Virus record (IMG/VR): IMGVR_UViG_642979322_000022
Direction: 5' to 3' (one strand)
DNA length: 64,000 nucleotides
Source: a virus
Taxonomy: Duplodnaviria; Heunggongvirae; Uroviricota; Caudoviricetes
Shown here: in pieces, positions 1 through 64,000 of the stretch
How the letters are laid out: each line of letters opens with the position of its first letter
How positions within the stretch are numbered: position 1 is the first letter of the stretch
Program-made: the position numbers and the translations under genes
Notes under the pieces: model-generated
The model's database searches: none
What the model saw: the letters and a program-made list of their open reading frames with translations, nothing else
Told to the model about the DNA's origin: nothing

Positions 1-10661: not shown

Positions 10662-13312
10662 CGCCCGCTCCCCGATAACATACCGCCATCACGCAACTGC
10701 AGCCGGAGCTCATCCTGCGCCCCCTTGCGGGCCATGTCATACACCGCCTTCATCAGCTGCGGCCCCGCCTGTCCGTTGGTGCCGTCGTTCTGAATCACCA
10801 CGTGATTGTTCTGATTAAAATTAATACCTTCCGCCCGCCGCATCTGCGCCGGACTTCCGGCACCACCCACATAACCACCTTCCGCATAGCCGCGCATCAG
10901 ACGGTAAAGATTCCCCACACCTATCCGGCTGGTTGCCTCTTTCGTGAAAACAAACTCCCCGCGGTGAACTATCCCCGCAGGCTCATATTTGCCGCCCGTC
11001 CCCGTAAATCCTCCGGTCGCGAAATGGAAGTTCGCCGCCGCAGCCTCAATGGCCGTCCCCGAGGAAGCAGATGCACCACCACCGAAAGCACCGCCAATGG
11101 CGCTGCCGATACTCCCGACTATCCCCACCATCGCCTGCTTCAGAAAAATCTCTGTCAGCATGGAGAGCACAGAACGGGTGAAACCACGCCAGTTCTGTTC
11201 GCTGCCGGTCAGCATCGCTGCCATATTCTGTGCAATACCGTCAAAGGTCTGCGTGGCCACGCTTTTAACCTGCGAAAAACTGTCCGTCGCACTTTCTGCC
11301 CACTCGCCCCAGCCGGACTTCAGACCGGCCATCCAGCTTCCACGAAGCTGCTCCTCCGCAGACCAGGTGTTCTTCAGTGCCGATGTGGCCTTCGCCAGCG
11401 CATCCGGATTATCACCGTACACGTCACGAAGGCGCTGCTCTTCCGACTCCCGCTGCGCCTGACGGTCGGTGAGGCCCCGCGCCTGGGCACTGATTGCCGC
11501 CTGCTTCGCGCCCTGCTGCTGCTCAAACCGCGCAGCCTGCTGTGCCAGCTCATTCAGCCGTTTCTGGTGTTCAACCTTGTCGCCCAGGTCAGCCAGCTGG
11601 CGTTTGTACTCCAGCGTCTCTTTCTCATGGGCCAGCAGGGATTTTTCCTGCCAGGATAACTGCCGTTTCGTGGCAGCCTCTTTCAGGACCGCATACTGAC
11701 TTTCCGCCTTCCATAAATCACGGCGCTGCCGGCTAATTTTCTCATTCGCACCGCTGTGTTTTTCCAGCGTCCTGAGCTCAGCTTCAAGGGCAAGCAGAGC
11801 CTCTCTTGCCTGCTCCTCTTCCCTCTCCCCGGCAGAGCGCGTTTTCGGTGATGTATGCTTTTTACCTGTCAGCTCTTCAGCCAGACGGCTGACGGCTTCC
11901 TGCTGCCCTGGACCTTTGCTGACGCCTGTTGCACGCGAGCGGTTGATGTACCCTATTTCCCCCTGGCGTATACGCGCATCCCGTTCCGCAATGGATTTTC
12001 TCAGCGCCAGTTCATCGCGTTTTGTTTTCTCAATAAATACGCGGTTCTCTTCTGCCAGTTCACCAAACAACGCACCAACGCCGGGCACATTCTTTGTCGT
12101 TTCCCAGGCTGACTGAATAAATTCAGCCAGCGCCAGATCCCCCTGCACAAGCAGCAGCTTCACTTGTTCAACGGTTCCGGCCACCACGTCAGTGATCAGA
12201 CTGAGTGCCCCCAGTGTATGATCACCTATCCATGCCCATGCGTCAGAAGTCCAGGTTTTAACATCGTCCCAGATTTTTTCCACCGGCGTGGCCGCTTTAT
12301 CAAGTTGCTCCAGACGTGCATTCATGACATCCGCAAACAGGGACATCGCCTCCGTCACCGCAGCCTGTTTACCTTTCGTGCGCTCAAGCTCATCAATATG
12401 GCGTAACTGGGAAACGCTCAGGAAGTTATACTGCTGATTCAGGGAGGCCAGCGCCTTCACCGGATCTGCTGCAATCCCTTCAAAGGCTTTTTCCACCTTC
12501 CCGGCATCGTCCCCCACCGTCTGCAGCCATCTCTGAGAGGTTTCCCCCATGATCCGTAGCTGCCCGGCGGTATATTTCCCGCTTTCTGCCAGACGGGCCA
12601 GATTTTCTGCCGCCTGTCTGATACCACCACCGGCTTCATCGCTGATCACCCCGGCCATTTTCCACAATTCTGCCGTTGTGGTGGCAGCCGCCCCTCCGGT
12701 CAGGATCAGTGAACGCAATAAGGCCCGATCAGCCTGCTCTGCCTGCCAGGCGGCGGCAGCAAGCGCGGCCAGTACGGCAACCCCGCCACCTGCCGCCACA
12801 CGGGCCACCGACATAAATCGTCCCAGCTCACCGGCATTCCGGGCATTTTCAGCCAGTGCATTTGCCGTATCTGACAGCGACTCCTCTGATGATTCAGAGG
12901 CATCCCTGATCCCGAGAAGTTCCTCCTTCAGCAGGGTAAGCAGGCTGAGCGGTCCACCGAATGAATCGCTGATCTGCCCCCCCTGCTGCAGCATGATAAG
13001 GAAGGGATTCTGACCACCAGCAAGCTGAGTGACAATATCCGTGAACTGTGCGGGCAGTGTGCGCATGGCAGCCTTATACTGTCCGACTGATATCCCGGCT
13101 TTTTGTGCAGCCAGCGCCTGTCGGCTCAGACTCTGCTCAGCAGCATCAGCCTGTTTTCTGAAAGACTGACTGACTTTCCCGGACATCAAATCAGCAAGCG
13201 CACTGGTTTCACCCAGCTCTTTTTTTACCCGCGCTGCCTCTTCAGAAAAACGGGCAGAATCCAGTGTCAGCACGGCTGTCAGATCGGCAAAATTACCTGC
13301 CATCGTGGTCAC
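10658..13312 (-). CDS. H: tail tape measure protein H
   Basis: About 880 aa, lambda gpH-like throughout; track start is GTG, the ATG three codons in (about 13303) has better SD spacing. Confidence 0.85.
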   Translation of the reverse strand: MTTMAGNFADLTAVLTLDSARFSEEAARVKKELGETSALADLMSGKVSQSFRKQADAAEQSLSRQALAAQKAGISVGQYKAAMRTLPAQFTDIVTQLAGGQNPFLIMLQQGGQISDSFGGPLSLLTLLKEELLGIRDASESSEESLSDTANALAENARNAGELGRFMSVARVAAGGGVAVLAALAAAAWQAEQADRALLRSLILTGGAAATTTAELWKMAGVISDEAGGGIRQAAENLARLAESGKYTAGQLRIMGETSQRWLQTVGDDAGKVEKAFEGIAADPVKALASLNQQYNFLSVSQLRHIDELERTKGKQAAVTEAMSLFADVMNARLEQLDKAATPVEKIWDDVKTWTSDAWAWIGDHTLGALSLITDVVAGTVEQVKLLLVQGDLALAEFIQSAWETTKNVPGVGALFGELAEENRVFIEKTKRDELALRKSIAERDARIRQGEIGYINRSRATGVSKGPGQQEAVSRLAEELTGKKHTSPKTRSAGEREEEQAREALLALEAELRTLEKHSGANEKISRQRRDLWKAESQYAVLKEAATKRQLSWQEKSLLAHEKETLEYKRQLADLGDKVEHQKRLNELAQQAARFEQQQGAKQAAISAQARGLTDRQAQRESEEQRLRDVYGDNPDALAKATSALKNTWSAEEQLRGSWMAGLKSGWGEWAESATDSFSQVKSVATQTFDGIAQNMAAMLTGSEQNWRGFTRSVLSMLTEIFLKQAMVGIVGSIGSAIGGAFGGGASASSGTAIEAAAANFHFATGGFTGTGGKYEPAGIVHRGEFVFTKEATSRIGVGNLYRLMRGYAEGGYVGGAGSPAQMRRAEGINFNQNNHVVIQNDGTNGQAGPQLMKAVYDMARKGAQDELRLQLRDGGMLSGSGR

Positions 13313-13346
13313 CTCCTGAAATGTCCTCTGATACCATCAATAACTG

Positions 13347-13705
13347 TCACAACCTCCTTCCCTCCTCCCCGAAACGGACTCCACCGGCGAGGCCCGCCGC
13401 CTTCTGCATCAGTACATCATTTTCGTCCGGCGTCTCCGCCTGTCCTTCCTCTGCCTCCGGAGCGAACAGGCTGAAATCCGCCGGATGCATATCCGGATCG
13501 CAAAAAAACAGGCTGAGTACGGCGTACATCAGCCCGGAAAAATGCATATCCAGCTGGGTATCCTGAAAATAATGCGTGCAGTAAAAACGTCGCCAGTCGG
13601 CATATTCGGTGGATGTCATCCCGGCAAGCATGGCGCGCCAGTCGGCTCTCCCCATCTCACGCGCCAGTTTCAGGACAAAGTTCAGCTCGCCTTCGAATGC
13701 TTTTT
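13347..13705 (-). CDS. T: T portion of the G-T tail assembly chaperone, reached by -1 programmed frameshift from G
   Basis: -1 frame opens after a stop near 13719 and continues ...AFEGELNFVLKLAREMGRADW... to 13347; A-AAA-AAG heptamer sits in the G/T overlap. Confidence 0.75.
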
Positions 13706-14104
13706 TGATGTTACCGGCTCAGTCGCTTCTGTTTTCCCGGTTGGTTCAGGATCGGCATCGTGCCGGTTATCCAGCATACCTGAAAGATAAAGCACCCGGT
13801 TCGTTGCCTGATTCAGTGCATCAGCAGGCCATCCCAGCATCACTTCACGGCGGATCTGCTGCATCTCTGTCTCCGGAGAGGCCAGAGTGCCTTTGAGGGA
13901 ATGGGAATGCCATAGCGACATCGCCACAAGCAGGGATGCCGTTTCCAGATATCGCTGGTTAATGCGCACGACATCATGCTTCGTTGTCTTCTGTTGTTCT
14001 GCGTCTGAAACAAACTTCATATAATCAAACCGCTGCAGCGCAGACAATTCGGAAAGCGTGACGGACACACCGTTATATTCAAATTGTTCTGTTTTCAGAA
14101 ACAT
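13682..14104 (-). CDS. G: tail assembly chaperone G
   Basis: 140 aa, lambda gpG-like (MFLKTEQFEYNGVSVTLSELSALQRFDYMKF...). Confidence 0.85.
   Translation of the reverse strand: MFLKTEQFEYNGVSVTLSELSALQRFDYMKFVSDAEQQKTTKHDVVRINQRYLETASLLVAMSLWHSHSLKGTLASPETEMQQIRREVMLGWPADALNQATNRVLYLSGMLDNRHDADPEPTGKTEATEPVTSKKHSKAS
13700..13706 (-). promoter_or_regulatory. -1 ribosomal frameshift slippery heptamer A AAA AAG
   Basis: In G the zero-frame codons are TCA AAA AAG CAT; heptamer lies ~17 nt before the G stop. Confidence 0.7.
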
Positions 14105-14117
14105 GTATTACCTCCGT

Positions 14118-14870
14118 TTACCCTGCAGCGCCCGCTTCAGTAACGGTGACTTCAGCCACTGCGGCGAACTGACCATTTCCGCTCACCACAGGGATCTGCA
14201 CCTTACCTGTCGCCACGCCGTTTACCGTAATTGTCATATCTTTCACACTAATGGTGGCTTTCGACGGATCGGCGGAAACCGCTCTGAACGTCTTGTCGGT
14301 TGCACTTTCCGGCTCAAAAGAAACCGTCAGGGTGGTTGTTTTCCCTTTTGCCACCGTACCGGATGTCGGTGTCACCTTAATTGCAGTGGCCGGCGTAATT
14401 TCGCTGCGTTCTTCCGCCACGGAAGGTTTGCCCACGTTAGTGACTTTCACCGTGCGGGTGATCACTTCTTTCGCCGTCACGGCCTTACCGATACTGCTGA
14501 CCCAGCCACGGAACACATCCACCGTGCCATTTGGGAAACGGATTTTATAGGCCCGCACATCCCCGCTTTCAAACCAGCCTATAAGCCCTTTCTGACCTTC
14601 TTCTCCCGGTTTCCAGGCCAGCGTAAAACTGGTATCTCCTGCAGACTTCTGCCCCTGCCCGGTCGCGGTCCAGTCCGCGTCTTCATCATCCAGGTAGTTA
14701 TCATCGTAGGGTTCTGCCGTCATCTCGCCCGGCGTCAGATCCTTCACCTTAGCCAGTCGCTGCCAGTCATCGTCTGACAACGGGTTTGCATAAGCATCAC
14801 CCTTGCCGTTGTAAACCCACAGAGTGGTACCGGCACCTTTTACCGGCTCAAGGGGATTTGGTGTTGCCAT
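14118..14870 (-). CDS. V: major tail protein V with C-terminal Ig-like domain
   Basis: 250 aa, lambda gpV-like ([39 protein letters not shown]...). Confidence 0.9.
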
Positions 14871-14877
14871 ATCGTCC

Positions 14878-15276
14878 TCACATCTCGTAGGTAATTTTCC
14901 ACAGGAGATCTGCCGATCCCCACATCATAAACTCATCATCCCGGCGGTAGTCATACCCCTGAAGATTCATCTTCAGCAGTAATGCACTGAGCCCGGGAAC
15001 TGCCTCCAGCGCAGGAAGAATTTTTTCTTCCATCCACATATCCAGTGCCGAGTCCGGTTCTTTTGCCCTGAGAAAAACCTCAATATGCAGTGTCGCCTCC
15101 CAGGTTCCCTCATCAACGAACTCGTCAGCAGCAGACGCATCTGTCAGGTAAACAGCAACAGCAGGCAGTTCCTGTTCATCAATAAAAACCGGGCGACCGT
15201 CAAACCAGCTCACCCTCTCAGAAATATTTTCTTTCAGGGCAGACAGAACTGCCGCCCGTATTTCACGGTGTTTCAT
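14878..15276 (-). CDS. U: tail terminator protein U
   Basis: 132 aa, lambda gpU-like, ends ITYEM. Confidence 0.85.
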
Positions 15277-15288
15277 ACACCCTCCCAG

Positions 15289-15918
15289 TCATTTTCTTTT
15301 CAGCACCAGGCGTAACTGATGCGTCATGGCTTTCATCATCTGCGCCGGTAATTTTTCCCGGTACATCCGGTCCCGTTCACGTTCAAAGGTTTCTGCCAGC
15401 GGTCCGGCAGTCGTAATCTTCACCACTTCGATCGGCAGACGGTGGCGTTTCGGCCTCCCTTTGCTGTCCGCGCCGGTGGATGATGATGCCCACGGCATAC
15501 GCTGCATCACATGCCAGCGTCCGTTAGCCAGCCGGGTGATAAAGGCGTCCGGGATCCGTCTTTTCCCCACAATCAGCACACTGCCGCCCCCTTTCAGGGC
15601 CGCACGCTGTCCTTTCTTTCTCCGTTTTCTGCGGGAAAGTCGAACGCGGGCCTCCCCCAGTTTGATGGCGGGCAGGTTGCCGGTATTGATGTAAACCTTT
15701 GCGTAAACCTTATCCGGTCGTGCCGGACTTAACCGGATGCGGGCACGGATAAGACGACGGGGAACGGCCAGCTCCCTGGCAACTGAAGAGGCCGTTTTCG
15801 CAATAATGGCCCCCGCCACTCGGTTCAGTGTCATGGCAGAGGCCCGGGGAACGGCACGGCGATCAATTGCATCCAGATTTTTCATGGCCTGCGCCAGACC
15901 TTTTATTGCCATACTCAT
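15289..15918 (-). CDS. Z: tail completion protein Z
   Basis: 209 aa resembling lambda gpZ (AIKGL..., RRKRRKKGQR..., NGRWHVMQR); ATG overlaps the stop of the upstream gene (ATGA). Confidence 0.75.
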   Translation of the reverse strand: MSMAIKGLAQAMKNLDAIDRRAVPRASAMTLNRVAGAIIAKTASSVARELAVPRRLIRARIRLSPARPDKVYAKVYINTGNLPAIKLGEARVRLSRRKRRKKGQRAALKGGGSVLIVGKRRIPDAFITRLANGRWHVMQRMPWASSSTGADSKGRPKRHRLPIEVVKITTAGPLAETFERERDRMYREKLPAQMMKAMTHQLRLVLKRK

Positions 15919-16196
15919 TCCTGTTCGACAAAAATCCGGGGTTTACCGTTGTACGTGTCATAACGGGTCACCGTCAGTGTGCGCCCCGCAAACACAACAA
16001 CATCATGACGGGCCGGACGGTACCGGGCTGAAAACACCACCAGTGACAACTGGCTGCCCGAAAGCGCCCCCATCTCCGCGGACTCTTCCTCCGGCATCAC
16101 GTCGTACACGACGCCGTTAATCTCCGCCTGTTTGCCCATCACCCGAACGGTCGCCACGTCCATCCGGCAACACATTCGCGTAAACAGATCAGACAT
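15915..16196 (-). CDS. head-tail joining protein (FII-like)
   Basis: 93 aa; position between head genes and Z; weak similarity only. Confidence 0.45.
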   Translation of the reverse strand: MSDLFTRMCCRMDVATVRVMGKQAEINGVVYDVMPEEESAEMGALSGSQLSLVVFSARYRPARHDVVVFAGRTLTVTRYDTYNGKPRIFVEQE

Positions 16197-16515
16197 TGAT
16201 TTTTACCGCCACAGTGGCGCTGTTTGCAGGGGCATTTTCCCAGGCTACCCCCGCTGCCACCGCACCGTCTGCAGCCAGCTGCACAACCCCGTCCTTCAGA
16301 TAAACCACCGCGCCGGACTGAATGTCGTCAGCAGACTGTTTGGGCAGCAGGAACACGCCTTCGGCAAAACCGTCACCGGCCTCACCGGCAGGAATATCGG
16401 TAATGGCCACGGCCACCATACTGCCGACCACCACCGCAGCACCGCTCAGGATGGTCTGATCTCCGGCATTCACCAGTTCAATGGTGGTACCGTCCTGTAC
16501 AAAATTTTTCGCCAT
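16189..16515 (-). CDS. small Ala/Gly/Val-rich head-associated protein (function unknown)
   Basis: 108 aa immediately downstream of the capsid gene; no confident family. Confidence 0.35.
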   Translation of the reverse strand: MAKNFVQDGTTIELVNAGDQTILSGAAVVVGSMVAVAITDIPAGEAGDGFAEGVFLLPKQSADDIQSGAVVYLKDGVVQLAADGAVAAGVAWENAPANSATVAVKINV

Positions 16516-16602
16516 AATGCTGTTTCTCCGGACAGCCCCTGTGGGGCTGTTTTTCAGGCATAAAAAAAGCCCTTTCGGGCAGTGATTGTGATAACGCGGT
16601 TA

Positions 16603-18582
16603 TCAGGCCACCGACGAACGCACCAGCCCGCGCCAGTCAAGTGGTGCCACTCCGGCATCAATACGGATTTTTGTGGCAATGCCGTCAGTGGTGAAACCTT
16701 CCTGCTGATCAATGTATGGCGTGTCCACACCATCCAGCCAGGCCACTTCAATGGTGTCAGTGCCCTGTGCCGCCGCCAGATACCAGGTTTTCGGGTCTGC
16801 CGCATCAAGACGCGCTTCTGCAATCACCTCAGCAAAGTTCTGGATAGGGTTAATGACACCGGCGTTTGCATCCGCCCCTTTCACACTGGCCGATTTGATG
16901 GTCTGGTTCGCCACCGTCTCCAGTGCCACCGGTACCAGCATAAAGGCCGGACGGATATTCAGGGCACGATCGCCTTCTTTCTGCAGGCGCATCATCTGAC
17001 GGGCCGCATCCAGTCCGGAAACGGAGATCCCCCCGGTGGCAATATTTTTGTGATCGGCATGGAACAGCGCCTTACCGTCGGACAGTTTCGGGTTATCCGT
17101 CAGCACCTTGTAGACCAGGTCACCAATCGTTGCCTTCGCCGCACGCCCCATCTTCATCGGCACGTCCACCAGCATATTCAGATCATCATTGATAATGGCC
17201 TGGCGGGTGATGGAGAAAATCTCCCCGTAAGTGGCCAGTGCAATGGTCTCCTTGCGATCTGAGGTGGTGATGTATTTATACTCCGCCCCCTCACGAACCT
17301 GGCGCAGAGAACCAAAACCGCCCATCCCCACGCGATACGCTGTTTTGAAGTCTGACAGGCGTCCCTTACGGGTCCACTTCTGGAAGGTTTCTTCTGATTC
17401 CTCCCAGCCCTGGATCAGCCCCTTGTTCGACACATCCAGCAGAATATTGCCAAAATCAGAGGTGCTGTGCGTCAGCGCCAGCCCGACCATCTGCATGGGG
17501 TTATAACTGGCCACCCCAATACCGCGCTCCGTCAGTGACATGCGAGCCCATTCACGCAGGGTCATCCCGTTATAGGCGTTATCCTTCTCGACATTTTCAA
17601 ATCCGGCACGGGCCAGCATCGCCTGGCGGATCCCGTCCCCCACAAAATTGCCGTTTCCGGCATAAATATGGGCCGGTGTATTTTTGTTGGTCGGCGAGGA
17701 CTCCTTGCCCATTTCATTCAGCAGTCGTTCACGGGCCATTTCCAGCGAACAGTCAGGATCAGCCACGCACTGTGCCTGAAGCGTCTGATAGCGACCACCG
17801 AACATGGCAAACAGATCGTTAATGCCTGACATGCGGGCTTTCTGTTCTGCCATAACGCGGGCGCGAATGGTCGCCTCATCAGACACTGCCGGTACCGGTG
17901 ATGGTTCTGTTACCGCCGGTGCAGGGATTGTCACTGTGGTATCACGCGGGGCACTGTTGCGTGGCGGAGTAATCATGTTTCGGATGGATTCCGGCATCTT
18001 TTTAAATTCCTCTGTACGTTTTGACTGAATACATGCCATTGCCTCAACAGCGGGTGTCACCTGGTCAGCAAATCCGTGTGCCAGACATTCGGCACCGGAC
18101 ATCCAGGTTTCATCCGCCAGCATGGCGGCAATTTCATCGGTGGTTTTTCCGGTTTTCTGCGCATAGGCTGGCAACAGTACCGATTCGACTTTATCCAGCA
18201 AATCGGCATAACTGCGCATATCCTCAGCATCCCCGCCACTGAATCCCCATGGCTTATGGATCATCATGAAGGCATTTTCCGGCATAATGACCGTATCACC
18301 GGCCATCGCAATCACAGATGCCATCGAGGCGGCAACGCCATCCACATACACGGTAATGGTCGCCCCCTGATTTTTCAGGGCATTAAAAATGGCGATGCCT
18401 TCAAAGACATCGCCACCCGGTGAATTGATATGGAGATTAATGTGGGTGATATCACCCAGTGCATTCAGTTCGCTGACAAACTGCTTCGCGGTAACTCCCC
18501 AGAAACCAATCTCGTCATAAATATAAATATCCGCGTCACCCGGCCCCCCAGCCTGCATCCTGAACCAGGATTTATTCTTCAT
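16603..18582 (-). CDS. fused prohead protease (ClpP/S14-like) and HK97-type major capsid protein
   Basis: From ATG MKNKSWF...: N-terminal ClpP-like domain (INSPGGDVFEG, MASVIAMAGDTV) then capsid domain in one frame; track start 18774 is upstream and overlaps portal. Confidence 0.8.
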   Translation of the reverse strand: MKNKSWFRMQAGGPGDADIYIYDEIGFWGVTAKQFVSELNALGDITHINLHINSPGGDVFEGIAIFNALKNQGATITVYVDGVAASMASVIAMAGDTVIMPENAFMMIHKPWGFSGGDAEDMRSYADLLDKVESVLLPAYAQKTGKTTDEIAAMLADETWMSGAECLAHGFADQVTPAVEAMACIQSKRTEEFKKMPESIRNMITPPRNSAPRDTTVTIPAPAVTEPSPVPAVSDEATIRARVMAEQKARMSGINDLFAMFGGRYQTLQAQCVADPDCSLEMARERLLNEMGKESSPTNKNTPAHIYAGNGNFVGDGIRQAMLARAGFENVEKDNAYNGMTLREWARMSLTERGIGVASYNPMQMVGLALTHSTSDFGNILLDVSNKGLIQGWEESEETFQKWTRKGRLSDFKTAYRVGMGGFGSLRQVREGAEYKYITTSDRKETIALATYGEIFSITRQAIINDDLNMLVDVPMKMGRAAKATIGDLVYKVLTDNPKLSDGKALFHADHKNIATGGISVSGLDAARQMMRLQKEGDRALNIRPAFMLVPVALETVANQTIKSASVKGADANAGVINPIQNFAEVIAEARLDAADPKTWYLAAAQGTDTIEVAWLDGVDTPYIDQQEGFTTDGIATKIRIDAGVAPLDWRGLVRSSVA

Positions 18583-20074
18583 GCTGGCTTTCGGTGTCGC
18601 GCTGATACTGTCGTTCAGTTCCGGCACTGTTGCCTCCTTTGTCGTTGACGGGGTCAGTATCAAAGACCAGCCCCAGTCTGCTGTTTTCATCAATTTCAGC
18701 CTTGCGGCGACGTTTGACCTCATCCGGATTGCGCCCACCAGCACGCACCCAGTCAGATTCTGTCGCTGCACCACCCCGGATCTGAATTCTCCAGGCTTCA
18801 GCTTCCTTAACCGGGTCGATCCACGGCATCACCGGACCGGAATACGTCGCGTTATATAGCGTTTTCATCTCCACATCCGCCGGAATTTTCAGCAGACCTG
18901 CCGCAACCACCATATTCAGCCATGTCCGGTACACCGGGCGGGTTACCGCGCCAATAAAACAGTCCTGCAGGATCAGGTAACCATCCGTGGACTCGACCAA
19001 CTCCTGCCGCTGGGCGCTGTAGGTGCCGTTATAGTTACGCGCCGCACTGGAAAAACTCAGACGACTGCCTGCTGCCACTGCACGCAACTGGCCGTTGCGG
19101 AAAGTTTCAAGGTTGGGATTGGGACGGTCAGATTTGACCATGCCGATATCCTCGCCCTTGCGCAAATCGTCATAAATAATACCCGGGGTGATATGGACTT
19201 CCCGCTCGGTCTCTTTGCTCCCCGGATCTTCATAGTCCTGTCCGTCACCTTTACGGATATACAGTCCCAGCGCCGCAGCAATACGCGCCGCTGTCAGTTC
19301 CGCATCCTCATACTCCTTAAGGGCACTGATCCGCATCAGCACCCCCGATAACATGGATGAGCCTCGCGTCTGATGCAGACGACGAGTGAACTTCAGGTGG
19401 ATCATTTTTCCGGCAGCGATTTCTTTCGTATCACTCTGCCGGCCTCTGACCGGATAATTTTTATAAACCAGATATTTTTTCGGTCTTCCCCACTCATCAA
19501 GAAAAACCCCCTGATTCAGTCCGGCGGATTCATCAGTGCGCATGGGAACAAAATCCGGCTCCATCGCCTCAAGCCAGAATGGCACTCCCGCCGTCCGTTC
19601 CAGACCGTTTCCCGCACCACTGACCATCTGCGCAAACACTTCACCATCCCGCAGCCAGGTCCGCAGCAGTAAACGTTCAAGCACAGGACGGGTATACTGC
19701 CCTGTCACATCCGGACTCACGGACCATTCAGCCCACAAACGGCGGATATCCGCAGCCAGCTCAGCCGCCATTTCCCCGTTTTTTCGTAATGGCTGAGGCT
19801 CCACAATAATTCCCCTGGCACCAATCACCCGCTCTTCCAGCTTGTCAAACACACCAATCACCAGGTCATGATTGATATCCAGAAAACGGGCCTGCTCCCG
19901 CAGGGAAACCGCACCGTATTTACTGAGCTGATCAGCAGAGCGATTTTCCCGCCGGGCTTTATGTGTCCGGGTCGGTTTCACCGCCTCATAGGCCATGATT
20001 AACGCCCTTGAACGCAGTCTGGCTGCTTTCCACCCGGGGGAAAACACGCCGATCACATCATCAATAATTGCCAT
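18572..20074 (-). CDS. portal protein
   Basis: 500 aa between the W-like gene and the capsid gene; portal-like size and composition. Confidence 0.8.
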   Translation of the reverse strand: MAIIDDVIGVFSPGWKAARLRSRALIMAYEAVKPTRTHKARRENRSADQLSKYGAVSLREQARFLDINHDLVIGVFDKLEERVIGARGIIVEPQPLRKNGEMAAELAADIRRLWAEWSVSPDVTGQYTRPVLERLLLRTWLRDGEVFAQMVSGAGNGLERTAGVPFWLEAMEPDFVPMRTDESAGLNQGVFLDEWGRPKKYLVYKNYPVRGRQSDTKEIAAGKMIHLKFTRRLHQTRGSSMLSGVLMRISALKEYEDAELTAARIAAALGLYIRKGDGQDYEDPGSKETEREVHITPGIIYDDLRKGEDIGMVKSDRPNPNLETFRNGQLRAVAAGSRLSFSSAARNYNGTYSAQRQELVESTDGYLILQDCFIGAVTRPVYRTWLNMVVAAGLLKIPADVEMKTLYNATYSGPVMPWIDPVKEAEAWRIQIRGGAATESDWVRAGGRNPDEVKRRRKAEIDENSRLGLVFDTDPVNDKGGNSAGTERQYQRDTESQHEE

Positions 20075-20310
20075 TAAAACCTCGCCAGTTTAAATCCCGG
20101 TTTTCCCCGCCTGCGGCTCACCATCGCGGCAAGCCTGCGTTCCCACTCCTGACGTCCGGCGCGGATCTGAGAAAGGCTTTCCAGCGTCAGTTGCTGCCCG
20201 TTGAAGGTGACAGACTTTCCCTCCAGTACGGCCATTTCCGCTTCACGGTACCGCTGTATCATTTCTCTGGCTTCTTCTGTGCTCACAACCAGCCTCCTGA
20301 TGTTATCCAT
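20074..20310 (-). CDS. head-tail connector protein (gpW-like)
   Basis: 78 aa between terminase and portal as in lambda W. Confidence 0.5.
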   Translation of the reverse strand: MDNIRRLVVSTEEAREMIQRYREAEMAVLEGKSVTFNGQQLTLESLSQIRAGRQEWERRLAAMVSRRRGKPGFKLARF

Positions 20311-22406
20311 GGATTATCTTCCGCACGCTCCGTCCACAGTTTTTTCTTCCGGCGACGGCGTTTTTCTGCCCCGGCCGTCAGTTCCGGGGATACCGTTTCA
20401 CTAGAACGCTCCTGCGGGAAGACGAGCCACGTTTCCCGCTGTGCCCAGTCCGGTGCGGAGGGCCAGCGGATCTTTTCGTAACCATGCAGAACGGCAAGCG
20501 CATCCGCATAAACCAGCAGGTCAAACGCTTCGTTAGCGCCCCTGCCCGGTTTTCGCCATTTTCCGTCACTGCCGCGCTCTTCATAGGTCAGCTCATCGTA
20601 AAACCACCGCCCCAGCCAGTCGGGAAAGTGGATATAGTTCGGCCCTGGTGTGTCACGCCACAGGGCATTATTTACACGATCCTTAAACGCATCCGTCTGA
20701 ACCAGCCACAGCGCGACATCGCCACTGGCTCTGGCACGGCGGGCACTTCTGCCGGTATTATCCGGGAAGGTTCGGTTAATCAGCCTGTCACGGCGAAGTC
20801 CATCCCCCTTGAACAGAAACACCCTGTTGCCCAGTCCGTCACTCCGGCAACGACGCCAGAAACGATAGGCGTTATCTGTCACCCCGGCTTCCCCTCCCGT
20901 ATCCACCGCCATGGCCATCAGACGCATGCGCACATCCGGATCAGAAGCCAGCGGCCATGTTTTATGGAACACATCCGTCAGCAACAAATCCCAGTCCTCC
21001 GGATATGCCGCCGGATCAACCGGCAGACTTTCACCGTTGGGACTGCAGCGCAGTGAATGCCGGATGTTGTAGCGATCAACAATCCAGCGTTCCCCCTGCT
21101 CTCCGTATCCGGTGATCTGCACAACAAAACGGCGATTTTTACCGCCCTGTACGTCAACCGTTGCCTCAATAAAACGCACACCATCCGGCACAGATCGCCG
21201 GGGAAACGGCTCGGCACGCTGTTCAAGCAGTTCACTTTTACGCTGTTCCGTGGCTGAACGGGGCAGATAGGGTCGTCCGATATCGGTGTTCACCACCGCT
21301 TTCAGGGTCTCTTCACTGCCGGTTCGCTCATACTCTTCTTCTGCCGCCAGCAGTTTAAAAATCAGTTGTTCCCAGGTCTGAAACGCCGCAGCTGGCCCCT
21401 CCATCCAAAATGACGCAATCCGGGAGTTTCGTGGCGTTCCGGTGATACTGCCGTCCGCCGCCGCCCGTTCACCTTCACGAAGCCAGATCCCCTGGTTATT
21501 CAGTTCGCGTTTCTGCTCAGGGGCGATCAGCCCGCGACAATGCGGACACATCAGACGGGCAGCCTGACCGGCAGCCACAAAATCCGGGTTATTCCGGTAT
21601 CCGGTCATGTTATCCATCACCGGCTGAAAATATTCCCCGCAGTGCGGACACGGCCAGTACCACCGGCGGCGGTCTCCCCGGTTATACAGTGACAGGATCC
21701 CCGTTGTTGGCGGTGCCTCATGTGCGCCACCACAACGCCATTTGGTATCGGTGATATCCCGCCCCGGTGAACTCTCGACCAGGGTCATCCCCGAGGACAT
21801 AAAGGTGGTGGTACGCTTTGAGGCCAGCGTGAAGGCATCCCCTTCCCCGTCCACGTTTTCAGGGAAACGGTCATAATCCGTCAGCGCCACACGACGGTAA
21901 TCCGAAGAGGAAAAGACGGTGATCGACGGCCAGCCAATCTTCAGGAAGGAGCCGTCAAGAAACATTTTATCGTGGACGTTGTTGTCATTACGGGAAGGAC
22001 TGAGGCGCTTGCTGACCTCCGGACTGTGGCGAAACGTCCTGGAAAGACGCGTTCTGGAATGCTCACGCGCCTTCGTCTCAGTCATCTGCACCACCAGCAT
22101 ATCCGCCGGATCACAGATGATGCCGTACACAATCCAGCCATCAATCAGCCCTTCGGTTTTCCCGGTTCGCGCAGGTCCCACAAACACCACCGCGTCATAT
22201 TCACGGGCTGATAATGTATTAATGGGGTCAATCATATAGGGCGTCAGCGATGACTCCCACGGACCGGAAGTATTGGCTCCCCGTGGAACCCGCATATAAC
22301 GCCTGATGGCTTCCGCTACTGGTAACCGGCTGGGTGGGCGAAACAGCGAGGCCACTTCGCGCCAGATATCGGATGCGCGGCTATGGCTCTCGTTCACCTG
22401 ATTCAC
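20283..22406 (-). CDS. A: terminase large subunit (lambda A-like)
   Basis: 707 aa; N-terminus ...SLFRPP... resembles gpA, Walker A VFVGPARTGKTE, zinc-finger-like CPHCGEYFQ; GTG start. Confidence 0.9.
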   Translation of the reverse strand: MNQVNESHSRASDIWREVASLFRPPSRLPVAEAIRRYMRVPRGANTSGPWESSLTPYMIDPINTLSAREYDAVVFVGPARTGKTEGLIDGWIVYGIICDPADMLVVQMTETKAREHSRTRLSRTFRHSPEVSKRLSPSRNDNNVHDKMFLDGSFLKIGWPSITVFSSSDYRRVALTDYDRFPENVDGEGDAFTLASKRTTTFMSSGMTLVESSPGRDITDTKWRCGGAHEAPPTTGILSLYNRGDRRRWYWPCPHCGEYFQPVMDNMTGYRNNPDFVAAGQAARLMCPHCRGLIAPEQKRELNNQGIWLREGERAAADGSITGTPRNSRIASFWMEGPAAAFQTWEQLIFKLLAAEEEYERTGSEETLKAVVNTDIGRPYLPRSATEQRKSELLEQRAEPFPRRSVPDGVRFIEATVDVQGGKNRRFVVQITGYGEQGERWIVDRYNIRHSLRCSPNGESLPVDPAAYPEDWDLLLTDVFHKTWPLASDPDVRMRLMAMAVDTGGEAGVTDNAYRFWRRCRSDGLGNRVFLFKGDGLRRDRLINRTFPDNTGRSARRARASGDVALWLVQTDAFKDRVNNALWRDTPGPNYIHFPDWLGRWFYDELTYEERGSDGKWRKPGRGANEAFDLLVYADALAVLHGYEKIRWPSAPDWAQRETWLVFPQERSSETVSPELTAGAEKRRRRKKKLWTERAEDNPWITSGGWL

Positions 22407-22879
22407 ATATCGGCCTCATCACAACAGTCAATGACTGCCTTTTCCAGTGTGTCGCGGATCTCATCAACCACAATCTGTACTTCATTCAGTTGTGATGCGG
22501 TCCACCCCCTGTCCCTCTCCAGCCGGTCAGGCCAGGTTTCCAGTACCTGAACTATCGCTTTCACCACGACAGAAAAGGACCGCCTGACATCACTGACTGG
22601 CACAAGCTGACCAGTTTCCTGCTCAAATTTCAGTCGGTCACGTTCTGACTGGTACCATGCTTTACGCGCATGAGGATCCATTTCCTCGTTATCTACAGGC
22701 AGAGGAGCTTTCATCAGCTCGGCAAGGATATCTGTCAGTCGGTACAGTTTGAGATTGCTCTCATGACCACCGGCTGGGCTTATGTTTTTTACCCGAGCCG
22801 CAACAGTCTGTCGATGAGCACCGGATAATGCGGCCAGTTGGGAAATATTCAGATGCAGATTTTTTAATTCACGATCCAT
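22403..22879 (-). CDS. terminase small subunit (Nu1-like HTH)
   Basis: 158 aa with N-terminal HTH (LNISQLAALSGAHRQTVAARV); immediately upstream of the large subunit. Confidence 0.7.
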   Translation of the reverse strand: MDRELKNLHLNISQLAALSGAHRQTVAARVKNISPAGGHESNLKLYRLTDILAELMKAPLPVDNEEMDPHARKAWYQSERDRLKFEQETGQLVPVSDVRRSFSVVVKAIVQVLETWPDRLERDRGWTASQLNEVQIVVDEIRDTLEKAVIDCCDEADM

Positions 22880-23297
22880 AACTCCCCCTGAAAATTATGT
22901 AAACACACACCAGTGATGAACAAAAAACAACCAGATTCGACACTAAAAATTTTTATTTTTCTATATATCAACAACTTACACTGGTGGTGATGGTGCCATA
23001 AAAATCAAAAAATGCGCCTTTTTCCGCGCCGCCCGCCCCGTGTTCAGGCCCACCACACCAGGAGGACCCGAAAAATGATAATGGTTATCATTTGTAATGT
23101 AGTCCGGTTTCTTCCACCATCGCACCGGACCAGCGACTATGAGGGGACAACGCCGCGCTCCGTTAACGCGGTAAACCCCGGTGTGTATCGTTTTTGATTA
23201 TCCCCGCACACTCGCGCAGAGGAGTCTCCCTGTCGGGCTGCGGTCTCTGTTAATACGGGAATACGGCGACAATACCGCGCATGGATAATAAGGTCGC

Positions 23298-23522
23298 TCA
23301 ACACACTGGCTGTAATGCAGCGGATACCATGCGGCATTTAGCGGCATTCATCGTACACTCCACGGTTAGTTCTTCATTCGTGGCATTCACCTGAAAGGTC
23401 CGGGAGTGTAATTGCGTACATTTACCACTGAACGAACCTTCAACAAGAACACGACCACGCTGCAAAATACGGAACGGAATTGTTCCCTGAAAAGGTTCTA
23501 CGGTTACCCGTAATTTCTTCAT
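23298..23522 (-). CDS. hypothetical protein between Rz and the cos/terminase region
   Basis: 74-aa ORF with ATG; no family recognised. Confidence 0.3.
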   Translation of the reverse strand: MKKLRVTVEPFQGTIPFRILQRGRVLVEGSFSGKCTQLHSRTFQVNATNEELTVECTMNAAKCRMVSAALQPVC

Positions 23523-24013
23523 GTATCCTCCGGATAATAAAAAGCCAGCTTAGTGCACTGAGTGCGGATATATTCCTGCGCCCCTTCCAGCTGCTTCTGC
23601 ATTGTCATCAACCGTTCTCTGAGGATGAAATAATCCCGTTCAGCGGTGTCTGCCAGTCGGGGGCCGGTTGCATTATCCACGCCGGAGGTGCCGGTGGCTT
23701 CACGCACGGTACCGGAGCAGGTGGCGTTGATCCGCAGGCGCTTACGACCAGCGGCAACATCAGCACGCAGAGTTTCATTTTCAGCTCTCGCATCGGCTAA
23801 TTCCCTCGAGTATCTGGCATCAAGTGCAGCAACATCACGCTGGCGCTGCTGCATATCAGTAATGGTTGCATTTGCCAGCTCCAGCTCACTGACTTTTTTA
23901 TCGCGCTGCTCTTTGTAGGTTATGGCGTTATCACGGTAATGATTCAGCCCCAGACTAAGCGCACCACAGGCCACCAGCAGGGCAATGATGACCACACACA
24001 GAACGCGGTTCAT
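23519..24013 (-). CDS. Rz: i-spanin Rz
   Basis: 164 aa resembling lambda Rz (NHYRDNAITYK...RQRDVAALDA...ADTAERDYF.LRERL.TMQKQLEG). Confidence 0.9.
   Translation of the reverse strand: MNRVLCVVIIALLVACGALSLGLNHYRDNAITYKEQRDKKVSELELANATITDMQQRQRDVAALDARYSRELADARAENETLRADVAAGRKRLRINATCSGTVREATGTSGVDNATGPRLADTAERDYFILRERLMTMQKQLEGAQEYIRTQCTKLAFYYPEDT
23608..23793 (-). CDS. Rz1: o-spanin lipoprotein Rz1, embedded in Rz in another frame
   Basis: MLPLVVSACGS lipobox and proline-rich CVKPPAPPAWIMQPAPDWQTPLNGIIS like lambda Rz1. Confidence 0.8.
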   Translation of the reverse strand: MRELKMKLCVLMLPLVVSACGSTPPAPVPCVKPPAPPAWIMQPAPDWQTPLNGIISSSENG

Positions 24014-24016
24014 TTC

Positions 24017-24115
24017 ACCACCAGCGTATCTGACCGATGAAATAACCGGAGACCATAATCACAAACACCAGCCAGATAAGAATGAACTTCCAGGTAGATA
24101 ATTTTTCAGCCATCA
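24017..24115 (-). CDS. 32-aa single-TM ORF directly upstream of Rz (not in ORF track)
   Basis: Hand translation MAEKLSTWKFILIWLVFVIMVSGYFIGQIRWW; GGGAGA ~10 nt upstream; stop 1 nt before the Rz ATG. Confidence 0.3.
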
Positions 24116-24311
24116 CTCAAATCTCCCGAATCAGTTTGCTAAAATCAAACACACTTTCTCCTTTGACTTTTCCGGAGTCAGGAAACACAAAACCCCACCT
24201 GCTGCTAACAAACGGGTTTTTTACTTTTATTCACTTAGTTTTTGCCAGTTCGCAGGATTTCGTGTTATCCGCCCGTGTGAGCAAACCGCATTTTTCAGCA
24301 AAATATTCTGC

Positions 24312-24845
24312 TTATCTGTCAATTCCCCAGCACGCCAGCGCGCTCTCCTGGTCACGCCGTGAGACCTGACCGTAGCAGTTGTTTGAGCGAATACGGCAGT
24401 CTCTGCCACCGTCCTTAATCCACCAGCGAATCGCCTCGCATGCTCCCCTGCGGTCACCAGCATTAATCCGTCTGTAAAACGTCGACGGGAAACACTTACC
24501 GGGGCCAATGTTGTACGGACAGAATGACGCAATCCCCGCTTTCTGGGGTTCGGTCAGTGGCACTCTGATGTTTTTCTCCACCCATGCCAGCGCCTTATCA
24601 CGTTCAATGGCGTTAACCTGGTCGCATTTTTCCTTCGACAACTTCATGCCAGGAATCACAGGCTTACCATCCACCCGGGTGGCTCCACGGCAGATGGTCC
24701 AGATACCCGCACCATCACGGTATGCCGTGGTGTGGTTACCTTCTTTTTCGTCAAGAAACTGGTCGAGAATTTCAGGCGCAGAAGCACCTGCGGCAATCAG
24801 CGCCAGAACGGCAGCCGATAAACCATAGCGGAGTTTCCTGCTCAT
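24312..24845 (-). CDS. R: endolysin R, lysozyme-type with N-terminal signal-anchor-release (SAR) domain
   Basis: 177 aa; weakly hydrophobic Gly/Ala-rich N-terminus LSAAVLALIAAGASAP then T4-lysozyme-like core (DxxGxWTIxxG-like: DGAGIWTICRG). Confidence 0.85.
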   Translation of the reverse strand: MSRKLRYGLSAAVLALIAAGASAPEILDQFLDEKEGNHTTAYRDGAGIWTICRGATRVDGKPVIPGMKLSKEKCDQVNAIERDKALAWVEKNIRVPLTEPQKAGIASFCPYNIGPGKCFPSTFYRRINAGDRRGACEAIRWWIKDGGRDCRIRSNNCYGQVSRRDQESALACWGIDR

Positions 24846-24849
24846 CAGC

Positions 24850-25065
24850 TTACTCTCCCCGTGCCGCCTTACGCCTGTCCTCTCTGATTTTGAAATACAG
24901 GTTCGTCAGATATGTCAGCAGCCCAAACAGCAGACTCCCCAGCACGCCTATTGCCGCCCACTGAGACGGGGAAACCCTGTCCAGCAACTGCAGGAACCAG
25001 TAGCCCGTTCCCACCGCTGACGTGGTGTATGACACACCTGTTGTGATTTTTTCCATCTGGTACAT
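24850..25065 (-). CDS. S: holin S, phage 21 pinholin type, with dual-start motif
   Basis: 71 aa; Met1 and Met4 (MYQM...); two TM segments; ends [13 protein letters not shown]. Confidence 0.85.
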
Positions 25066-25141
25066 ACCCCGTCTCCCGCAATCCGGAAGCTCACAACATG
25101 AAAAAGGCCAGCAGCTGTTTACTGATGGCCCTGACTCCCCG

Positions 25142-25414
25142 TTACAGCATCATGACCGATTCGGGTTGAGGTTCAGTCGCATCGGCGACCGGTGATTCAG
25201 GCTGAACTTCACCGCTCTCTGCGGTGGTATCTCCCGCTTCAGTCGGTGGCTCTGCCTGTACACCAAGCAGCTCATCCAGAATGGCATCAACCTCTGCATC
25301 AAGACGCGCTTCCAGGTTATGGCGAAGTTTTTGTTTCAGTGCACTCAGGACTTCTTCAGAGCGCAGGACTTCCTTCACTGCCTCAGCAGTGACCAGGGAT
25401 GTAATTTCTGACAT
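25142..25414 (-). CDS. acidic hypothetical protein (about 90 aa from MSEITSLV...)
   Basis: Internal ATG gives a 90-aa acidic protein; the 148-aa track version carries an implausible N-terminal extension. Confidence 0.4.
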
Positions 25415-25453
25415 GGGATTTTCTCGTCGAAAGGTGTGATTAAGAAAGTTGCC

Positions 25454-25633
25454 GCTAAATGAGCGGCTCTTCGGGTTTGCTTCCGGCTGACTGACTGGCG
25501 CTGATTTTCTCAGCGGCCCTTTTGTCAATCTGTCTGCGCCAGAAGTCACGCATGGCCCGGTATCCACCCGAAAGGAGATACAGCACACAGACCACCGTAC
25601 AGAAGTACAGCATCAGCTGATGAATAAATGTCA
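25454..25633 (-). CDS. 59-aa small membrane protein ORF (not in ORF track)
   Basis: Hand translation MTFIHQLMLYFCTVVCVLYLLSGGYRAMRDFWRRQIDKRAAEKISASQSAGSKPEEPLI. Confidence 0.3.
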
Positions 25634-25770
25634 TAATTTCTTACCGTTATGGTTGACTAAGTAAACAGTTTTCATTTAAAAATGCCGATGACGAAAGTGG
25701 TAGTATCTTTCCTTGATTCTCCATGAATCTCACACCGCCAGAGGTCTCAGGCAACTGGCGGCTTTTTTTA

Positions 25771-27717
25771 TCATGCCGCGGCATCCGCGTTGTTCACTTC
25801 CACCGCAATGCTGTCAATCAGCACCGGGTAAGTCGCATTCCTGGTAATGTCTGTCACATGCAGTTTATCCGCCGCAAATGCACTGACCGGTGACTGCGTC
25901 AGCGTGAACGGTGTGCCATCCTGACCATCAATAACCGGCGTCACCTGAAGGCTGTTATTCCCGGCAAAGCGGAAAGCCAGCGTATGCCATTCGTTATCAA
26001 ATGCGCCAAAGGTTCCCAGTTTCAGGTTGTTTGTCGCCACTTTCGCATTGTGGTACATCACATTCAGGTCTTTTGCATCTGTCTGGATGTAGAACGCTGC
26101 CAGCAGGTTATTCCCCCCGTCTCCGGTCAGGGCAACGCCCTGTGGCAGTGAAGATACCGGCCAGTAAAACGCCATAACATACTGGTTCGCAGCCAGCGCT
26201 CCCGAAACCTTAAAGCGGCAGCGAATCTGCCCCCCTTTCTGTAACAGAGCCGCACCGTTGCCCGCGGCGTACTCCAGCACCCAGCTGCTTTTACCGGCTT
26301 CCTTGGTCAGCTTCACTGCCTTACCTCCGGTTCCCTCCGCATCGCTGACCACTTCTGCCCTGCCGCCACTGGCTGACCATCCCTGTACTTTCAGGCTTCC
26401 CTCTGACTCGCTGGCAAGGTAAGAGAGCAGTGTTGTGACGCCTGTGGCTTCTGCACCGGAAGGCGATGACGGGCGCACCTCTGATACTGTCGATGATGCC
26501 CCCGCGTTTAGCGCCACTCTTCCCGCATGGCGCAAAATCGCCGTTGCCAGACGGTCGGAAATAATCCCACGGCGTGCCCAGGCGCTGAAATGGCTCGCCC
26601 TGTCCTGTGACGTCCAGGTGGCTGAGCTGTCACGCCATTTCGAACCGTAATATCCGATACCCGGAATGTCCGGGTCTTCTTCCGGTTTGTTCGTCGGCAC
26701 ATTCACCCCGTTCTCATCGGTCATGAACGGTACGAAATGGATATTCTTTTCCGTTTTGTTTTTATAGCTGCCGTACACCGTCTGGTACGTGGATTCGTTC
26801 TTCTGCTTCCAGAAATACGTCGTATCTCCACATATCCAGGGAACACCGCCAGCAGAGCCACCGACGCACTGACCTGCCATATCCGCCAGGTCTGCACGGA
26901 ATTTATCAACCAGCGCACCAAACTGTGCTGCGTGATTTACCGGCGTACCGCCAAAATCAAATTCCCCCTGCATCCACACCACGGCAAACAGCACATTTTT
27001 CGGATTCTTCTTCAGTGCTGCTTTTGTTCGACCGATAAGGTCCTTATACAGCGGCTTGTCCACACCCCAGCGGGTTGAATTCTCCGAGGCACCACTCGCG
27101 TCACTGTATGTGCCATCGGCTCCGGTGGTGAACGCTGAACCACCACGACAGCACGGAACCAGCAGAATGCCCGCATTCGCCGGTATAAACGGCAGCAATT
27201 TTTTGGCGATATGCAGCCCCTGCCCCACGGTTCCGTACTGCCCCTTTGACAGGTCCGCTTTCGGATGGTTAAGGCGGCTCATGTCCTGCACATCATGCAG
27301 ACAATGGTCCGCCGGAATGATGTCGTTATATTTACAGGCGACACCGCCCGGTGTCACCGTACTGCGGCGCGCCAGCTGCTTAATACGCGGGTCCGGACGG
27401 TCATATGTCTCCGGCAGCGGAAGGCCTTCACCATATGCCATGCTGTTTGACTGCCCCGCCAGAACCACAACAAAGTAATACTCCGGGTCGCTGGTGGCAC
27501 TGATTACTGCACCTTCTCCACCTGTCGGCTTCACCACAACAGGTGTGCTCACATCACCTTCTGCGACAATCGCCTGAATAAGTGCTGCGCCATCATCCGT
27601 ATACGAAGAAAACGGCCCACCGTATGGTTGCCATCCTTCACGAATTTTTTGCGCAAGTGCATCAGCAAGGTCTGACGGCGATGCCGCCCTGACCACATCG
27701 TAATGTTTAAATGTCAT
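25771..27717 (-). CDS. NanS-p-like sialate O-acetylesterase (SGNH/DUF303 domain plus C-terminal lectin-like domain)
   Basis: 648 aa with esterase motif LAGQSNSMAYGEG; occupies the slot between Q and the lysis genes where this gene sits in Stx and related lambdoid phages. Confidence 0.75.
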   Translation of the reverse strand: MTFKHYDVVRAASPSDLADALAQKIREGWQPYGGPFSSYTDDGAALIQAIVAEGDVSTPVVVKPTGGEGAVISATSDPEYYFVVVLAGQSNSMAYGEGLPLPETYDRPDPRIKQLARRSTVTPGGVACKYNDIIPADHCLHDVQDMSRLNHPKADLSKGQYGTVGQGLHIAKKLLPFIPANAGILLVPCCRGGSAFTTGADGTYSDASGASENSTRWGVDKPLYKDLIGRTKAALKKNPKNVLFAVVWMQGEFDFGGTPVNHAAQFGALVDKFRADLADMAGQCVGGSAGGVPWICGDTTYFWKQKNESTYQTVYGSYKNKTEKNIHFVPFMTDENGVNVPTNKPEEDPDIPGIGYYGSKWRDSSATWTSQDRASHFSAWARRGIISDRLATAILRHAGRVALNAGASSTVSEVRPSSPSGAEATGVTTLLSYLASESEGSLKVQGWSASGGRAEVVSDAEGTGGKAVKLTKEAGKSSWVLEYAAGNGAALLQKGGQIRCRFKVSGALAANQYVMAFYWPVSSLPQGVALTGDGGNNLLAAFYIQTDAKDLNVMYHNAKVATNNLKLGTFGAFDNEWHTLAFRFAGNNSLQVTPVIDGQDGTPFTLTQSPVSAFAADKLHVTDITRNATYPVLIDSIAVEVNNADAAA

Positions 27718-27911
27718 GAATCCTCCCGGCCGGGATAGTGTACTGAATCAGATAAAGAGCGGGCTGAAGTCCGGAAGTTACAGGACAATGGCAGAAGGGA
27801 GACTTACAGCCCGCAATTCGAAAAAGGCCGCGCAGTTGCGCAGAGTGATTACCATGGGGTATTATTCGCCAGCTGAAATATTACTTCACGTTTTGTTGTT
27901 TATTCCTTGCC

Positions 27912-27940
27912 GCCCGCGTCTCCCAGCGCGGGCTTTTTTT
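27912..27940 (+). terminator. rho-independent terminator (plus strand)
   Basis: GCCCGCG-TCTCCCAG-CGCGGGC followed by seven T. Confidence 0.55.
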
Positions 27941-27946
27941 GCCCAT

Positions 27947-27971
27947 AAAAAAAGCCCCTCCGGAGAGGGGC
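27947..27971 (-). terminator. rho-independent terminator (minus strand), back-to-back with the plus-strand one
   Basis: Minus-strand GCCCCTC-TCCG-GAGGGGC followed by TTTTTTT. Confidence 0.6.
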
Positions 27972-28220
27972 TTCGCTACGTGTCTGTTAACCATATGCAT
28001 GGTGCCGGGTGCCTCCCGGTGAGTTCAGTATCAGCACCTGAACCCGCACAGAAAGGATAGAGTAGAAACACCTGCGCTGATATGCCCCTCCGCTCAGGGG
28101 GATTCACCATGCCAGTTTCTTTTAACAAACTCCCCGCAAACCAGACAACTGTCAACCGTCTGAATTGTGAGACATTTAAAATTTTCGGGGCGTACCTGAT
28201 ACCCGGTTAATTCTGCAATA

Positions 28221-29279
28221 TCATCCGTTCTGACTGACTAAATCCTGTACTTCCCTGACCGTCTGCTCAAAACGTTCAGTCTCCAGCTCAACGCCAGTTG
28301 CACGACGCCCCAGCGCCATCGCGGCTTTGACTGTCGAACCCGACCCCATGAAGAAATCTGCAACCAGGTCACCCGGACGACTGCTCGCACTGATTATCTG
28401 CTGCAGCATTTCTGCCGGTTTTTCGCACGGATGTTTCCCGGGATAGTACTGCACCGGTTTATGCGTCCACACATCCGTGTACGGCACCTGCGCCGTCACG
28501 CCAAAATACCGCCGCAGATGCTTATATTCACTCTGTAGTTCCGCATACTGCCGGTTCAGTGAAGTATACGTCTCCAGCAGCTGGTGGTGGGGCTTCTCCA
28601 GTTCACCCCGCTGATGCTTCTCTTCTGCCACCCGGGCAAACAGCGCCTGTAATTTCAGATAATCGCTTTCGTCCGGCAGCTGCCACTGACTGGCACTGAA
28701 CCAGTGCGACACCATGTTTTTCTTTCCTGTGGCATCCACTATCTGTTTTGCCGTTATCCCCAGAGCAGCACGCGCATCACGAAAGTAAGAAATCAGCGGA
28801 GCCATCACATGCTGTTTCAGTGCCCTGCCCTTCGCCTCATACCCGGCATCTTTCGGACGATACGGCCCCTGATAATGTTCCGCGAACAGAATGCGCTCTG
28901 TGGCGGGGAAATACGCCCTCAGGCTTTCCTTGTTGCACCCGTTCCAGCGTCCGGACGGCTTCGCCCAGATAATATGGTTCAGCACACTGAAGCGTTCACG
29001 CATCATGATTTCAATGTCAGATGCCAGGCGATGGCCACAGAACAGGTAAAGACTTCCGGCAGGTTTCAGCACCCGCCAGAACTGCGCCAGACACTGGTCC
29101 AGCCACTTCAGGTAATCATCGTCGCCCTTCCACTGGTTATCCCAGCCCTCAGGCTTCACTTTAAAGTACGGCGGGTCCGTGACTATCAGGTCAACAGAAT
29201 TTTCGGGTAACGACCGGATAAATTCCAGGCAGTCAGCGTTGATCAACTCACAACTGGATATTTTTACAGTGTTAAACAT
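28221..29279 (-). CDS. phage orphan DNA methyltransferase (DPPY motif; N6-adenine or N4-cytosine class)
   Basis: 352 aa with DLIVTDPPYF motif and later AdoMet-binding region (DFFMGSGST); no adjacent restriction gene. Confidence 0.85.
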   Translation of the reverse strand: MFNTVKISSCELINADCLEFIRSLPENSVDLIVTDPPYFKVKPEGWDNQWKGDDDYLKWLDQCLAQFWRVLKPAGSLYLFCGHRLASDIEIMMRERFSVLNHIIWAKPSGRWNGCNKESLRAYFPATERILFAEHYQGPYRPKDAGYEAKGRALKQHVMAPLISYFRDARAALGITAKQIVDATGKKNMVSHWFSASQWQLPDESDYLKLQALFARVAEEKHQRGELEKPHHQLLETYTSLNRQYAELQSEYKHLRRYFGVTAQVPYTDVWTHKPVQYYPGKHPCEKPAEMLQQIISASSRPGDLVADFFMGSGSTVKAAMALGRRATGVELETERFEQTVREVQDLVSQNG

Positions 29280-29416
29280 GGATCATTAAGCCTGTCTCTG
29301 ATAGGCTCATTCTGCTTTTGCGCAAAGCAGTGGGCCTGAGGTTTGCTTGTGATCCAGACGCATGAGCAGATGGCTGGTGAGTGCCCCTAACACCCACCAG
29401 CCGCCCATTTACCACA

Positions 29417-29443
29417 AATAAAAAAGCCTTCAGGACTGAAGGC
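29417..29443 (-). terminator. rho-independent terminator-like hairpin
   Basis: Minus-strand GCCTTCAG..CTGAAGGC followed by TTTTTTATTT; overlaps the stop of the 77-aa ORF. Confidence 0.45.
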
Positions 29444-29663
29444 GTCTGTAACAACCGAACTGATAGTCTGCCAGACCCGCCATAACAAGCTGGGTCAGTA
29501 TTAACTGGCAGCGTTCGCGTGAAAGGTAAGTATTCTGCGCAATCTCCCCGACTGTCGCCGGTTCGGTGACGCTTAATTCATTAAACACTGCTCTGGCGGT
29601 TTCTGTCATATCCTGCTGTTTCAGCATGTCTTTTTCCCTTTTTCGGTTAACGTGACACACCAA
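29430..29663 (-). CDS. hypothetical small protein
   Basis: 77-aa track ORF (shorter from internal Met MLKQQDMTETARAVFNEL...); could instead lie inside a short leader transcript. Confidence 0.3.
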   Translation of the reverse strand: MVCHVNRKREKDMLKQQDMTETARAVFNELSVTEPATVGEIAQNTYLSRERCQLILTQLVMAGLADYQFGCYRRLQS

Positions 29664-29748
29664 TAACTCTTGTCAAAAAAGCCAGCAAGCTGAAAGACCG
29701 GTATTCACCGCCACCAGCGCGTTTACTGTACTGACGCGATTTCAGTCA

Positions 29749-29771
29749 TAAAAAACCCGCCATGCGGCGGG
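29749..29771 (-). terminator. rho-independent terminator ~100 nt downstream of Q (candidate tR')
   Basis: Minus-strand CCCGCC-GCAT-GGCGGG followed by TTTTTTATG. Confidence 0.5.
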
Positions 29772-29853
29772 GTGTAAAAAATCTTCTAACGTCAGGCATA
29801 AAACGCCCATCGTTAGGGCAAATTTACCACAGATTCGGGAAAAATCAACAAAG

Positions 29854-30675
29854 CTATCTGGTCACCTTTTTCAGTTGTTGTTCTGCCCATGCTTCTTCAA
29901 TATCAAACTGCACCACCAGCGTATCGTAAAAACGTTTAACTGTTTTTTTCCATGTATCAAGAGATATGGCATCGGTTACATTACATATGGCATTAAATGC
30001 CTCCGTTGATGGTAGTCTTTCACAGCCACGACCACCACAACGCTGGCAGTCTCTGATAACAGGCATACCACGTTTTACCGACTCTTCACGATGAATGGCG
30101 ACACCACGCCCACGGCAATCCTTACAGGCGGTGGAAACCTCACCCTTTCCGCCACACTCCGGACAGGCAACTTTTACCACCTCCCTGACTTTTTTCCATT
30201 CCTCCCAGTAAGACGGATACACGCCTTTTGTGCACTTTGCCCACACTGGCGGCTTACCATCCGGATACTGGATCTTGTTTGTAAAAACCTCGCTTTCAAT
30301 AAATTTTTTTCCGTGACAGCAGGGGCACTGTTTTTTGCTCGCCGCGCTACGGGCATAATCTTCAAACGCATACGAAGCCATAATACGCATCACTGCCGGT
30401 TTTATTTCTGCCGGGAGTTTTCTTAACGCCGCCACGCGATCACACCGACTGAGTGCATATTCTGTCAGCAATTCTGTTGCCCGCTCTCTGTCATTCATAC
30501 TAATGCCCATTTTCCCAAGGAACGCAGAAAACCCCATCTCAGCCCGATTCTGTGTCATGCCCTGCGCGGCCATCACATCAGTGATACTCAGCGCATCTTT
30601 TGACGTTGAGGCCGATGCATCGGTCAGGCCAGGGGATTTTGGGGAGTAGTATTTCGGTAAATCTTCCAGTTTCAT
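29854..30675 (-). CDS. Q: late-gene antiterminator Q-like protein
   Basis: 273 aa with several CxxC pairs (CPCCHG, CPECGG, CKDCRG, CQRCGG); position after rusA; ATG overlaps rusA stop (ATGA). Confidence 0.6.
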   Translation of the reverse strand: MKLEDLPKYYSPKSPGLTDASASTSKDALSITDVMAAQGMTQNRAEMGFSAFLGKMGISMNDRERATELLTEYALSRCDRVAALRKLPAEIKPAVMRIMASYAFEDYARSAASKKQCPCCHGKKFIESEVFTNKIQYPDGKPPVWAKCTKGVYPSYWEEWKKVREVVKVACPECGGKGEVSTACKDCRGRGVAIHREESVKRGMPVIRDCQRCGGRGCERLPSTEAFNAICNVTDAISLDTWKKTVKRFYDTLVVQFDIEEAWAEQQLKKVTR

Positions 30676-31046
30676 TTTTTGACCTGCCCTTCAAGCATTA
30701 TGGGGTAAATCTTCACCCCCAGACGTCCACCAGATACTGGCTTTCCACGTACAATATTGATTTCATCAAACTGCTCATCGTCCATTAACAACCCCGCGTG
30801 CGTCAGCGCATCCAGCGGTGCTTTCAGAATATTGTCCAGGTCACGGCGGCGCTTATCCGGTGGCTCTGCAATAATTTTTATTGCCAGCCGTCCGGACAGG
30901 CTTAATTTCAGTCGCTGCTGGCGAACAATAAGCGCCACTGCCCGGCGATAACGCTCCCCGGCTTTTGATACAAAATATGTGCTGCCACGGCGTCGCCAGT
31001 AAGTGTTCACCGTCGGCGGGTAAGGTAAAACCAAATCTATGAGCAT
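30672..31046 (-). CDS. rusA: Holliday junction resolvase RusA
   Basis: 124 aa resembling RusA (PPTVNTYWRRRG..., DKRRRDLDNILKAPLDALTHAGL). Confidence 0.85.
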   Translation of the reverse strand: MLIDLVLPYPPTVNTYWRRRGSTYFVSKAGERYRRAVALIVRQQRLKLSLSGRLAIKIIAEPPDKRRRDLDNILKAPLDALTHAGLLMDDEQFDEINIVRGKPVSGGRLGVKIYPIMLEGQVKK

Positions 31047-31058
31047 CAGTCACCTCTT

Positions 31059-32108
31059 TTACCCAAGCACGCCAGTTGCAAAGGCGTGATCAAGAAAACG
31101 AAAAATTAAATCAACCTGAGAACCATGCTTTTCTTCGAACGCCAGCGGATCCGCATGAAGCTCGTTGTGATGCTCCCGACACAGCGGTAGCGTGAAAATA
31201 TCGTGAGATTTTGTCCCCATTCCGCCCTGACCATGACCAATCAGGTGATGGGGATCGTCGGCTGGCTTACCACAACACGCACACGGCTGTGTCTTTACCC
31301 AGCGTGTGTATTTCTCATTTACCCAGCGGCGACGTTTAGGTCGTTTCATGAACGATTCAGGAGACTCCGGATCAACGGCGATACTGACAACCGTTTTTTT
31401 CTGTGGTGGATTTTGTTGCTGGTGGACGTGAAGTGGCAGCGCAATATTTTTTGTGCGCTGCTTCAGTATGCTGATGGCTGTCTGTTCTCCCGGTACGATG
31501 TCACTCTCACGGTATACGGAGCGGATTTTTTCCGCTGGTAATCCCAGCGAACGACGCGCTACTGCCTCAGGTAGTGCATCCACCACCTGATTGCAGGCCG
31601 CCCACCAGGATAATTCGGCCAGCGATAACTCCCTCTCCTGCGTACCGCTTATTGCGTGACGGATGACATCAATCATCCAGGCAACCAGATTCTGCTGAGC
31701 AAGTTGATCGAGTGATTCTGATGTCTGGTCGCGCAGCTGGTTGTCGCAGTGCCAGCACAACACCATCGCGCCGGTACCATAACGGTGAATGACTGTTTCG
31801 CTGTGATGATAATCGCCGTGTGGCCACTGGCAGGATTTCACGTGACGTAATAACCAGTCAGACAGTGCACCTGCACCACCTGCTGCACGAATAACCCGCT
31901 CATCGCTGAAAAATGGCAGTAATGTTTTATCCTCTGCCAGCGGCTGGCGAACGGCAGGAACGACTCCGGACGGCAGACCGCGCATGTTTTTCGGTTCCGG
32001 CTCCACCAATATTCTGCCGTTATGGAATACTGACATTGATTCACGGCCTGGCTTAACGATAACCAGACCGAGTTCCGGTACCAGAACAGGTCGAAGTAAT
32101 ACCCGCAC
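31059..32108 (-). CDS. DUF968-like phage protein with C-terminal HNH-like zinc-binding region
   Basis: 349 aa; C-terminal PCACCGKPADDPHHLIGHGQGG...CREHHNELH; true start probably an internal Met. Confidence 0.55.
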   Translation of the reverse strand: MRVLLRPVLVPELGLVIVKPGRESMSVFHNGRILVEPEPKNMRGLPSGVVPAVRQPLAEDKTLLPFFSDERVIRAAGGAGALSDWLLRHVKSCQWPHGDYHHSETVIHRYGTGAMVLCWHCDNQLRDQTSESLDQLAQQNLVAWMIDVIRHAISGTQERELSLAELSWWAACNQVVDALPEAVARRSLGLPAEKIRSVYRESDIVPGEQTAISILKQRTKNIALPLHVHQQQNPPQKKTVVSIAVDPESPESFMKRPKRRRWVNEKYTRWVKTQPCACCGKPADDPHHLIGHGQGGMGTKSHDIFTLPLCREHHNELHADPLAFEEKHGSQVDLIFRFLDHAFATGVLG

Positions 32109-32109
32109 G

Positions 32110-32388
32110 TTACCTCCAGATGCGCTGCTGGAATGTGCGGGACGGACGCGGTGGGCGTTCGGAATAAGGGAGCCTGGCGGAGATTATCCAGTGACGACGA
32201 TCGAAGCTGAGATCTTTCTGAAACTCGTAACCACGTCTGCGGTAGCACTGAATCAGCCATTCGGCCTGTTCTTCAGTGCATGGGTCATGCTGGAACCAGT
32301 CAGATTTGAATGCATGAGAACACCGCCCGTGCCTGCTGGCAAAGACGGCTGAATTATCAGAATTGTTAAGTTTCTTGTAATGCACCAC
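32110..32388 (-). CDS. hypothetical protein
   Basis: 92-aa track ORF; no family recognised. Confidence 0.3.
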   Translation of the reverse strand: MVHYKKLNNSDNSAVFASRHGRCSHAFKSDWFQHDPCTEEQAEWLIQCYRRRGYEFQKDLSFDRRHWIISARLPYSERPPRPSRTFQQRIWR

Positions 32389-32453
32389 TACTATCCTCGT
32401 AATGGTGCGACAGACGCCAGTTGTTCAGGCTGGCTTTACTACAGCATTATAAT

Positions 32454-32648
32454 CTAGTCTCTTTTAATGCTGAAGTAACTGACCGAATCCGCATGCGATT
32501 CTTTGCTGATCAGAATAACATCAGATGGCAATGGCATTACGATAAACTCACCATTCCCAAGAACTATTACTTCATAATTACCTGGTATAGAAAGCGCAGC
32601 AATTAATTCCTTATCGTTCATAACAAAAATCCCATGAACTATAAACAC
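32454..32648 (-). CDS. hypothetical protein in an AT-rich island
   Basis: 64-aa track ORF (54 aa from MNDKELIAAL...); locally low GC. Confidence 0.3.
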   Translation of the reverse strand: MFIVHGIFVMNDKELIAALSIPGNYEVIVLGNGEFIVMPLPSDVILISKESHADSVSYFSIKRD

Positions 32649-32899
32649 CTCCCCTTATGGGGGCCATCCCTCTTATCCCTGCGCGCTACTTAAGAGCCTC
32701 GATTCTAGCCGTGAAGACATGCCAATCAACAGCAATAAACCACCTGAATAACAGAATCAGCCAGCCACATCGGTACAACCAGATGCATCACGCTCACCGA
32801 AAATAAACAACAAAAAACCGCCGAAGCGAGTTAAGTGGGGTGCGTTGAGGATGCCTGACACATCAGAGGTGGCGAGGGATTTCTCCCCCGCCAGGTCTC

Positions 32900-33055
32900 T
32901 TACTCCTCAGGTTCGTAAGCTGTGAAGACAGCGACCTCCGTCTGGCCGGTTCGGATTCGTACCTCGCAGAGGTCTTTCCTCGTTACCAGTGCCGTCACTA
33001 TGACGGTTAAACAGATGACGATCAGGGCGATTAGCATCGCCTTTTGCTGCTTCAT
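32900..33055 (-). CDS. hok: Hok/Gef family type I toxin
   Basis: 51 aa MKQQKAMLIALIVICLTVIVTALVTRKDLCEVRIRTGQTEVAVFTAYEPEE; the track's 70-aa overlapping frame is Mok-like; the antisense Sok region would lie ~33060-33250 on the plus strand (not resolved). Confidence 0.85.
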   Translation of the reverse strand: MKQQKAMLIALIVICLTVIVTALVTRKDLCEVRIRTGQTEVAVFTAYEPEE

Positions 33056-33305
33056 AGCCTGCTTCTCCTTGCCTTTCGGCACGTAAGAGGCTAACCTACG
33101 TGTGTAGAGCATAGATATGGCCTCAGATTAATGTTAAGCGTCTTGCCGGACGCGTAATGTTAACTGGGGCTTTTCTCTATCTGCCGTTGGTGTTCATGCC
33201 CGAGGCAGATAGCCTCAAGCACCCGCAGCAATTCTACTTAACTCTCGCTTTACCGCAAACCGTTTTTACCCGATATGGGAATTCCCATATCGTAATGAAT
33301 TCAGT

Positions 33306-33404
33306 TCCCTAGTCGATCCATCAAAAACACAACCAGGCAGTAAACGCCCACAACAGCAATAACAGCCAGCGCACCTTCCATTGCCAGTGAAATATCATCC
33401 GACA
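33306..33404 (-). CDS. 32-aa hydrophobic small ORF (not in ORF track)
   Basis: Hand translation MSDDISLAMEGALAVIAVVGVYCLVVFLMDRL; AAGGAGGG 5 nt upstream of the ATG. Confidence 0.3.
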
Positions 33405-33436
33405 TATTCCCTCCTTTGGTGTGAATCCCGGCGAAC

Positions 33437-33520
33437 GTTTTTACCCCCACCGACAAATAACATATACTAAAAAATCAATAGCTATAGCAACGCCTGTAAT
33501 TGCAAAGGCTTCAGGCCAGA
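33437..33520 (-). CDS. 27-aa hydrophobic small ORF (not in ORF track)
   Basis: Hand translation MIWPEAFAITGVAIAIDFLVYVICRWG; ATG overlaps the stop of the upstream DUF551 gene (ATGA). Confidence 0.3.
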
Positions 33521-33883
33521 TCATTGGCGCACCTCCTGCGGCGGTTCTGGTAGCGGCATCCAGTGTGACGGTTTCCACGACGCACCAGGAATTATCCACC
33601 CATCATTAGCGTCAGGATGCCCCGGGATGTAAGTAGCCCATTTCATTCGCCAGTCACCTTTCCTGTCAAACTCCACGGCAACAAGAACGGCTGTTTTGGT
33701 ATTCGGCATTCGCTCACTACAGCTTATCCAACCATCCGGAGTTACCGGAGAATTGCCAGCCTTGCGCATGGCAATCTCCATGATTTCAACCATATCTCCT
33801 GGTGGAATTTTACAATGCTGACCAATATGCCTCTGCTGCCTGGCATATTCGAGGATGTGCTCCAGCTTGATACGATTAATCAT
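33521..33883 (-). CDS. DUF551-like phage protein
   Basis: 120 aa with C-terminal ...WISCSERMP...HWMPLPEPP typical of DUF551. Confidence 0.55.
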   Translation of the reverse strand: MINRIKLEHILEYARQQRHIGQHCKIPPGDMVEIMEIAMRKAGNSPVTPDGWISCSERMPNTKTAVLVAVEFDRKGDWRMKWATYIPGHPDANDGWIIPGASWKPSHWMPLPEPPQEVRQ

Positions 33884-34251
33884 GATTTATCTCCCTGAAG
33901 CATGGCTTCGCGGCAGTCGTTCCAGCCTTCAGCATAATCACTATACGCAAGAGGCCAACCGTTTCTGTATTCACGCGGCAACTTATCAGGCACTACCAGC
34001 GCTGGCGGCGCGGAGAATAGTGGTTTAGGTGATATTTCCGCACGTTTTGCGTATGCTTCAACTGTGTCAGGGTTAAACAGGATTATGTTTTCACCGCATT
34101 CCCACGCTATCGGTTCTGCTTCCAGCGATGCCAGTGCAATTTTGAATAACTCGCCCTCTACCCGTGCCATCCCTGAATTGGGGTAGCATTTCGCAATCGC
34201 TATTTTTAATTTGGCTTCTTCGATTAATTTCTCTTTGGTTAATTCAGTCAC
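33880..34251 (-). CDS. hypothetical phage early protein
   Basis: 123-aa track ORF; coupled to the downstream gene. Confidence 0.4.
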   Translation of the reverse strand: MTELTKEKLIEEAKLKIAIAKCYPNSGMARVEGELFKIALASLEAEPIAWECGENIILFNPDTVEAYAKRAEISPKPLFSAPPALVVPDKLPREYRNGWPLAYSDYAEGWNDCREAMLQGDKS

Positions 34252-34286
34252 TTTTCATTACCGCCCTTTCGGGCGGCCTCCTGACA

Positions 34287-34499
34287 TTAATCGTTGTGAT
34301 AACTCATAGCTTCATTTGCAGCATCAACTGGATCAACATCCCACCAGCAATAATTTGGGTCGACACCTTCAGGTGTCCACGGCTCTAATTCATTTTTTGC
34401 CGCATTCTCGTCGCCAGTAATTTTAAAAATCTGCTCTGAGAACTTTTTCACCCACTCGTTATATTTTTCAGCGTTAATAACTTTCTGTGCGTTTGACAT
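34287..34499 (-). CDS. hypothetical phage early protein
   Basis: 70-aa track ORF. Confidence 0.35.
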   Translation of the reverse strand: MSNAQKVINAEKYNEWVKKFSEQIFKITGDENAAKNELEPWTPEGVDPNYCWWDVDPVDAANEAMSYHND

Positions 34500-34547
34500 T
34501 GATATACCTCCGGTTAAGGATTAAATTTTTAACAGAGCTAAATTTAA

Positions 34548-34964
34548 TTATTCAGTTCTGGATTTTGTCACCCTGCGTATCCGCGCTTTCACGTTACGCT
34601 CAATCTGAATTAGCTTTTCTATATTTCTCCGCCTTTCCCGTTCCTCCTGGCGCAAGATCCTTACATCATCTGCCAGTCTGGTTTCTCTTTTCGCCACAGA
34701 GAGCATCCAGTCAAATGGCTCCACAACTGCACCGCAGATTTTACAGCGGACCTGACGCTCTTTTTCGTCAACCCGAACAGAGGCGTGATGACAATATGCT
34801 CTTTCCGATGGCTCATAAAGAAAATTAACCTGATTACGTGGGTCATCCTCTTTTACCGGAAATAAAACGATATTGCTTAACTCATCTTCTGGTTTTATTT
34901 CCATGCTCTTCTCCTTTGATGTGAATGCCAGCGACAATTGAAGCCTGATAGCTAATTCACTCAC
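34548..34964 (-). CDS. hypothetical protein with zinc-ribbon-like CxxC...CxxC and basic coiled-coil tail
   Basis: 138-aa track ORF (CHHASV...CKICGAV). Confidence 0.4.
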   Translation of the reverse strand: MSELAIRLQLSLAFTSKEKSMEIKPEDELSNIVLFPVKEDDPRNQVNFLYEPSERAYCHHASVRVDEKERQVRCKICGAVVEPFDWMLSVAKRETRLADDVRILRQEERERRRNIEKLIQIERNVKARIRRVTKSRTE

Positions 34965-35371
34965 AATACCGCCTCCTGAAAATTGCCCTGATAGAACGCC
35001 AGTACACGCAGCATAACTTCACTCTTCCGGCACTCGCCACAGATTATGTTCTGTTGTCTGTCGTAGCGGCGTATTTCTCCGTCTGGTAACTTTCGAATCA
35101 ATGTCTGGTCGGTTGTTTTCTCCGCTGCCTTACGCCATACGCGATACACCTGTTCTGATGTAAAAACACCGTATTTACCGGGCATGTATAAATCGCCGCA
35201 AGCCAGTACATCCACAAGGCAACGTCTGACTGAATGCCAGCCTGCTCCCGTCGCTCTCTCCAGTTGTGATATCGTCATGCGTTCATTTTTGCGTACCAGC
35301 CCGATAATTCGGGCCTTCAGTTCTTCACGCTGTTCGTGTGTAAAAGGTTTCGCCATAAGCGCCTCCGGCAA
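34961..35371 (-). CDS. hypothetical phage early protein
   Basis: 136-aa track ORF; overlaps neighbours by 4 nt. Confidence 0.4.
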   Translation of the reverse strand: MPEALMAKPFTHEQREELKARIIGLVRKNERMTISQLERATGAGWHSVRRCLVDVLACGDLYMPGKYGVFTSEQVYRVWRKAAEKTTDQTLIRKLPDGEIRRYDRQQNIICGECRKSEVMLRVLAFYQGNFQEAVL

Positions 35372-36142
35372 TCACTTTTCCGACACAATACGACCGGATG
35401 AATCGACAATCTGCCGAACAATATCCCGGTGCTTGTTCAGCTCCCGCAGCGCGGCGCAGACACGCTCCCACTTCTGAACCTGACCTTTTGCCCGGCGCAG
35501 CTCGCGGTTAGCCACATGCAGCGATGGTAAAATCAGACCATCCGGATGTTTTCTGGTGAACAACGGCTGTGACTGCACTGTGACCGCCACAGTTTCTGTT
35601 TTATTTTCTTCCTGTGTTGCGGCTTCCCGGACTGGTAACGCAGCACCTGCTGGCTGAGGAAAGGCCTTACCATCACTTTCCGTTACCAGCGCGGCTTTCG
35701 GCTCTGCTGGTAAATTATCGCCCGGCATGCAGTAACGAAATTTACCGTTCTGATTAACGCGTGCCAGCCGCCCCGTTGCGGTTACCACCGCCAGCGTGGA
35801 AGCAACCTTGCGAGTACTGACGCCGAACTTACCCGCCAGTTCCTCACACGTTTTAGCCCCATCCTGACCGATAAACTCAATCATCATGTCTGCGGTAACT
35901 TTTTGTTCGACCTCCCTGGTCAGCATATCCTGTGCTTCAGATTTTACTGGCCGCTCTTCGGTTACCCCGGATTCACCTTCGCCAGCCAGAAACCAGGTGT
36001 GACCCGTTTTATCAACAACGCTATTTTTTTTGAGTTCCCACAGTTCGTTGAGAACTTCTTCACGGCTGATATCAAGCCGCGCCGCCAGTTCAACAGAATT
36101 GGCTTTACCCATCGCTTTCAGTGCATGCAATACGGTTTCCAT
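35372..36142 (-). CDS. hypothetical phage protein (DUF1627-like)
   Basis: 256 aa with N-terminal winged-helix-like region; family call from memory. Confidence 0.45.
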   Translation of the reverse strand: METVLHALKAMGKANSVELAARLDISREEVLNELWELKKNSVVDKTGHTWFLAGEGESGVTEERPVKSEAQDMLTREVEQKVTADMMIEFIGQDGAKTCEELAGKFGVSTRKVASTLAVVTATGRLARVNQNGKFRYCMPGDNLPAEPKAALVTESDGKAFPQPAGAALPVREAATQEENKTETVAVTVQSQPLFTRKHPDGLILPSLHVANRELRRAKGQVQKWERVCAALRELNKHRDIVRQIVDSSGRIVSEK

Positions 36143-36171
36143 TAAAATTTCCTCCGGATAAAAATTACTTC

Positions 36172-36912
36172 TCAGTTCCTGTGCTGGCTGACGTTCGGAC
36201 GCCAGCTCTCCCAGTTAAACGTCACCCAGCGACCTCCGTTCATGGACATGCGGTCCATCACCCGCTCGCCGAGAAGTGTATTCATCGCTGCATGATTAAG
36301 ATTTGTCAGCATCCCCACACTGAGTAACGATGCCGTTCTGCGGTCAACAATCTGATTAAGCGTGACCTGCTCATTACGCGTATCCCGCTGCATGCCAATT
36401 TCATCCAGGACCAGCAAATCCACCCCGCAAAGCTCCTGTAAAAATTTTTCACCTGATTTGCCGTTGTCGTAACTGTCGTGCAACACACTCATGACATCAG
36501 ACACAGTGATGATAATTACGCTGCGCCCCTTCTCCATCAGCCGATTGCCTATCGCCGCCGCCAGGTGGTTTTTTCCTGTGCCAGGCCGGCCACTGAACAC
36601 AAAATTCGTACAGCCGCCTTCCAGCTCTGCCGCAATGGATTTCGCCTGACTCAGGGCATGGCGCTGACCAGCGTTCTGCACCCGGTAGTTACAGAACGTA
36701 CACTTCCGGTGAAGCGGCTGGATACCGGAGCGGTTAATGATTTTTTCAACCCGCGTCTGATGATTCAGACGATTAACCTCCTCGCTTCGCTTACGCCCTT
36801 CAGCAAGCTGCCATTCCCGCCACTCCGCCACCGTACGGTACGGAGGGATTGCATCCTGCGGCACAAATCTGCTGATTCTTGCCAGAACACCACCTGACGT
36901 AATGTTTTTCAT
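36172..36912 (-). CDS. replication protein, DnaC/IstB-like AAA+ helicase loader
   Basis: 246 aa with Walker A GRPGTGKNHLA and Walker B LLVLDEIG. Confidence 0.8.
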   Translation of the reverse strand: MKNITSGGVLARISRFVPQDAIPPYRTVAEWREWQLAEGRKRSEEVNRLNHQTRVEKIINRSGIQPLHRKCTFCNYRVQNAGQRHALSQAKSIAAELEGGCTNFVFSGRPGTGKNHLAAAIGNRLMEKGRSVIIITVSDVMSVLHDSYDNGKSGEKFLQELCGVDLLVLDEIGMQRDTRNEQVTLNQIVDRRTASLLSVGMLTNLNHAAMNTLLGERVMDRMSMNGGRWVTFNWESWRPNVSQHRN

Positions 36913-36918
36913 GATGCG

Positions 36919-37887
36919 CTACCCCCTGAACCCCGGCGGAATTTCGGTATCCGGTTCAGAAATATGATTCACGCAACGCTGCGCGGGCGAACGCCCCAGG
37001 CGAATAACCAGCTCATCCCATTTTTCCCGGAGTTTTGCCGGACTCATGATGTTTTTTACCCAGAACGAATCCCGTTGAACACGCCCAAACATTTCACAAA
37101 TCTGTCGGTGACTACGTCCATCCAGCATACGCATCATGCGCACATCATTCGCCCAGGTCGTCCAGTTAGGCTCTCTGGGGCGTGATACCTCCCCATCATC
37201 ACTGGCGGCCTGTTCATACAACGCAACAACCCGTCCCCAGATCCACTGTGCACACGTCAAATCCTCCCGGGTTCCCCACTGTCGCTTCGGTACATTCCAG
37301 GTATGCGCATCCGGGTGTTTCTCCAGAAATCGCTCAACTGGTGATGATTGTTTTTCGTCCGGCAGTGAAACGTCCGGACAAGAAGATCTTTTATCTGACG
37401 GATCAGGTTTTAATACTGACGGATCGGGGTCAATCATCGCCCCCCTAATCCGCAGTTTTTTATCAACAGTTGATCCATCAACATTTGACGGGCCAACCGT
37501 TGAGGGGGCAATATTTGACGGGTCATTTTTTGCCTGGCTAATTTTTCTTTTTGGTTTATATGCCTCACGCGCCGCCGCTGCAGCTGCTTCAAGTTTTTCC
37601 ACATTAAGCCGATAGATATTGCTTACGTTACGCCCACCGACCTTACGCTCTTCCTTCGTCAGCCAGCCCTCTTTCGCCAGTTCTGCAATAGCCGATTTCA
37701 CTGTGGATTCACTTCTTGCACCGATCTGACGCCGGATAGTTTCAATGGCAGGCCATGACACGCCCTCGTCATTGCTGTAGTCTGCAAGACGGGCCATAAC
37801 CGCCACCCTGGATAAGATCATGCCGGTGAAGGCGCACCCTTCCCAGACAAGACCATGAAGCTTGCTGCTCATAAAACCCCCGAACAC
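36919..37887 (-). CDS. replication initiation protein (O-like, N-terminal HTH)
   Basis: 322 aa immediately upstream of the DnaC-like gene; N-terminal winged-helix-like region. Confidence 0.55.
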   Translation of the reverse strand: MFGGFMSSKLHGLVWEGCAFTGMILSRVAVMARLADYSNDEGVSWPAIETIRRQIGARSESTVKSAIAELAKEGWLTKEERKVGGRNVSNIYRLNVEKLEAAAAAAREAYKPKRKISQAKNDPSNIAPSTVGPSNVDGSTVDKKLRIRGAMIDPDPSVLKPDPSDKRSSCPDVSLPDEKQSSPVERFLEKHPDAHTWNVPKRQWGTREDLTCAQWIWGRVVALYEQAASDDGEVSRPREPNWTTWANDVRMMRMLDGRSHRQICEMFGRVQRDSFWVKNIMSPAKLREKWDELVIRLGRSPAQRCVNHISEPDTEIPPGFRG

Positions 37888-37894
37888 CGTGCTT

Positions 37895-38320
37895 TTAGTG
37901 CATCACCACAGCATTCCCTGCCGGGCCGCCGCGATTCATCTGGTCATACAAAACAACCGCTGACGCAACAAAATCATCGACATCCTTCACCAGCCGATCC
38001 CTCCGTTCGACGATCTCACGGTAATATTCAGAACTGTGGCTGCGCATACGGGCCACCAGCAAAGGCGGCATCGCCTTTTCGATCGCCGGTAACAGAGCCT
38101 GCATTTTTTCAACAGCATCAGGGGTGTCTTTCTCTACCCAGCGGAAAATTTTCTGGGTATTGCGAGCCAGGGCTTCCGGATGGCTGTCGTCATACAGTTC
38201 TGGGAACGTCATACCCAACTCAAAATAAGCCTGGGTTATTCCAGCTGCTGGAACTTTTTCGCCATCAGGACGCGCCCAGGCATTCATCGCCATGCGGATG
38301 TGTTCATGCTTGATTTTCAT
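37895..38320 (-). CDS. YdaT-like regulatory protein (CII analogue position)
   Basis: 141 aa directly downstream of the cro-like gene, as ydaT in Rac-type prophages. Confidence 0.5.
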   Translation of the reverse strand: MKIKHEHIRMAMNAWARPDGEKVPAAGITQAYFELGMTFPELYDDSHPEALARNTQKIFRWVEKDTPDAVEKMQALLPAIEKAMPPLLVARMRSHSSEYYREIVERRDRLVKDVDDFVASAVVLYDQMNRGGPAGNAVVMH

Positions 38321-38579
38321 GAATCAACTCCGGTGTATTTTGTGTGTTAGCCTTATCTCCAGCAGGCAACCCGTCGGTTGGATTCGGATATAAATCTGGT
38401 CGCAATTCATGAGGAGTCACCCCAGTTGCAATATAAATTTGACGAACCCGCTCCCCTGTCGGCACTCGACCATTGTATTCATTTGCCCATTTGTGTATTT
38501 GAGACGGCCAAGCCCCTATTGCACGCCCTAGCGGACGAATACCACCAGCAATCTTTATTGCCTTGTCCAATGCTGTCAT
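38304..38579 (-). CDS. Cro-like repressor (DicC/YdaS family)
   Basis: 91 aa; divergent from the repressor gene across an operator-containing gap. Confidence 0.65.
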   Translation of the reverse strand: MTALDKAIKIAGGIRPLGRAIGAWPSQIHKWANEYNGRVPTGERVRQIYIATGVTPHELRPDLYPNPTDGLPAGDKANTQNTPELIHENQA

Positions 38580-38608
38580 ACAACCTCCAATTCAATCAGC
38601 CACAACAT

Positions 38609-38666
38609 TGTTCACTTAAAGAGAACATAAGTCAACACTACGAGGAATTGTTAGTGTTCACTGAAC
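38609..38666. promoter_or_regulatory. operator/promoter region between divergent repressor and cro-like genes
   Basis: Dyad TGTTCACTTAAAGAGAACA (38609-38627) and GTTCACTGAAC (38656-38666) sharing half-site TGTTCAC. Confidence 0.5.
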
Positions 38667-38681
38667 GGTTATAATTGCTAA

Positions 38682-39071
38682 ATGGACATGAGAAAAAAGC
38701 AATACGACACCCCGCTGGCAGAAAGGTTAGATACGATCTCGCAACAGCATCATTTAAGCGGTTCAGATTTAGCGCGCATCGCTGGTGTAGGACGCTCATC
38801 AGTCAACGCCTGGAAAAAAAGAGGGACAATCAGTAAAGATTCCGCAGCCAAAATTGCAGAAGCGACAAATGTTTCCCTTTCCTGGCTACTGACAGGAAAA
38901 GAAGATACAAACAGAGAGGCGCTTGATGATGATGAGAAAGCCCTGCTTGATGTTTACAGAAACCTGCCACCTGTAGAGCGTAGAAATATGCTGGCAGCTT
39001 TTCAAATGCGCCTTCAAAAACTGACCGAATTTTACTCAGAATACGTTGACCCAATAACGCGACAAAAATAA
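38682..39071 (+). CDS. prophage repressor (DicA/CI-like, XRE-family HTH)
   Basis: 129 aa with HTH LSGSDLARIAGVGRSSVNAWKKRG. Confidence 0.75.
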   Translation: MDMRKKQYDTPLAERLDTISQQHHLSGSDLARIAGVGRSSVNAWKKRGTISKDSAAKIAEATNVSLSWLLTGKEDTNREALDDDEKALLDVYRNLPPVERRNMLAAFQMRLQKLTEFYSEYVDPITRQK

Positions 39072-39144
39072 TTCTTTATTTTACAAAACAATACCGCCGG
39101 AAGGCGGTTTTTTTTGCCTCTTGCGCATTCACAATGTTGACATA

Positions 39145-39163
39145 TGTTCATCTTAAGAGAACA
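39145..39163. promoter_or_regulatory. third operator-like dyad upstream of the dicB-type operon
   Basis: TGTTCATCTTAAGAGAACA, same pattern as the 38609 site. Confidence 0.4.
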
Positions 39164-39239
39164 ATATATCCCATCAAAGCACAACGGTGCGACAGGTCTT
39201 AGTTCCGCCCCCCCGGCGTTAAGGGCAAATGAGGTCAAC

Positions 39240-39392
39240 ATGGATACGCTCAATCTTGGCAACAACGAATCTCTGGTATACGGAGTATTCCCCAACCTGG
39301 ACGGCACGTTTACCGCGATGACGTATACCAGAAGCAAAACGTTTAAAACTGAAGCTGGCGCGCGTCGCTGGTTAGCCAGAAACACTGACTGA
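39240..39392 (+). CDS. ydfA: YdfA-like small protein
   Basis: About 50 aa from ATG MDTLNLGNNESLVYGVFPNLDGTFTAMTYTRSKTFKTEAGARRWLARNTD; track ORF has an N-terminal extension. Confidence 0.6.
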   Translation: MDTLNLGNNESLVYGVFPNLDGTFTAMTYTRSKTFKTEAGARRWLARNTD

Positions 39393-39709
39393 TGAGGTTG
39401 ACGATGGAATTTAAAGATTTACCAATGCAATTCCAGGAAATGGCAGCGAATATAGTTCGTTCCCAACTGGCGACTCTTGACCTGAGTACCGTAGAAAAAG
39501 AAACCATCGACAATATATCCCATAATGTGCGTAATTCCTTTATTAAGCTGTACGAAGAGAATCTGAGTTCTGAAAACAAAGATGATTCACCTAAATTCAC
39601 CCCACACCCAGGTGGAGTGAGTGAGATTTATCATGAAACAATGGTTAAAGCACTACGTATGCAAATAGCCGAACTTGAACATAAATTAAATTTAGTTAGT
39701 AAGTGCTAA
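39392..39709 (+). CDS. hypothetical protein of the dicB-type operon
   Basis: 105-aa track ORF. Confidence 0.4.
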   Translation: MRLTMEFKDLPMQFQEMAANIVRSQLATLDLSTVEKETIDNISHNVRNSFIKLYEENLSSENKDDSPKFTPHPGGVSEIYHETMVKALRMQIAELEHKLNLVSKC

Positions 39710-40073
39710 AATCAGCACAAGGCAAAAGGGTTGCACTTTCATCATAAGGGCAAACAAAAATGTGAGCATTAGCACCAACTGAATTAGCAATAGAAAAGGT
39801 TTGTTCAAGTATTTGATTCGCATTAAGCGTTGACTGAATAACGTATGCCCCTGGCAATAATTTATATTCAATGTCACCTTCATTAATCATCCTGGAGTAT
39901 TTAAAATTTGGCATCAGAGTCTCGAACTTTTTCTCCTGTTCCATTGTTGCTTCAAATAACTGCACATGGACATAATATCGATTGATTGATTTAGAGTGCA
40001 TTTTATCCTCCATTAAGGGCTGGGTTAAAAATGGAGACCAACACGCTGTCACGTGTGGTCGTGCGCCGGACAC
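39696..40073 (-). CDS. hypothetical protein antisense to the early-left operon, in an AT-rich island
   Basis: 125-aa track ORF with GTG start (about 100 aa from internal ATG MHSKSINRY...); local GC drop. Confidence 0.25.
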   Translation of the reverse strand: MSGARPHVTACWSPFLTQPLMEDKMHSKSINRYYVHVQLFEATMEQEKKFETLMPNFKYSRMINEGDIEYKLLPGAYVIQSTLNANQILEQTFSIANSVGANAHIFVCPYDESATLLPCADFSTY

Positions 40074-40337
40074 GGATAAGAATCCGGTACTGACAGTTTA
40101 CTGAAAGGCTCTTTCCCTGAAAAGTCAGGGCATAACACGAAAGCGCACGGCGAAATTGGTCTCTCTGTACGGTGTCGTTAAATTTAGTTCGACCGTGCGC
40201 TTCCGGTTGTGGCAATCCGCGAAATGGCGCGGCGGTAAGTGTGGCGGGGTTATTCTGTTCCCCCTTGAGGACGCCGGGTTGTCAGGTTGACCATACGCTT
40301 AAGTGACAACCCCACTGCAACGCCCTCTGTTATCAGT

Positions 40338-40390
40338 TTTCTGGTGACGTTTGGCGGTATCAGTTTTACTCCGTGGCTGCTCTGCCGCCC
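40338..40390 (+). ncRNA. dicF: DicF small RNA
   Basis: TTTCTGGTGACGTTTGGCGGTATCAGTTTTACTCCGTGGCTGCTCTGCCGCCC matches recalled 53-nt DicF with one mismatch; T-run follows; upstream of dicB. Confidence 0.8.
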
Positions 40391-40564
40391 TTTTTAAAGT
40401 GAATTTTGTGATGCGGTGAATGCGGCTCAGCGCACGCGGAACAGTTAAAACCAAAAACAGTGTTATGGGTGGATTCTCTGTATCCGGCGTTAATTGTTAA
40501 CTGGTTAACGTCACCTGGAGGCACCAGGCACCGCATCACAAAATTCATTGTTGAGGACGCGATA

Positions 40565-40753
40565 ATGGAAACGTCACTACCAAACGTTAATACGTCTGAA
40601 GGGTGTTTTAATATTGGTATTCTGCTCAGTAACCGGGAGTTTACTGAAGACGCCATCAGGATGAGAAAATATGAGCCTTATCTTCTCAATGATAATTCCA
40701 TACTCTCCAGAATTGCCCTTCTTGAACTTGGCATTTTCGGAGGGCAGCAGTGA
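40565..40753 (+). CDS. dicB: DicB-like cell division inhibitor
   Basis: 62 aa from internal ATG METSLPNVNTSEGCFNIGILLSNREFTEDAI... Confidence 0.8.
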   Translation: METSLPNVNTSEGCFNIGILLSNREFTEDAIRMRKYEPYLLNDNSILSRIALLELGIFGGQQ

Positions 40754-40938
40754 GTTCAGCGTTTGCACTGATGATGACGGTTTTTCTTATAACAGGTGAG
40801 CCACAGAATGTGATTACCGGAATTTATGCCAGTAAAGAATCCTGCCATCAGGCAAGAGACGAGCAAAAAATTTCCGGTGAATGTCTCCCGTTAAACAAAG
40901 TATCGCTGTACCTGAATAACGAAATACCGGCTGGATAA
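40750..40938 (+). CDS. ydfD: YdfD-like small protein
   Basis: 62 aa, hydrophobic N-terminus, ends NNEIPAG. Confidence 0.6.
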   Translation: MSSAFALMMTVFLITGEPQNVITGIYASKESCHQARDEQKISGECLPLNKVSLYLNNEIPAG

Positions 40939-41030
40939 CCCGCCAGCCGTATTAACGCCATACCCGTTGATTAAGCATGCCAGCAATAGCAGGGATTCGT
41001 ACAACCTTAAAATAGTTATGAGGTTTATCA

Positions 41031-43475
41031 ATGAGCACTGATAAAGAAGAAATTGCACTGTATTACGAAGCCAAAAATGACAAAGTCAGAAAACGCCTTG
41101 GGATTAAAGGCGGTTTTTACTGGCGCACAGCAAAAAAATTATCGGTTGCAATATCACGGGGTGTTGTCGCAATGGACGATGCTGGATTTGACGAAGAGGA
41201 TTTCAAAAAACCTGTTCGCGTGAATTTGCCCATTGTTAATGACCTGCCGCCTGAAGGTGTGTTCGATACTGAATTCTGCAACCGCTATGAAAAAGGCGGA
41301 GAAGATGGCATCACAATGATATTTATAGCGCCTTCCCCCTCAGTTCAGGACAAACCAGCCAGCACTGACAATACCAACGTCAATGGCGAAGACATGGCTG
41401 AGATTGAGGATAATATGCTCCTGCCGATTTCCGGTCAGGAACTGCCCATTCGCTGGCTTGCGCAACATGGCAGCGAAAAACCGGTAACGCACGTTTCACG
41501 GGAAGAACTTCAGGCATTACATATCGCACGAGCTGAAGAACTGCCTGCTGTTACTGCCCTGGCTATTTCCCACAACACAAAGCTGCTCGACCCGCTGGAG
41601 ATTCGCGACCTTCACAAACTGGTACGCGACACAGACAAAGTTTTCCCTAATCCCGTTAATTCCAGTCTGGGGTTAATGACTGCTTTTTTCGAAGCATACC
41701 TGGACGCTGACTATACCGATCGAGGTCTGCTGACAAAAGAGTGGATGAAAGGAAATCGTGTTTTACGCATCAGCCGCACGCCATCCGGCGCTAATGCTGG
41801 CGGAGGAATTCTTACCGATCGCGGTGAAGGTTTTGTCCACGATGATGCGTCAGTGGAACGTGACGTTGCCGCTGGCGTTCTGGCCCGTTCAATGGACATC
41901 GATATTTACAATCCACATCCGGCACACGCCAAACGCATTGAAGAAATCGTTTCAGATAATAAGCCGCCCTTTTCTGTTTTTCGTGACAAATTCATCGCCA
42001 TGCCTGGTCACCTGGATTATTCCCGCGCGATAGTGGTTGCGTCCGTGAAAGAAGCACCAATTGGTATCGAGGCTACTCCCCACCGTGTTACCGAATATCT
42101 GAACAAAGTACTGACCGAAACCGACCATGCCAACCCTGATCCAGAAATCGTGGATATTGCCTGCGGTCGCTCCTCTGCTCCAATGCCGCAGCGTGTAACA
42201 AAAGAAGGAAAACAGGATGATGAAGAAAAACCGCAGCCATCTGGCGCAATGGCAGATGAACAGGCAACGACTGAAGCAGTGGAACCGGATACAACTGAAC
42301 ATAATCAGGACACGCAGTCGATGGATGCTCAGCCACAGATAAATTCTGTTGATGCGAAATATCAGAAACTGCGGGCAGAACTCCATGAAGCCCGGAAAAA
42401 CATTCCGCCCCAAAATCCTGTCGATGCAGACAAATTACTGGCTGCCTCTCGCGGAGAATTTGTTGAAGGGATTAGCGACCCGAATGATCCGAAATGGATT
42501 AAGGGGATCCAGACCCGCGATTCTGTGTACCAGAATCAGCCAGAAACGGAACAGAACGACCAGAAAGCGGAACAGAACAGCCCAAATACGCAACAAAACG
42601 AGCCAGAAACGAAACAACCTGAACCAGTAGTGCAACAGGAACCGGAAAAGATCTGCACCGCCTGCGGTCAGAGGAGTGGCGGCAACTGCCCTGATTGTGG
42701 CGCGGTGATGGGCGACGCAACATACCAGGAAACATTCGATGACAAGAACCTGGTTGAAGTTCAGGAAGACGATTCGGAGAAAATGGAAGGCGCTGAACAT
42801 CCACACAAGGAGAATGCTGGCAGCGCTCAGGACCACGCCAGCGATAGTGAAACTGGCGAGACGGCAGATCCCTTAATTACGGTGAACGGTCATCGCATTA
42901 TCACATCCACCAGCAGGACGTGTGACCATCTAATGATCGACCTTGAAACCATGGGAAAAAATCCTGATGCCCCGATTATCTCAATAGGTGCAATATTTTT
43001 CGATCCGCAAACCGGAGATATGGGACCGGAATTTAGTAAGACTATCGATCTGGAAACTGCTGGCGGAGTCATTGATCGGGACACCATTAAATGGTGGCTT
43101 AAGCAATCACGCGAAGCGCAATCTGCCATTATGACCGATGAAATCCCGTTAGATGATGCACTGTTACAATTGCGGGAATTTATCGACGAAAACTCCGGTG
43201 AATTTTTTGTTCAGGTCTGGGGAAATGGAGCCAACTTCGACAACACGATTTTGCGCCGTTCATACGAACGGCAGGGGATCCCCTGCCCGTGGCGTTACTA
43301 CAACGATCGCGATGTACGCACAATCGTTGAGCTGGGGAAAGCCATAGACTTCGATGCCAGAACTGCTATCCCATTCGAAGGTGAGCGCCACAATGCGCTG
43401 GATGACGCTCGTTACCAGGCAAAATACGTTTCAGCTATCTGGCAAAAACTGATCCCGAATCAGGCTGATTTTTAA
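41031..43475 (+). CDS. large phage exonuclease with C-terminal DnaQ-like (DEDDh) 3'-5' exonuclease domain
   Basis: 814 aa; Exo motifs [29 protein letters not shown]; zinc-ribbon CTACGQ...CPDCG; Q/E/N/P-rich low-complexity linker. Confidence 0.75.
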
Positions 43476-43539
43476 TGTTCAACCCCGGTCGTTGCCCACC
43501 AGCTATAGTGGCGGCGACCATGATTAGCGAACGACGCTC

Positions 43540-43788
43540 ATGGCAAGACTTATTCTGCTCACTGAGTGGGCAAAAGAGGAATTCAGTGAACCGGTCCCTA
43601 CTCCGAGTACGTTAAGTAAATACGCTAAAGCCGGAATGATATTTCCTCTCCCCAAAAAAGTTGGAAGACGCTGGCGAGTGGATCCGCAAGCTCGCTTTGT
43701 CGGAATGGTAAACAAGCCGGAGGTGATCGCCACAGATCACCCTGCTTTGAAGAGGATACTGGAAGATGGCGCGCCCGCGAAAATATAA
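43540..43788 (+). CDS. xis: excisionase (Xis-like)
   Basis: 82 aa immediately upstream of and overlapping int. Confidence 0.6.
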   Translation: MARLILLTEWAKEEFSEPVPTPSTLSKYAKAGMIFPLPKKVGRRWRVDPQARFVGMVNKPEVIATDHPALKRILEDGAPAKI

Positions 43789-44896
43789 AACCGATGTTCC
43801 GGGATTATCTCCGTATTTTGACAAAAGAAATAACAAAGTTTACTGGCGTTACAGGCATCCCATAACAGGCAAAAATCACGGTCTCGGCAGTATTGACCAG
43901 AAACTGGCAGAAACTATTGCAGCAGAAGCGAACAGCCGTCTTGCCCGGCAGCAAATGGAACAAATGCTCAGTCTGCAGGAGAAAATTATTAGTGATACCG
44001 GCGGTTCATCAACCGTTACCATTTTTCTGAATAATTACAGAAAAATTCAACAGGAAAGATATGAAAACGGCGAGATCAAACTCAACACGCTGAAACAGAA
44101 AGCGGCCCCTCTCAGGGTATTTGATGAACGTTTTGGCACCAGACCGTTAGATGCCATAACCGTAAAAGATGTGGTATCAGTACTGGAAGAGTACAAGGCC
44201 AGAGGACATAACAGAATGGGACAAATTTTCAGGAAAGTACTGATCGATGTTTTCCGGGAAGCTCAGCAAACGGGCGATGTCCCGCCAGGCTTTAACCCTG
44301 CAGAATCTGCAAAAAAACCGCAGGTACGGATATCAAGACAGCGACTGACTTTTGATGAGTGGATGATGATTTATAACGCAGCGGAAAAGGATGGTTACTT
44401 TTTACAGCGCGGTATGCTGCTGGCACTGATGACAGGCCAGCGCCTTTCAGATATTTGCAAAATGCAATTTTCGGATATCCGGGATGGTTATCTTCATGTC
44501 GAACAGCAAAAAACAGGAACCCGGATTGCCATCCCTCTGGCTCTGCGTTGCGATAAATTAAATCTCACCCTGGATGATGTGGTGTCATCCTGCCGCGATT
44601 GCGTTCTTAGTCCGTGGCTATTGCACCACCATCACGCGAAAGGGACAGCTAAGCGCGGCGGGATGGTTAAGCCAGCAACATTAACCGTTGCATTTAAAAA
44701 AGCCCGGGATTCTGTGGATTACAACTGGCGTGCTAATGGCACCCCACCCTCTTTCCATGAGCAGAGATCTTTATCAGAGCGATTGTTCAGAGAGCAGGGG
44801 GTTGATACCAAAATTTTGCTAGGCCATTCGAATCAAAAAATGATCGATATTTACAACGACGCACGCGGTAAGGAATGGAAAAAACTGGTCATTTGA
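43766..44896 (+). CDS. int: lambda-family tyrosine integrase
   Basis: 376 aa; C-terminal catalytic region ...HEQRSLSERLFREQGVDTKILLGHSNQKMIDIYNDARGKEWKKLVI. Confidence 0.9.
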   Translation: MARPRKYKTDVPGLSPYFDKRNNKVYWRYRHPITGKNHGLGSIDQKLAETIAAEANSRLARQQMEQMLSLQEKIISDTGGSSTVTIFLNNYRKIQQERYENGEIKLNTLKQKAAPLRVFDERFGTRPLDAITVKDVVSVLEEYKARGHNRMGQIFRKVLIDVFREAQQTGDVPPGFNPAESAKKPQVRISRQRLTFDEWMMIYNAAEKDGYFLQRGMLLALMTGQRLSDICKMQFSDIRDGYLHVEQQKTGTRIAIPLALRCDKLNLTLDDVVSSCRDCVLSPWLLHHHHAKGTAKRGGMVKPATLTVAFKKARDSVDYNWRANGTPPSFHEQRSLSERLFREQGVDTKILLGHSNQKMIDIYNDARGKEWKKLVI

Positions 44897-44945
44897 TGAC
44901 CAGTTTTGCAGAGGGGTTTTGCAGAGGTTTTGCAGAGAAAATTAA

Positions 44946-45072
44946 AAACGATATCCTGCGGAGAACATAAACACCCACGGATCCAGTCGTACCGAGTCTT
45001 TCACGGTAGTAACACCAGATTTATACTTAGCCGTGGTATCGATATCCATGTACCACACTGGTAGATTTTACA
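44946..45072 (-). pseudogene. ompW: 3'-terminal fragment resembling ompW (about 40 codons); probable att-site remnant
   Basis: Hand translation ...VWYMDIDTTAKYKSGVTTVKDSVRLDPWVFMFSAGYRF* matches the recalled OmpW C-terminus; in-frame stop 7 codons upstream of the homology. Confidence 0.5.
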
Positions 45073-46195
45073 AAACTCAATAACATATTATATTTAAAGG
45101 AAAAATACAGAATTTACGATGCTTTTTTATACAGATCTCTCGTGTTTTTAACTGATTGATTTTGTTGAACTCTTTTTTTGTTTTGCAGGAGTTACTCCTC
45201 TTACCTTATTGTCCACTCGATGACCAACACATTCACAACCCAAACCAGAATATCCTATCTATGAAGCATGTATCCGCACGCAGATTAATTATGGTTTACA
45301 TTGTTCTACCACAATAGTCGCATCCTAAATGGGTGCGGTTGAGGATCACCATCCTTGAAGAGGATGCCCGCCACTTTAACTGCATGACAGGGCTATTTAA
45401 ACAATCACTAAAAATCGCCCAAGAGCATTCTGTTTCTATAATGTATTCCAAGAGATTAAAAAATAATATCATACGTTATTCGGCAGAGTTCGTATGTACT
45501 ACGGCGTCCCAACCATGTCCCAAAACAAAAATTTCTGCCCTATACACGTTCCAAAAAATTCAACAGCAAAGAGAGTCTGCTGACGAGTTGTTGATTCACT
45601 GATTAATACGTAAAATTGATAACTGCTGGAAATCATACAATACTCGTACTTTCGAAAGTTCGCTAACCAGGTGCTACACGCGAGGTGTTGCAGTTTTCTT
45701 TACGATTTATCATTCAATCCTAATCCATGCATGACATGTGGTGCCTGTGGGGTGATCCTACCTACGTAATGTGGACACAGCCCTAATCAAGGTTCTGTTT
45801 TTCAAAACAGTTCCGTGCTGAGACAGCCACAAGTACTGTGTCGGCACCACCGATTGTAATCACACTAGATCTAATTAAACACAGCCGTCTGCATTATTTC
45901 CCGACTCATAAAATATTAGCCGTAAATGCATTCGACTTTTAGTGAGTGGAAGAAACTTTCCGCCCTAGCATTATCGTAACAGCGCCCCTTTGCACTCATC
46001 CTGTCATGCAGGTATGCCGCTTCAGAAGCGCCTGATAATGCGTTGAAATCAGGACGGTGGCTACTTGCTATTCAGTTCACGATACATCCCTTAAGGACCA
46101 GCGAATAGCAATGAGTCACTTTATTATCAAGTTTGATGACCGCTTTGATGCTAACTTTTAATAAGAGTCTCTTCACACAAAATCGTGTACCGAGT

Positions 46196-46846
46196 CTACA
46201 CTGAATAACAATCACTCCTCACCGTAAAGTGACCGATACTGCAATCAAACTCACACTGCTCTCTGGCCACAAGCATTGATAATGTTATTGGCTCTCTGCT
46301 TAGTGGGTGATGCATCCCATCATTAATTATACGAGAAAGAGCCATTTCATCATATAAACTACATACTCTGGAACCTTCAGCATTTCTTAAAAAAACACCT
46401 CGTTGAGGAATTGCCAGCGTAATCGGGCACTGTAATGCTTCATCTATGTAAGACATTTCTTCAATATTAACTAAAAATGAACATGAATGTAATCGCCGCT
46501 GTAACAATTCAATTCTGTTATCATTACTATGCATAAATTCAGAAATAACCTGCCCCATATATGTACTGAATACATCAAGAAATGAATTGCCTCCATTCAA
46601 TTGATTTTCAACAGAATCAGCCAATCTAATGATATCGGCTAGTTCTGTATGGCTTAAACCCGAATATAGTTCCCCTTGAACAGGATCTACAATAAAAGCG
46701 TCCATAGCACTCTGATAGCGAACAGAAAACGATCATTCTCCTATTGTGAGTCTTTCCATTTGATGATCTCTGGTCGCACGTTGTAAAACTTCAACATCTT
46801 GTGTTGACAAGTAATTTCCAGAAGACAAATTAAATGAAAATGGCAT
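46196..46846 (-). pseudogene. nleG: nleG-family effector (U-box E3 ligase) with in-frame premature stop
   Basis: ATG near 46846 reads MPFSFNLSSGNYLSTQDVEVLQRATRDHQMERLTIGE then TGA; same frame continues ...MDAF... to the U-box (CPITLAIPQRGVF...HPLSREPI). Confidence 0.7.
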
Positions 46847-47039
46847 AATTTTATCCCTAAAGCATATATCTTACTTTTCGATAATTAACAAAAAGCCATC
46901 CTCCACAGCAATACTCCATCAGAATAATTGTAGGATTATTTTAATCTAATTTATAAGCATAAAATATATACTCACTAAATAGCTGCGCAGAATAGTAGAT
47001 CATTTAGAGGGAACTCAACCCGATTGTGCGATCTGATCA

Positions 47040-48110
47040 ATCGCCAAATCAATACAAATCACCAACCGGACTGAGCAATGTCGATCATACCACCAATTTC
47101 CCGTGACGAACGACGCCTAATACAGAAAGCCATCCATAAAAGGCTGACAGCCATGCTGATGCTGCACCGGGGCGACCGTGTCAGCGACGTTGCCCGCACA
47201 CTATGCTGCGCCCGTTCCTCTGTTGGGCGCTGGATTAACTAGTTCACACAGTCGGGTGTTGAGGGACTGAAATCATTACCTGCCGAGCGAGCCCGCCGCT
47301 GGCCGTTTGCGCATATCTACACACTATTACGTGAACAGGTAAAATATTCACTCGCGACTTTGGCTACAATTATTCACGCTGGAGTACAGAACTGCTGACA
47401 ATAAAAATCAATGAGATAACCGGCTGCCTGTTACATGCTGGAACCATTCGCCGCTGGTTGTCGTCTGTGGGGCTTGTGTGGCGAAGGGCTGCGCCAACTC
47501 TACGTATCCGTGCCCCGCCTAAAGATAAAAAGATGGCAACAATCCATAACGCACTGGACGAATGCAGCACAGAGCATCCGGTCTTTTATGAAGATGAAGT
47601 ATTTATCCATCTTAATCCCAAAATCGGTGCGGACTGGAAACTGCTCGGGAAGCAAAAACGAGGGGTCACGCCGGAACAAAATGAAAAATATTCTCTGGAC
47701 GTAGCGCTGCACAGCGGGACAGGTTAAGTCAGCTGTGTGGGCGCCAACAGCAAAAGTTCGGCGCTGTTCATCAGACTGCTGAAGCGGCTTAAAGCTACAT
47801 ACTGTCGGACGAAAACCATCACGCTGCTCGAGGACAACTACATTATCCACAAAGGCCGGGAAACCCAGCGCTGGCTGAAGGATAAACCGAAGTGCAGAGT
47901 CATTTATCAGCCGGTTTAATCTCCATGGGTGAATCATTTTGAATAGCTATGGCAGATACTTCACGCCACAATAACGCGTAATCATCAGTGCCGCTCAATG
48001 TGGCAACTATTGAAAAAGTTCGCCATTTTATGGAATCCGTCAGTCCATTCCCCGAAGGCAAACATGGGCTGGCAAAAATGTGCGATATTAGGCGCAGCTA
48101 TTTAGTTATT
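47040..48110 (+). mobile_element. degenerate IS630-family element (transposase broken by stops and frameshifts)
   Basis: Fragments MSIIPPISRDERRLIQKAIHKRL...RSSVGRWIN*, ...KIGADWKLLGKQKRGVTPEQNEKY..., ...RVIYQPV* in different frames; element ends approximate. Confidence 0.7.
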
Positions 48111-48352
48111 CCGTCATTTCTCCCGCCCGTGTAAACACTACTGAATCTTGTCGTTGTGACAAAGCTATAAATAGTCAATCACAGCACGTTTCTGCGTACG
48201 ACGCGCTGCAATTTTCTTTACGATTTATAACTGTACAGGTGAACTATGAGTTATTTGGATACATACATATAGTGTAACGCCTGTTGTATATTTTACTCAT
48301 ATCTTTTTACAGGATGAAAACCAATGATACTGGCGCATAGCCTCCTCCAACC

Positions 48353-48943
48353 TTACCCCTGTATAACACGACTCATATAACCTGGGATTTCATTTCGTAG
48401 TTTTACAATATCAACACCCGGGGCGATATGTTTCTGATAAAACTTGTCTGCAAGCACGTTTGCTATGTAATCTGTTGTACTGTTTTTTACAGCTCGGCTC
48501 ATACCATCGCAAAGAGCATCCATTTTTTTGCCAAAAGAAGCATTTCCTATTATTATATGATTAATAGAACTTTGTGCCGCTTTAACATCAAGAGTTAGTT
48601 CAAACTCCTTACTTACAAGAGAAAAGACCATTTTCCTCTCTTCAGAAGAAATTTTTGCATTTTTTTGAAGGCAGCAATTATCAATCTCTTGGTTGATAAC
48701 CCTTGACGGATATACTGTCCGTTCATCACTTACCCATCCATGAATATCTTTAGTACTCTGCCTGCTTACCGTCTCCAGTATACAGCCGCTAAATTTGTTA
48801 ACATTAAAGCGGATAGAGCGCTCTCCCATTGAACACTTCACGACCTCATCATTCTTCCCACGGATGGTGCCCCGGAAAGAATTATCTTTATGATAACTGA
48901 TACCAAAAGAGCTGAAGGACACACCTGTCGCATTTACTGGCAT
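48353..48943 (-). CDS. espM: WxxxE-family type III effector, EspM-like
   Basis: 196 aa with WxxxE motif (WVSDE); length and layout as EspM/IpgB/Map family. Confidence 0.7.
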   Translation of the reverse strand: MPVNATGVSFSSFGISYHKDNSFRGTIRGKNDEVVKCSMGERSIRFNVNKFSGCILETVSRQSTKDIHGWVSDERTVYPSRVINQEIDNCCLQKNAKISSEERKMVFSLVSKEFELTLDVKAAQSSINHIIIGNASFGKKMDALCDGMSRAVKNSTTDYIANVLADKFYQKHIAPGVDIVKLRNEIPGYMSRVIQG

Positions 48944-49126
48944 AACAAATCCTTTTCATTAAAATTTGCTTACAAAAATTGTATACAATCATTTTAATTA
49001 AAAAAATACATGTGTAAATAGCATTCGTTCAAAATTTAATTTTTTGTTTGAATCCTATCACATATTTAGTATCTTGACTCCTGTCACCAATATGGTTCAA
49101 TAACATAGACTAAAGAGGGAGAAAAT

Positions 49127-49774
49127 ATGCCTGTCATATTAAACTTTTCGAGTGAAAGAGTATTGTCTGAAAGTGAACTGGAGGCTTTACGTCATGTCGG
49201 AAGAGTTAGTCAGAGTGAACAGCTTGTTGTGAGAGGCCGCACTATGAGACTTCATCATATTTCATTTATGGACAGTTTTAGCGTGGAACCGGTTTCCGGC
49301 GGACTGTTGGATCGCCTTAGTGCAAGAGGGCATCGCCTTCTCGCAGAAAATCTGGAGATACAGCTTAACAGAGGCCATACTTTTTTGCAGGCATTCCGTT
49401 TATATATGGAACAGAGCCGTGCAACCCCATGTACGCGCCAAAACGTCAGTAGTGCAATACAAAACAAAATTAACTCTCATGCATTTACTGTTAGTCATCA
49501 AGACTTTTCCTGTCATGAACAACACCTGAATTGCCCGATAACATTATGCATTCCTGAAACTGGTGTTTTTGTCAGAAATGCAAAAAACTCAGAAATATGT
49601 TCATTATATGACCACAATGCACTCACTGAACTTATCCGACGCAACGCTCCACACCCTCTCAGCCGTGAACCCTTTGTTCCGGAAATGATTGTCAGCAAAG
49701 ATGAATGCCATTTTAATCTAATAGAACAATATTTTTGCATATTAGCCACACAAAATATATGCACTAGAATTTGA
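49127..49774 (+). CDS. nleG: nleG-family effector, apparently intact
   Basis: 215 aa with C-terminal U-box signature LNCPITLCIPETGVFVRNAKNSEICSLYDHNALTELI...HPLSREPF. Confidence 0.85.
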   Translation: MPVILNFSSERVLSESELEALRHVGRVSQSEQLVVRGRTMRLHHISFMDSFSVEPVSGGLLDRLSARGHRLLAENLEIQLNRGHTFLQAFRLYMEQSRATPCTRQNVSSAIQNKINSHAFTVSHQDFSCHEQHLNCPITLCIPETGVFVRNAKNSEICSLYDHNALTELIRRNAPHPLSREPFVPEMIVSKDECHFNLIEQYFCILATQNICTRI

Positions 49775-50484
49775 CTGTATGGTTCGATTTAAATGTTGCA
49801 AAATTAATTTTACTAGTTATTGCCATCTATTTCATACTCCCTAATTCTTGATACAATCTGTCTGTCAAAATAGTAGATTAGATCGAACTTATATTACAGC
49901 TATTTAGTTTCTAAAATGGAATTTTTAACGTTTTATACTTCACATTACAATCTGTACCATAAGCCTCCTCAGCGAGGTTGCCTGAATACCCTGTCGTGCC
50001 CATTTTTCCATCGGACGCAGTTGTCTGCTCTCTCGAACTACTGGCAATAAAAATCAACCAGACAGCTTGATGTCCGTTACATGCAGGACTAATCACGATT
50101 GGTTACCGTTTACAAAACTTGCGTAACATTGGAGGAGAACGAATAATATTCTCTAGCTGGTACGCGTTCCATAGCGAAACGGGCAAGGTCCAACAGCAAG
50201 AGCTGAAACTCAGGGGGATTTATCAGTCGATTTATTCGCCATGGATGAATCACGCTGTACGGTTATGGTAGCTCTTAGCGACAAGGCATAATCATCAGTA
50301 CACCAATGTAACAACCGTTGAAAAAGACTCATTATTTTATGAACCAGCCATCCCATTTCCAGAGTGGTAAATATGATTTGTTAAAGTGTAACAGTACTCT
50401 GCGTAGCCTTTTTAGATTCATAGTTTAATGTTTCTAAATACATTAAATTGCACTATAAGAGAAAGACATAATGTGAGGATAAAA

Positions 50485-64000: not shown

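Follow-up and report, generated by a model that had tools for sequence, protein, structure and literature searches.

The hok/sok locus and its upstream genes

The locus analyzed in this study is an intact hok/sok cassette in an E. coli O157-type lambdoid prophage, located 3' of two tiny membrane-protein genes, which we call ORF A and ORF B. It lies in a window of 64,000 nucleotides, namely the whole stretch of viral DNA that was analyzed, and its features are collected in Table 1. The genes hok and mok, the two small ORFs and the DUF551-domain gene are all encoded on the minus strand. An earlier note, made from the letters of this DNA, had placed the toxin gene and the small ORFs in positions 32900-33520, an interval that covers them except for the initial 4 nt of ORF A. 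The locus would consist of three separable units, all read in the rightward early (nin-region) direction of the lambdoid prophage.

Table 1. Features of the hok/sok locus and its upstream small ORFs (positions in the window).
Feature	Position	Strand	Remarks
Full-length hok mRNA, ~413 nt	32812..33224	-	MFE fold with 5'-3' closure
Weak terminator hairpin and U-run of hok mRNA	32830-32812	-
hok toxin gene, 51 aa	32900..33055	-	Pfam HOK_GEF; RefSeq WP_000813254.1 HokD
mok, 70-aa ORF	32900..33112	-	in frame with hok, common stop; listed ORF
hok leader (Sok target region, mok start, hok start)	33050..33224	-	Rfam 'sok' RF01794
sok antisense gene	33069..33177	+	-35 TTGCCT (33069-33074), 17-nt spacer, -10 TAACCT (33092-33097), start G 33104
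Putative hok promoter	33231..33258	-	-35 TTGCGG (33258-33253), 16-nt spacer, -10 TAGAAT (33236-33231), +1 33224
11-bp direct repeat GGGTAAAAACG	copy 1 33436..33446 (ORF A end); copy 2 33271-33261	-	read from sequence
Perfect 22-bp palindrome CGATATGGGAATTCCCATATCG	33271..33292	.	between ORF B and hok promoter
ORF B, 34 aa MSDDISLAMEGALAVIAVVGVYCLVVFLMDRLGN	33301..33405	-	RefSeq WP_001278450.1; within XECs145; predicted single-pass membrane micro-protein
ORF B SD AAGGAGGG	33409..33416	-	read from sequence
ORF A, 27 aa MIWPEAFAITGVAIAIDFLVYVICRWG	33441..33524	-	ATGA overlap with DUF551 stop; predicted single-pass membrane micro-protein
ORF A SD AGGAGGT	33531..33537	-	perfect SD, 6-nt spacer to ATG, inside DUF551 coding sequence
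DUF551-domain gene, 120 aa	33521..33883	-	Pfam PF04448, E = 6.3e-22; RefSeq WP_000610379.1

The spacer between the small ORFs and hok contains a palindrome and a direct repeat. The palindrome occurs once in the window and is also present upstream of hok in other loci that lack ORF B; folded as an RNA hairpin, it reaches -14.5 kcal/mol (z = -4.45). The two copies of the 11-bp repeat flank the segment comprising ORF B and the palindrome, and loci without ORF B (933W and locus L010) have a single copy, which forms the junction between ORF A and hok. The bracketing of the ORF B segment by this repeat and its absence from 933W-type loci show that it is modular. A promoter and terminator scan revealed neither a terminator between the small ORFs and hok nor a significant promoter for the small ORFs.

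The hok-mok-sok cassette

The toxin matched the Pfam family HOK_GEF (PF01848) over residues 6-47 with E = 1.2e-23 and 82.9 bits (cut-off 22), and PHROG 251 with E = 2.8e-33. The protein is identical to HokD of E. coli K-12 and 92% identical to HokW of phage 933W, and its Kyte-Doolittle hydrophobic window (residues 8-24) corresponds to an N-terminal transmembrane helix. The overlapping Mok-like frame mentioned in the earlier note does exist, but it is an in-frame N-terminal extension of hok and not a separate frame, as is annotated for mokW/hokW in phage 933W. By homology, the translation of hok would be coupled through mok.

The Rfam model RF01794 matched the hok leader over its full length (111.7 bits, gathering score 59, E = 1.3e-25), and the match starts at 33224, the position of the predicted hok +1. 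The promoter block upstream of it is conserved in 933W and other loci. The canonical +1 (33224) is absent from the published EDL933 table of transcription start sites (TSSs), in which a TSS 1 nt before the mok ATG (33113) is listed instead. The MFE fold of the full-length hok mRNA has -165.8 kcal/mol (z = -6.35), and none of 100 shuffles was as stable. In both the MFE and the centroid structures, the 5' element GGGUGCUUGAGG (33224-33213) is predicted to pair with the fbi-like element CCUCAACGCACCC (32850-32838), namely the tac/fbi-type 5'-3' pairing of hok systems. An isrK-like Rfam match at the 3' end of hok was dismissed, having 20 bits against a gathering score of 50 and E = 0.45.

The predicted Sok RNA is ~74 nt long, with a long 3' hairpin and a U-rich tail, and its fold has -32.6 kcal/mol (z = -5.39). 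A published Cappable-seq TSS of EDL933, 1638863(-), which is present in all 9 columns, maps to window position 33104, the predicted Sok start, the EDL933 copy being a paralogue. In addition, sokW is annotated at the equivalent position in 933W. The Rfam match, the -35 and -10 elements, the hairpin and the TSS of the paralogue indicate that Sok has its own promoter and is complementary to the mok initiation region. The Sok promoter and the hok fold-back elements, which the earlier note had left to be mapped, were both located by sequence and fold prediction, and the canonical 51-aa type I toxin that it described in the prophage is borne out at each level examined, from the Pfam and Rfam matches and the mok frame to the predicted fold-back, the promoter of Sok and the published TSS.

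Concerning the mechanism, the family paradigm is hok/sok (parB) of plasmid R1 from Gerdes and co-workers, in which 5'-3' fold-back pairing closes the mRNA, hok translation is coupled to mok, and Sok is antisense to the mok start region. The architecture in the window is the same, as the Rfam and Pfam family models match and the predicted fold agrees; however, R1 mok lies in a different frame from hok, whereas mok in the window is in frame. The R1 system is carried by a plasmid and serves plasmid maintenance, whereas the cassette in the window is carried by a phage and likely has a role in lysis and phage release. By homology with such systems, a weak constitutive promoter would yield a stable ~413-nt hok mRNA that is held shut by pairing of its 5' end with the 3' fold-back element, and 3' trimming would expose the mok start. 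The abundant but unstable Sok would pair there and direct the hok mRNA to decay; when Sok drops, mok and the coupled hok would be translated, and Hok would permeabilize the inner membrane.

The closest characterized system is hokW-mokW-sokW of 933W and the Sakai prophage Sp5 (Takada et al. 2021, PMC8621323), which is likewise prophage-borne. The mok frame, the leader, the position of sok and the promoter block are alike, and ORF A is directly upstream in both. The two cassettes differ in the C-terminus of the toxin (TAYEPEE, the HokD type, in the window versus VDYESEK in HokW), in the stretch between ORF A and hok, where the window has an insert with ORF B and the palindrome that 933W lacks, and in location, since the cassette of the window lies in the nin region and that of hokW near attR. 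HokW toxicity, the antidote activity of SokW and a phage-release phenotype were shown experimentally, with HokW acting on prophage induction and phage release being approximately doubled (PMC8621323). The toxicity of the window's Hok and its neutralization by Sok would be expected from this 92% identical toxin and its antidote. As HokW is ~44% identical to R1 Hok (PMC8621323), the Hok of the window is also only ~44% identical to R1 Hok.

The K-12 gene hokD (relF) of the cryptic prophage Qin encodes the identical 51-aa protein, and its DNA is near-identical over a stretch that begins 16 nt before the ATG and takes in the fold-back element and the terminator. Its downstream neighbours are of the same kind, namely a rem-like gene, DUF968/ydfU and a Q antiterminator. 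In contrast, the entire leader is missing from K-12 hokD, together with the mok start and with the promoter and target of Sok, and relBE occupies this place. The window carries the intact ancestral form, plus ORF A and ORF B. The hok/sok part is already known and offers no novelty, being K-12 hokD in intact form and closely related to the characterized hokW-sokW.

Coding evidence for ORF A and ORF B

The earlier note described a 27-aa ORF starting at the stop overlap of the DUF551 gene, and both the length and the overlap are correct, with the ATG at 33524-33522 and the TGA at 33523-33521. The perfect SD of ORF A, AGGAGGT (33537-33531), is contained in the final codons of the DUF551 gene (...PPQEVRQ and stop) and had not been mentioned there. 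The upstream gene varies, with at least four unrelated types, namely DUF551 genes and genes for three Pfam-less proteins, and the ATGA overlap and a GGAGG-type SD are retained behind all of them. With the overlap and the SD in the tail of whichever gene precedes it, ORF A would be made by translational coupling to that gene. A natural fusion of DUF551 and ORF A was considered and rejected as a clustering artefact: the 121-aa Shigella 'DUF551' proteins that fall into one 90% cluster with an ORF A variant simply end in ...QEVNQ.

The fetched loci contained 212 copies of ORF A, representing 55 DNA alleles and 35 peptides. Among these 35 variants, the motifs WPEAF and ICRWG are kept, and the core is variable yet always hydrophobic. 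The alleles diverge to ~50% amino-acid identity, with length, start overlap, SD and motif ends retained. The variation is concentrated at the third codon position (entropy 0.48/0.32/0.95 at positions 1/2/3), and pN/pS is 0.44 in frame versus 0.72 and 1.32 out of frame, an in-frame value that is only moderate and comes from related, non-independent alleles. Of 52 alleles, 51-52 have closed off-frames. Exactly 27 codons were found in 69 of 73 contexts and an interior stop in none of them, the length variants being in-frame deletions. One copy has an early stop, and another, in locus L009, has a stop at codon 3 and sits in a decayed region with truncated neighbours.

ORF A was found in 92 phage records and in at least 559 IMG/VR stretches, and of 5,426 complete E. 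coli genomes at least 1,057 (roughly a fifth) carry its segment, one copy being on a P1-like plasmid. The scan of species-representative genomes revealed ORF A in E. coli and Shigella only; two further short contigs, one labelled Segatella copri MAG and the other Xanthomonas pisi, were taken as contamination. Approximately 25% of the ORF A copies lack a downstream hok; next to them lie xis-proximal genes, other genes or terminators, the last in some cases directly after ORF A. A few GenBank submitters list ORF A as a hypothetical protein. A search of the Ribo-seq supplements for Sakai and EDL933 did not return it; it is shorter than the candidates of those studies and abuts an annotated gene. 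On the strength of its coding signatures, ORF A is to be regarded as a real conserved protein-coding gene.

The second small ORF is RefSeq WP_001278450.1, a hypothetical protein, and an identical copy is contained in XECs145, a translated novel gene reported from Ribo-seq of O157 Sakai (Huecker et al. 2017, PMC5597208). In LB, XECs145 had a translatome RPKM of 346, a ribosome coverage value (RCV) of 4.35 and a footprint coverage of 0.99, and it was predicted to be an inner-membrane protein with one TM helix (PMC5597208). The published frame is 54 aa long, with a non-canonical start codon inside the end of ORF A (PMC5597208), whereas the SD-preceded ATG gives 34 aa, in agreement with RefSeq. 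The earlier note had identified the SD AAGGAGGG correctly (33416-33409) but gave a length of 32 aa instead of 34 (33405-33301); its description of both ORFs as unannotated holds for ORF A in the RefSeq loci and phage records inspected but not for ORF B. ORF B does not appear in the EDL933 Ribo-seq supplement.

The SD AAGGAGGG is conserved across all 103 copies of ORF B, two of which read AAGGGAGGG. These copies represent 15 DNA alleles that are at least 92% identical, with 10, 7 and 3 variable sites at codon positions 3, 1 and 2, respectively, and conservative replacements; the family is tiny, with 7 cluster representatives in an exhaustive phmmer search, so that these coding statistics are thin. 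Four copies have a stop two codons early. A single diverged homologue type, B', was found in phage Tritos and in IMG/VR contigs (15/28 residues identical, E = 5e-10); it retains the frame, the SD and the YCL..V.LMDRL motif of ORF B, and likewise lies directly upstream of hok. Ribosome occupancy and a conserved frame thus mark ORF B as a genuine protein-coding gene, with the reservation that each O157 genome has four to six paralogous copies, among which Ribo-seq reads may multi-map. It is a translated orphan found in these prophages only. The earlier note had made its proposal depend on ribosome occupancy of the small ORFs and on conservation of their frames; occupancy of ORF B is published, and both frames are conserved in related prophages.

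Possible functions of the small ORFs and their relation to hok

Each ORF has a single hydrophobic window, in agreement with the one TM helix that had been predicted for each: the best 17-residue Kyte-Doolittle window has a value of 2.32 in ORF A (residues 7-23) and 2.95 in ORF B (residues 13-29). Some small single-pass membrane proteins of bacteria and phages, such as AcrZ, MgtS and KdpF of E. coli, modulate larger membrane proteins. ORF A and ORF B resemble them in size (27-34 aa), in their one hydrophobic helix flanked by short polar ends and in their strong SD; however, they have no sequence similarity to proteins of this type, and the likeness is a functional analogy and not membership. 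Both ORFs most likely encode micro-proteins of the phage early operon that span the inner membrane once. The acidic aromatic N-terminus of ORF A (WPEAF) would face the outside and ICRWG the inside, and ORF B, translated from its own strong SD and ribosome-occupied in the O157 lysogen, would likewise be a single-pass membrane peptide. Their most likely role may be that of modulators in early phage development, acting either on a membrane protein of the host or the phage or on the membrane state.

We favour, with a probability of roughly 0.7, the reading that the locus combines an intact hok-mok-sok with ORF A and ORF B as independent single-pass membrane micro-protein modules. The two would be mosaic modules of the phage accessory repertoire and not toxin-antitoxin components.

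The earlier note had proposed small membrane proteins or toxins; the analysis supports the former and revealed no evidence for the latter. That ORF A, ORF B or both are small membrane toxins, type I-like or lysis-type, is quite unlikely, even though they are short, single-helix, strongly hydrophobic and phage-borne, and adjoin a bona fide type I toxin. Neither ORF matched any family in Pfam at E <= 1, a library expected to include known small-toxin families; NCBIfam and PADLOC gave nothing at meaningful E-values, so that membership in a known small-toxin family was found in none of the three, and matches to PHROGs had E >= 0.01 only and concerned families of unknown function. Two promoter-like sites on the plus strand (33381-33408 and 33440-33468) are antisense to the small ORFs, which would suit a type I arrangement, but the count of such sites, 4 versus 1.7 +/- 1.3 in shuffles, is not above chance, no TSS lies at these sites among the EDL933 TSS entries listed, and no Rfam match was obtained over 33290-33560 even at E <= 1. 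Type I toxins sequester their ribosome-binding site, whereas ORF A is translationally coupled in an operon, with a perfect, exposed SD and no structured leader. ORF B is well translated in growing Sakai lysogens, as its RCV in LB indicates, without apparent harm, which argues weakly against strong toxicity. A still smaller chance is given to the view that the small ORFs are non-functional, namely incidental frames in mosaic junction DNA kept through youth and spread by recombination. Recent common ancestry could explain the conservation among the closely related ORF B alleles, neither ORF has a curated family match, and early stops are found in ORF B (four copies) and in ORF A (one copy, besides the stop at codon 3 in L009). 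However, this last, the only clearly broken ORF A, belongs to the decayed region mentioned above; ORF A has diverged to about half identity with length, ATGA, SD, motif ends and third-position bias intact and the off-frames closed; and ORF B has ribosome footprints as well as the 54%-identical B' with frame and SD preserved.

A functional link of the small ORFs to hok deserves consideration and is, in our estimation, unlikely. Such hok partners might act as a membrane-level third component that, for example, modulates the insertion of Hok or serves as its antidote, or as a translated buffer, in which the small ORF would shield the hok promoter and 5' end from upstream read-through, and the unit would be the small ORF plus hok/sok. 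In approximately 50 of 80 IMG/VR loci, picked by identical HokD only, a short hydrophobic ORF stops 29-77 nt ahead of the hok -10, and these upstream ORFs fall into four sequence types, A, B, B' and C, the last with 59 aa and two TM helices. ORF B and B' were found only directly upstream of hok, and 8 nt separate the stop of ORF A from the hok -35 in loci of the 933W type. On the other hand, about a quarter of the ORF A copies are without a downstream hok, and no such ORFs accompany K-12 hokD or hok in other contexts. Sequence is shared among the A-hok, A-B-hok and B'-hok junctions, which are interconvertible by deletion or insertion and hence are not independent associations. Moreover, cloned hokW-sokW alone behaved as a complete toxin-antitoxin system (PMC8621323). 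It is similarly improbable, and somewhat more so, that the hok/sok loci of lambdoid phages are three-part units whose upstream peptide (A, B/B' or C) acts with Hok at the membrane. If this were true, the peptide could determine at what threshold, or when, Hok-assisted lysis occurs, or it could guard the lysogen from leaky Hok, and it would explain the presence of an ORF within 80 nt of the hok promoter in about two-thirds of the phage HokD loci.

Returning to the favoured reading of independent micro-protein modules, the main, modest value of this study lies in ORF A, which has clear coding signatures and is found in many Stx-converting phages and in about one in five complete E. coli genomes. 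Although translationally coupled to early genes of the Ea22/DUF551 type, it is missing from the RefSeq annotation and the Ribo-seq catalogues searched, and it is thus a ready-made candidate for studies of phage micro-proteins. If either peptide affects lysogeny, lysis timing or the action of Hok in Shiga-toxin phages, it would have a bearing on the release of toxin phages.

Hok/sok cassette in its prophage setting

The region is 100% identical throughout to E. coli O157:H7-type chromosomes, and in an identical genome it belongs to a lambdoid prophage with the order replication genes, DUF1627, DUF977, three hypotheticals, DUF551, a 34-aa hypothetical, hokD, two hypotheticals, DUF968, RusA and the Q antiterminator. 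These genes all run in the rightward early-operon direction, which is the minus strand of the window for every one. Two usual passengers of lambdoid prophages, the STnc100 sRNA (27941-28141, minus; 148 bits) and the DicF antisense RNA (40339-40390, plus; 75 bits), scored above their Rfam gathering scores.

Features of the segment carrying the two small hydrophobic frames (ORF A, ORF B) and hok/sok
Feature	Position	Strand	Basis or remark
DUF551 gene	33883-33521	-	strand reading and ORF list
ORF A, 27 aa, MIWPEAFAITGVAIAIDFLVYVICRWG	33524-33441	-	ATG overlaps DUF551 stop (ATGA)
ORF A SD, perfect AGGAGGT	6 nt before ORF A start, within DUF551 coding sequence	-	strand reading
ORF B, 34 aa, MSDDISLAMEGALAVIAVVGVYCLVVFLMDRLGN	33405-33301	-	preceded by AAGGAGGG
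Perfect 22-bp palindrome CGATATGGGAATTCCCATATCG, central EcoRI site	33271-33292		between ORF B stop and hok -35
Sok promoter TTGCCT-17 nt-TAACCT	start G 33104	+	sequence
mok frame, 70 aa	33112-32900	-	ORF list
hok frame, 51 aa	33055-32900	-	within mok

The earlier note had claimed a canonical Hok toxin, and this was borne out by Pfam HOK_GEF (82.9 bits, cut-off 22), by the PHROG 'MokW-like host killing' family and by the RefSeq name HokD, together with a full-length Rfam sok match at 33224-33050 (111.7 bits, gathering score 59), the sole sok locus within the window. The Mok-like frame that it described also exists, but the nature of the overlap was misread, since mok and hok share one frame and a common stop. 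The fold-back elements and the Sok promoter, whose mapping it had proposed, were both located in the sequence, the former by predicted folding. When the hok mRNA was folded as a 413-nt transcript (33224-32812), its first 12 nt (GGGUGCUUGAGG) paired with CCUCAACGCACCC at 32850-32838 and closed the molecule in both the MFE and centroid structures (z = -6.35; none of 100 shuffles was equally stable). Such 5'-3' pairing is the defining arrangement of hok mRNAs. The Sok RNA folds into a long hairpin and ends in a U-rich tail (z = -5.39), and the published Cappable-seq table of O157:H7 EDL933 lists, in all nine columns, a TSS at 1638863 (minus) that aligns exactly to the Sok start, with no indels between. 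The aligned EDL933 copy lies in a paralogous prophage, identical in the ORF A-ORF B segment and slightly different in its hok allele (Hok L16I); therefore, this support is by homology.

The canonical hok +1 (33224) does not appear in that table, which has, by homology, a TSS on the hok strand 1 nt ahead of the mok ATG that is present in every column (33113, minus; EDL933 1638854), and weaker ones at 33282, 33159 and 33131 (minus; EDL933 1638685, 1638808 and 1638836). Reads mapping to several copies, a 5' end hidden in the fold-back or a genuine internal promoter could each explain the missing +1 and the extra sites. A mok transcript that starts at 33113 would be nearly leaderless and would overlap the Sok start by about 10 nt. 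The hok leader also holds a 23-aa frame, MLRVLEAICLGHEHQRQIEKSPS (33160-33231, minus); the same leader sequence is catalogued in EDL933 as 'sok_10', in a study on the possible translation of ORFs within annotated ncRNAs. An isrK-like Rfam match on the 3' end of the hok mRNA, spanning the fold-back element and terminator (32812-32891, minus), was sub-threshold (20 bits vs 50, E = 0.45) and is probably due to chance.

The arrangement matches that annotated as mokW, hokW and sokW in phage 933W, whose HokW is 92% identical to the window Hok. In experiments HokW was toxic and SokW neutralised it (partly RNase III- and Hfq-dependent); induction of the system by mitomycin C depended on RecA, and its contribution to phage release was two-fold (PMC8621323). 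The K-12 HokD protein is identical to the window Hok, but DNA homology starts only 16 nt before the hokD ATG, with relBE in place of the leader, mok start and sok; thus, the window carries the intact form of the known hokD locus. As regards hok/sok, the finding holds and was known before.

Coding evidence for ORF B and ORF A

Ahead of hok, the earlier note had placed two unannotated ORFs of 27 and 32 aa with one helix each. On the minus strand, ORF A starts at the ATGA overlap and has the predicted length; the second frame does follow AAGGAGGG but is 34 aa long, and each frame contains a single strongly hydrophobic 17-residue window. As to annotation, ORF A is absent from all RefSeq loci and phage records opened, its exact peptide being listed as a hypothetical protein in a few GenBank submissions, but WP_001278450.1 is exactly the ORF B frame and occurs in every ORF B-containing RefSeq locus inspected.

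Ribosome occupancy, which the earlier note had suggested measuring, is already on record for ORF B. In the Ribo-seq study of Sakai intergenic small genes, XECs145 is a 54-aa frame that contains ORF B and begins at a non-canonical start codon within the end of ORF A; its reads, which may be partly shared among the several segment copies per O157 genome, gave transcriptome and translatome RPKM of 79 and 346 in LB (ribosome coverage value 4.35, footprint coverage 0.99) and of 121 and 150 in BHI (ribosome coverage value 1.14) (PMC5597208). Under combined stress translation was almost nil, and the product was predicted by the authors to lie in the inner membrane with one helix (PMC5597208). Among 103 copies we found 15 DNA alleles, with 10, 7 and 3 variable sites at codon positions 3, 1 and 2 and conservative replacements (I/L/V/M, A/S/V, D/E); GTG is the start in one allele, and in four copies the stop comes two codons early. 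When 1.8 billion cluster representatives were searched exhaustively with phmmer, only seven matched, all of them close variants. A diverged homologue, B' (MLVLKCALAIAAVMAIYCLAVVLMDRLSD, about 29-30 aa, GTG start), occurs in phage Tritos and IMG/VR contigs and is identical to ORF B at 15/28 positions (pairwise E = 5e-10); it is preceded by a GGAG-type SD of its own, none of the nine alleles interrupts its frame, the off-frames are closed, and it varies mostly at third codon positions. The RefSeq CDS, Ribo-seq, allele pattern and homologue together mark ORF B as a genuine orphan micro-protein gene that had already been catalogued and whose translation has been shown.

ORF A was detected by tblastn in 92 phage records, mostly Stx-converting and other lambdoid phages with some larger phages and P1-like elements, and by an IMG/VR motif scan in 559 stretches; a looser IMG/VR pattern scan supplied a random sample. 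All loci together gave 212 copies (55 DNA alleles, 35 peptides) with conserved ends, M-x-W-P-E/D-A and I-C-R-W-G, and a variable, always hydrophobic core. Over the 17 central codons, the part free of search-pattern constraint, entropy per column was 0.48 at first, 0.32 at second and 0.95 at third codon positions; pN/pS was 0.44 in frame vs 0.72 and 1.32 in the two off-frames, which contain stops in 51-52 of 52 alleles. Anchored on the start context only, the frame is exactly 27 codons long in 69 of 73 distinct contexts, has an in-frame 6-nt deletion in three and stops two codons early in one. The single clearly broken copy (L009, TAG at codon 3) sits in decayed DNA among truncated neighbours, where hok is absent. 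Every start has the ATGA overlap, and a GGAGG-type SD is kept whether ORF A follows a DUF551 gene, a DUF551 remnant or one of three unrelated proteins without a Pfam match; therefore, the conserved unit is the segment of gene tail, SD and ORF A rather than the DUF551 gene.

With the commonest allele as DNA query, the ORF A segment turned up at 80% coverage or more in at least 1,057 of 5,426 complete E. coli genomes (1,705 with any match), and some of the matches are on plasmids. The P1-like plasmid pOkiPb01717_1 (98 kb) has an intact variant, MSWPEAFTTVGIVMAAALGLYSICRWW (613-696 of fetched locus L304), between two hypothetical genes, with an ATGA-type overlap and a GGAGG site; thus, the module moves beyond lambdoid phages. 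Among species-representative genomes, ORF A was confined to E. coli and Shigella. Short contigs filed as a Segatella copri MAG (1.8 kb) and Xanthomonas pisi (431 bp) also contained it, almost certainly through E. coli phage contamination of the assemblies. From these sequence data we conclude that ORF A can be regarded as a genuine, translationally coupled micro-protein gene; it is well supported, widespread and left out of reference annotation.

The junction with hok and the function of the small ORFs

In 933W and similar loci there is no ORF B, and ORF A stops 8 nt ahead of the hok -35. The ORF B-palindrome segment is flanked by an 11-bp direct repeat, GGGTAAAAACG (minus strand, 33446-33436 and 33271-33261), of which loci without ORF B have one copy; either an insertion made the A-B-hok order, or a deletion between the repeats made A-hok. 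Directly behind ORF A, the bases GTTCGCCGGGATTCA are similar to the beginning of the gene that follows ORF A in VT1-Sakai and look like a recombination scar, and the ORF A/ORF B/hok boundary is a typical phage mosaic junction. The palindrome, unique in the window, would fold as RNA into a hairpin (-14.5 kcal/mol) that no U-tract follows; it may serve for protein binding or as a hairpin at a transcript end. Some other phage contigs have it ahead of hok but have no ORF B there, and therefore it seems to travel with the hok cassette.

Downstream of ORF A, hok follows in about 70% of the 212 copies, with or without ORF B; in about 25%, xis-proximal genes, terminators or other genes follow instead. 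Conversely, among 80 IMG/VR loci chosen only for identical HokD, about 50 (about two-thirds) have a short hydrophobic ORF whose end lies 29-77 nt ahead of the hok -10: ORF A in 14, ORF B in seven, B' in 14 and, in 15, a 59-aa two-helix type C (MKNALQFLFVAFWLF...MCIEYWR). This enrichment is the one mildly surprising result, and it would fit small ORFs that are functional partners of hok. The A, A-B and B' junctions, however, share sequence and can be derived from one another, so that few associations are independent, and cloned hokW-sokW alone is a complete system (PMC8621323); partnership is therefore kept as a minority hypothesis, and an improbable one. As for the small ORFs being toxins themselves, nothing points to it: neither matches any Pfam, NCBIfam or PADLOC family, no Rfam antisense RNA was found at them, and the two antisense promoter-like sites found are not above chance. 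Moreover, ORF A is operon-coupled with an exposed SD, and ORF B is well translated in growing cells.

The cassette would most likely work like HokW/SokW and R1, with Sok controlling the mok-coupled translation of a membrane-permeabilising peptide that, in phages, would be released on induction and help lysis. ORF A would be made whenever the preceding early gene is translated, and ORF B from its own ribosome-binding site, lysogens included; both most likely insert as single-pass inner-membrane peptides. Beyond the structural and coding steps, which the data show, we infer topology and role: the acidic N-termini and Arg-containing C-termini suggest an N-out, C-in orientation, and by analogy with other membrane peptides of 25-40 aa the two probably act on a membrane protein or the membrane state in early phage development. 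Overall, the find is of modest interest. The hok/sok system is known and ORF B catalogued, and ORF A is a gene that reference annotation has omitted.

Follow-up and report, generated by a model that had tools for sequence, protein, structure and literature searches.

A probable dicBF-type segment with a DicF small RNA in an ompW-integrated lambdoid prophage of pathogenic Escherichia coli

Background

DicF and DicB are textbook cases of how prophage products control division, metabolism and phage resistance in the host; in EHEC they also affect virulence via pchA and the LEE. In K-12, DicB together with MinC blocks Z-ring formation and also blocks ManYZ-dependent phage entry, and manX is a further target of the small RNA DicF. 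The K-12 genes lie in the cryptic prophage Qin in the order ydfABC-dicF-dicB-ydfDE, governed by DicA/DicC and downstream of a promoter, dicBp, whose -35 and -10 elements flank a palindromic operator. Processing of DicF by RNases III and E, repression by DicA, the antirepressor Rem and the bistability of the system have been described, and a 190-nt DicF species of K-12 comes from an RNase III cut (PMC10448788). RNase III also yields a 72-nt DicF 3' end, and the regulation of ftsZ, xylR and pykA in trans has been shown in K-12 with compensatory mutations (PMC5069750).

Multiple copies of dicBF are found in the prophages of O157 strains (PMC5069750). Four copies of dicF occur in EHEC, where pchA is a DicF target (PMC7873438, PMC11774850), and EHEC dicBF loci were described by Melson & Kendall 2019, as cited in these last two papers. 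A second system of similar layout is that of the Rac prophage (racR-ydaG-ydaF-sieB-kilS-kilR), which has a repressor, a DUF1391 gene placed early and preceded by the small ydaG, a gene on the opposite strand in mid-operon, and then an sRNA and a small FtsZ-directed division inhibitor. We have compared these systems with the segment at 39240-40938 of a 64,000-nucleotide window, the window being the whole stretch of viral DNA that was analysed.

Results

Prophage setting and content of the segment

Sequence comparison shows that positions 38000-42000 of the window match E. coli O157:H7 chromosomes at 100% identity, and the segment is therefore one of the O157 dicBF loci that have already been described. 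It begins at the start codon of a ydfA-like gene (39240) and ends at the stop codon of a ydfD-like gene (40938). A repressor/Cro switch lies upstream and exo-xis-int downstream, and int is located next to an ompW fragment. The surrounding lambdoid prophage, which has tail, head, lysis, xis and int genes, is close to full length, and its replication P-like gene is frameshifted according to the annotation of an identical genome. An earlier note, made from the letters of this DNA, had proposed a dicB-type operon with DicF in a prophage early-left region; this was borne out, with a divergent repressor/Cro switch in control. The segment is very probably a dicBF-type segment in the early-left (pL-equivalent) operon of an ompW-integrated lambdoid prophage of EHEC/STEC E. 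coli. Its features are as follows.

39240-39392 (+), ydfA-like gene, 50 aa, DUF1391, first in the operon (Pfam, 3.9e-28)
39404-39709 (+), ORF of 101 aa, 37% GC, at the place of ydfB/ydfC in Qin (phrog_6937, 1.3e-30)
39696-40001 (-), opposite-strand ORF of 101 aa, 36% GC (phrog_8894, 1.5e-35; PGAP hypothetical protein)
40129-40213 (+), long precursor hairpin, a 22-23 bp duplex of 40129-40154 with 40188-40213 (folds, K-12 alignment)
40338-40390 (+), DicF sRNA, 53 nt, A39G allele (Rfam, K-12 match, fold, terminator scan)
40393-40555 (+), DicF-to-dicB spacer, a 21-26 bp duplex of 40393-40418 with 40529-40555 enclosing inner hairpins (fold)
40565-40753 (+), dicB, 62 aa, divergent allele (Pfam DicB, PF05358, 7.4e-34)
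40750-40938 (+), ydfD-like gene, 62 aa, DUF1482 (Pfam, 1.8e-14)

The ydfA-like product shows 86% identity to K-12 YdfA. The note's plural, ydfA-like genes beside DicF, holds for this one gene; ydfB and ydfC are missing and two unrelated AT-rich ORFs, one of them antisense, are found in their place. The match of the first of these ORFs (39404-39709) to phrog_6937, a PHROG family of unknown function, covers its N-terminal 65 aa. The second (39696-40001) has a GGAGG Shine-Dalgarno sequence 7 nt before its ATG, belongs to a family of unknown function (phrog_8894) and occupies the slot of sieB in Rac. Neither ORF has a Pfam or PADLOC match, and a role as known defence genes was rejected on those grounds; identification of 39404-39709 as ydfB, ydfC or ydaG was likewise rejected for want of similarity. 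Between the promoter and DicF, the convergent gene at 39696-40001 could interfere with read-through.

The DicF RNA

An Rfam cmscan of the whole window called DicF (RF00039) at 40339-40390 (+) with 75.0 bits (gathering threshold 48; E = 1e-14), the match spanning all 52 model positions (1-52) and showing canonical pairs only. A search with the K-12 DicF 53-mer, allowing up to 3 mismatches, found a single site in the window, 40338-40390 (+), which differs at 1 position, and none of 100 shuffled sequences matched. The earlier note had placed a 53-nt sequence with one mismatch to DicF at this site and had named the Rfam scan as the test of it; the prediction proved right to the base. The sole difference from K-12 (52/53 identical) is A39G (GUGACUG to GUGGCUG), at window position 40376. 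This change lies outside the seed and the loop; the 5' seed, which is single-stranded, and the ACUCCG (anti-Shine-Dalgarno) loop are both invariant relative to K-12. In the predicted fold the 5' 15 nt are single-stranded and are followed by a Rho-independent terminator hairpin (GGCGGUA...UGCCGCC, then CUUUUU), which was also found in the terminator scan. The RNA is encoded on the strand of the ydfA-like gene and dicB, downstream of the one and 174 nt upstream of the other, in a long untranslated region.

The exact A39G allele was found in 493 E. coli records, and O157 genomes contain 4-5 matches each to the DicF 53-mer. A second DicF copy inside the window was rejected both by Rfam at the gathering threshold and by the pattern search, which tolerated as many as 3 mismatches. 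The suggestion that tandem prophages carry further copies thus fails within the window and succeeds in part just outside it: the tandem neighbouring prophage has a divergent DicF-like variant with the same 5' seed, in which the ftsZ-pairing loop is replaced. This variant was found in 290 of 5426 genomes.

The predicted DicF:ftsZ duplex is identical for the two alleles, with an energy of -38.5 kcal/mol (RNAduplex). Compared with shuffled sRNAs this value is only marginally better (z about -1.5), with 22-25 of 300 shuffles equally good, and, at an advantage of about 1.5 standard deviations over the shuffles, it was rejected as independent proof of ftsZ targeting. Because the duplex energy barely beats shuffles, the claim of ftsZ pairing rests on K-12 genetics and on sequence identity. 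Of 5425 genomes, 5389 have an ftsZ leader of at least 99% identity, and that of O157:H7 is 100% identical. A39G is predicted to be neutral; it would turn an A-U pair of the RNA's own stem into G-U and would fall in an internal loop of the modelled ftsZ duplex.

The untranslated precursor

DicF is embedded in an untranslated precursor of about 500 nt that is 92.1% identical to that of K-12 Qin over 40060-40564 and about 97% identical from 40189 onward. Both long duplexes beside DicF are predicted here as in K-12, and the K-12 differences that fall inside duplexes keep pairing (G-U to G-C at 40414 and 40532; A-U to G-U at 40376). DicF nucleotide 39 has U40242 as its partner in both alleles, A-U in K-12 and G-U here; positions 40241 and 40376, considered as a compensatory pair, were rejected as they are not partners. 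By position (the 5' end of the 53-nt form minus 137 nt), the K-12 RNase III cut behind the 190-nt species would fall near 40201, within the 3' arm of the precursor hairpin.

The fold of the spacer between DicF and dicB (-67.8 kcal/mol, z = -4.49) was not equalled in stability by any of 200 shuffles, and the 3' arm of its duplex extends into the dicB Shine-Dalgarno region. The stretch 40388-40597 also aligns to the full Rfam model of STnc100 (RF02076), with nearly all pairs retained, at 37.4 bits (E = 1.4e-6, 601 nt searched), short of the gathering threshold of 47. It has in common with STnc100/PasD a hairpin, UCACC-GG-AGGCA-CC-GGCAC, in which a U-A pair replaces G-C. Unlike STnc100, it sits within an mRNA leader and is no free-standing sRNA gene, and the model's 3' terminator portion coincides with the start of dicB. 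A bona fide STnc100 is found by Rfam elsewhere in the same prophage (27941-28141), and the neighbouring prophage's copy of the spacer scores 32.3 bits against the model.

dicB and the ydfD-like gene

The DicB product matches the Pfam DicB profile from end to end (115.7 bits, cut-off 27; residues 1-62 aligned to positions 1-62 of the profile) and is named "cell division inhibition protein DicB" by PGAP. It is 58% identical to K-12 DicB, with the N-terminal 35 or so aa conserved and the C-terminal half different, and DNA homology to Qin fades from about codon 25. Identity to the DicB of the neighbouring prophage is 66% over 53 aa. Its family membership suggests that this allele may be active as a division inhibitor. 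The ydfD-like gene has a 4-nt overlap with the dicB stop, and its product is 47% identical to K-12 YdfD. PGAP records of O157:H7 name dicB and leave DicF unannotated, and the confirmed locus is useful for annotation in this respect.

The immunity switch

The region upstream of the segment contains the following features.

37895-38320 (-), YdaT-family gene behind the Cro-like gene
38304-38579 (-), Cro-like regulator of the YdaS family, 91 aa (Pfam YdaS_toxin, 39 bits with the cut-off at 30)
38607-38637 (-), PR-like promoter TTGACT-17-AACAAT, its spacer holding the operator palindrome TGTTCACTTAAAGAGAACA (38609-38627) (promoter scan)
38648-38675 (+), predicted PRM-like repressor promoter TTGTTA-16-TATAAT, over the operator half-site TGTTCACTGAA (38655-38665)
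38688-39071 (+), CI/DicA-like repressor, 127 aa (Pfam Phage_CI_repr, 1.8e-12; HTH_3, 2.9e-8)
39093-39116 (+), intrinsic terminator past the repressor gene, ACCGCCGGAAGGCGGT then T8 (terminator scan, inverted repeat)
39137-39165 (+), pL/dicBp-equivalent promoter TTGACA-17-AACAAT, its spacer holding the operator palindrome TGTTCATCTTAAGAGAACA (39145-39163) (promoter scan)

The repressor and Cro-like genes are divergent, and their common operator is also present at the dicB-operon promoter. The exact 19-bp palindrome TGTTC-N9-GAACA occurs at two sites in the 64 kb, 38609-38627 and 39145-39163, each in a promoter spacer. It is absent from the Qin locus, which has TGTTAG-N6-CTAACA at the equivalent positions. 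The PR-like region forms a 31-nt inverted repeat with 39135-39165 (84% complementary), and the pL/dicBp-equivalent promoter, which matches at 10/12 positions, lies within direct and inverted repeats. The PRM-like element also scores 10/12 in the promoter scan, a consensus match only, and its half-site is a direct repeat; it may drive the repressor gene.

The repressor consists of an HTH domain only, with no S24 peptidase domain found by Pfam, and it falls in PHROG transcriptional repressor families. It shows distant homology to DicA (E = 4e-7; 26% identity along 110 aa, which take in the C-terminal part as well). The Cro-like regulator, named "transcriptional regulator" by PGAP, is 30% identical to Rac YdaS (E = 4e-6) and shows no BLASTP similarity to DicC (E = 1.1) and no P22_Cro match, whereas K-12 DicC passes P22_Cro (44 bits) and is sub-threshold on YdaS. 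The DicA/DicC-type switch expected upstream is therefore present in its divergent layout and in its short, HTH-only relative of DicA, but the YdaS partner is not a DicC homologue and the operator differs. Judged from these comparisons, the switch appears to be dicA/dicC-like in build, analogous only, and heteroimmune. A Rem-like antirepressor such as that of Qin was rejected for the whole window, the best tblastn hit of K-12 Rem having E = 0.61.

Discussion

The locus follows the order of Qin: repressor, terminator, operator-promoter, ydfA, DicF untranslated region, dicB, ydfD, a recE-like gene (ydfE in Qin) and int are found in both, with equal strand logic and with the operator palindrome between -35 and -10 as in dicBp. 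It differs from Qin in that the immunity region is swapped, with a YdaS-family and a YdaT gene in place of the P22_Cro-family DicC, in the replacement of ydfB and ydfC, and in that Qin is decayed while this prophage is near full length; no Rem homologue was found in the window. Rac resembles the locus in the layout given above and in having YdaS/YdaT-family genes on the Cro side, but its sRNA (KilS, not DicF) and its inhibitor (KilR, not DicB) belong to different families, its opposite-strand gene is sieB, and its repressor RacR is only weakly similar to the one here (28 aa, E = 3e-4). With the multi-copy dicF/dicBF loci of O157:H7 (CP-933O/M/P) there is no substantive difference. The module is genuine and is already well described in pathogenic E. 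coli, and, since the presence of several dicBF copies in the prophages of EHEC has been published, the locus opens no new question.

In a lysogen, the anatomy suggests that the 127-aa repressor would bind the TGTTC-N9-GAACA palindrome in the spacer of the promoter at 39137-39165 and hold the operon off, an identical promoter-operator module being placed before the Cro-like gene. As the repressor has no autocleavage domain, derepression would be expected to come about by an antirepressor or by stochastic switching, as with DicA/Rem in Qin, instead of by RecA-mediated cleavage. A single transcript could then cover the ydfA-like gene, the 101-aa ORF, an untranslated stretch of about 540 nt, dicB, the ydfD-like gene, the exonuclease gene, xis and int. 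In K-12, RNase III cuts the long duplexes on both sides of DicF and RNase E creates the 5' end of the 53-nt RNA; the 92-97% identity and the conserved duplexes suggest that both steps would take place here as well. The 3' end could arise by termination at DicF's own hairpin and U-run or by RNase III (72-nt form).

With Hfq, the RNA would pair with the ftsZ ribosome-binding site and also with xylR, pykA and manX, as in K-12, and with pchA, as in EHEC. FtsZ synthesis would drop and metabolism and virulence regulation would shift, as shown in K-12 and EHEC. Read-through past the DicF terminator would give dicB mRNA, and DicB, which in K-12 has been shown to act with MinC against the Z-ring and against ManYZ phages, could do the same here. 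The locus behind the published EHEC northern signals is not distinguishable, because there are several dicF copies per EHEC genome.

It could be argued that the DicF-like sequence is an inert relic from which no functional sRNA is produced, in a defective prophage whose operon is permanently silent or interrupted. The frameshift annotated in the replication gene, the opposite-strand gene inserted between promoter and DicF, and the missing Rem-like antirepressor would fit such a history. However, promoter, operator, repressor, precursor duplexes, DicF, terminator, dicB and ydfD are all intact, the RNA differs at one position from one that functions in K-12, and its exact allele recurs in those 493 records. 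K-12 Qin is much more decayed, and DicF is still made from it (PMC10448788). An opposite-strand ORF is present at the same position in the neighbouring prophage too, so that an occupied slot is compatible with retention of the module. We consider a relic very unlikely.

The same untranslated region bears on a reading in which DicF works mainly in cis, as a terminator or attenuator and RNase III hub that sets the level of dicB-exo-xis-int mRNA, its trans role being secondary. The hairpin and U-run do score as an intrinsic terminator, two long duplexes flank the RNA, the 3' arm of the downstream one touches the dicB Shine-Dalgarno region, and conservation takes in the whole of the roughly 500 nt (92.1%), well beyond the 53 nt, against 58% for the DicB protein. 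Set against this are the compensatory mutations that established regulation of ftsZ, xylR and pykA in trans in K-12 (PMC5069750) and the invariance here of the 5' seed and the anti-Shine-Dalgarno loop. A cis role is also compatible with a trans role and would add to the main explanation, not replace it; that it is the principal one seems extremely improbable.

A further possibility, which we put forward tentatively and regard as rather doubtful, is that the spacer 40393-40555 is a diverged STnc100/PasD sRNA and no passive leader, and that the DicF of the neighbouring prophage is a neofunctionalised EHEC paralogue. If this were true, the dicBF precursor would contain two sRNA-type modules with RNase III duplexes between them. 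Neither an STnc100-like sRNA in the spacer nor such a paralogue is described in the DicF papers cited here by PMC number.

The comparison with Qin also bears on how the module travels. A cassette of about 600 bp, extending from the DicF precursor as far as dicB's 5' end, keeps its 92-97% identity, and exchange around it has affected the immunity region, the genes upstream and dicB's 3' half.

Identification of DicF

Scanning the full window against Rfam at gathering thresholds, which the earlier note had proposed as the decisive test for a DicF sRNA, returned three families and placed DicF (RF00039) at 40339-40390 (+) with 75.0 bits (gathering score, 48; E = 1e-14). The alignment spans the full 52-position model, and all of its base pairs are canonical. 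When the whole window was searched with the 53-nt K-12 DicF at up to 3 mismatches, a single match was obtained at 40338-40390, exactly where the earlier note had located it, and shuffled sequences gave none. The sole difference from K-12 is A39G (window position 40376), in agreement with the one mismatch previously counted. Neither the Rfam scan nor the 53-mer search found a second DicF in the window. In the predicted fold the 5' 15 nt stay single-stranded, and a terminator hairpin with CUUUUU comes next.

Genomic context

Several E. coli O157:H7 chromosomes match window positions 38000-42000 at 100% identity, and the genes of this region are listed below.

Features around DicF, from the agreement of the PGAP annotation of one identical O157:H7 chromosome, an ORF list and Pfam
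37895-38320, -, YdaT-family gene
38304-38579, -, YdaS-family Cro-like gene
38688-39071, +, CI-type HTH repressor
39240-39392, +, ydfA-like DUF1391 gene (86% identity with K-12 YdfA)
39404-39709, +, hypothetical ORF, 101 aa
39696-40001, -, hypothetical ORF, 101 aa
40338-40390, +, DicF
40565-40753, +, dicB (Pfam DicB, 7.4e-34, full length)
40750-40938, +, ydfD-like DUF1482 gene
41031-43475, +, exonuclease (Exonuc_VIII N-terminus and Rv2179c-like 3'-5' exonuclease domain)

Downstream of the exonuclease gene lie xis, int and an ompW fragment, and the remainder of the same lambdoid prophage lies in the window's left 37 kb, with NleG-type DUF1076 genes and tail, head, terminase, lysis, Q, rusA, hokD/sok and replication genes. 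Because of this flanking gene order and the lambdoid prophage to the left, we assign 39240-40938 to the early-left (pL-equivalent) operon of a lambdoid prophage integrated at ompW; the early-left location suggested previously is thus borne out by the surrounding genes.

Several other features of this prophage were observed. At its N-terminus the 814-aa exonuclease has a RecE-type Exonuc_VIII region; at its C-terminus an Rv2179c-like 3'-5' exoribonuclease domain takes the place of the RecE nuclease core, and no recT-like gene lies between its gene and xis. In the late region, an STnc100 sRNA with a full score is found at 27941-28141 (-) (Rfam, 148 bits, E = 6.9e-33), downstream of Q between a DNA-methyltransferase gene and a DUF6645 gene, a slot filled by tRNA genes in the neighbouring prophage. 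At 33050-33224 (-) and 32899-33054 (-) is a hok/sok type I toxin-antitoxin pair, in which sok (Rfam, 111.7 bits) adjoins the PGAP-annotated hokD; Qin, the cryptic K-12 prophage whose dicBF operon is controlled by DicA/DicC, has such a pair at the same relative position.

Protein genes of the operon

DicB shares 58% identity with K-12 DicB, and the ydfD-like product 47% with K-12 YdfD; ydfB and ydfC are absent from the window operon. In their place, 39404-40001 carries two AT-rich ORFs (36-37% GC versus 50% in the window), which are convergent with a 14-nt overlap and match nothing in Pfam or PADLOC, only PHROG families without assigned function. The early-left operon of the Rac prophage follows the same logic, an opposite-strand gene preceding its sRNA (KilS) and division inhibitor (KilR). 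Since the opposite-strand ORF at 39696-40001 occupies the slot of Rac sieB, it could by analogy be a moron or an exclusion gene. The DicB allele keeps its N-terminal approximately 35 aa and differs in its C-terminal half, with a recombination breakpoint inside dicB at about codon 25-35; with the DicB of the neighbouring prophage it shares 66% identity over 53 aa.

The untranslated RNA module

Homology with Qin begins at about 40024-40060 and covers DicF, the spacer and approximately the first 25 dicB codons, beyond which it falls to about 60%. Over 40060-40564 identity is 92.1%, with the differences clustered in 40076-40188. A predicted duplex of 22-23 bp joins 40129-40154 to 40188-40213, and the K-12 RNase III cut for the 190-nt species, when mapped by position, falls in its 3' arm at about 40201. 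Another, of 21-26 bp (40393-40418 with 40529-40555), encloses the whole DicF-to-dicB spacer, and its 3' arm extends to the dicB Shine-Dalgarno region. This spacer domain folds at -67.8 kcal/mol (z = -4.49), with none of 200 shuffles equally stable, and cutting within the duplex would, on the predicted structure, yield the published 72-nt DicF form (PMC5069750). Substitutions relative to K-12 within these helices preserve pairing, G-U becoming G-C at 40414 and 40532 and A-U becoming G-U at 40376.

The spacer (40388-40597, +) also gives a full-length, sub-threshold match to STnc100 (RF02076; 37.4 bits, where the gathering score is 47; E = 1.4e-6). The hairpin UCACC-GG-AGGCA-CC-GGCAC is common to both, a U-A pair replacing G-C, and the spacer may be a remote homologue of the STnc100/PasD prophage sRNA family.

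The immunity switch

The 127-aa repressor has HTH domains only and no S24 peptidase domain in Pfam. Its alignment with DicA covers 110 aa, the C-terminal part among them, at 26% identity (E = 4e-7), which makes it a distant DicA relative. The divergent Cro-like partner shows no likeness to DicC in protein comparison; in Pfam it falls in YdaS_toxin, and DicC in P22_Cro. It shares 30% identity with YdaS of Rac, and the product of the gene after it 31% with Rac YdaT. A putative operator, the 19-bp palindrome TGTTC-N9-GAACA, has exact copies in the 64 kb only at 38609-38627 and 39145-39163, each within the spacer of a TTGAC(T/A)-17-AACAAT predicted promoter. Promoter and operator together make up a 31-nt module whose two copies are inverted relative to each other, one directed toward the Cro-like gene and the other toward ydfA-DicF-dicB, and a terminator scan placed a terminator at 39093-39116, between the repressor gene and the operon promoter. 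Nothing resembling the antirepressor Rem was found encoded in the whole window. Qin has the same promoter-operator design, yet its palindrome is TGTTAG-N6-CTAACA, and the window motif is absent from the Qin locus. The switch is heteroimmune, with a Rac-like Cro side, rather than a member of the DicA/DicC type. The earlier description of a DicA/DicC-type switch therefore holds for the way of working, but not for membership, given the YdaS-family partner and the different operator.

Function and distribution

What is known of the mechanism comes from experiments in K-12 and EHEC and not from the window copy. DicB works with MinC and also blocks ManYZ-dependent phages. DicA represses dicBp, the polycistronic RNA is processed to 190- and 53-nt DicF by RNases III and E, and the operon is derepressed by Rem or stochastic switching (PMC10448788). 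DicF uses its 3' part to pair with ftsZ, and its 5' and 3' parts for other targets (PMC5069750), and in EHEC it activates pchA at low oxygen (PMC7873438, PMC11774850). The duplex predicted between DicF and ftsZ has the A39G of the window allele within an internal loop, and its energy is -38.5 kcal/mol for both this and the K-12 allele; of 5425 genomes, 5389 have an ftsZ leader of at least 99% identity, and in O157:H7 it is 100% identical. The duplex energy beats shuffled sRNAs by just about 1.5 sd and is therefore no independent evidence of ftsZ targeting.

Of 5426 complete E. coli genomes, 3823 carry the DicF 53-mer, in 1-6 copies apiece, and the exact A39G allele is in 493 records. The cassette is shared by 38 deposited records of phages or prophages, among them "PPompW" prophages and phage Tritos, in whose record DicF is annotated. 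The finding of a DicF/dicB module is correct and already known, since several dicF/dicBF loci in prophages of O157:H7 Sakai and EDL933 were published in 2016 (PMC5069750 section 13) and restated in reviews as "four copies" of dicF (PMC7873438, PMC11774850); the interpretation is supported with minor corrections. The sole practical gap is one of annotation and not of biology: the O157 records inspected name dicB and carry no DicF feature, and PGAP annotations of O157:H7 and other STEC genomes list nothing under DicF, while K-12 MG1655 annotates dicF.

The tandem neighbouring prophage

At about 45000, toward the window's right end, a second prophage begins, also at ompW and with near-identical xis/int; it carries espM1, nleG, nleF, nleH1-2 and nleA. 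The two lambdoid prophages stand in tandem (window about 44900-64000 and beyond), an ompW fragment following the first int and intact ompW the second. Between them is a stretch rich in effector genes (NleG-type genes, espM1, nleF, nleH1-2 and nleA) and riddled with IS elements. The neighbour's early-left operon, outside the window, has the same layout and its own dicB. The earlier note had suggested that tandem prophages may carry further DicF copies; the window holds none, but the neighbour carries a divergent variant upstream of its dicB at the homologous position (L007 19472-19522, that is, NZ_CP038425.1 3159471-3159521), scoring 43.5 bits on the Rfam DicF model, below the gathering score of 48. 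This variant retains the 5' 20 nt and the flanks, but other sequence takes the place of the loop and inner stem, so that it lacks ACUCCG, the anti-Shine-Dalgarno by which DicF pairs with the ribosome-binding site of ftsZ. The predicted ftsZ duplex of this variant is no better than those of shuffles. The variant is unannotated; 290 of the 5426 complete E. coli genomes carry it, most of them STEC.

Follow-up and report, generated by a model that had tools for sequence, protein, structure and literature searches.

In phage lambda, int lies beside the P′ arm of the attachment site, and the arm-type sites carry the motif C/AAGTCACTAT. The described elements closest to the locus reported here are lambda-like prophages that were named PPompW by Nakamura, Ogura, Gotoh and Hayashi (2021, PLoS Pathog; PMC8112680). 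In that report, a 121-bp att was defined by the sequencing of attP PCR products, excision was shown by PCR to regenerate attP and attB, and 44% of the 767 complete genomes of E. coli that were surveyed were found to contain PPompW, with tandem PPompWs in O157:H7. Carter et al. (2024; PMC11688487) describe, for EC4115, three direct repeats of exactly CAGTGTGGTACATGGATATCGATACCAC, which were contained in one intact ompW and in two 117-bp truncated ompW genes, and, for another lineage, a 45-kb presence/absence difference between the two truncated ompW copies; prophage A was found to be absent between the direct repeats in PNUSAE013245. In the available parts of both papers, the arm-type repeats, the IHF consensus and the hairpin carry no annotation, and att is the whole 121-bp homology, not the 28-bp crossover segment.

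Set against the PPompW and EC4115 sites of the two papers, the present site was found to contain the same integrase (99.7% identity), the 121 bp at an unchanged distance from int, the same 28-bp repeat and the same arrangement of one intact ompW with two truncated copies of 117 bp, with no substantive difference. The feature and its interpretation are already published; what is added here are the assignments of arm-type and IHF sites, the narrowing of the core to 28 bp with its hexamers, the comparison of the hairpin among relatives and the variability of an OmpW loop, all of which refine the picture of a type of system that is already well understood.

The window (the whole stretch of 64,000 nucleotides that was analysed, IMG/VR record IMGVR_UViG_642979322_000022) was found to be 100% identical to E. 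coli O157:H7 strains M1300706002 and 6535 over positions 26000-44000 (18 kb compared), and the 601 bp around the junction were 100% identical to many E. coli O157:H7 chromosomes. The gene order of TW14359 and M1300706002 was found to be yciC, intact ompW (639 bp), intB, xis and prophage B, followed by truncated ompW, intA, xis, prophage A, truncated ompW′ and yciE. Prophage B was about 58 kb long and contained at its far end an effector locus with nleA, nleH, nleF, nleG and espM1, and prophage A was about 45 kb long. The left edge of the window falls within prophage A, some 300 bp from its far end, and the right edge within the tail genes of prophage B. The two prophages were found to share long stretches of 90-99% identity; intA and intB were of the same Int type and about 97% identical at the DNA level. 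In CP089270, the matching genome, and in TW14359 the array was flanked at its int end by the 5′ part of ompW and at the other end by the displaced ompW 3′ end at yciE.

The first-pass annotation had read the region after int as the att junction of a phage that integrates into the 3′ end of ompW, present here as a hybrid between tandem prophages. This reading was supported by the position of the other ompW copies. A search for intact ompW outside the window found it directly adjoining intB, the integrase of the second prophage, and a third ompW 3′ fragment was found beside yciE at the far end of prophage A, about 300 bp past the left end of the window. Very probably, two lambdoid PPompW prophages are integrated in tandem at the ompW 3′ end of E. 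coli O157:H7 and meet at this site, the middle junction of the array, and no evidence contradicting the att assignment was found. The order within the hybrid site is P arm of prophage B, core and P′ arm of prophage A, which is attP-like; by analogy with lambda, in which int adjoins P′, the window reads intA, P′(A), core and P(B). Part of the 601-bp query was matched by 1,940 of 5,426 complete genomes, and a single place covering at least 80% of the query was found in 109 genomes; separate attL and attR of a single PPompW should not give such a place. The features of the site are collected in Table 1.

Table 1. Features of the hybrid attachment site and of the adjoining genes of prophage A (positions in the window).
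Feature	Position	Strand	Basis or remark
xis (excisionase, prophage A), 82-aa ORF	43540..43788	+	Pfam Exc PF07825 E=1.3e-7; RefSeq 'excisionase' WP_000113189.1
intA, PPompW intE type, 376-aa ORF	43766..44896	+	PF09003 E=7e-22, PF00589 E=8e-16
Perfect palindrome, 12-bp arms, 3-nt loop	44881..44907	.	Spans the int stop codon
Three direct GTTTTGCAGAGG units, start spacing 13 then 11 bp	44903..44938	+	Putative arm-type Int sites
PPompW att, 121 bp: phage-borne ompW 3′ end, 38 codons and stop	44940..45060	-	GenBank LC567822, Pfam OmpW
Crossover segment, 28 bp, CAGTGTGGTACATGGATATCGATACCAC	45033..45060	-	Identical in host ompW and all three att copies
P arm from prophage B, int-distal end	45061..45192	.	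Contiguous with the prophage B effector locus
Perfect IHF consensus AATCAATCAGTTA (WATCAANNNNTTR), candidate bend site	45149..45161	-	Inside the conserved P-arm block
Fourth arm-type motif copy (GTTTTGCAGGAGTT), P arm	45180..45193	+	Missed by the first-pass annotation; putative equivalent of lambda P1/P2

The 121-bp block was found to be base for base the repeat_region of LC567822 annotated as 'duplication due to insertion of PPompW'. Positions 44600-45060 showed 99.1% identity to the PPompW records, and the match stopped exactly at the outer edge of the annotated 121-bp duplication. The block was identical to K-12 ompW at 95 of 121 positions and to the copy beside intB at 119 of 121, whereas the yciE-side copy was found to be host-type (119/121 identical to K-12 ompW). 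The minus-strand ORF at 44942-45058 encoded VWYMDIDTTAKYKSGVTTVKDSVRLDPWVFMFSAGYRF, and the OmpW-like C-terminus of about 40 codons that had been noticed on this strand proved to be 38 codons long, with a match to Pfam OmpW (PF03922, E=3.7e-12) at profile positions 158-195 of 195. The homology had been said to end at an in-frame TAA, which is borne out to within three codons: the ompW similarity stops at 45060, and the TAA was found upstream at 45068-45070. The same bases carry the RefSeq label of a truncated 'OmpW family outer membrane protein', and the fragment, where the two prophages meet, is an orphan without a start codon. A remnant of a host ompW duplication was rejected; the sequence is phage-type and its boundaries coincide with att. 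Judged from its sequence, the ompW fragment is phage-borne and linked to intA, and the displaced host-type 3′ end is represented by the yciE-side copy.

The core was defined by a four-way alignment of K-12 ompW (the unoccupied attB), the ompW-intB junction (attL), the window site and the yciE-side copy (the distal attR). This comparison with an unoccupied ompW locus, which the first-pass annotation had put forward as the way to delimit the core, gave a 28-bp segment common to K-12 and the three att copies, which occurs once in the window. Upstream of the 28 bp, K-12 and the ompW-intB junction were found to continue as ompW, whereas the window site and the yciE-side copy contained phage P arms. 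Downstream of the 28 bp, the two int-linked copies were phage-type, whereas the yciE-side copy was host-type. The crossover can be placed within the 28 bp because the sequence switches between phage-type and host-type on each side of the shared segment. The other 93 bp, next to intA, are accordingly phage-type in sequence and are read as phage-borne, and they were found to contain both SNPs that separate the A copy from the B copy. Inside the 28-bp identical segment the hexamers GTGGTA/TACCAC were read as inverted around 12 bp, and these may represent putative core-type sites flanking the overlap. In phage 204576 the P arm, the 121 bp and the P′ arm were found to be contiguous, so a free attP is built like the hybrid in the window.

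In the mechanism that we propose, a PPompW phage would carry its own last 38 ompW codons beside int, and an Int/IHF crossover in the 28-bp core would rebuild full-length ompW at attL, with the host 3′ end displaced to attR. A later phage whose Int has the same specificity would then recombine its attP with the existing attR or attL, and the product would be a P-O-P′ hybrid with the structure of an attP. Given Int and Xis, this hybrid could pair with the outer attL or attR, so that either prophage would be excisable alone. As far as the sequence shows, either of the two phages may have been the later one to integrate.

An alternative, which is quite improbable, is a prophage-in-prophage arrangement, in which the 121 bp served as an attB within a prophage (attB-in-PP_3) and the other phage was inserted there and not at the chromosomal ompW locus. 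The report of Nakamura et al. (PMC8112680) names the prophage-borne 121-bp sequence a potential attB, and the published order was found to be present here, with the 121 bp followed by the 21-bp attB-in-PP_1 (45368-45388) and a ykgJ/ecpE-like segment (45574-45748). However, the array sits at ompW itself, both prophages contain the same Int type, and the outer junctions are normal ompW attL and attR; in that paper such arrays are treated as tandem PPompWs, and integration at attB-in-PP_3 is said not to have been observed. Moreover, attP recombined with attL or attR yields an identical product, so the distinction from tandem integration is semantic.

IntA was found to contain the arm-DNA-binding domain PF09003 followed by the catalytic domain PF00589, and it aligned over its full length with the lambda Int structures 5j0n and 1z1b (E=1e-55), with 36% identity to lambda Int. 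In the 5j0n alignment IntA keeps R, H-x-x-R, H and Y at the catalytic columns of lambda Int. IntA was 99.7% identical over 376 aa to the PPompW intE of LC567818, LC567826 and LC567836. On its sequence, IntA is classed as a lambda-family heterobivalent tyrosine recombinase.

Immediately downstream of the int stop TGA (44894-44896), the GTTTTGCAGAGG units were found to start at 44903, 44916 and 44927, with two perfect 11-mers and a third that matched at 10 of 11 positions (TRF score 54). The first unit overlaps the last four bases of the palindrome and is followed by a GG spacer. The earlier description of three tandem units stood as to their number, and the word tandem was slightly loose, since the GG spacer makes the spacing 13 and then 11 bp. 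The window contained no other 10-mer with three copies inside 40 bp, and 30 shuffles gave none.

A scan of IMG/VR for the triple motif gave 88 matches, 63 of which were located 4-22 nt past the stop of an Int homologue (45-100% identity); most of the other 25 were unrelated coding repeats of equal period. The 13/11 spacing was conserved in all 63 Int-linked triple repeats, which were followed by 14 distinct downstream contexts, only one of them ompW. In the icd phage 4A7, with an Int 50% identical, the equivalent place contained three copies of TTTTGGGGAAG, and an analogous fourth copy, TTTTGGGGAAAGG, was present in the P arm; the motif was altered in concert, to TTTTGGGG, in all four sites. 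A relative that targets potC contained three copies of TTTTGGRGA. The repeats behave as would be expected of arm-type sites, since the motif travels with the integrase, not with the target, and shifts in concert on both arms. We infer that the GTTTTGCAG repeats would be bound by the N-terminal arm domain of Int and would be the equivalents of lambda P′1-P′3. Both the repeats and the palindrome are parts of the P′ arm, the one next to int, and not of the ompW remnant. It is conceivable, though rather unlikely, that GTTTTGCAG, TTTTGGGG and TTTTGGAG form a code from which the specificity of the arm-binding domain in this Int subfamily could be read.

The Int relatives of K. georgiana and E. bugandensis were found without the repeats, and their N-terminal domains were as query-like as those of the repeat-bearing relatives; these two are uninformative, as their arms are probably truncated or replaced. 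Sampling of IMG/VR with a profile of Int homologues yielded 80 loci, nearly all of them near-identical and the majority cut off exactly at the int stop. Among the IMG/VR contigs searched downstream for a fourth copy, most were prophage-derived and showed host flank in place of the P arm, and a few contained a copy at +252 to +268. A search for literature on the arm-type sites of phage 21 / e14 found nothing usable.

Beyond the core, the comparison covered three diverged P arms, namely that of prophage B, that of prophage A with phage 204576, and that of P-EibA. They were found to be poorly conserved beside the core but to share a block at about 45141-45190, and the similarity ended just past the fourth repeat. 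Prophage A, phage 204576 and P-EibA all carry the copy found at 45180 at the corresponding place in their P arms. This block contains a perfect IHF consensus, and no second match was found between 44860 and 45260; the window has 10 perfect matches, both strands counted, so that about 0.06 would be expected in 400 bp. The sequence was identical in P-EibA and contained one mismatch in the A-type arms. It is a candidate site at which IHF may bend the P arm.

The site resembles lambda att in several respects, which are the arm-binding N-terminal domain of Int and an xis that overlaps int, the presence of three direct putative arm-type repeats between core and int stop, the presence of at least one further copy with an IHF consensus on the other arm, and the P-O-P′ hybrid formed between tandem lysogens. 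Unlike lambda, the putative arm motif is GTTTTGCAG and not C/AAGTCACTAT, the target lies inside a gene, with a replacement coding end included in the P′ arm, and the distance from core to repeats, about 95 bp, is longer. The phage 21 / e14 type, represented by Escherichia phage 4A7 at icd, shares with the present site an int followed by three direct repeats of 11-13 bp, a hairpin and a convergent phage-borne 3′ fragment that rebuilds the target gene, as well as a fourth repeat copy in the P arm. It differs in its icd target, in its arm motif TTTTGGGGAAG and in the hairpin, which was located between the gene fragment and the repeats and not over the int stop.

The palindrome had been described as having 12-bp arms and spanning the int stop, and so it does: AAAACTGGTCAT (44881-44892) was found to be followed by TTG and ATGACCAGTTTT (44896-44907), with arms that are 100% complementary. 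It is one of three perfect palindromes with arms of at least 12 bp and a loop of at most 10 nt in the 64 kb, against a block-shuffle mean of 0.04. A 76-nt stretch around it folded with -21.3 kcal/mol (z -3.3) on the plus strand, a value to which another small hairpin, within the repeats, contributes, and with -17.0 kcal/mol (z -5.0) on the minus strand, and the hairpin alone gave about -14 to -15 kcal/mol. Counted as an 8-bp CTGGTCAT stem, the hairpin is flanked by A6 upstream and T4 downstream, so that it runs into T6 when read on the minus strand and into T4 when read on the plus strand. A consensus terminator scan of 44600-45500 found no terminator-like site, and an Rfam scan of 44300-46000 gave one hit, a chance match to NRON below threshold; a terminator is suggested by manual inspection and by the folding. 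The palindrome is probably either a terminator for both directions, with int and ompW read towards each other, or a stabilising RNA hairpin at the 3′ end of the int and possibly the ompW transcripts, and it may double as the terminator of the rebuilt ompW, the native terminator of which is displaced.

The palindrome was unchanged in ompW-targeting relatives from Kluyvera and Raoultella (Int 67-68% identical). In two relatives with a different target (Int 64-65% identical), the hairpin was kept with U-G wobbles and one compensatory change of C-G to U-A, and it was stable only in the int-sense RNA (-12.7 and -8.2 kcal/mol, whereas the opposite strand gave -0.4 and -4.8 kcal/mol). The left arm also codes for K-L-V-I, so that the conservation of the palindrome is partly non-independent evidence. 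The comparison points to a function of the hairpin as RNA, at the end of the int transcript, for which the chances in this small sample are roughly even.

The units and the palindrome could instead be unrelated to recombination, either as chance low complexity or as a 3′ UTR or terminator belonging to ompW only. The units do fall in the 3′ untranslated region of the rebuilt ompW, six T follow the palindrome on the minus strand, and three matches of the 11-mer were reached window-wide in 30 of 100 shuffles. This reading is nevertheless very improbable: the three-unit cluster has no counterpart elsewhere in the window or in shuffles, the triple repeat trails Int homologues in 13 other, non-ompW contexts, a fourth copy was found across the core, and the hairpin was kept in relatives with a different target, where it is stable only in int-sense RNA. 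An origin of the junction by RecA-dependent homologous recombination or rearrangement between the related prophages, which do share long stretches of 90-99% identity, is hardly credible and was rejected, because the A/B switch falls exactly at 45060/45061, the att boundary, within the shared 28-bp core, where homologous exchange is not expected, and the int-side 93 bp carry both SNPs that tell the A copy from the B copy.

The ompW of the lysogen stays full length, with a phage-type 3′ end. Compared with K-12, the OmpW of the lysogen was found to contain seven changes, namely N185K, L188S, G190V, A191T, Q192T, Q193V and H194K, all within residues 185-194, whereas the codons of the last strand contained only synonymous differences between phage and K-12. 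Other phages of the group contained different versions of the same stretch, one of them five residues longer. From the fold of the eight-stranded barrel, we take the OmpW stretch between the last two strands to be the fourth external loop (L4). OmpW is the receptor of colicin S4 (PMC2649078) and the receptor for a T4-like phage in Serratia (PMC10132071); a search for literature on the OmpW loops used by colicin S4 found nothing usable. It is conceivable, if rather unlikely, that PPompW-type phages carry a variable L4 replacement cassette and that lysogeny might rewrite a receptor epitope, as a form of conversion or exclusion.

For annotation, the 117-bp 'truncated OmpW' pseudogene is a component of a phage att and not a decaying host gene, and the repeats adjacent to it are probable Int arm sites. 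As has been published, the site explains the stacking of effector-carrying prophages at one locus of O157:H7 and the clean gain or loss of one of them, and some lineages contain the prophage A of about 45 kb while others lack it. If the idea of the L4 cassette were true, a phenotype would be added to an integration event that has so far been treated as neutral.

The window was found to contain an exact match, at 45368-45388, to the 21-bp attB-in-PP_1, an attB-like sequence from inside a prophage given in Nakamura 2021 (PMC8112680), as the reverse complement of GTCATGCAGTTAAAGTGGCGG. This copy was unoccupied. It was enclosed by a segment of about 110 bp (45289-45400). This segment also matched phage phi80 and the att duplications of Stx phages, in each case in the yecE-fragment region. 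Stx2 phages of the yecE type have a landing pad here, at a distance of 300 bp from the ompW att, the phage-borne ompW 3′ end. The K-12 intergenic region between ykgJ and ecpE was found to share 71-80% identity with three further segments, listed in the table. The published attB-in-PP_2 (Nakamura 2021, PMC8112680) derives from this same intergenic region.

Prophages A and B, which lie in tandem, were each found to carry effector genes at an end. The nleG gene was present as a single ORF of 169 aa in the window, whereas it is split in the annotation of TW14359. The truncated recombinase adjoined a tail-fibre C-terminal fragment, both lying between nleH and nleA, and a domain search of its ORF found no arm-binding domain. 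Together, the recombinase and the tail-fibre fragment appear to be a remnant left by an earlier prophage junction within the prophage B effector locus.

Features of the two prophages and of the region beside ompW
Feature	Coordinates	Strand	Location	Annotation
ykgJ/ecpE-like segment, short	214-258		far end, prophage A	
OspG/NleH-like kinase	549-1139	minus	far end, prophage A	
ykgJ/ecpE-like segments, two copies	45574-45748, 48173-48335		effector locus, prophage B	
NleG and EspM1 (IpaB/EvcA family)	46196-46705, 48353-48943 (minus)		prophage B, just past att site	
Truncated tyrosine recombinase	~56035-57094, ORF 56353-57093			PF00589, E=2e-38
90-bp 'YkgJ family cysteine cluster protein' pseudogene fragment	CP089270 3078816-3078905; TW14359 1677006-1677095		ompW-yciC intergenic, outside window	RefSeq

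The early/regulatory region of prophage A (26000-40000) was found to be mosaic between strains, with blocks 90-98% identical to TW14359, whereas its flanks were >99% identical. An O111:H8 genome showed 98.9% identity to the 18 kb that include this region (26000-44000). The ompW-yciC intergenic region with the YkgJ fragment was 98.6% identical to the K-12 intergenic sequence, where it is unannotated, and is therefore backbone and not phage-derived.

Besides the hairpin over the integrase stop, perfect 12-bp-arm palindromes were found in the window only at 2230-2260 and 55991-56021. Each of the two read AAAAACCGGAGCCGGACTCCGGTTTTTG, and their surroundings, downstream of tail-fibre sequence, were homologous. 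As G+C-rich terminators of the classic kind, they differ from the int-stop hairpin, which was A+T-rich.

In the OmpW C-termini carried on phages (IMG/VR loci L022, L049, L054, L078, L067 and others), variation was almost confined to the loop joining the last two strands, one version of which was extended by five residues. On either side of it, VWYMDIDT and RLDPWVFMFSAGYRF showed little or no variation.

Escherichia albertii NBRC 107761 (2599-2960) was found to contain an integrase 99% identical to that of the window, together with its hairpin, repeats and phage-type ompW tail. There the tail met a non-ompW ORF at the core, the crossover segment, resulting in an in-frame fusion ORF; the non-ompW partner looks like an rRNA methyltransferase, for example RlmC. 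A secondary integration site or a rearrangement may explain the junction.

Repeat sites were also found in phage 4A7 (icd target; 2349-2385 and 2733-2746) and phage 813R8 (potC target; 2375-2412). Their integrases are related to that of the window, and the layout of three repeats past the int stop was shared with it, whereas the motifs differed, being TTTTGGGGAAG or TTTTGGRGA. On comparison of these repeats, the motifs could be a readable series of arm-site specificities for the Int subfamily to which the window integrase belongs.
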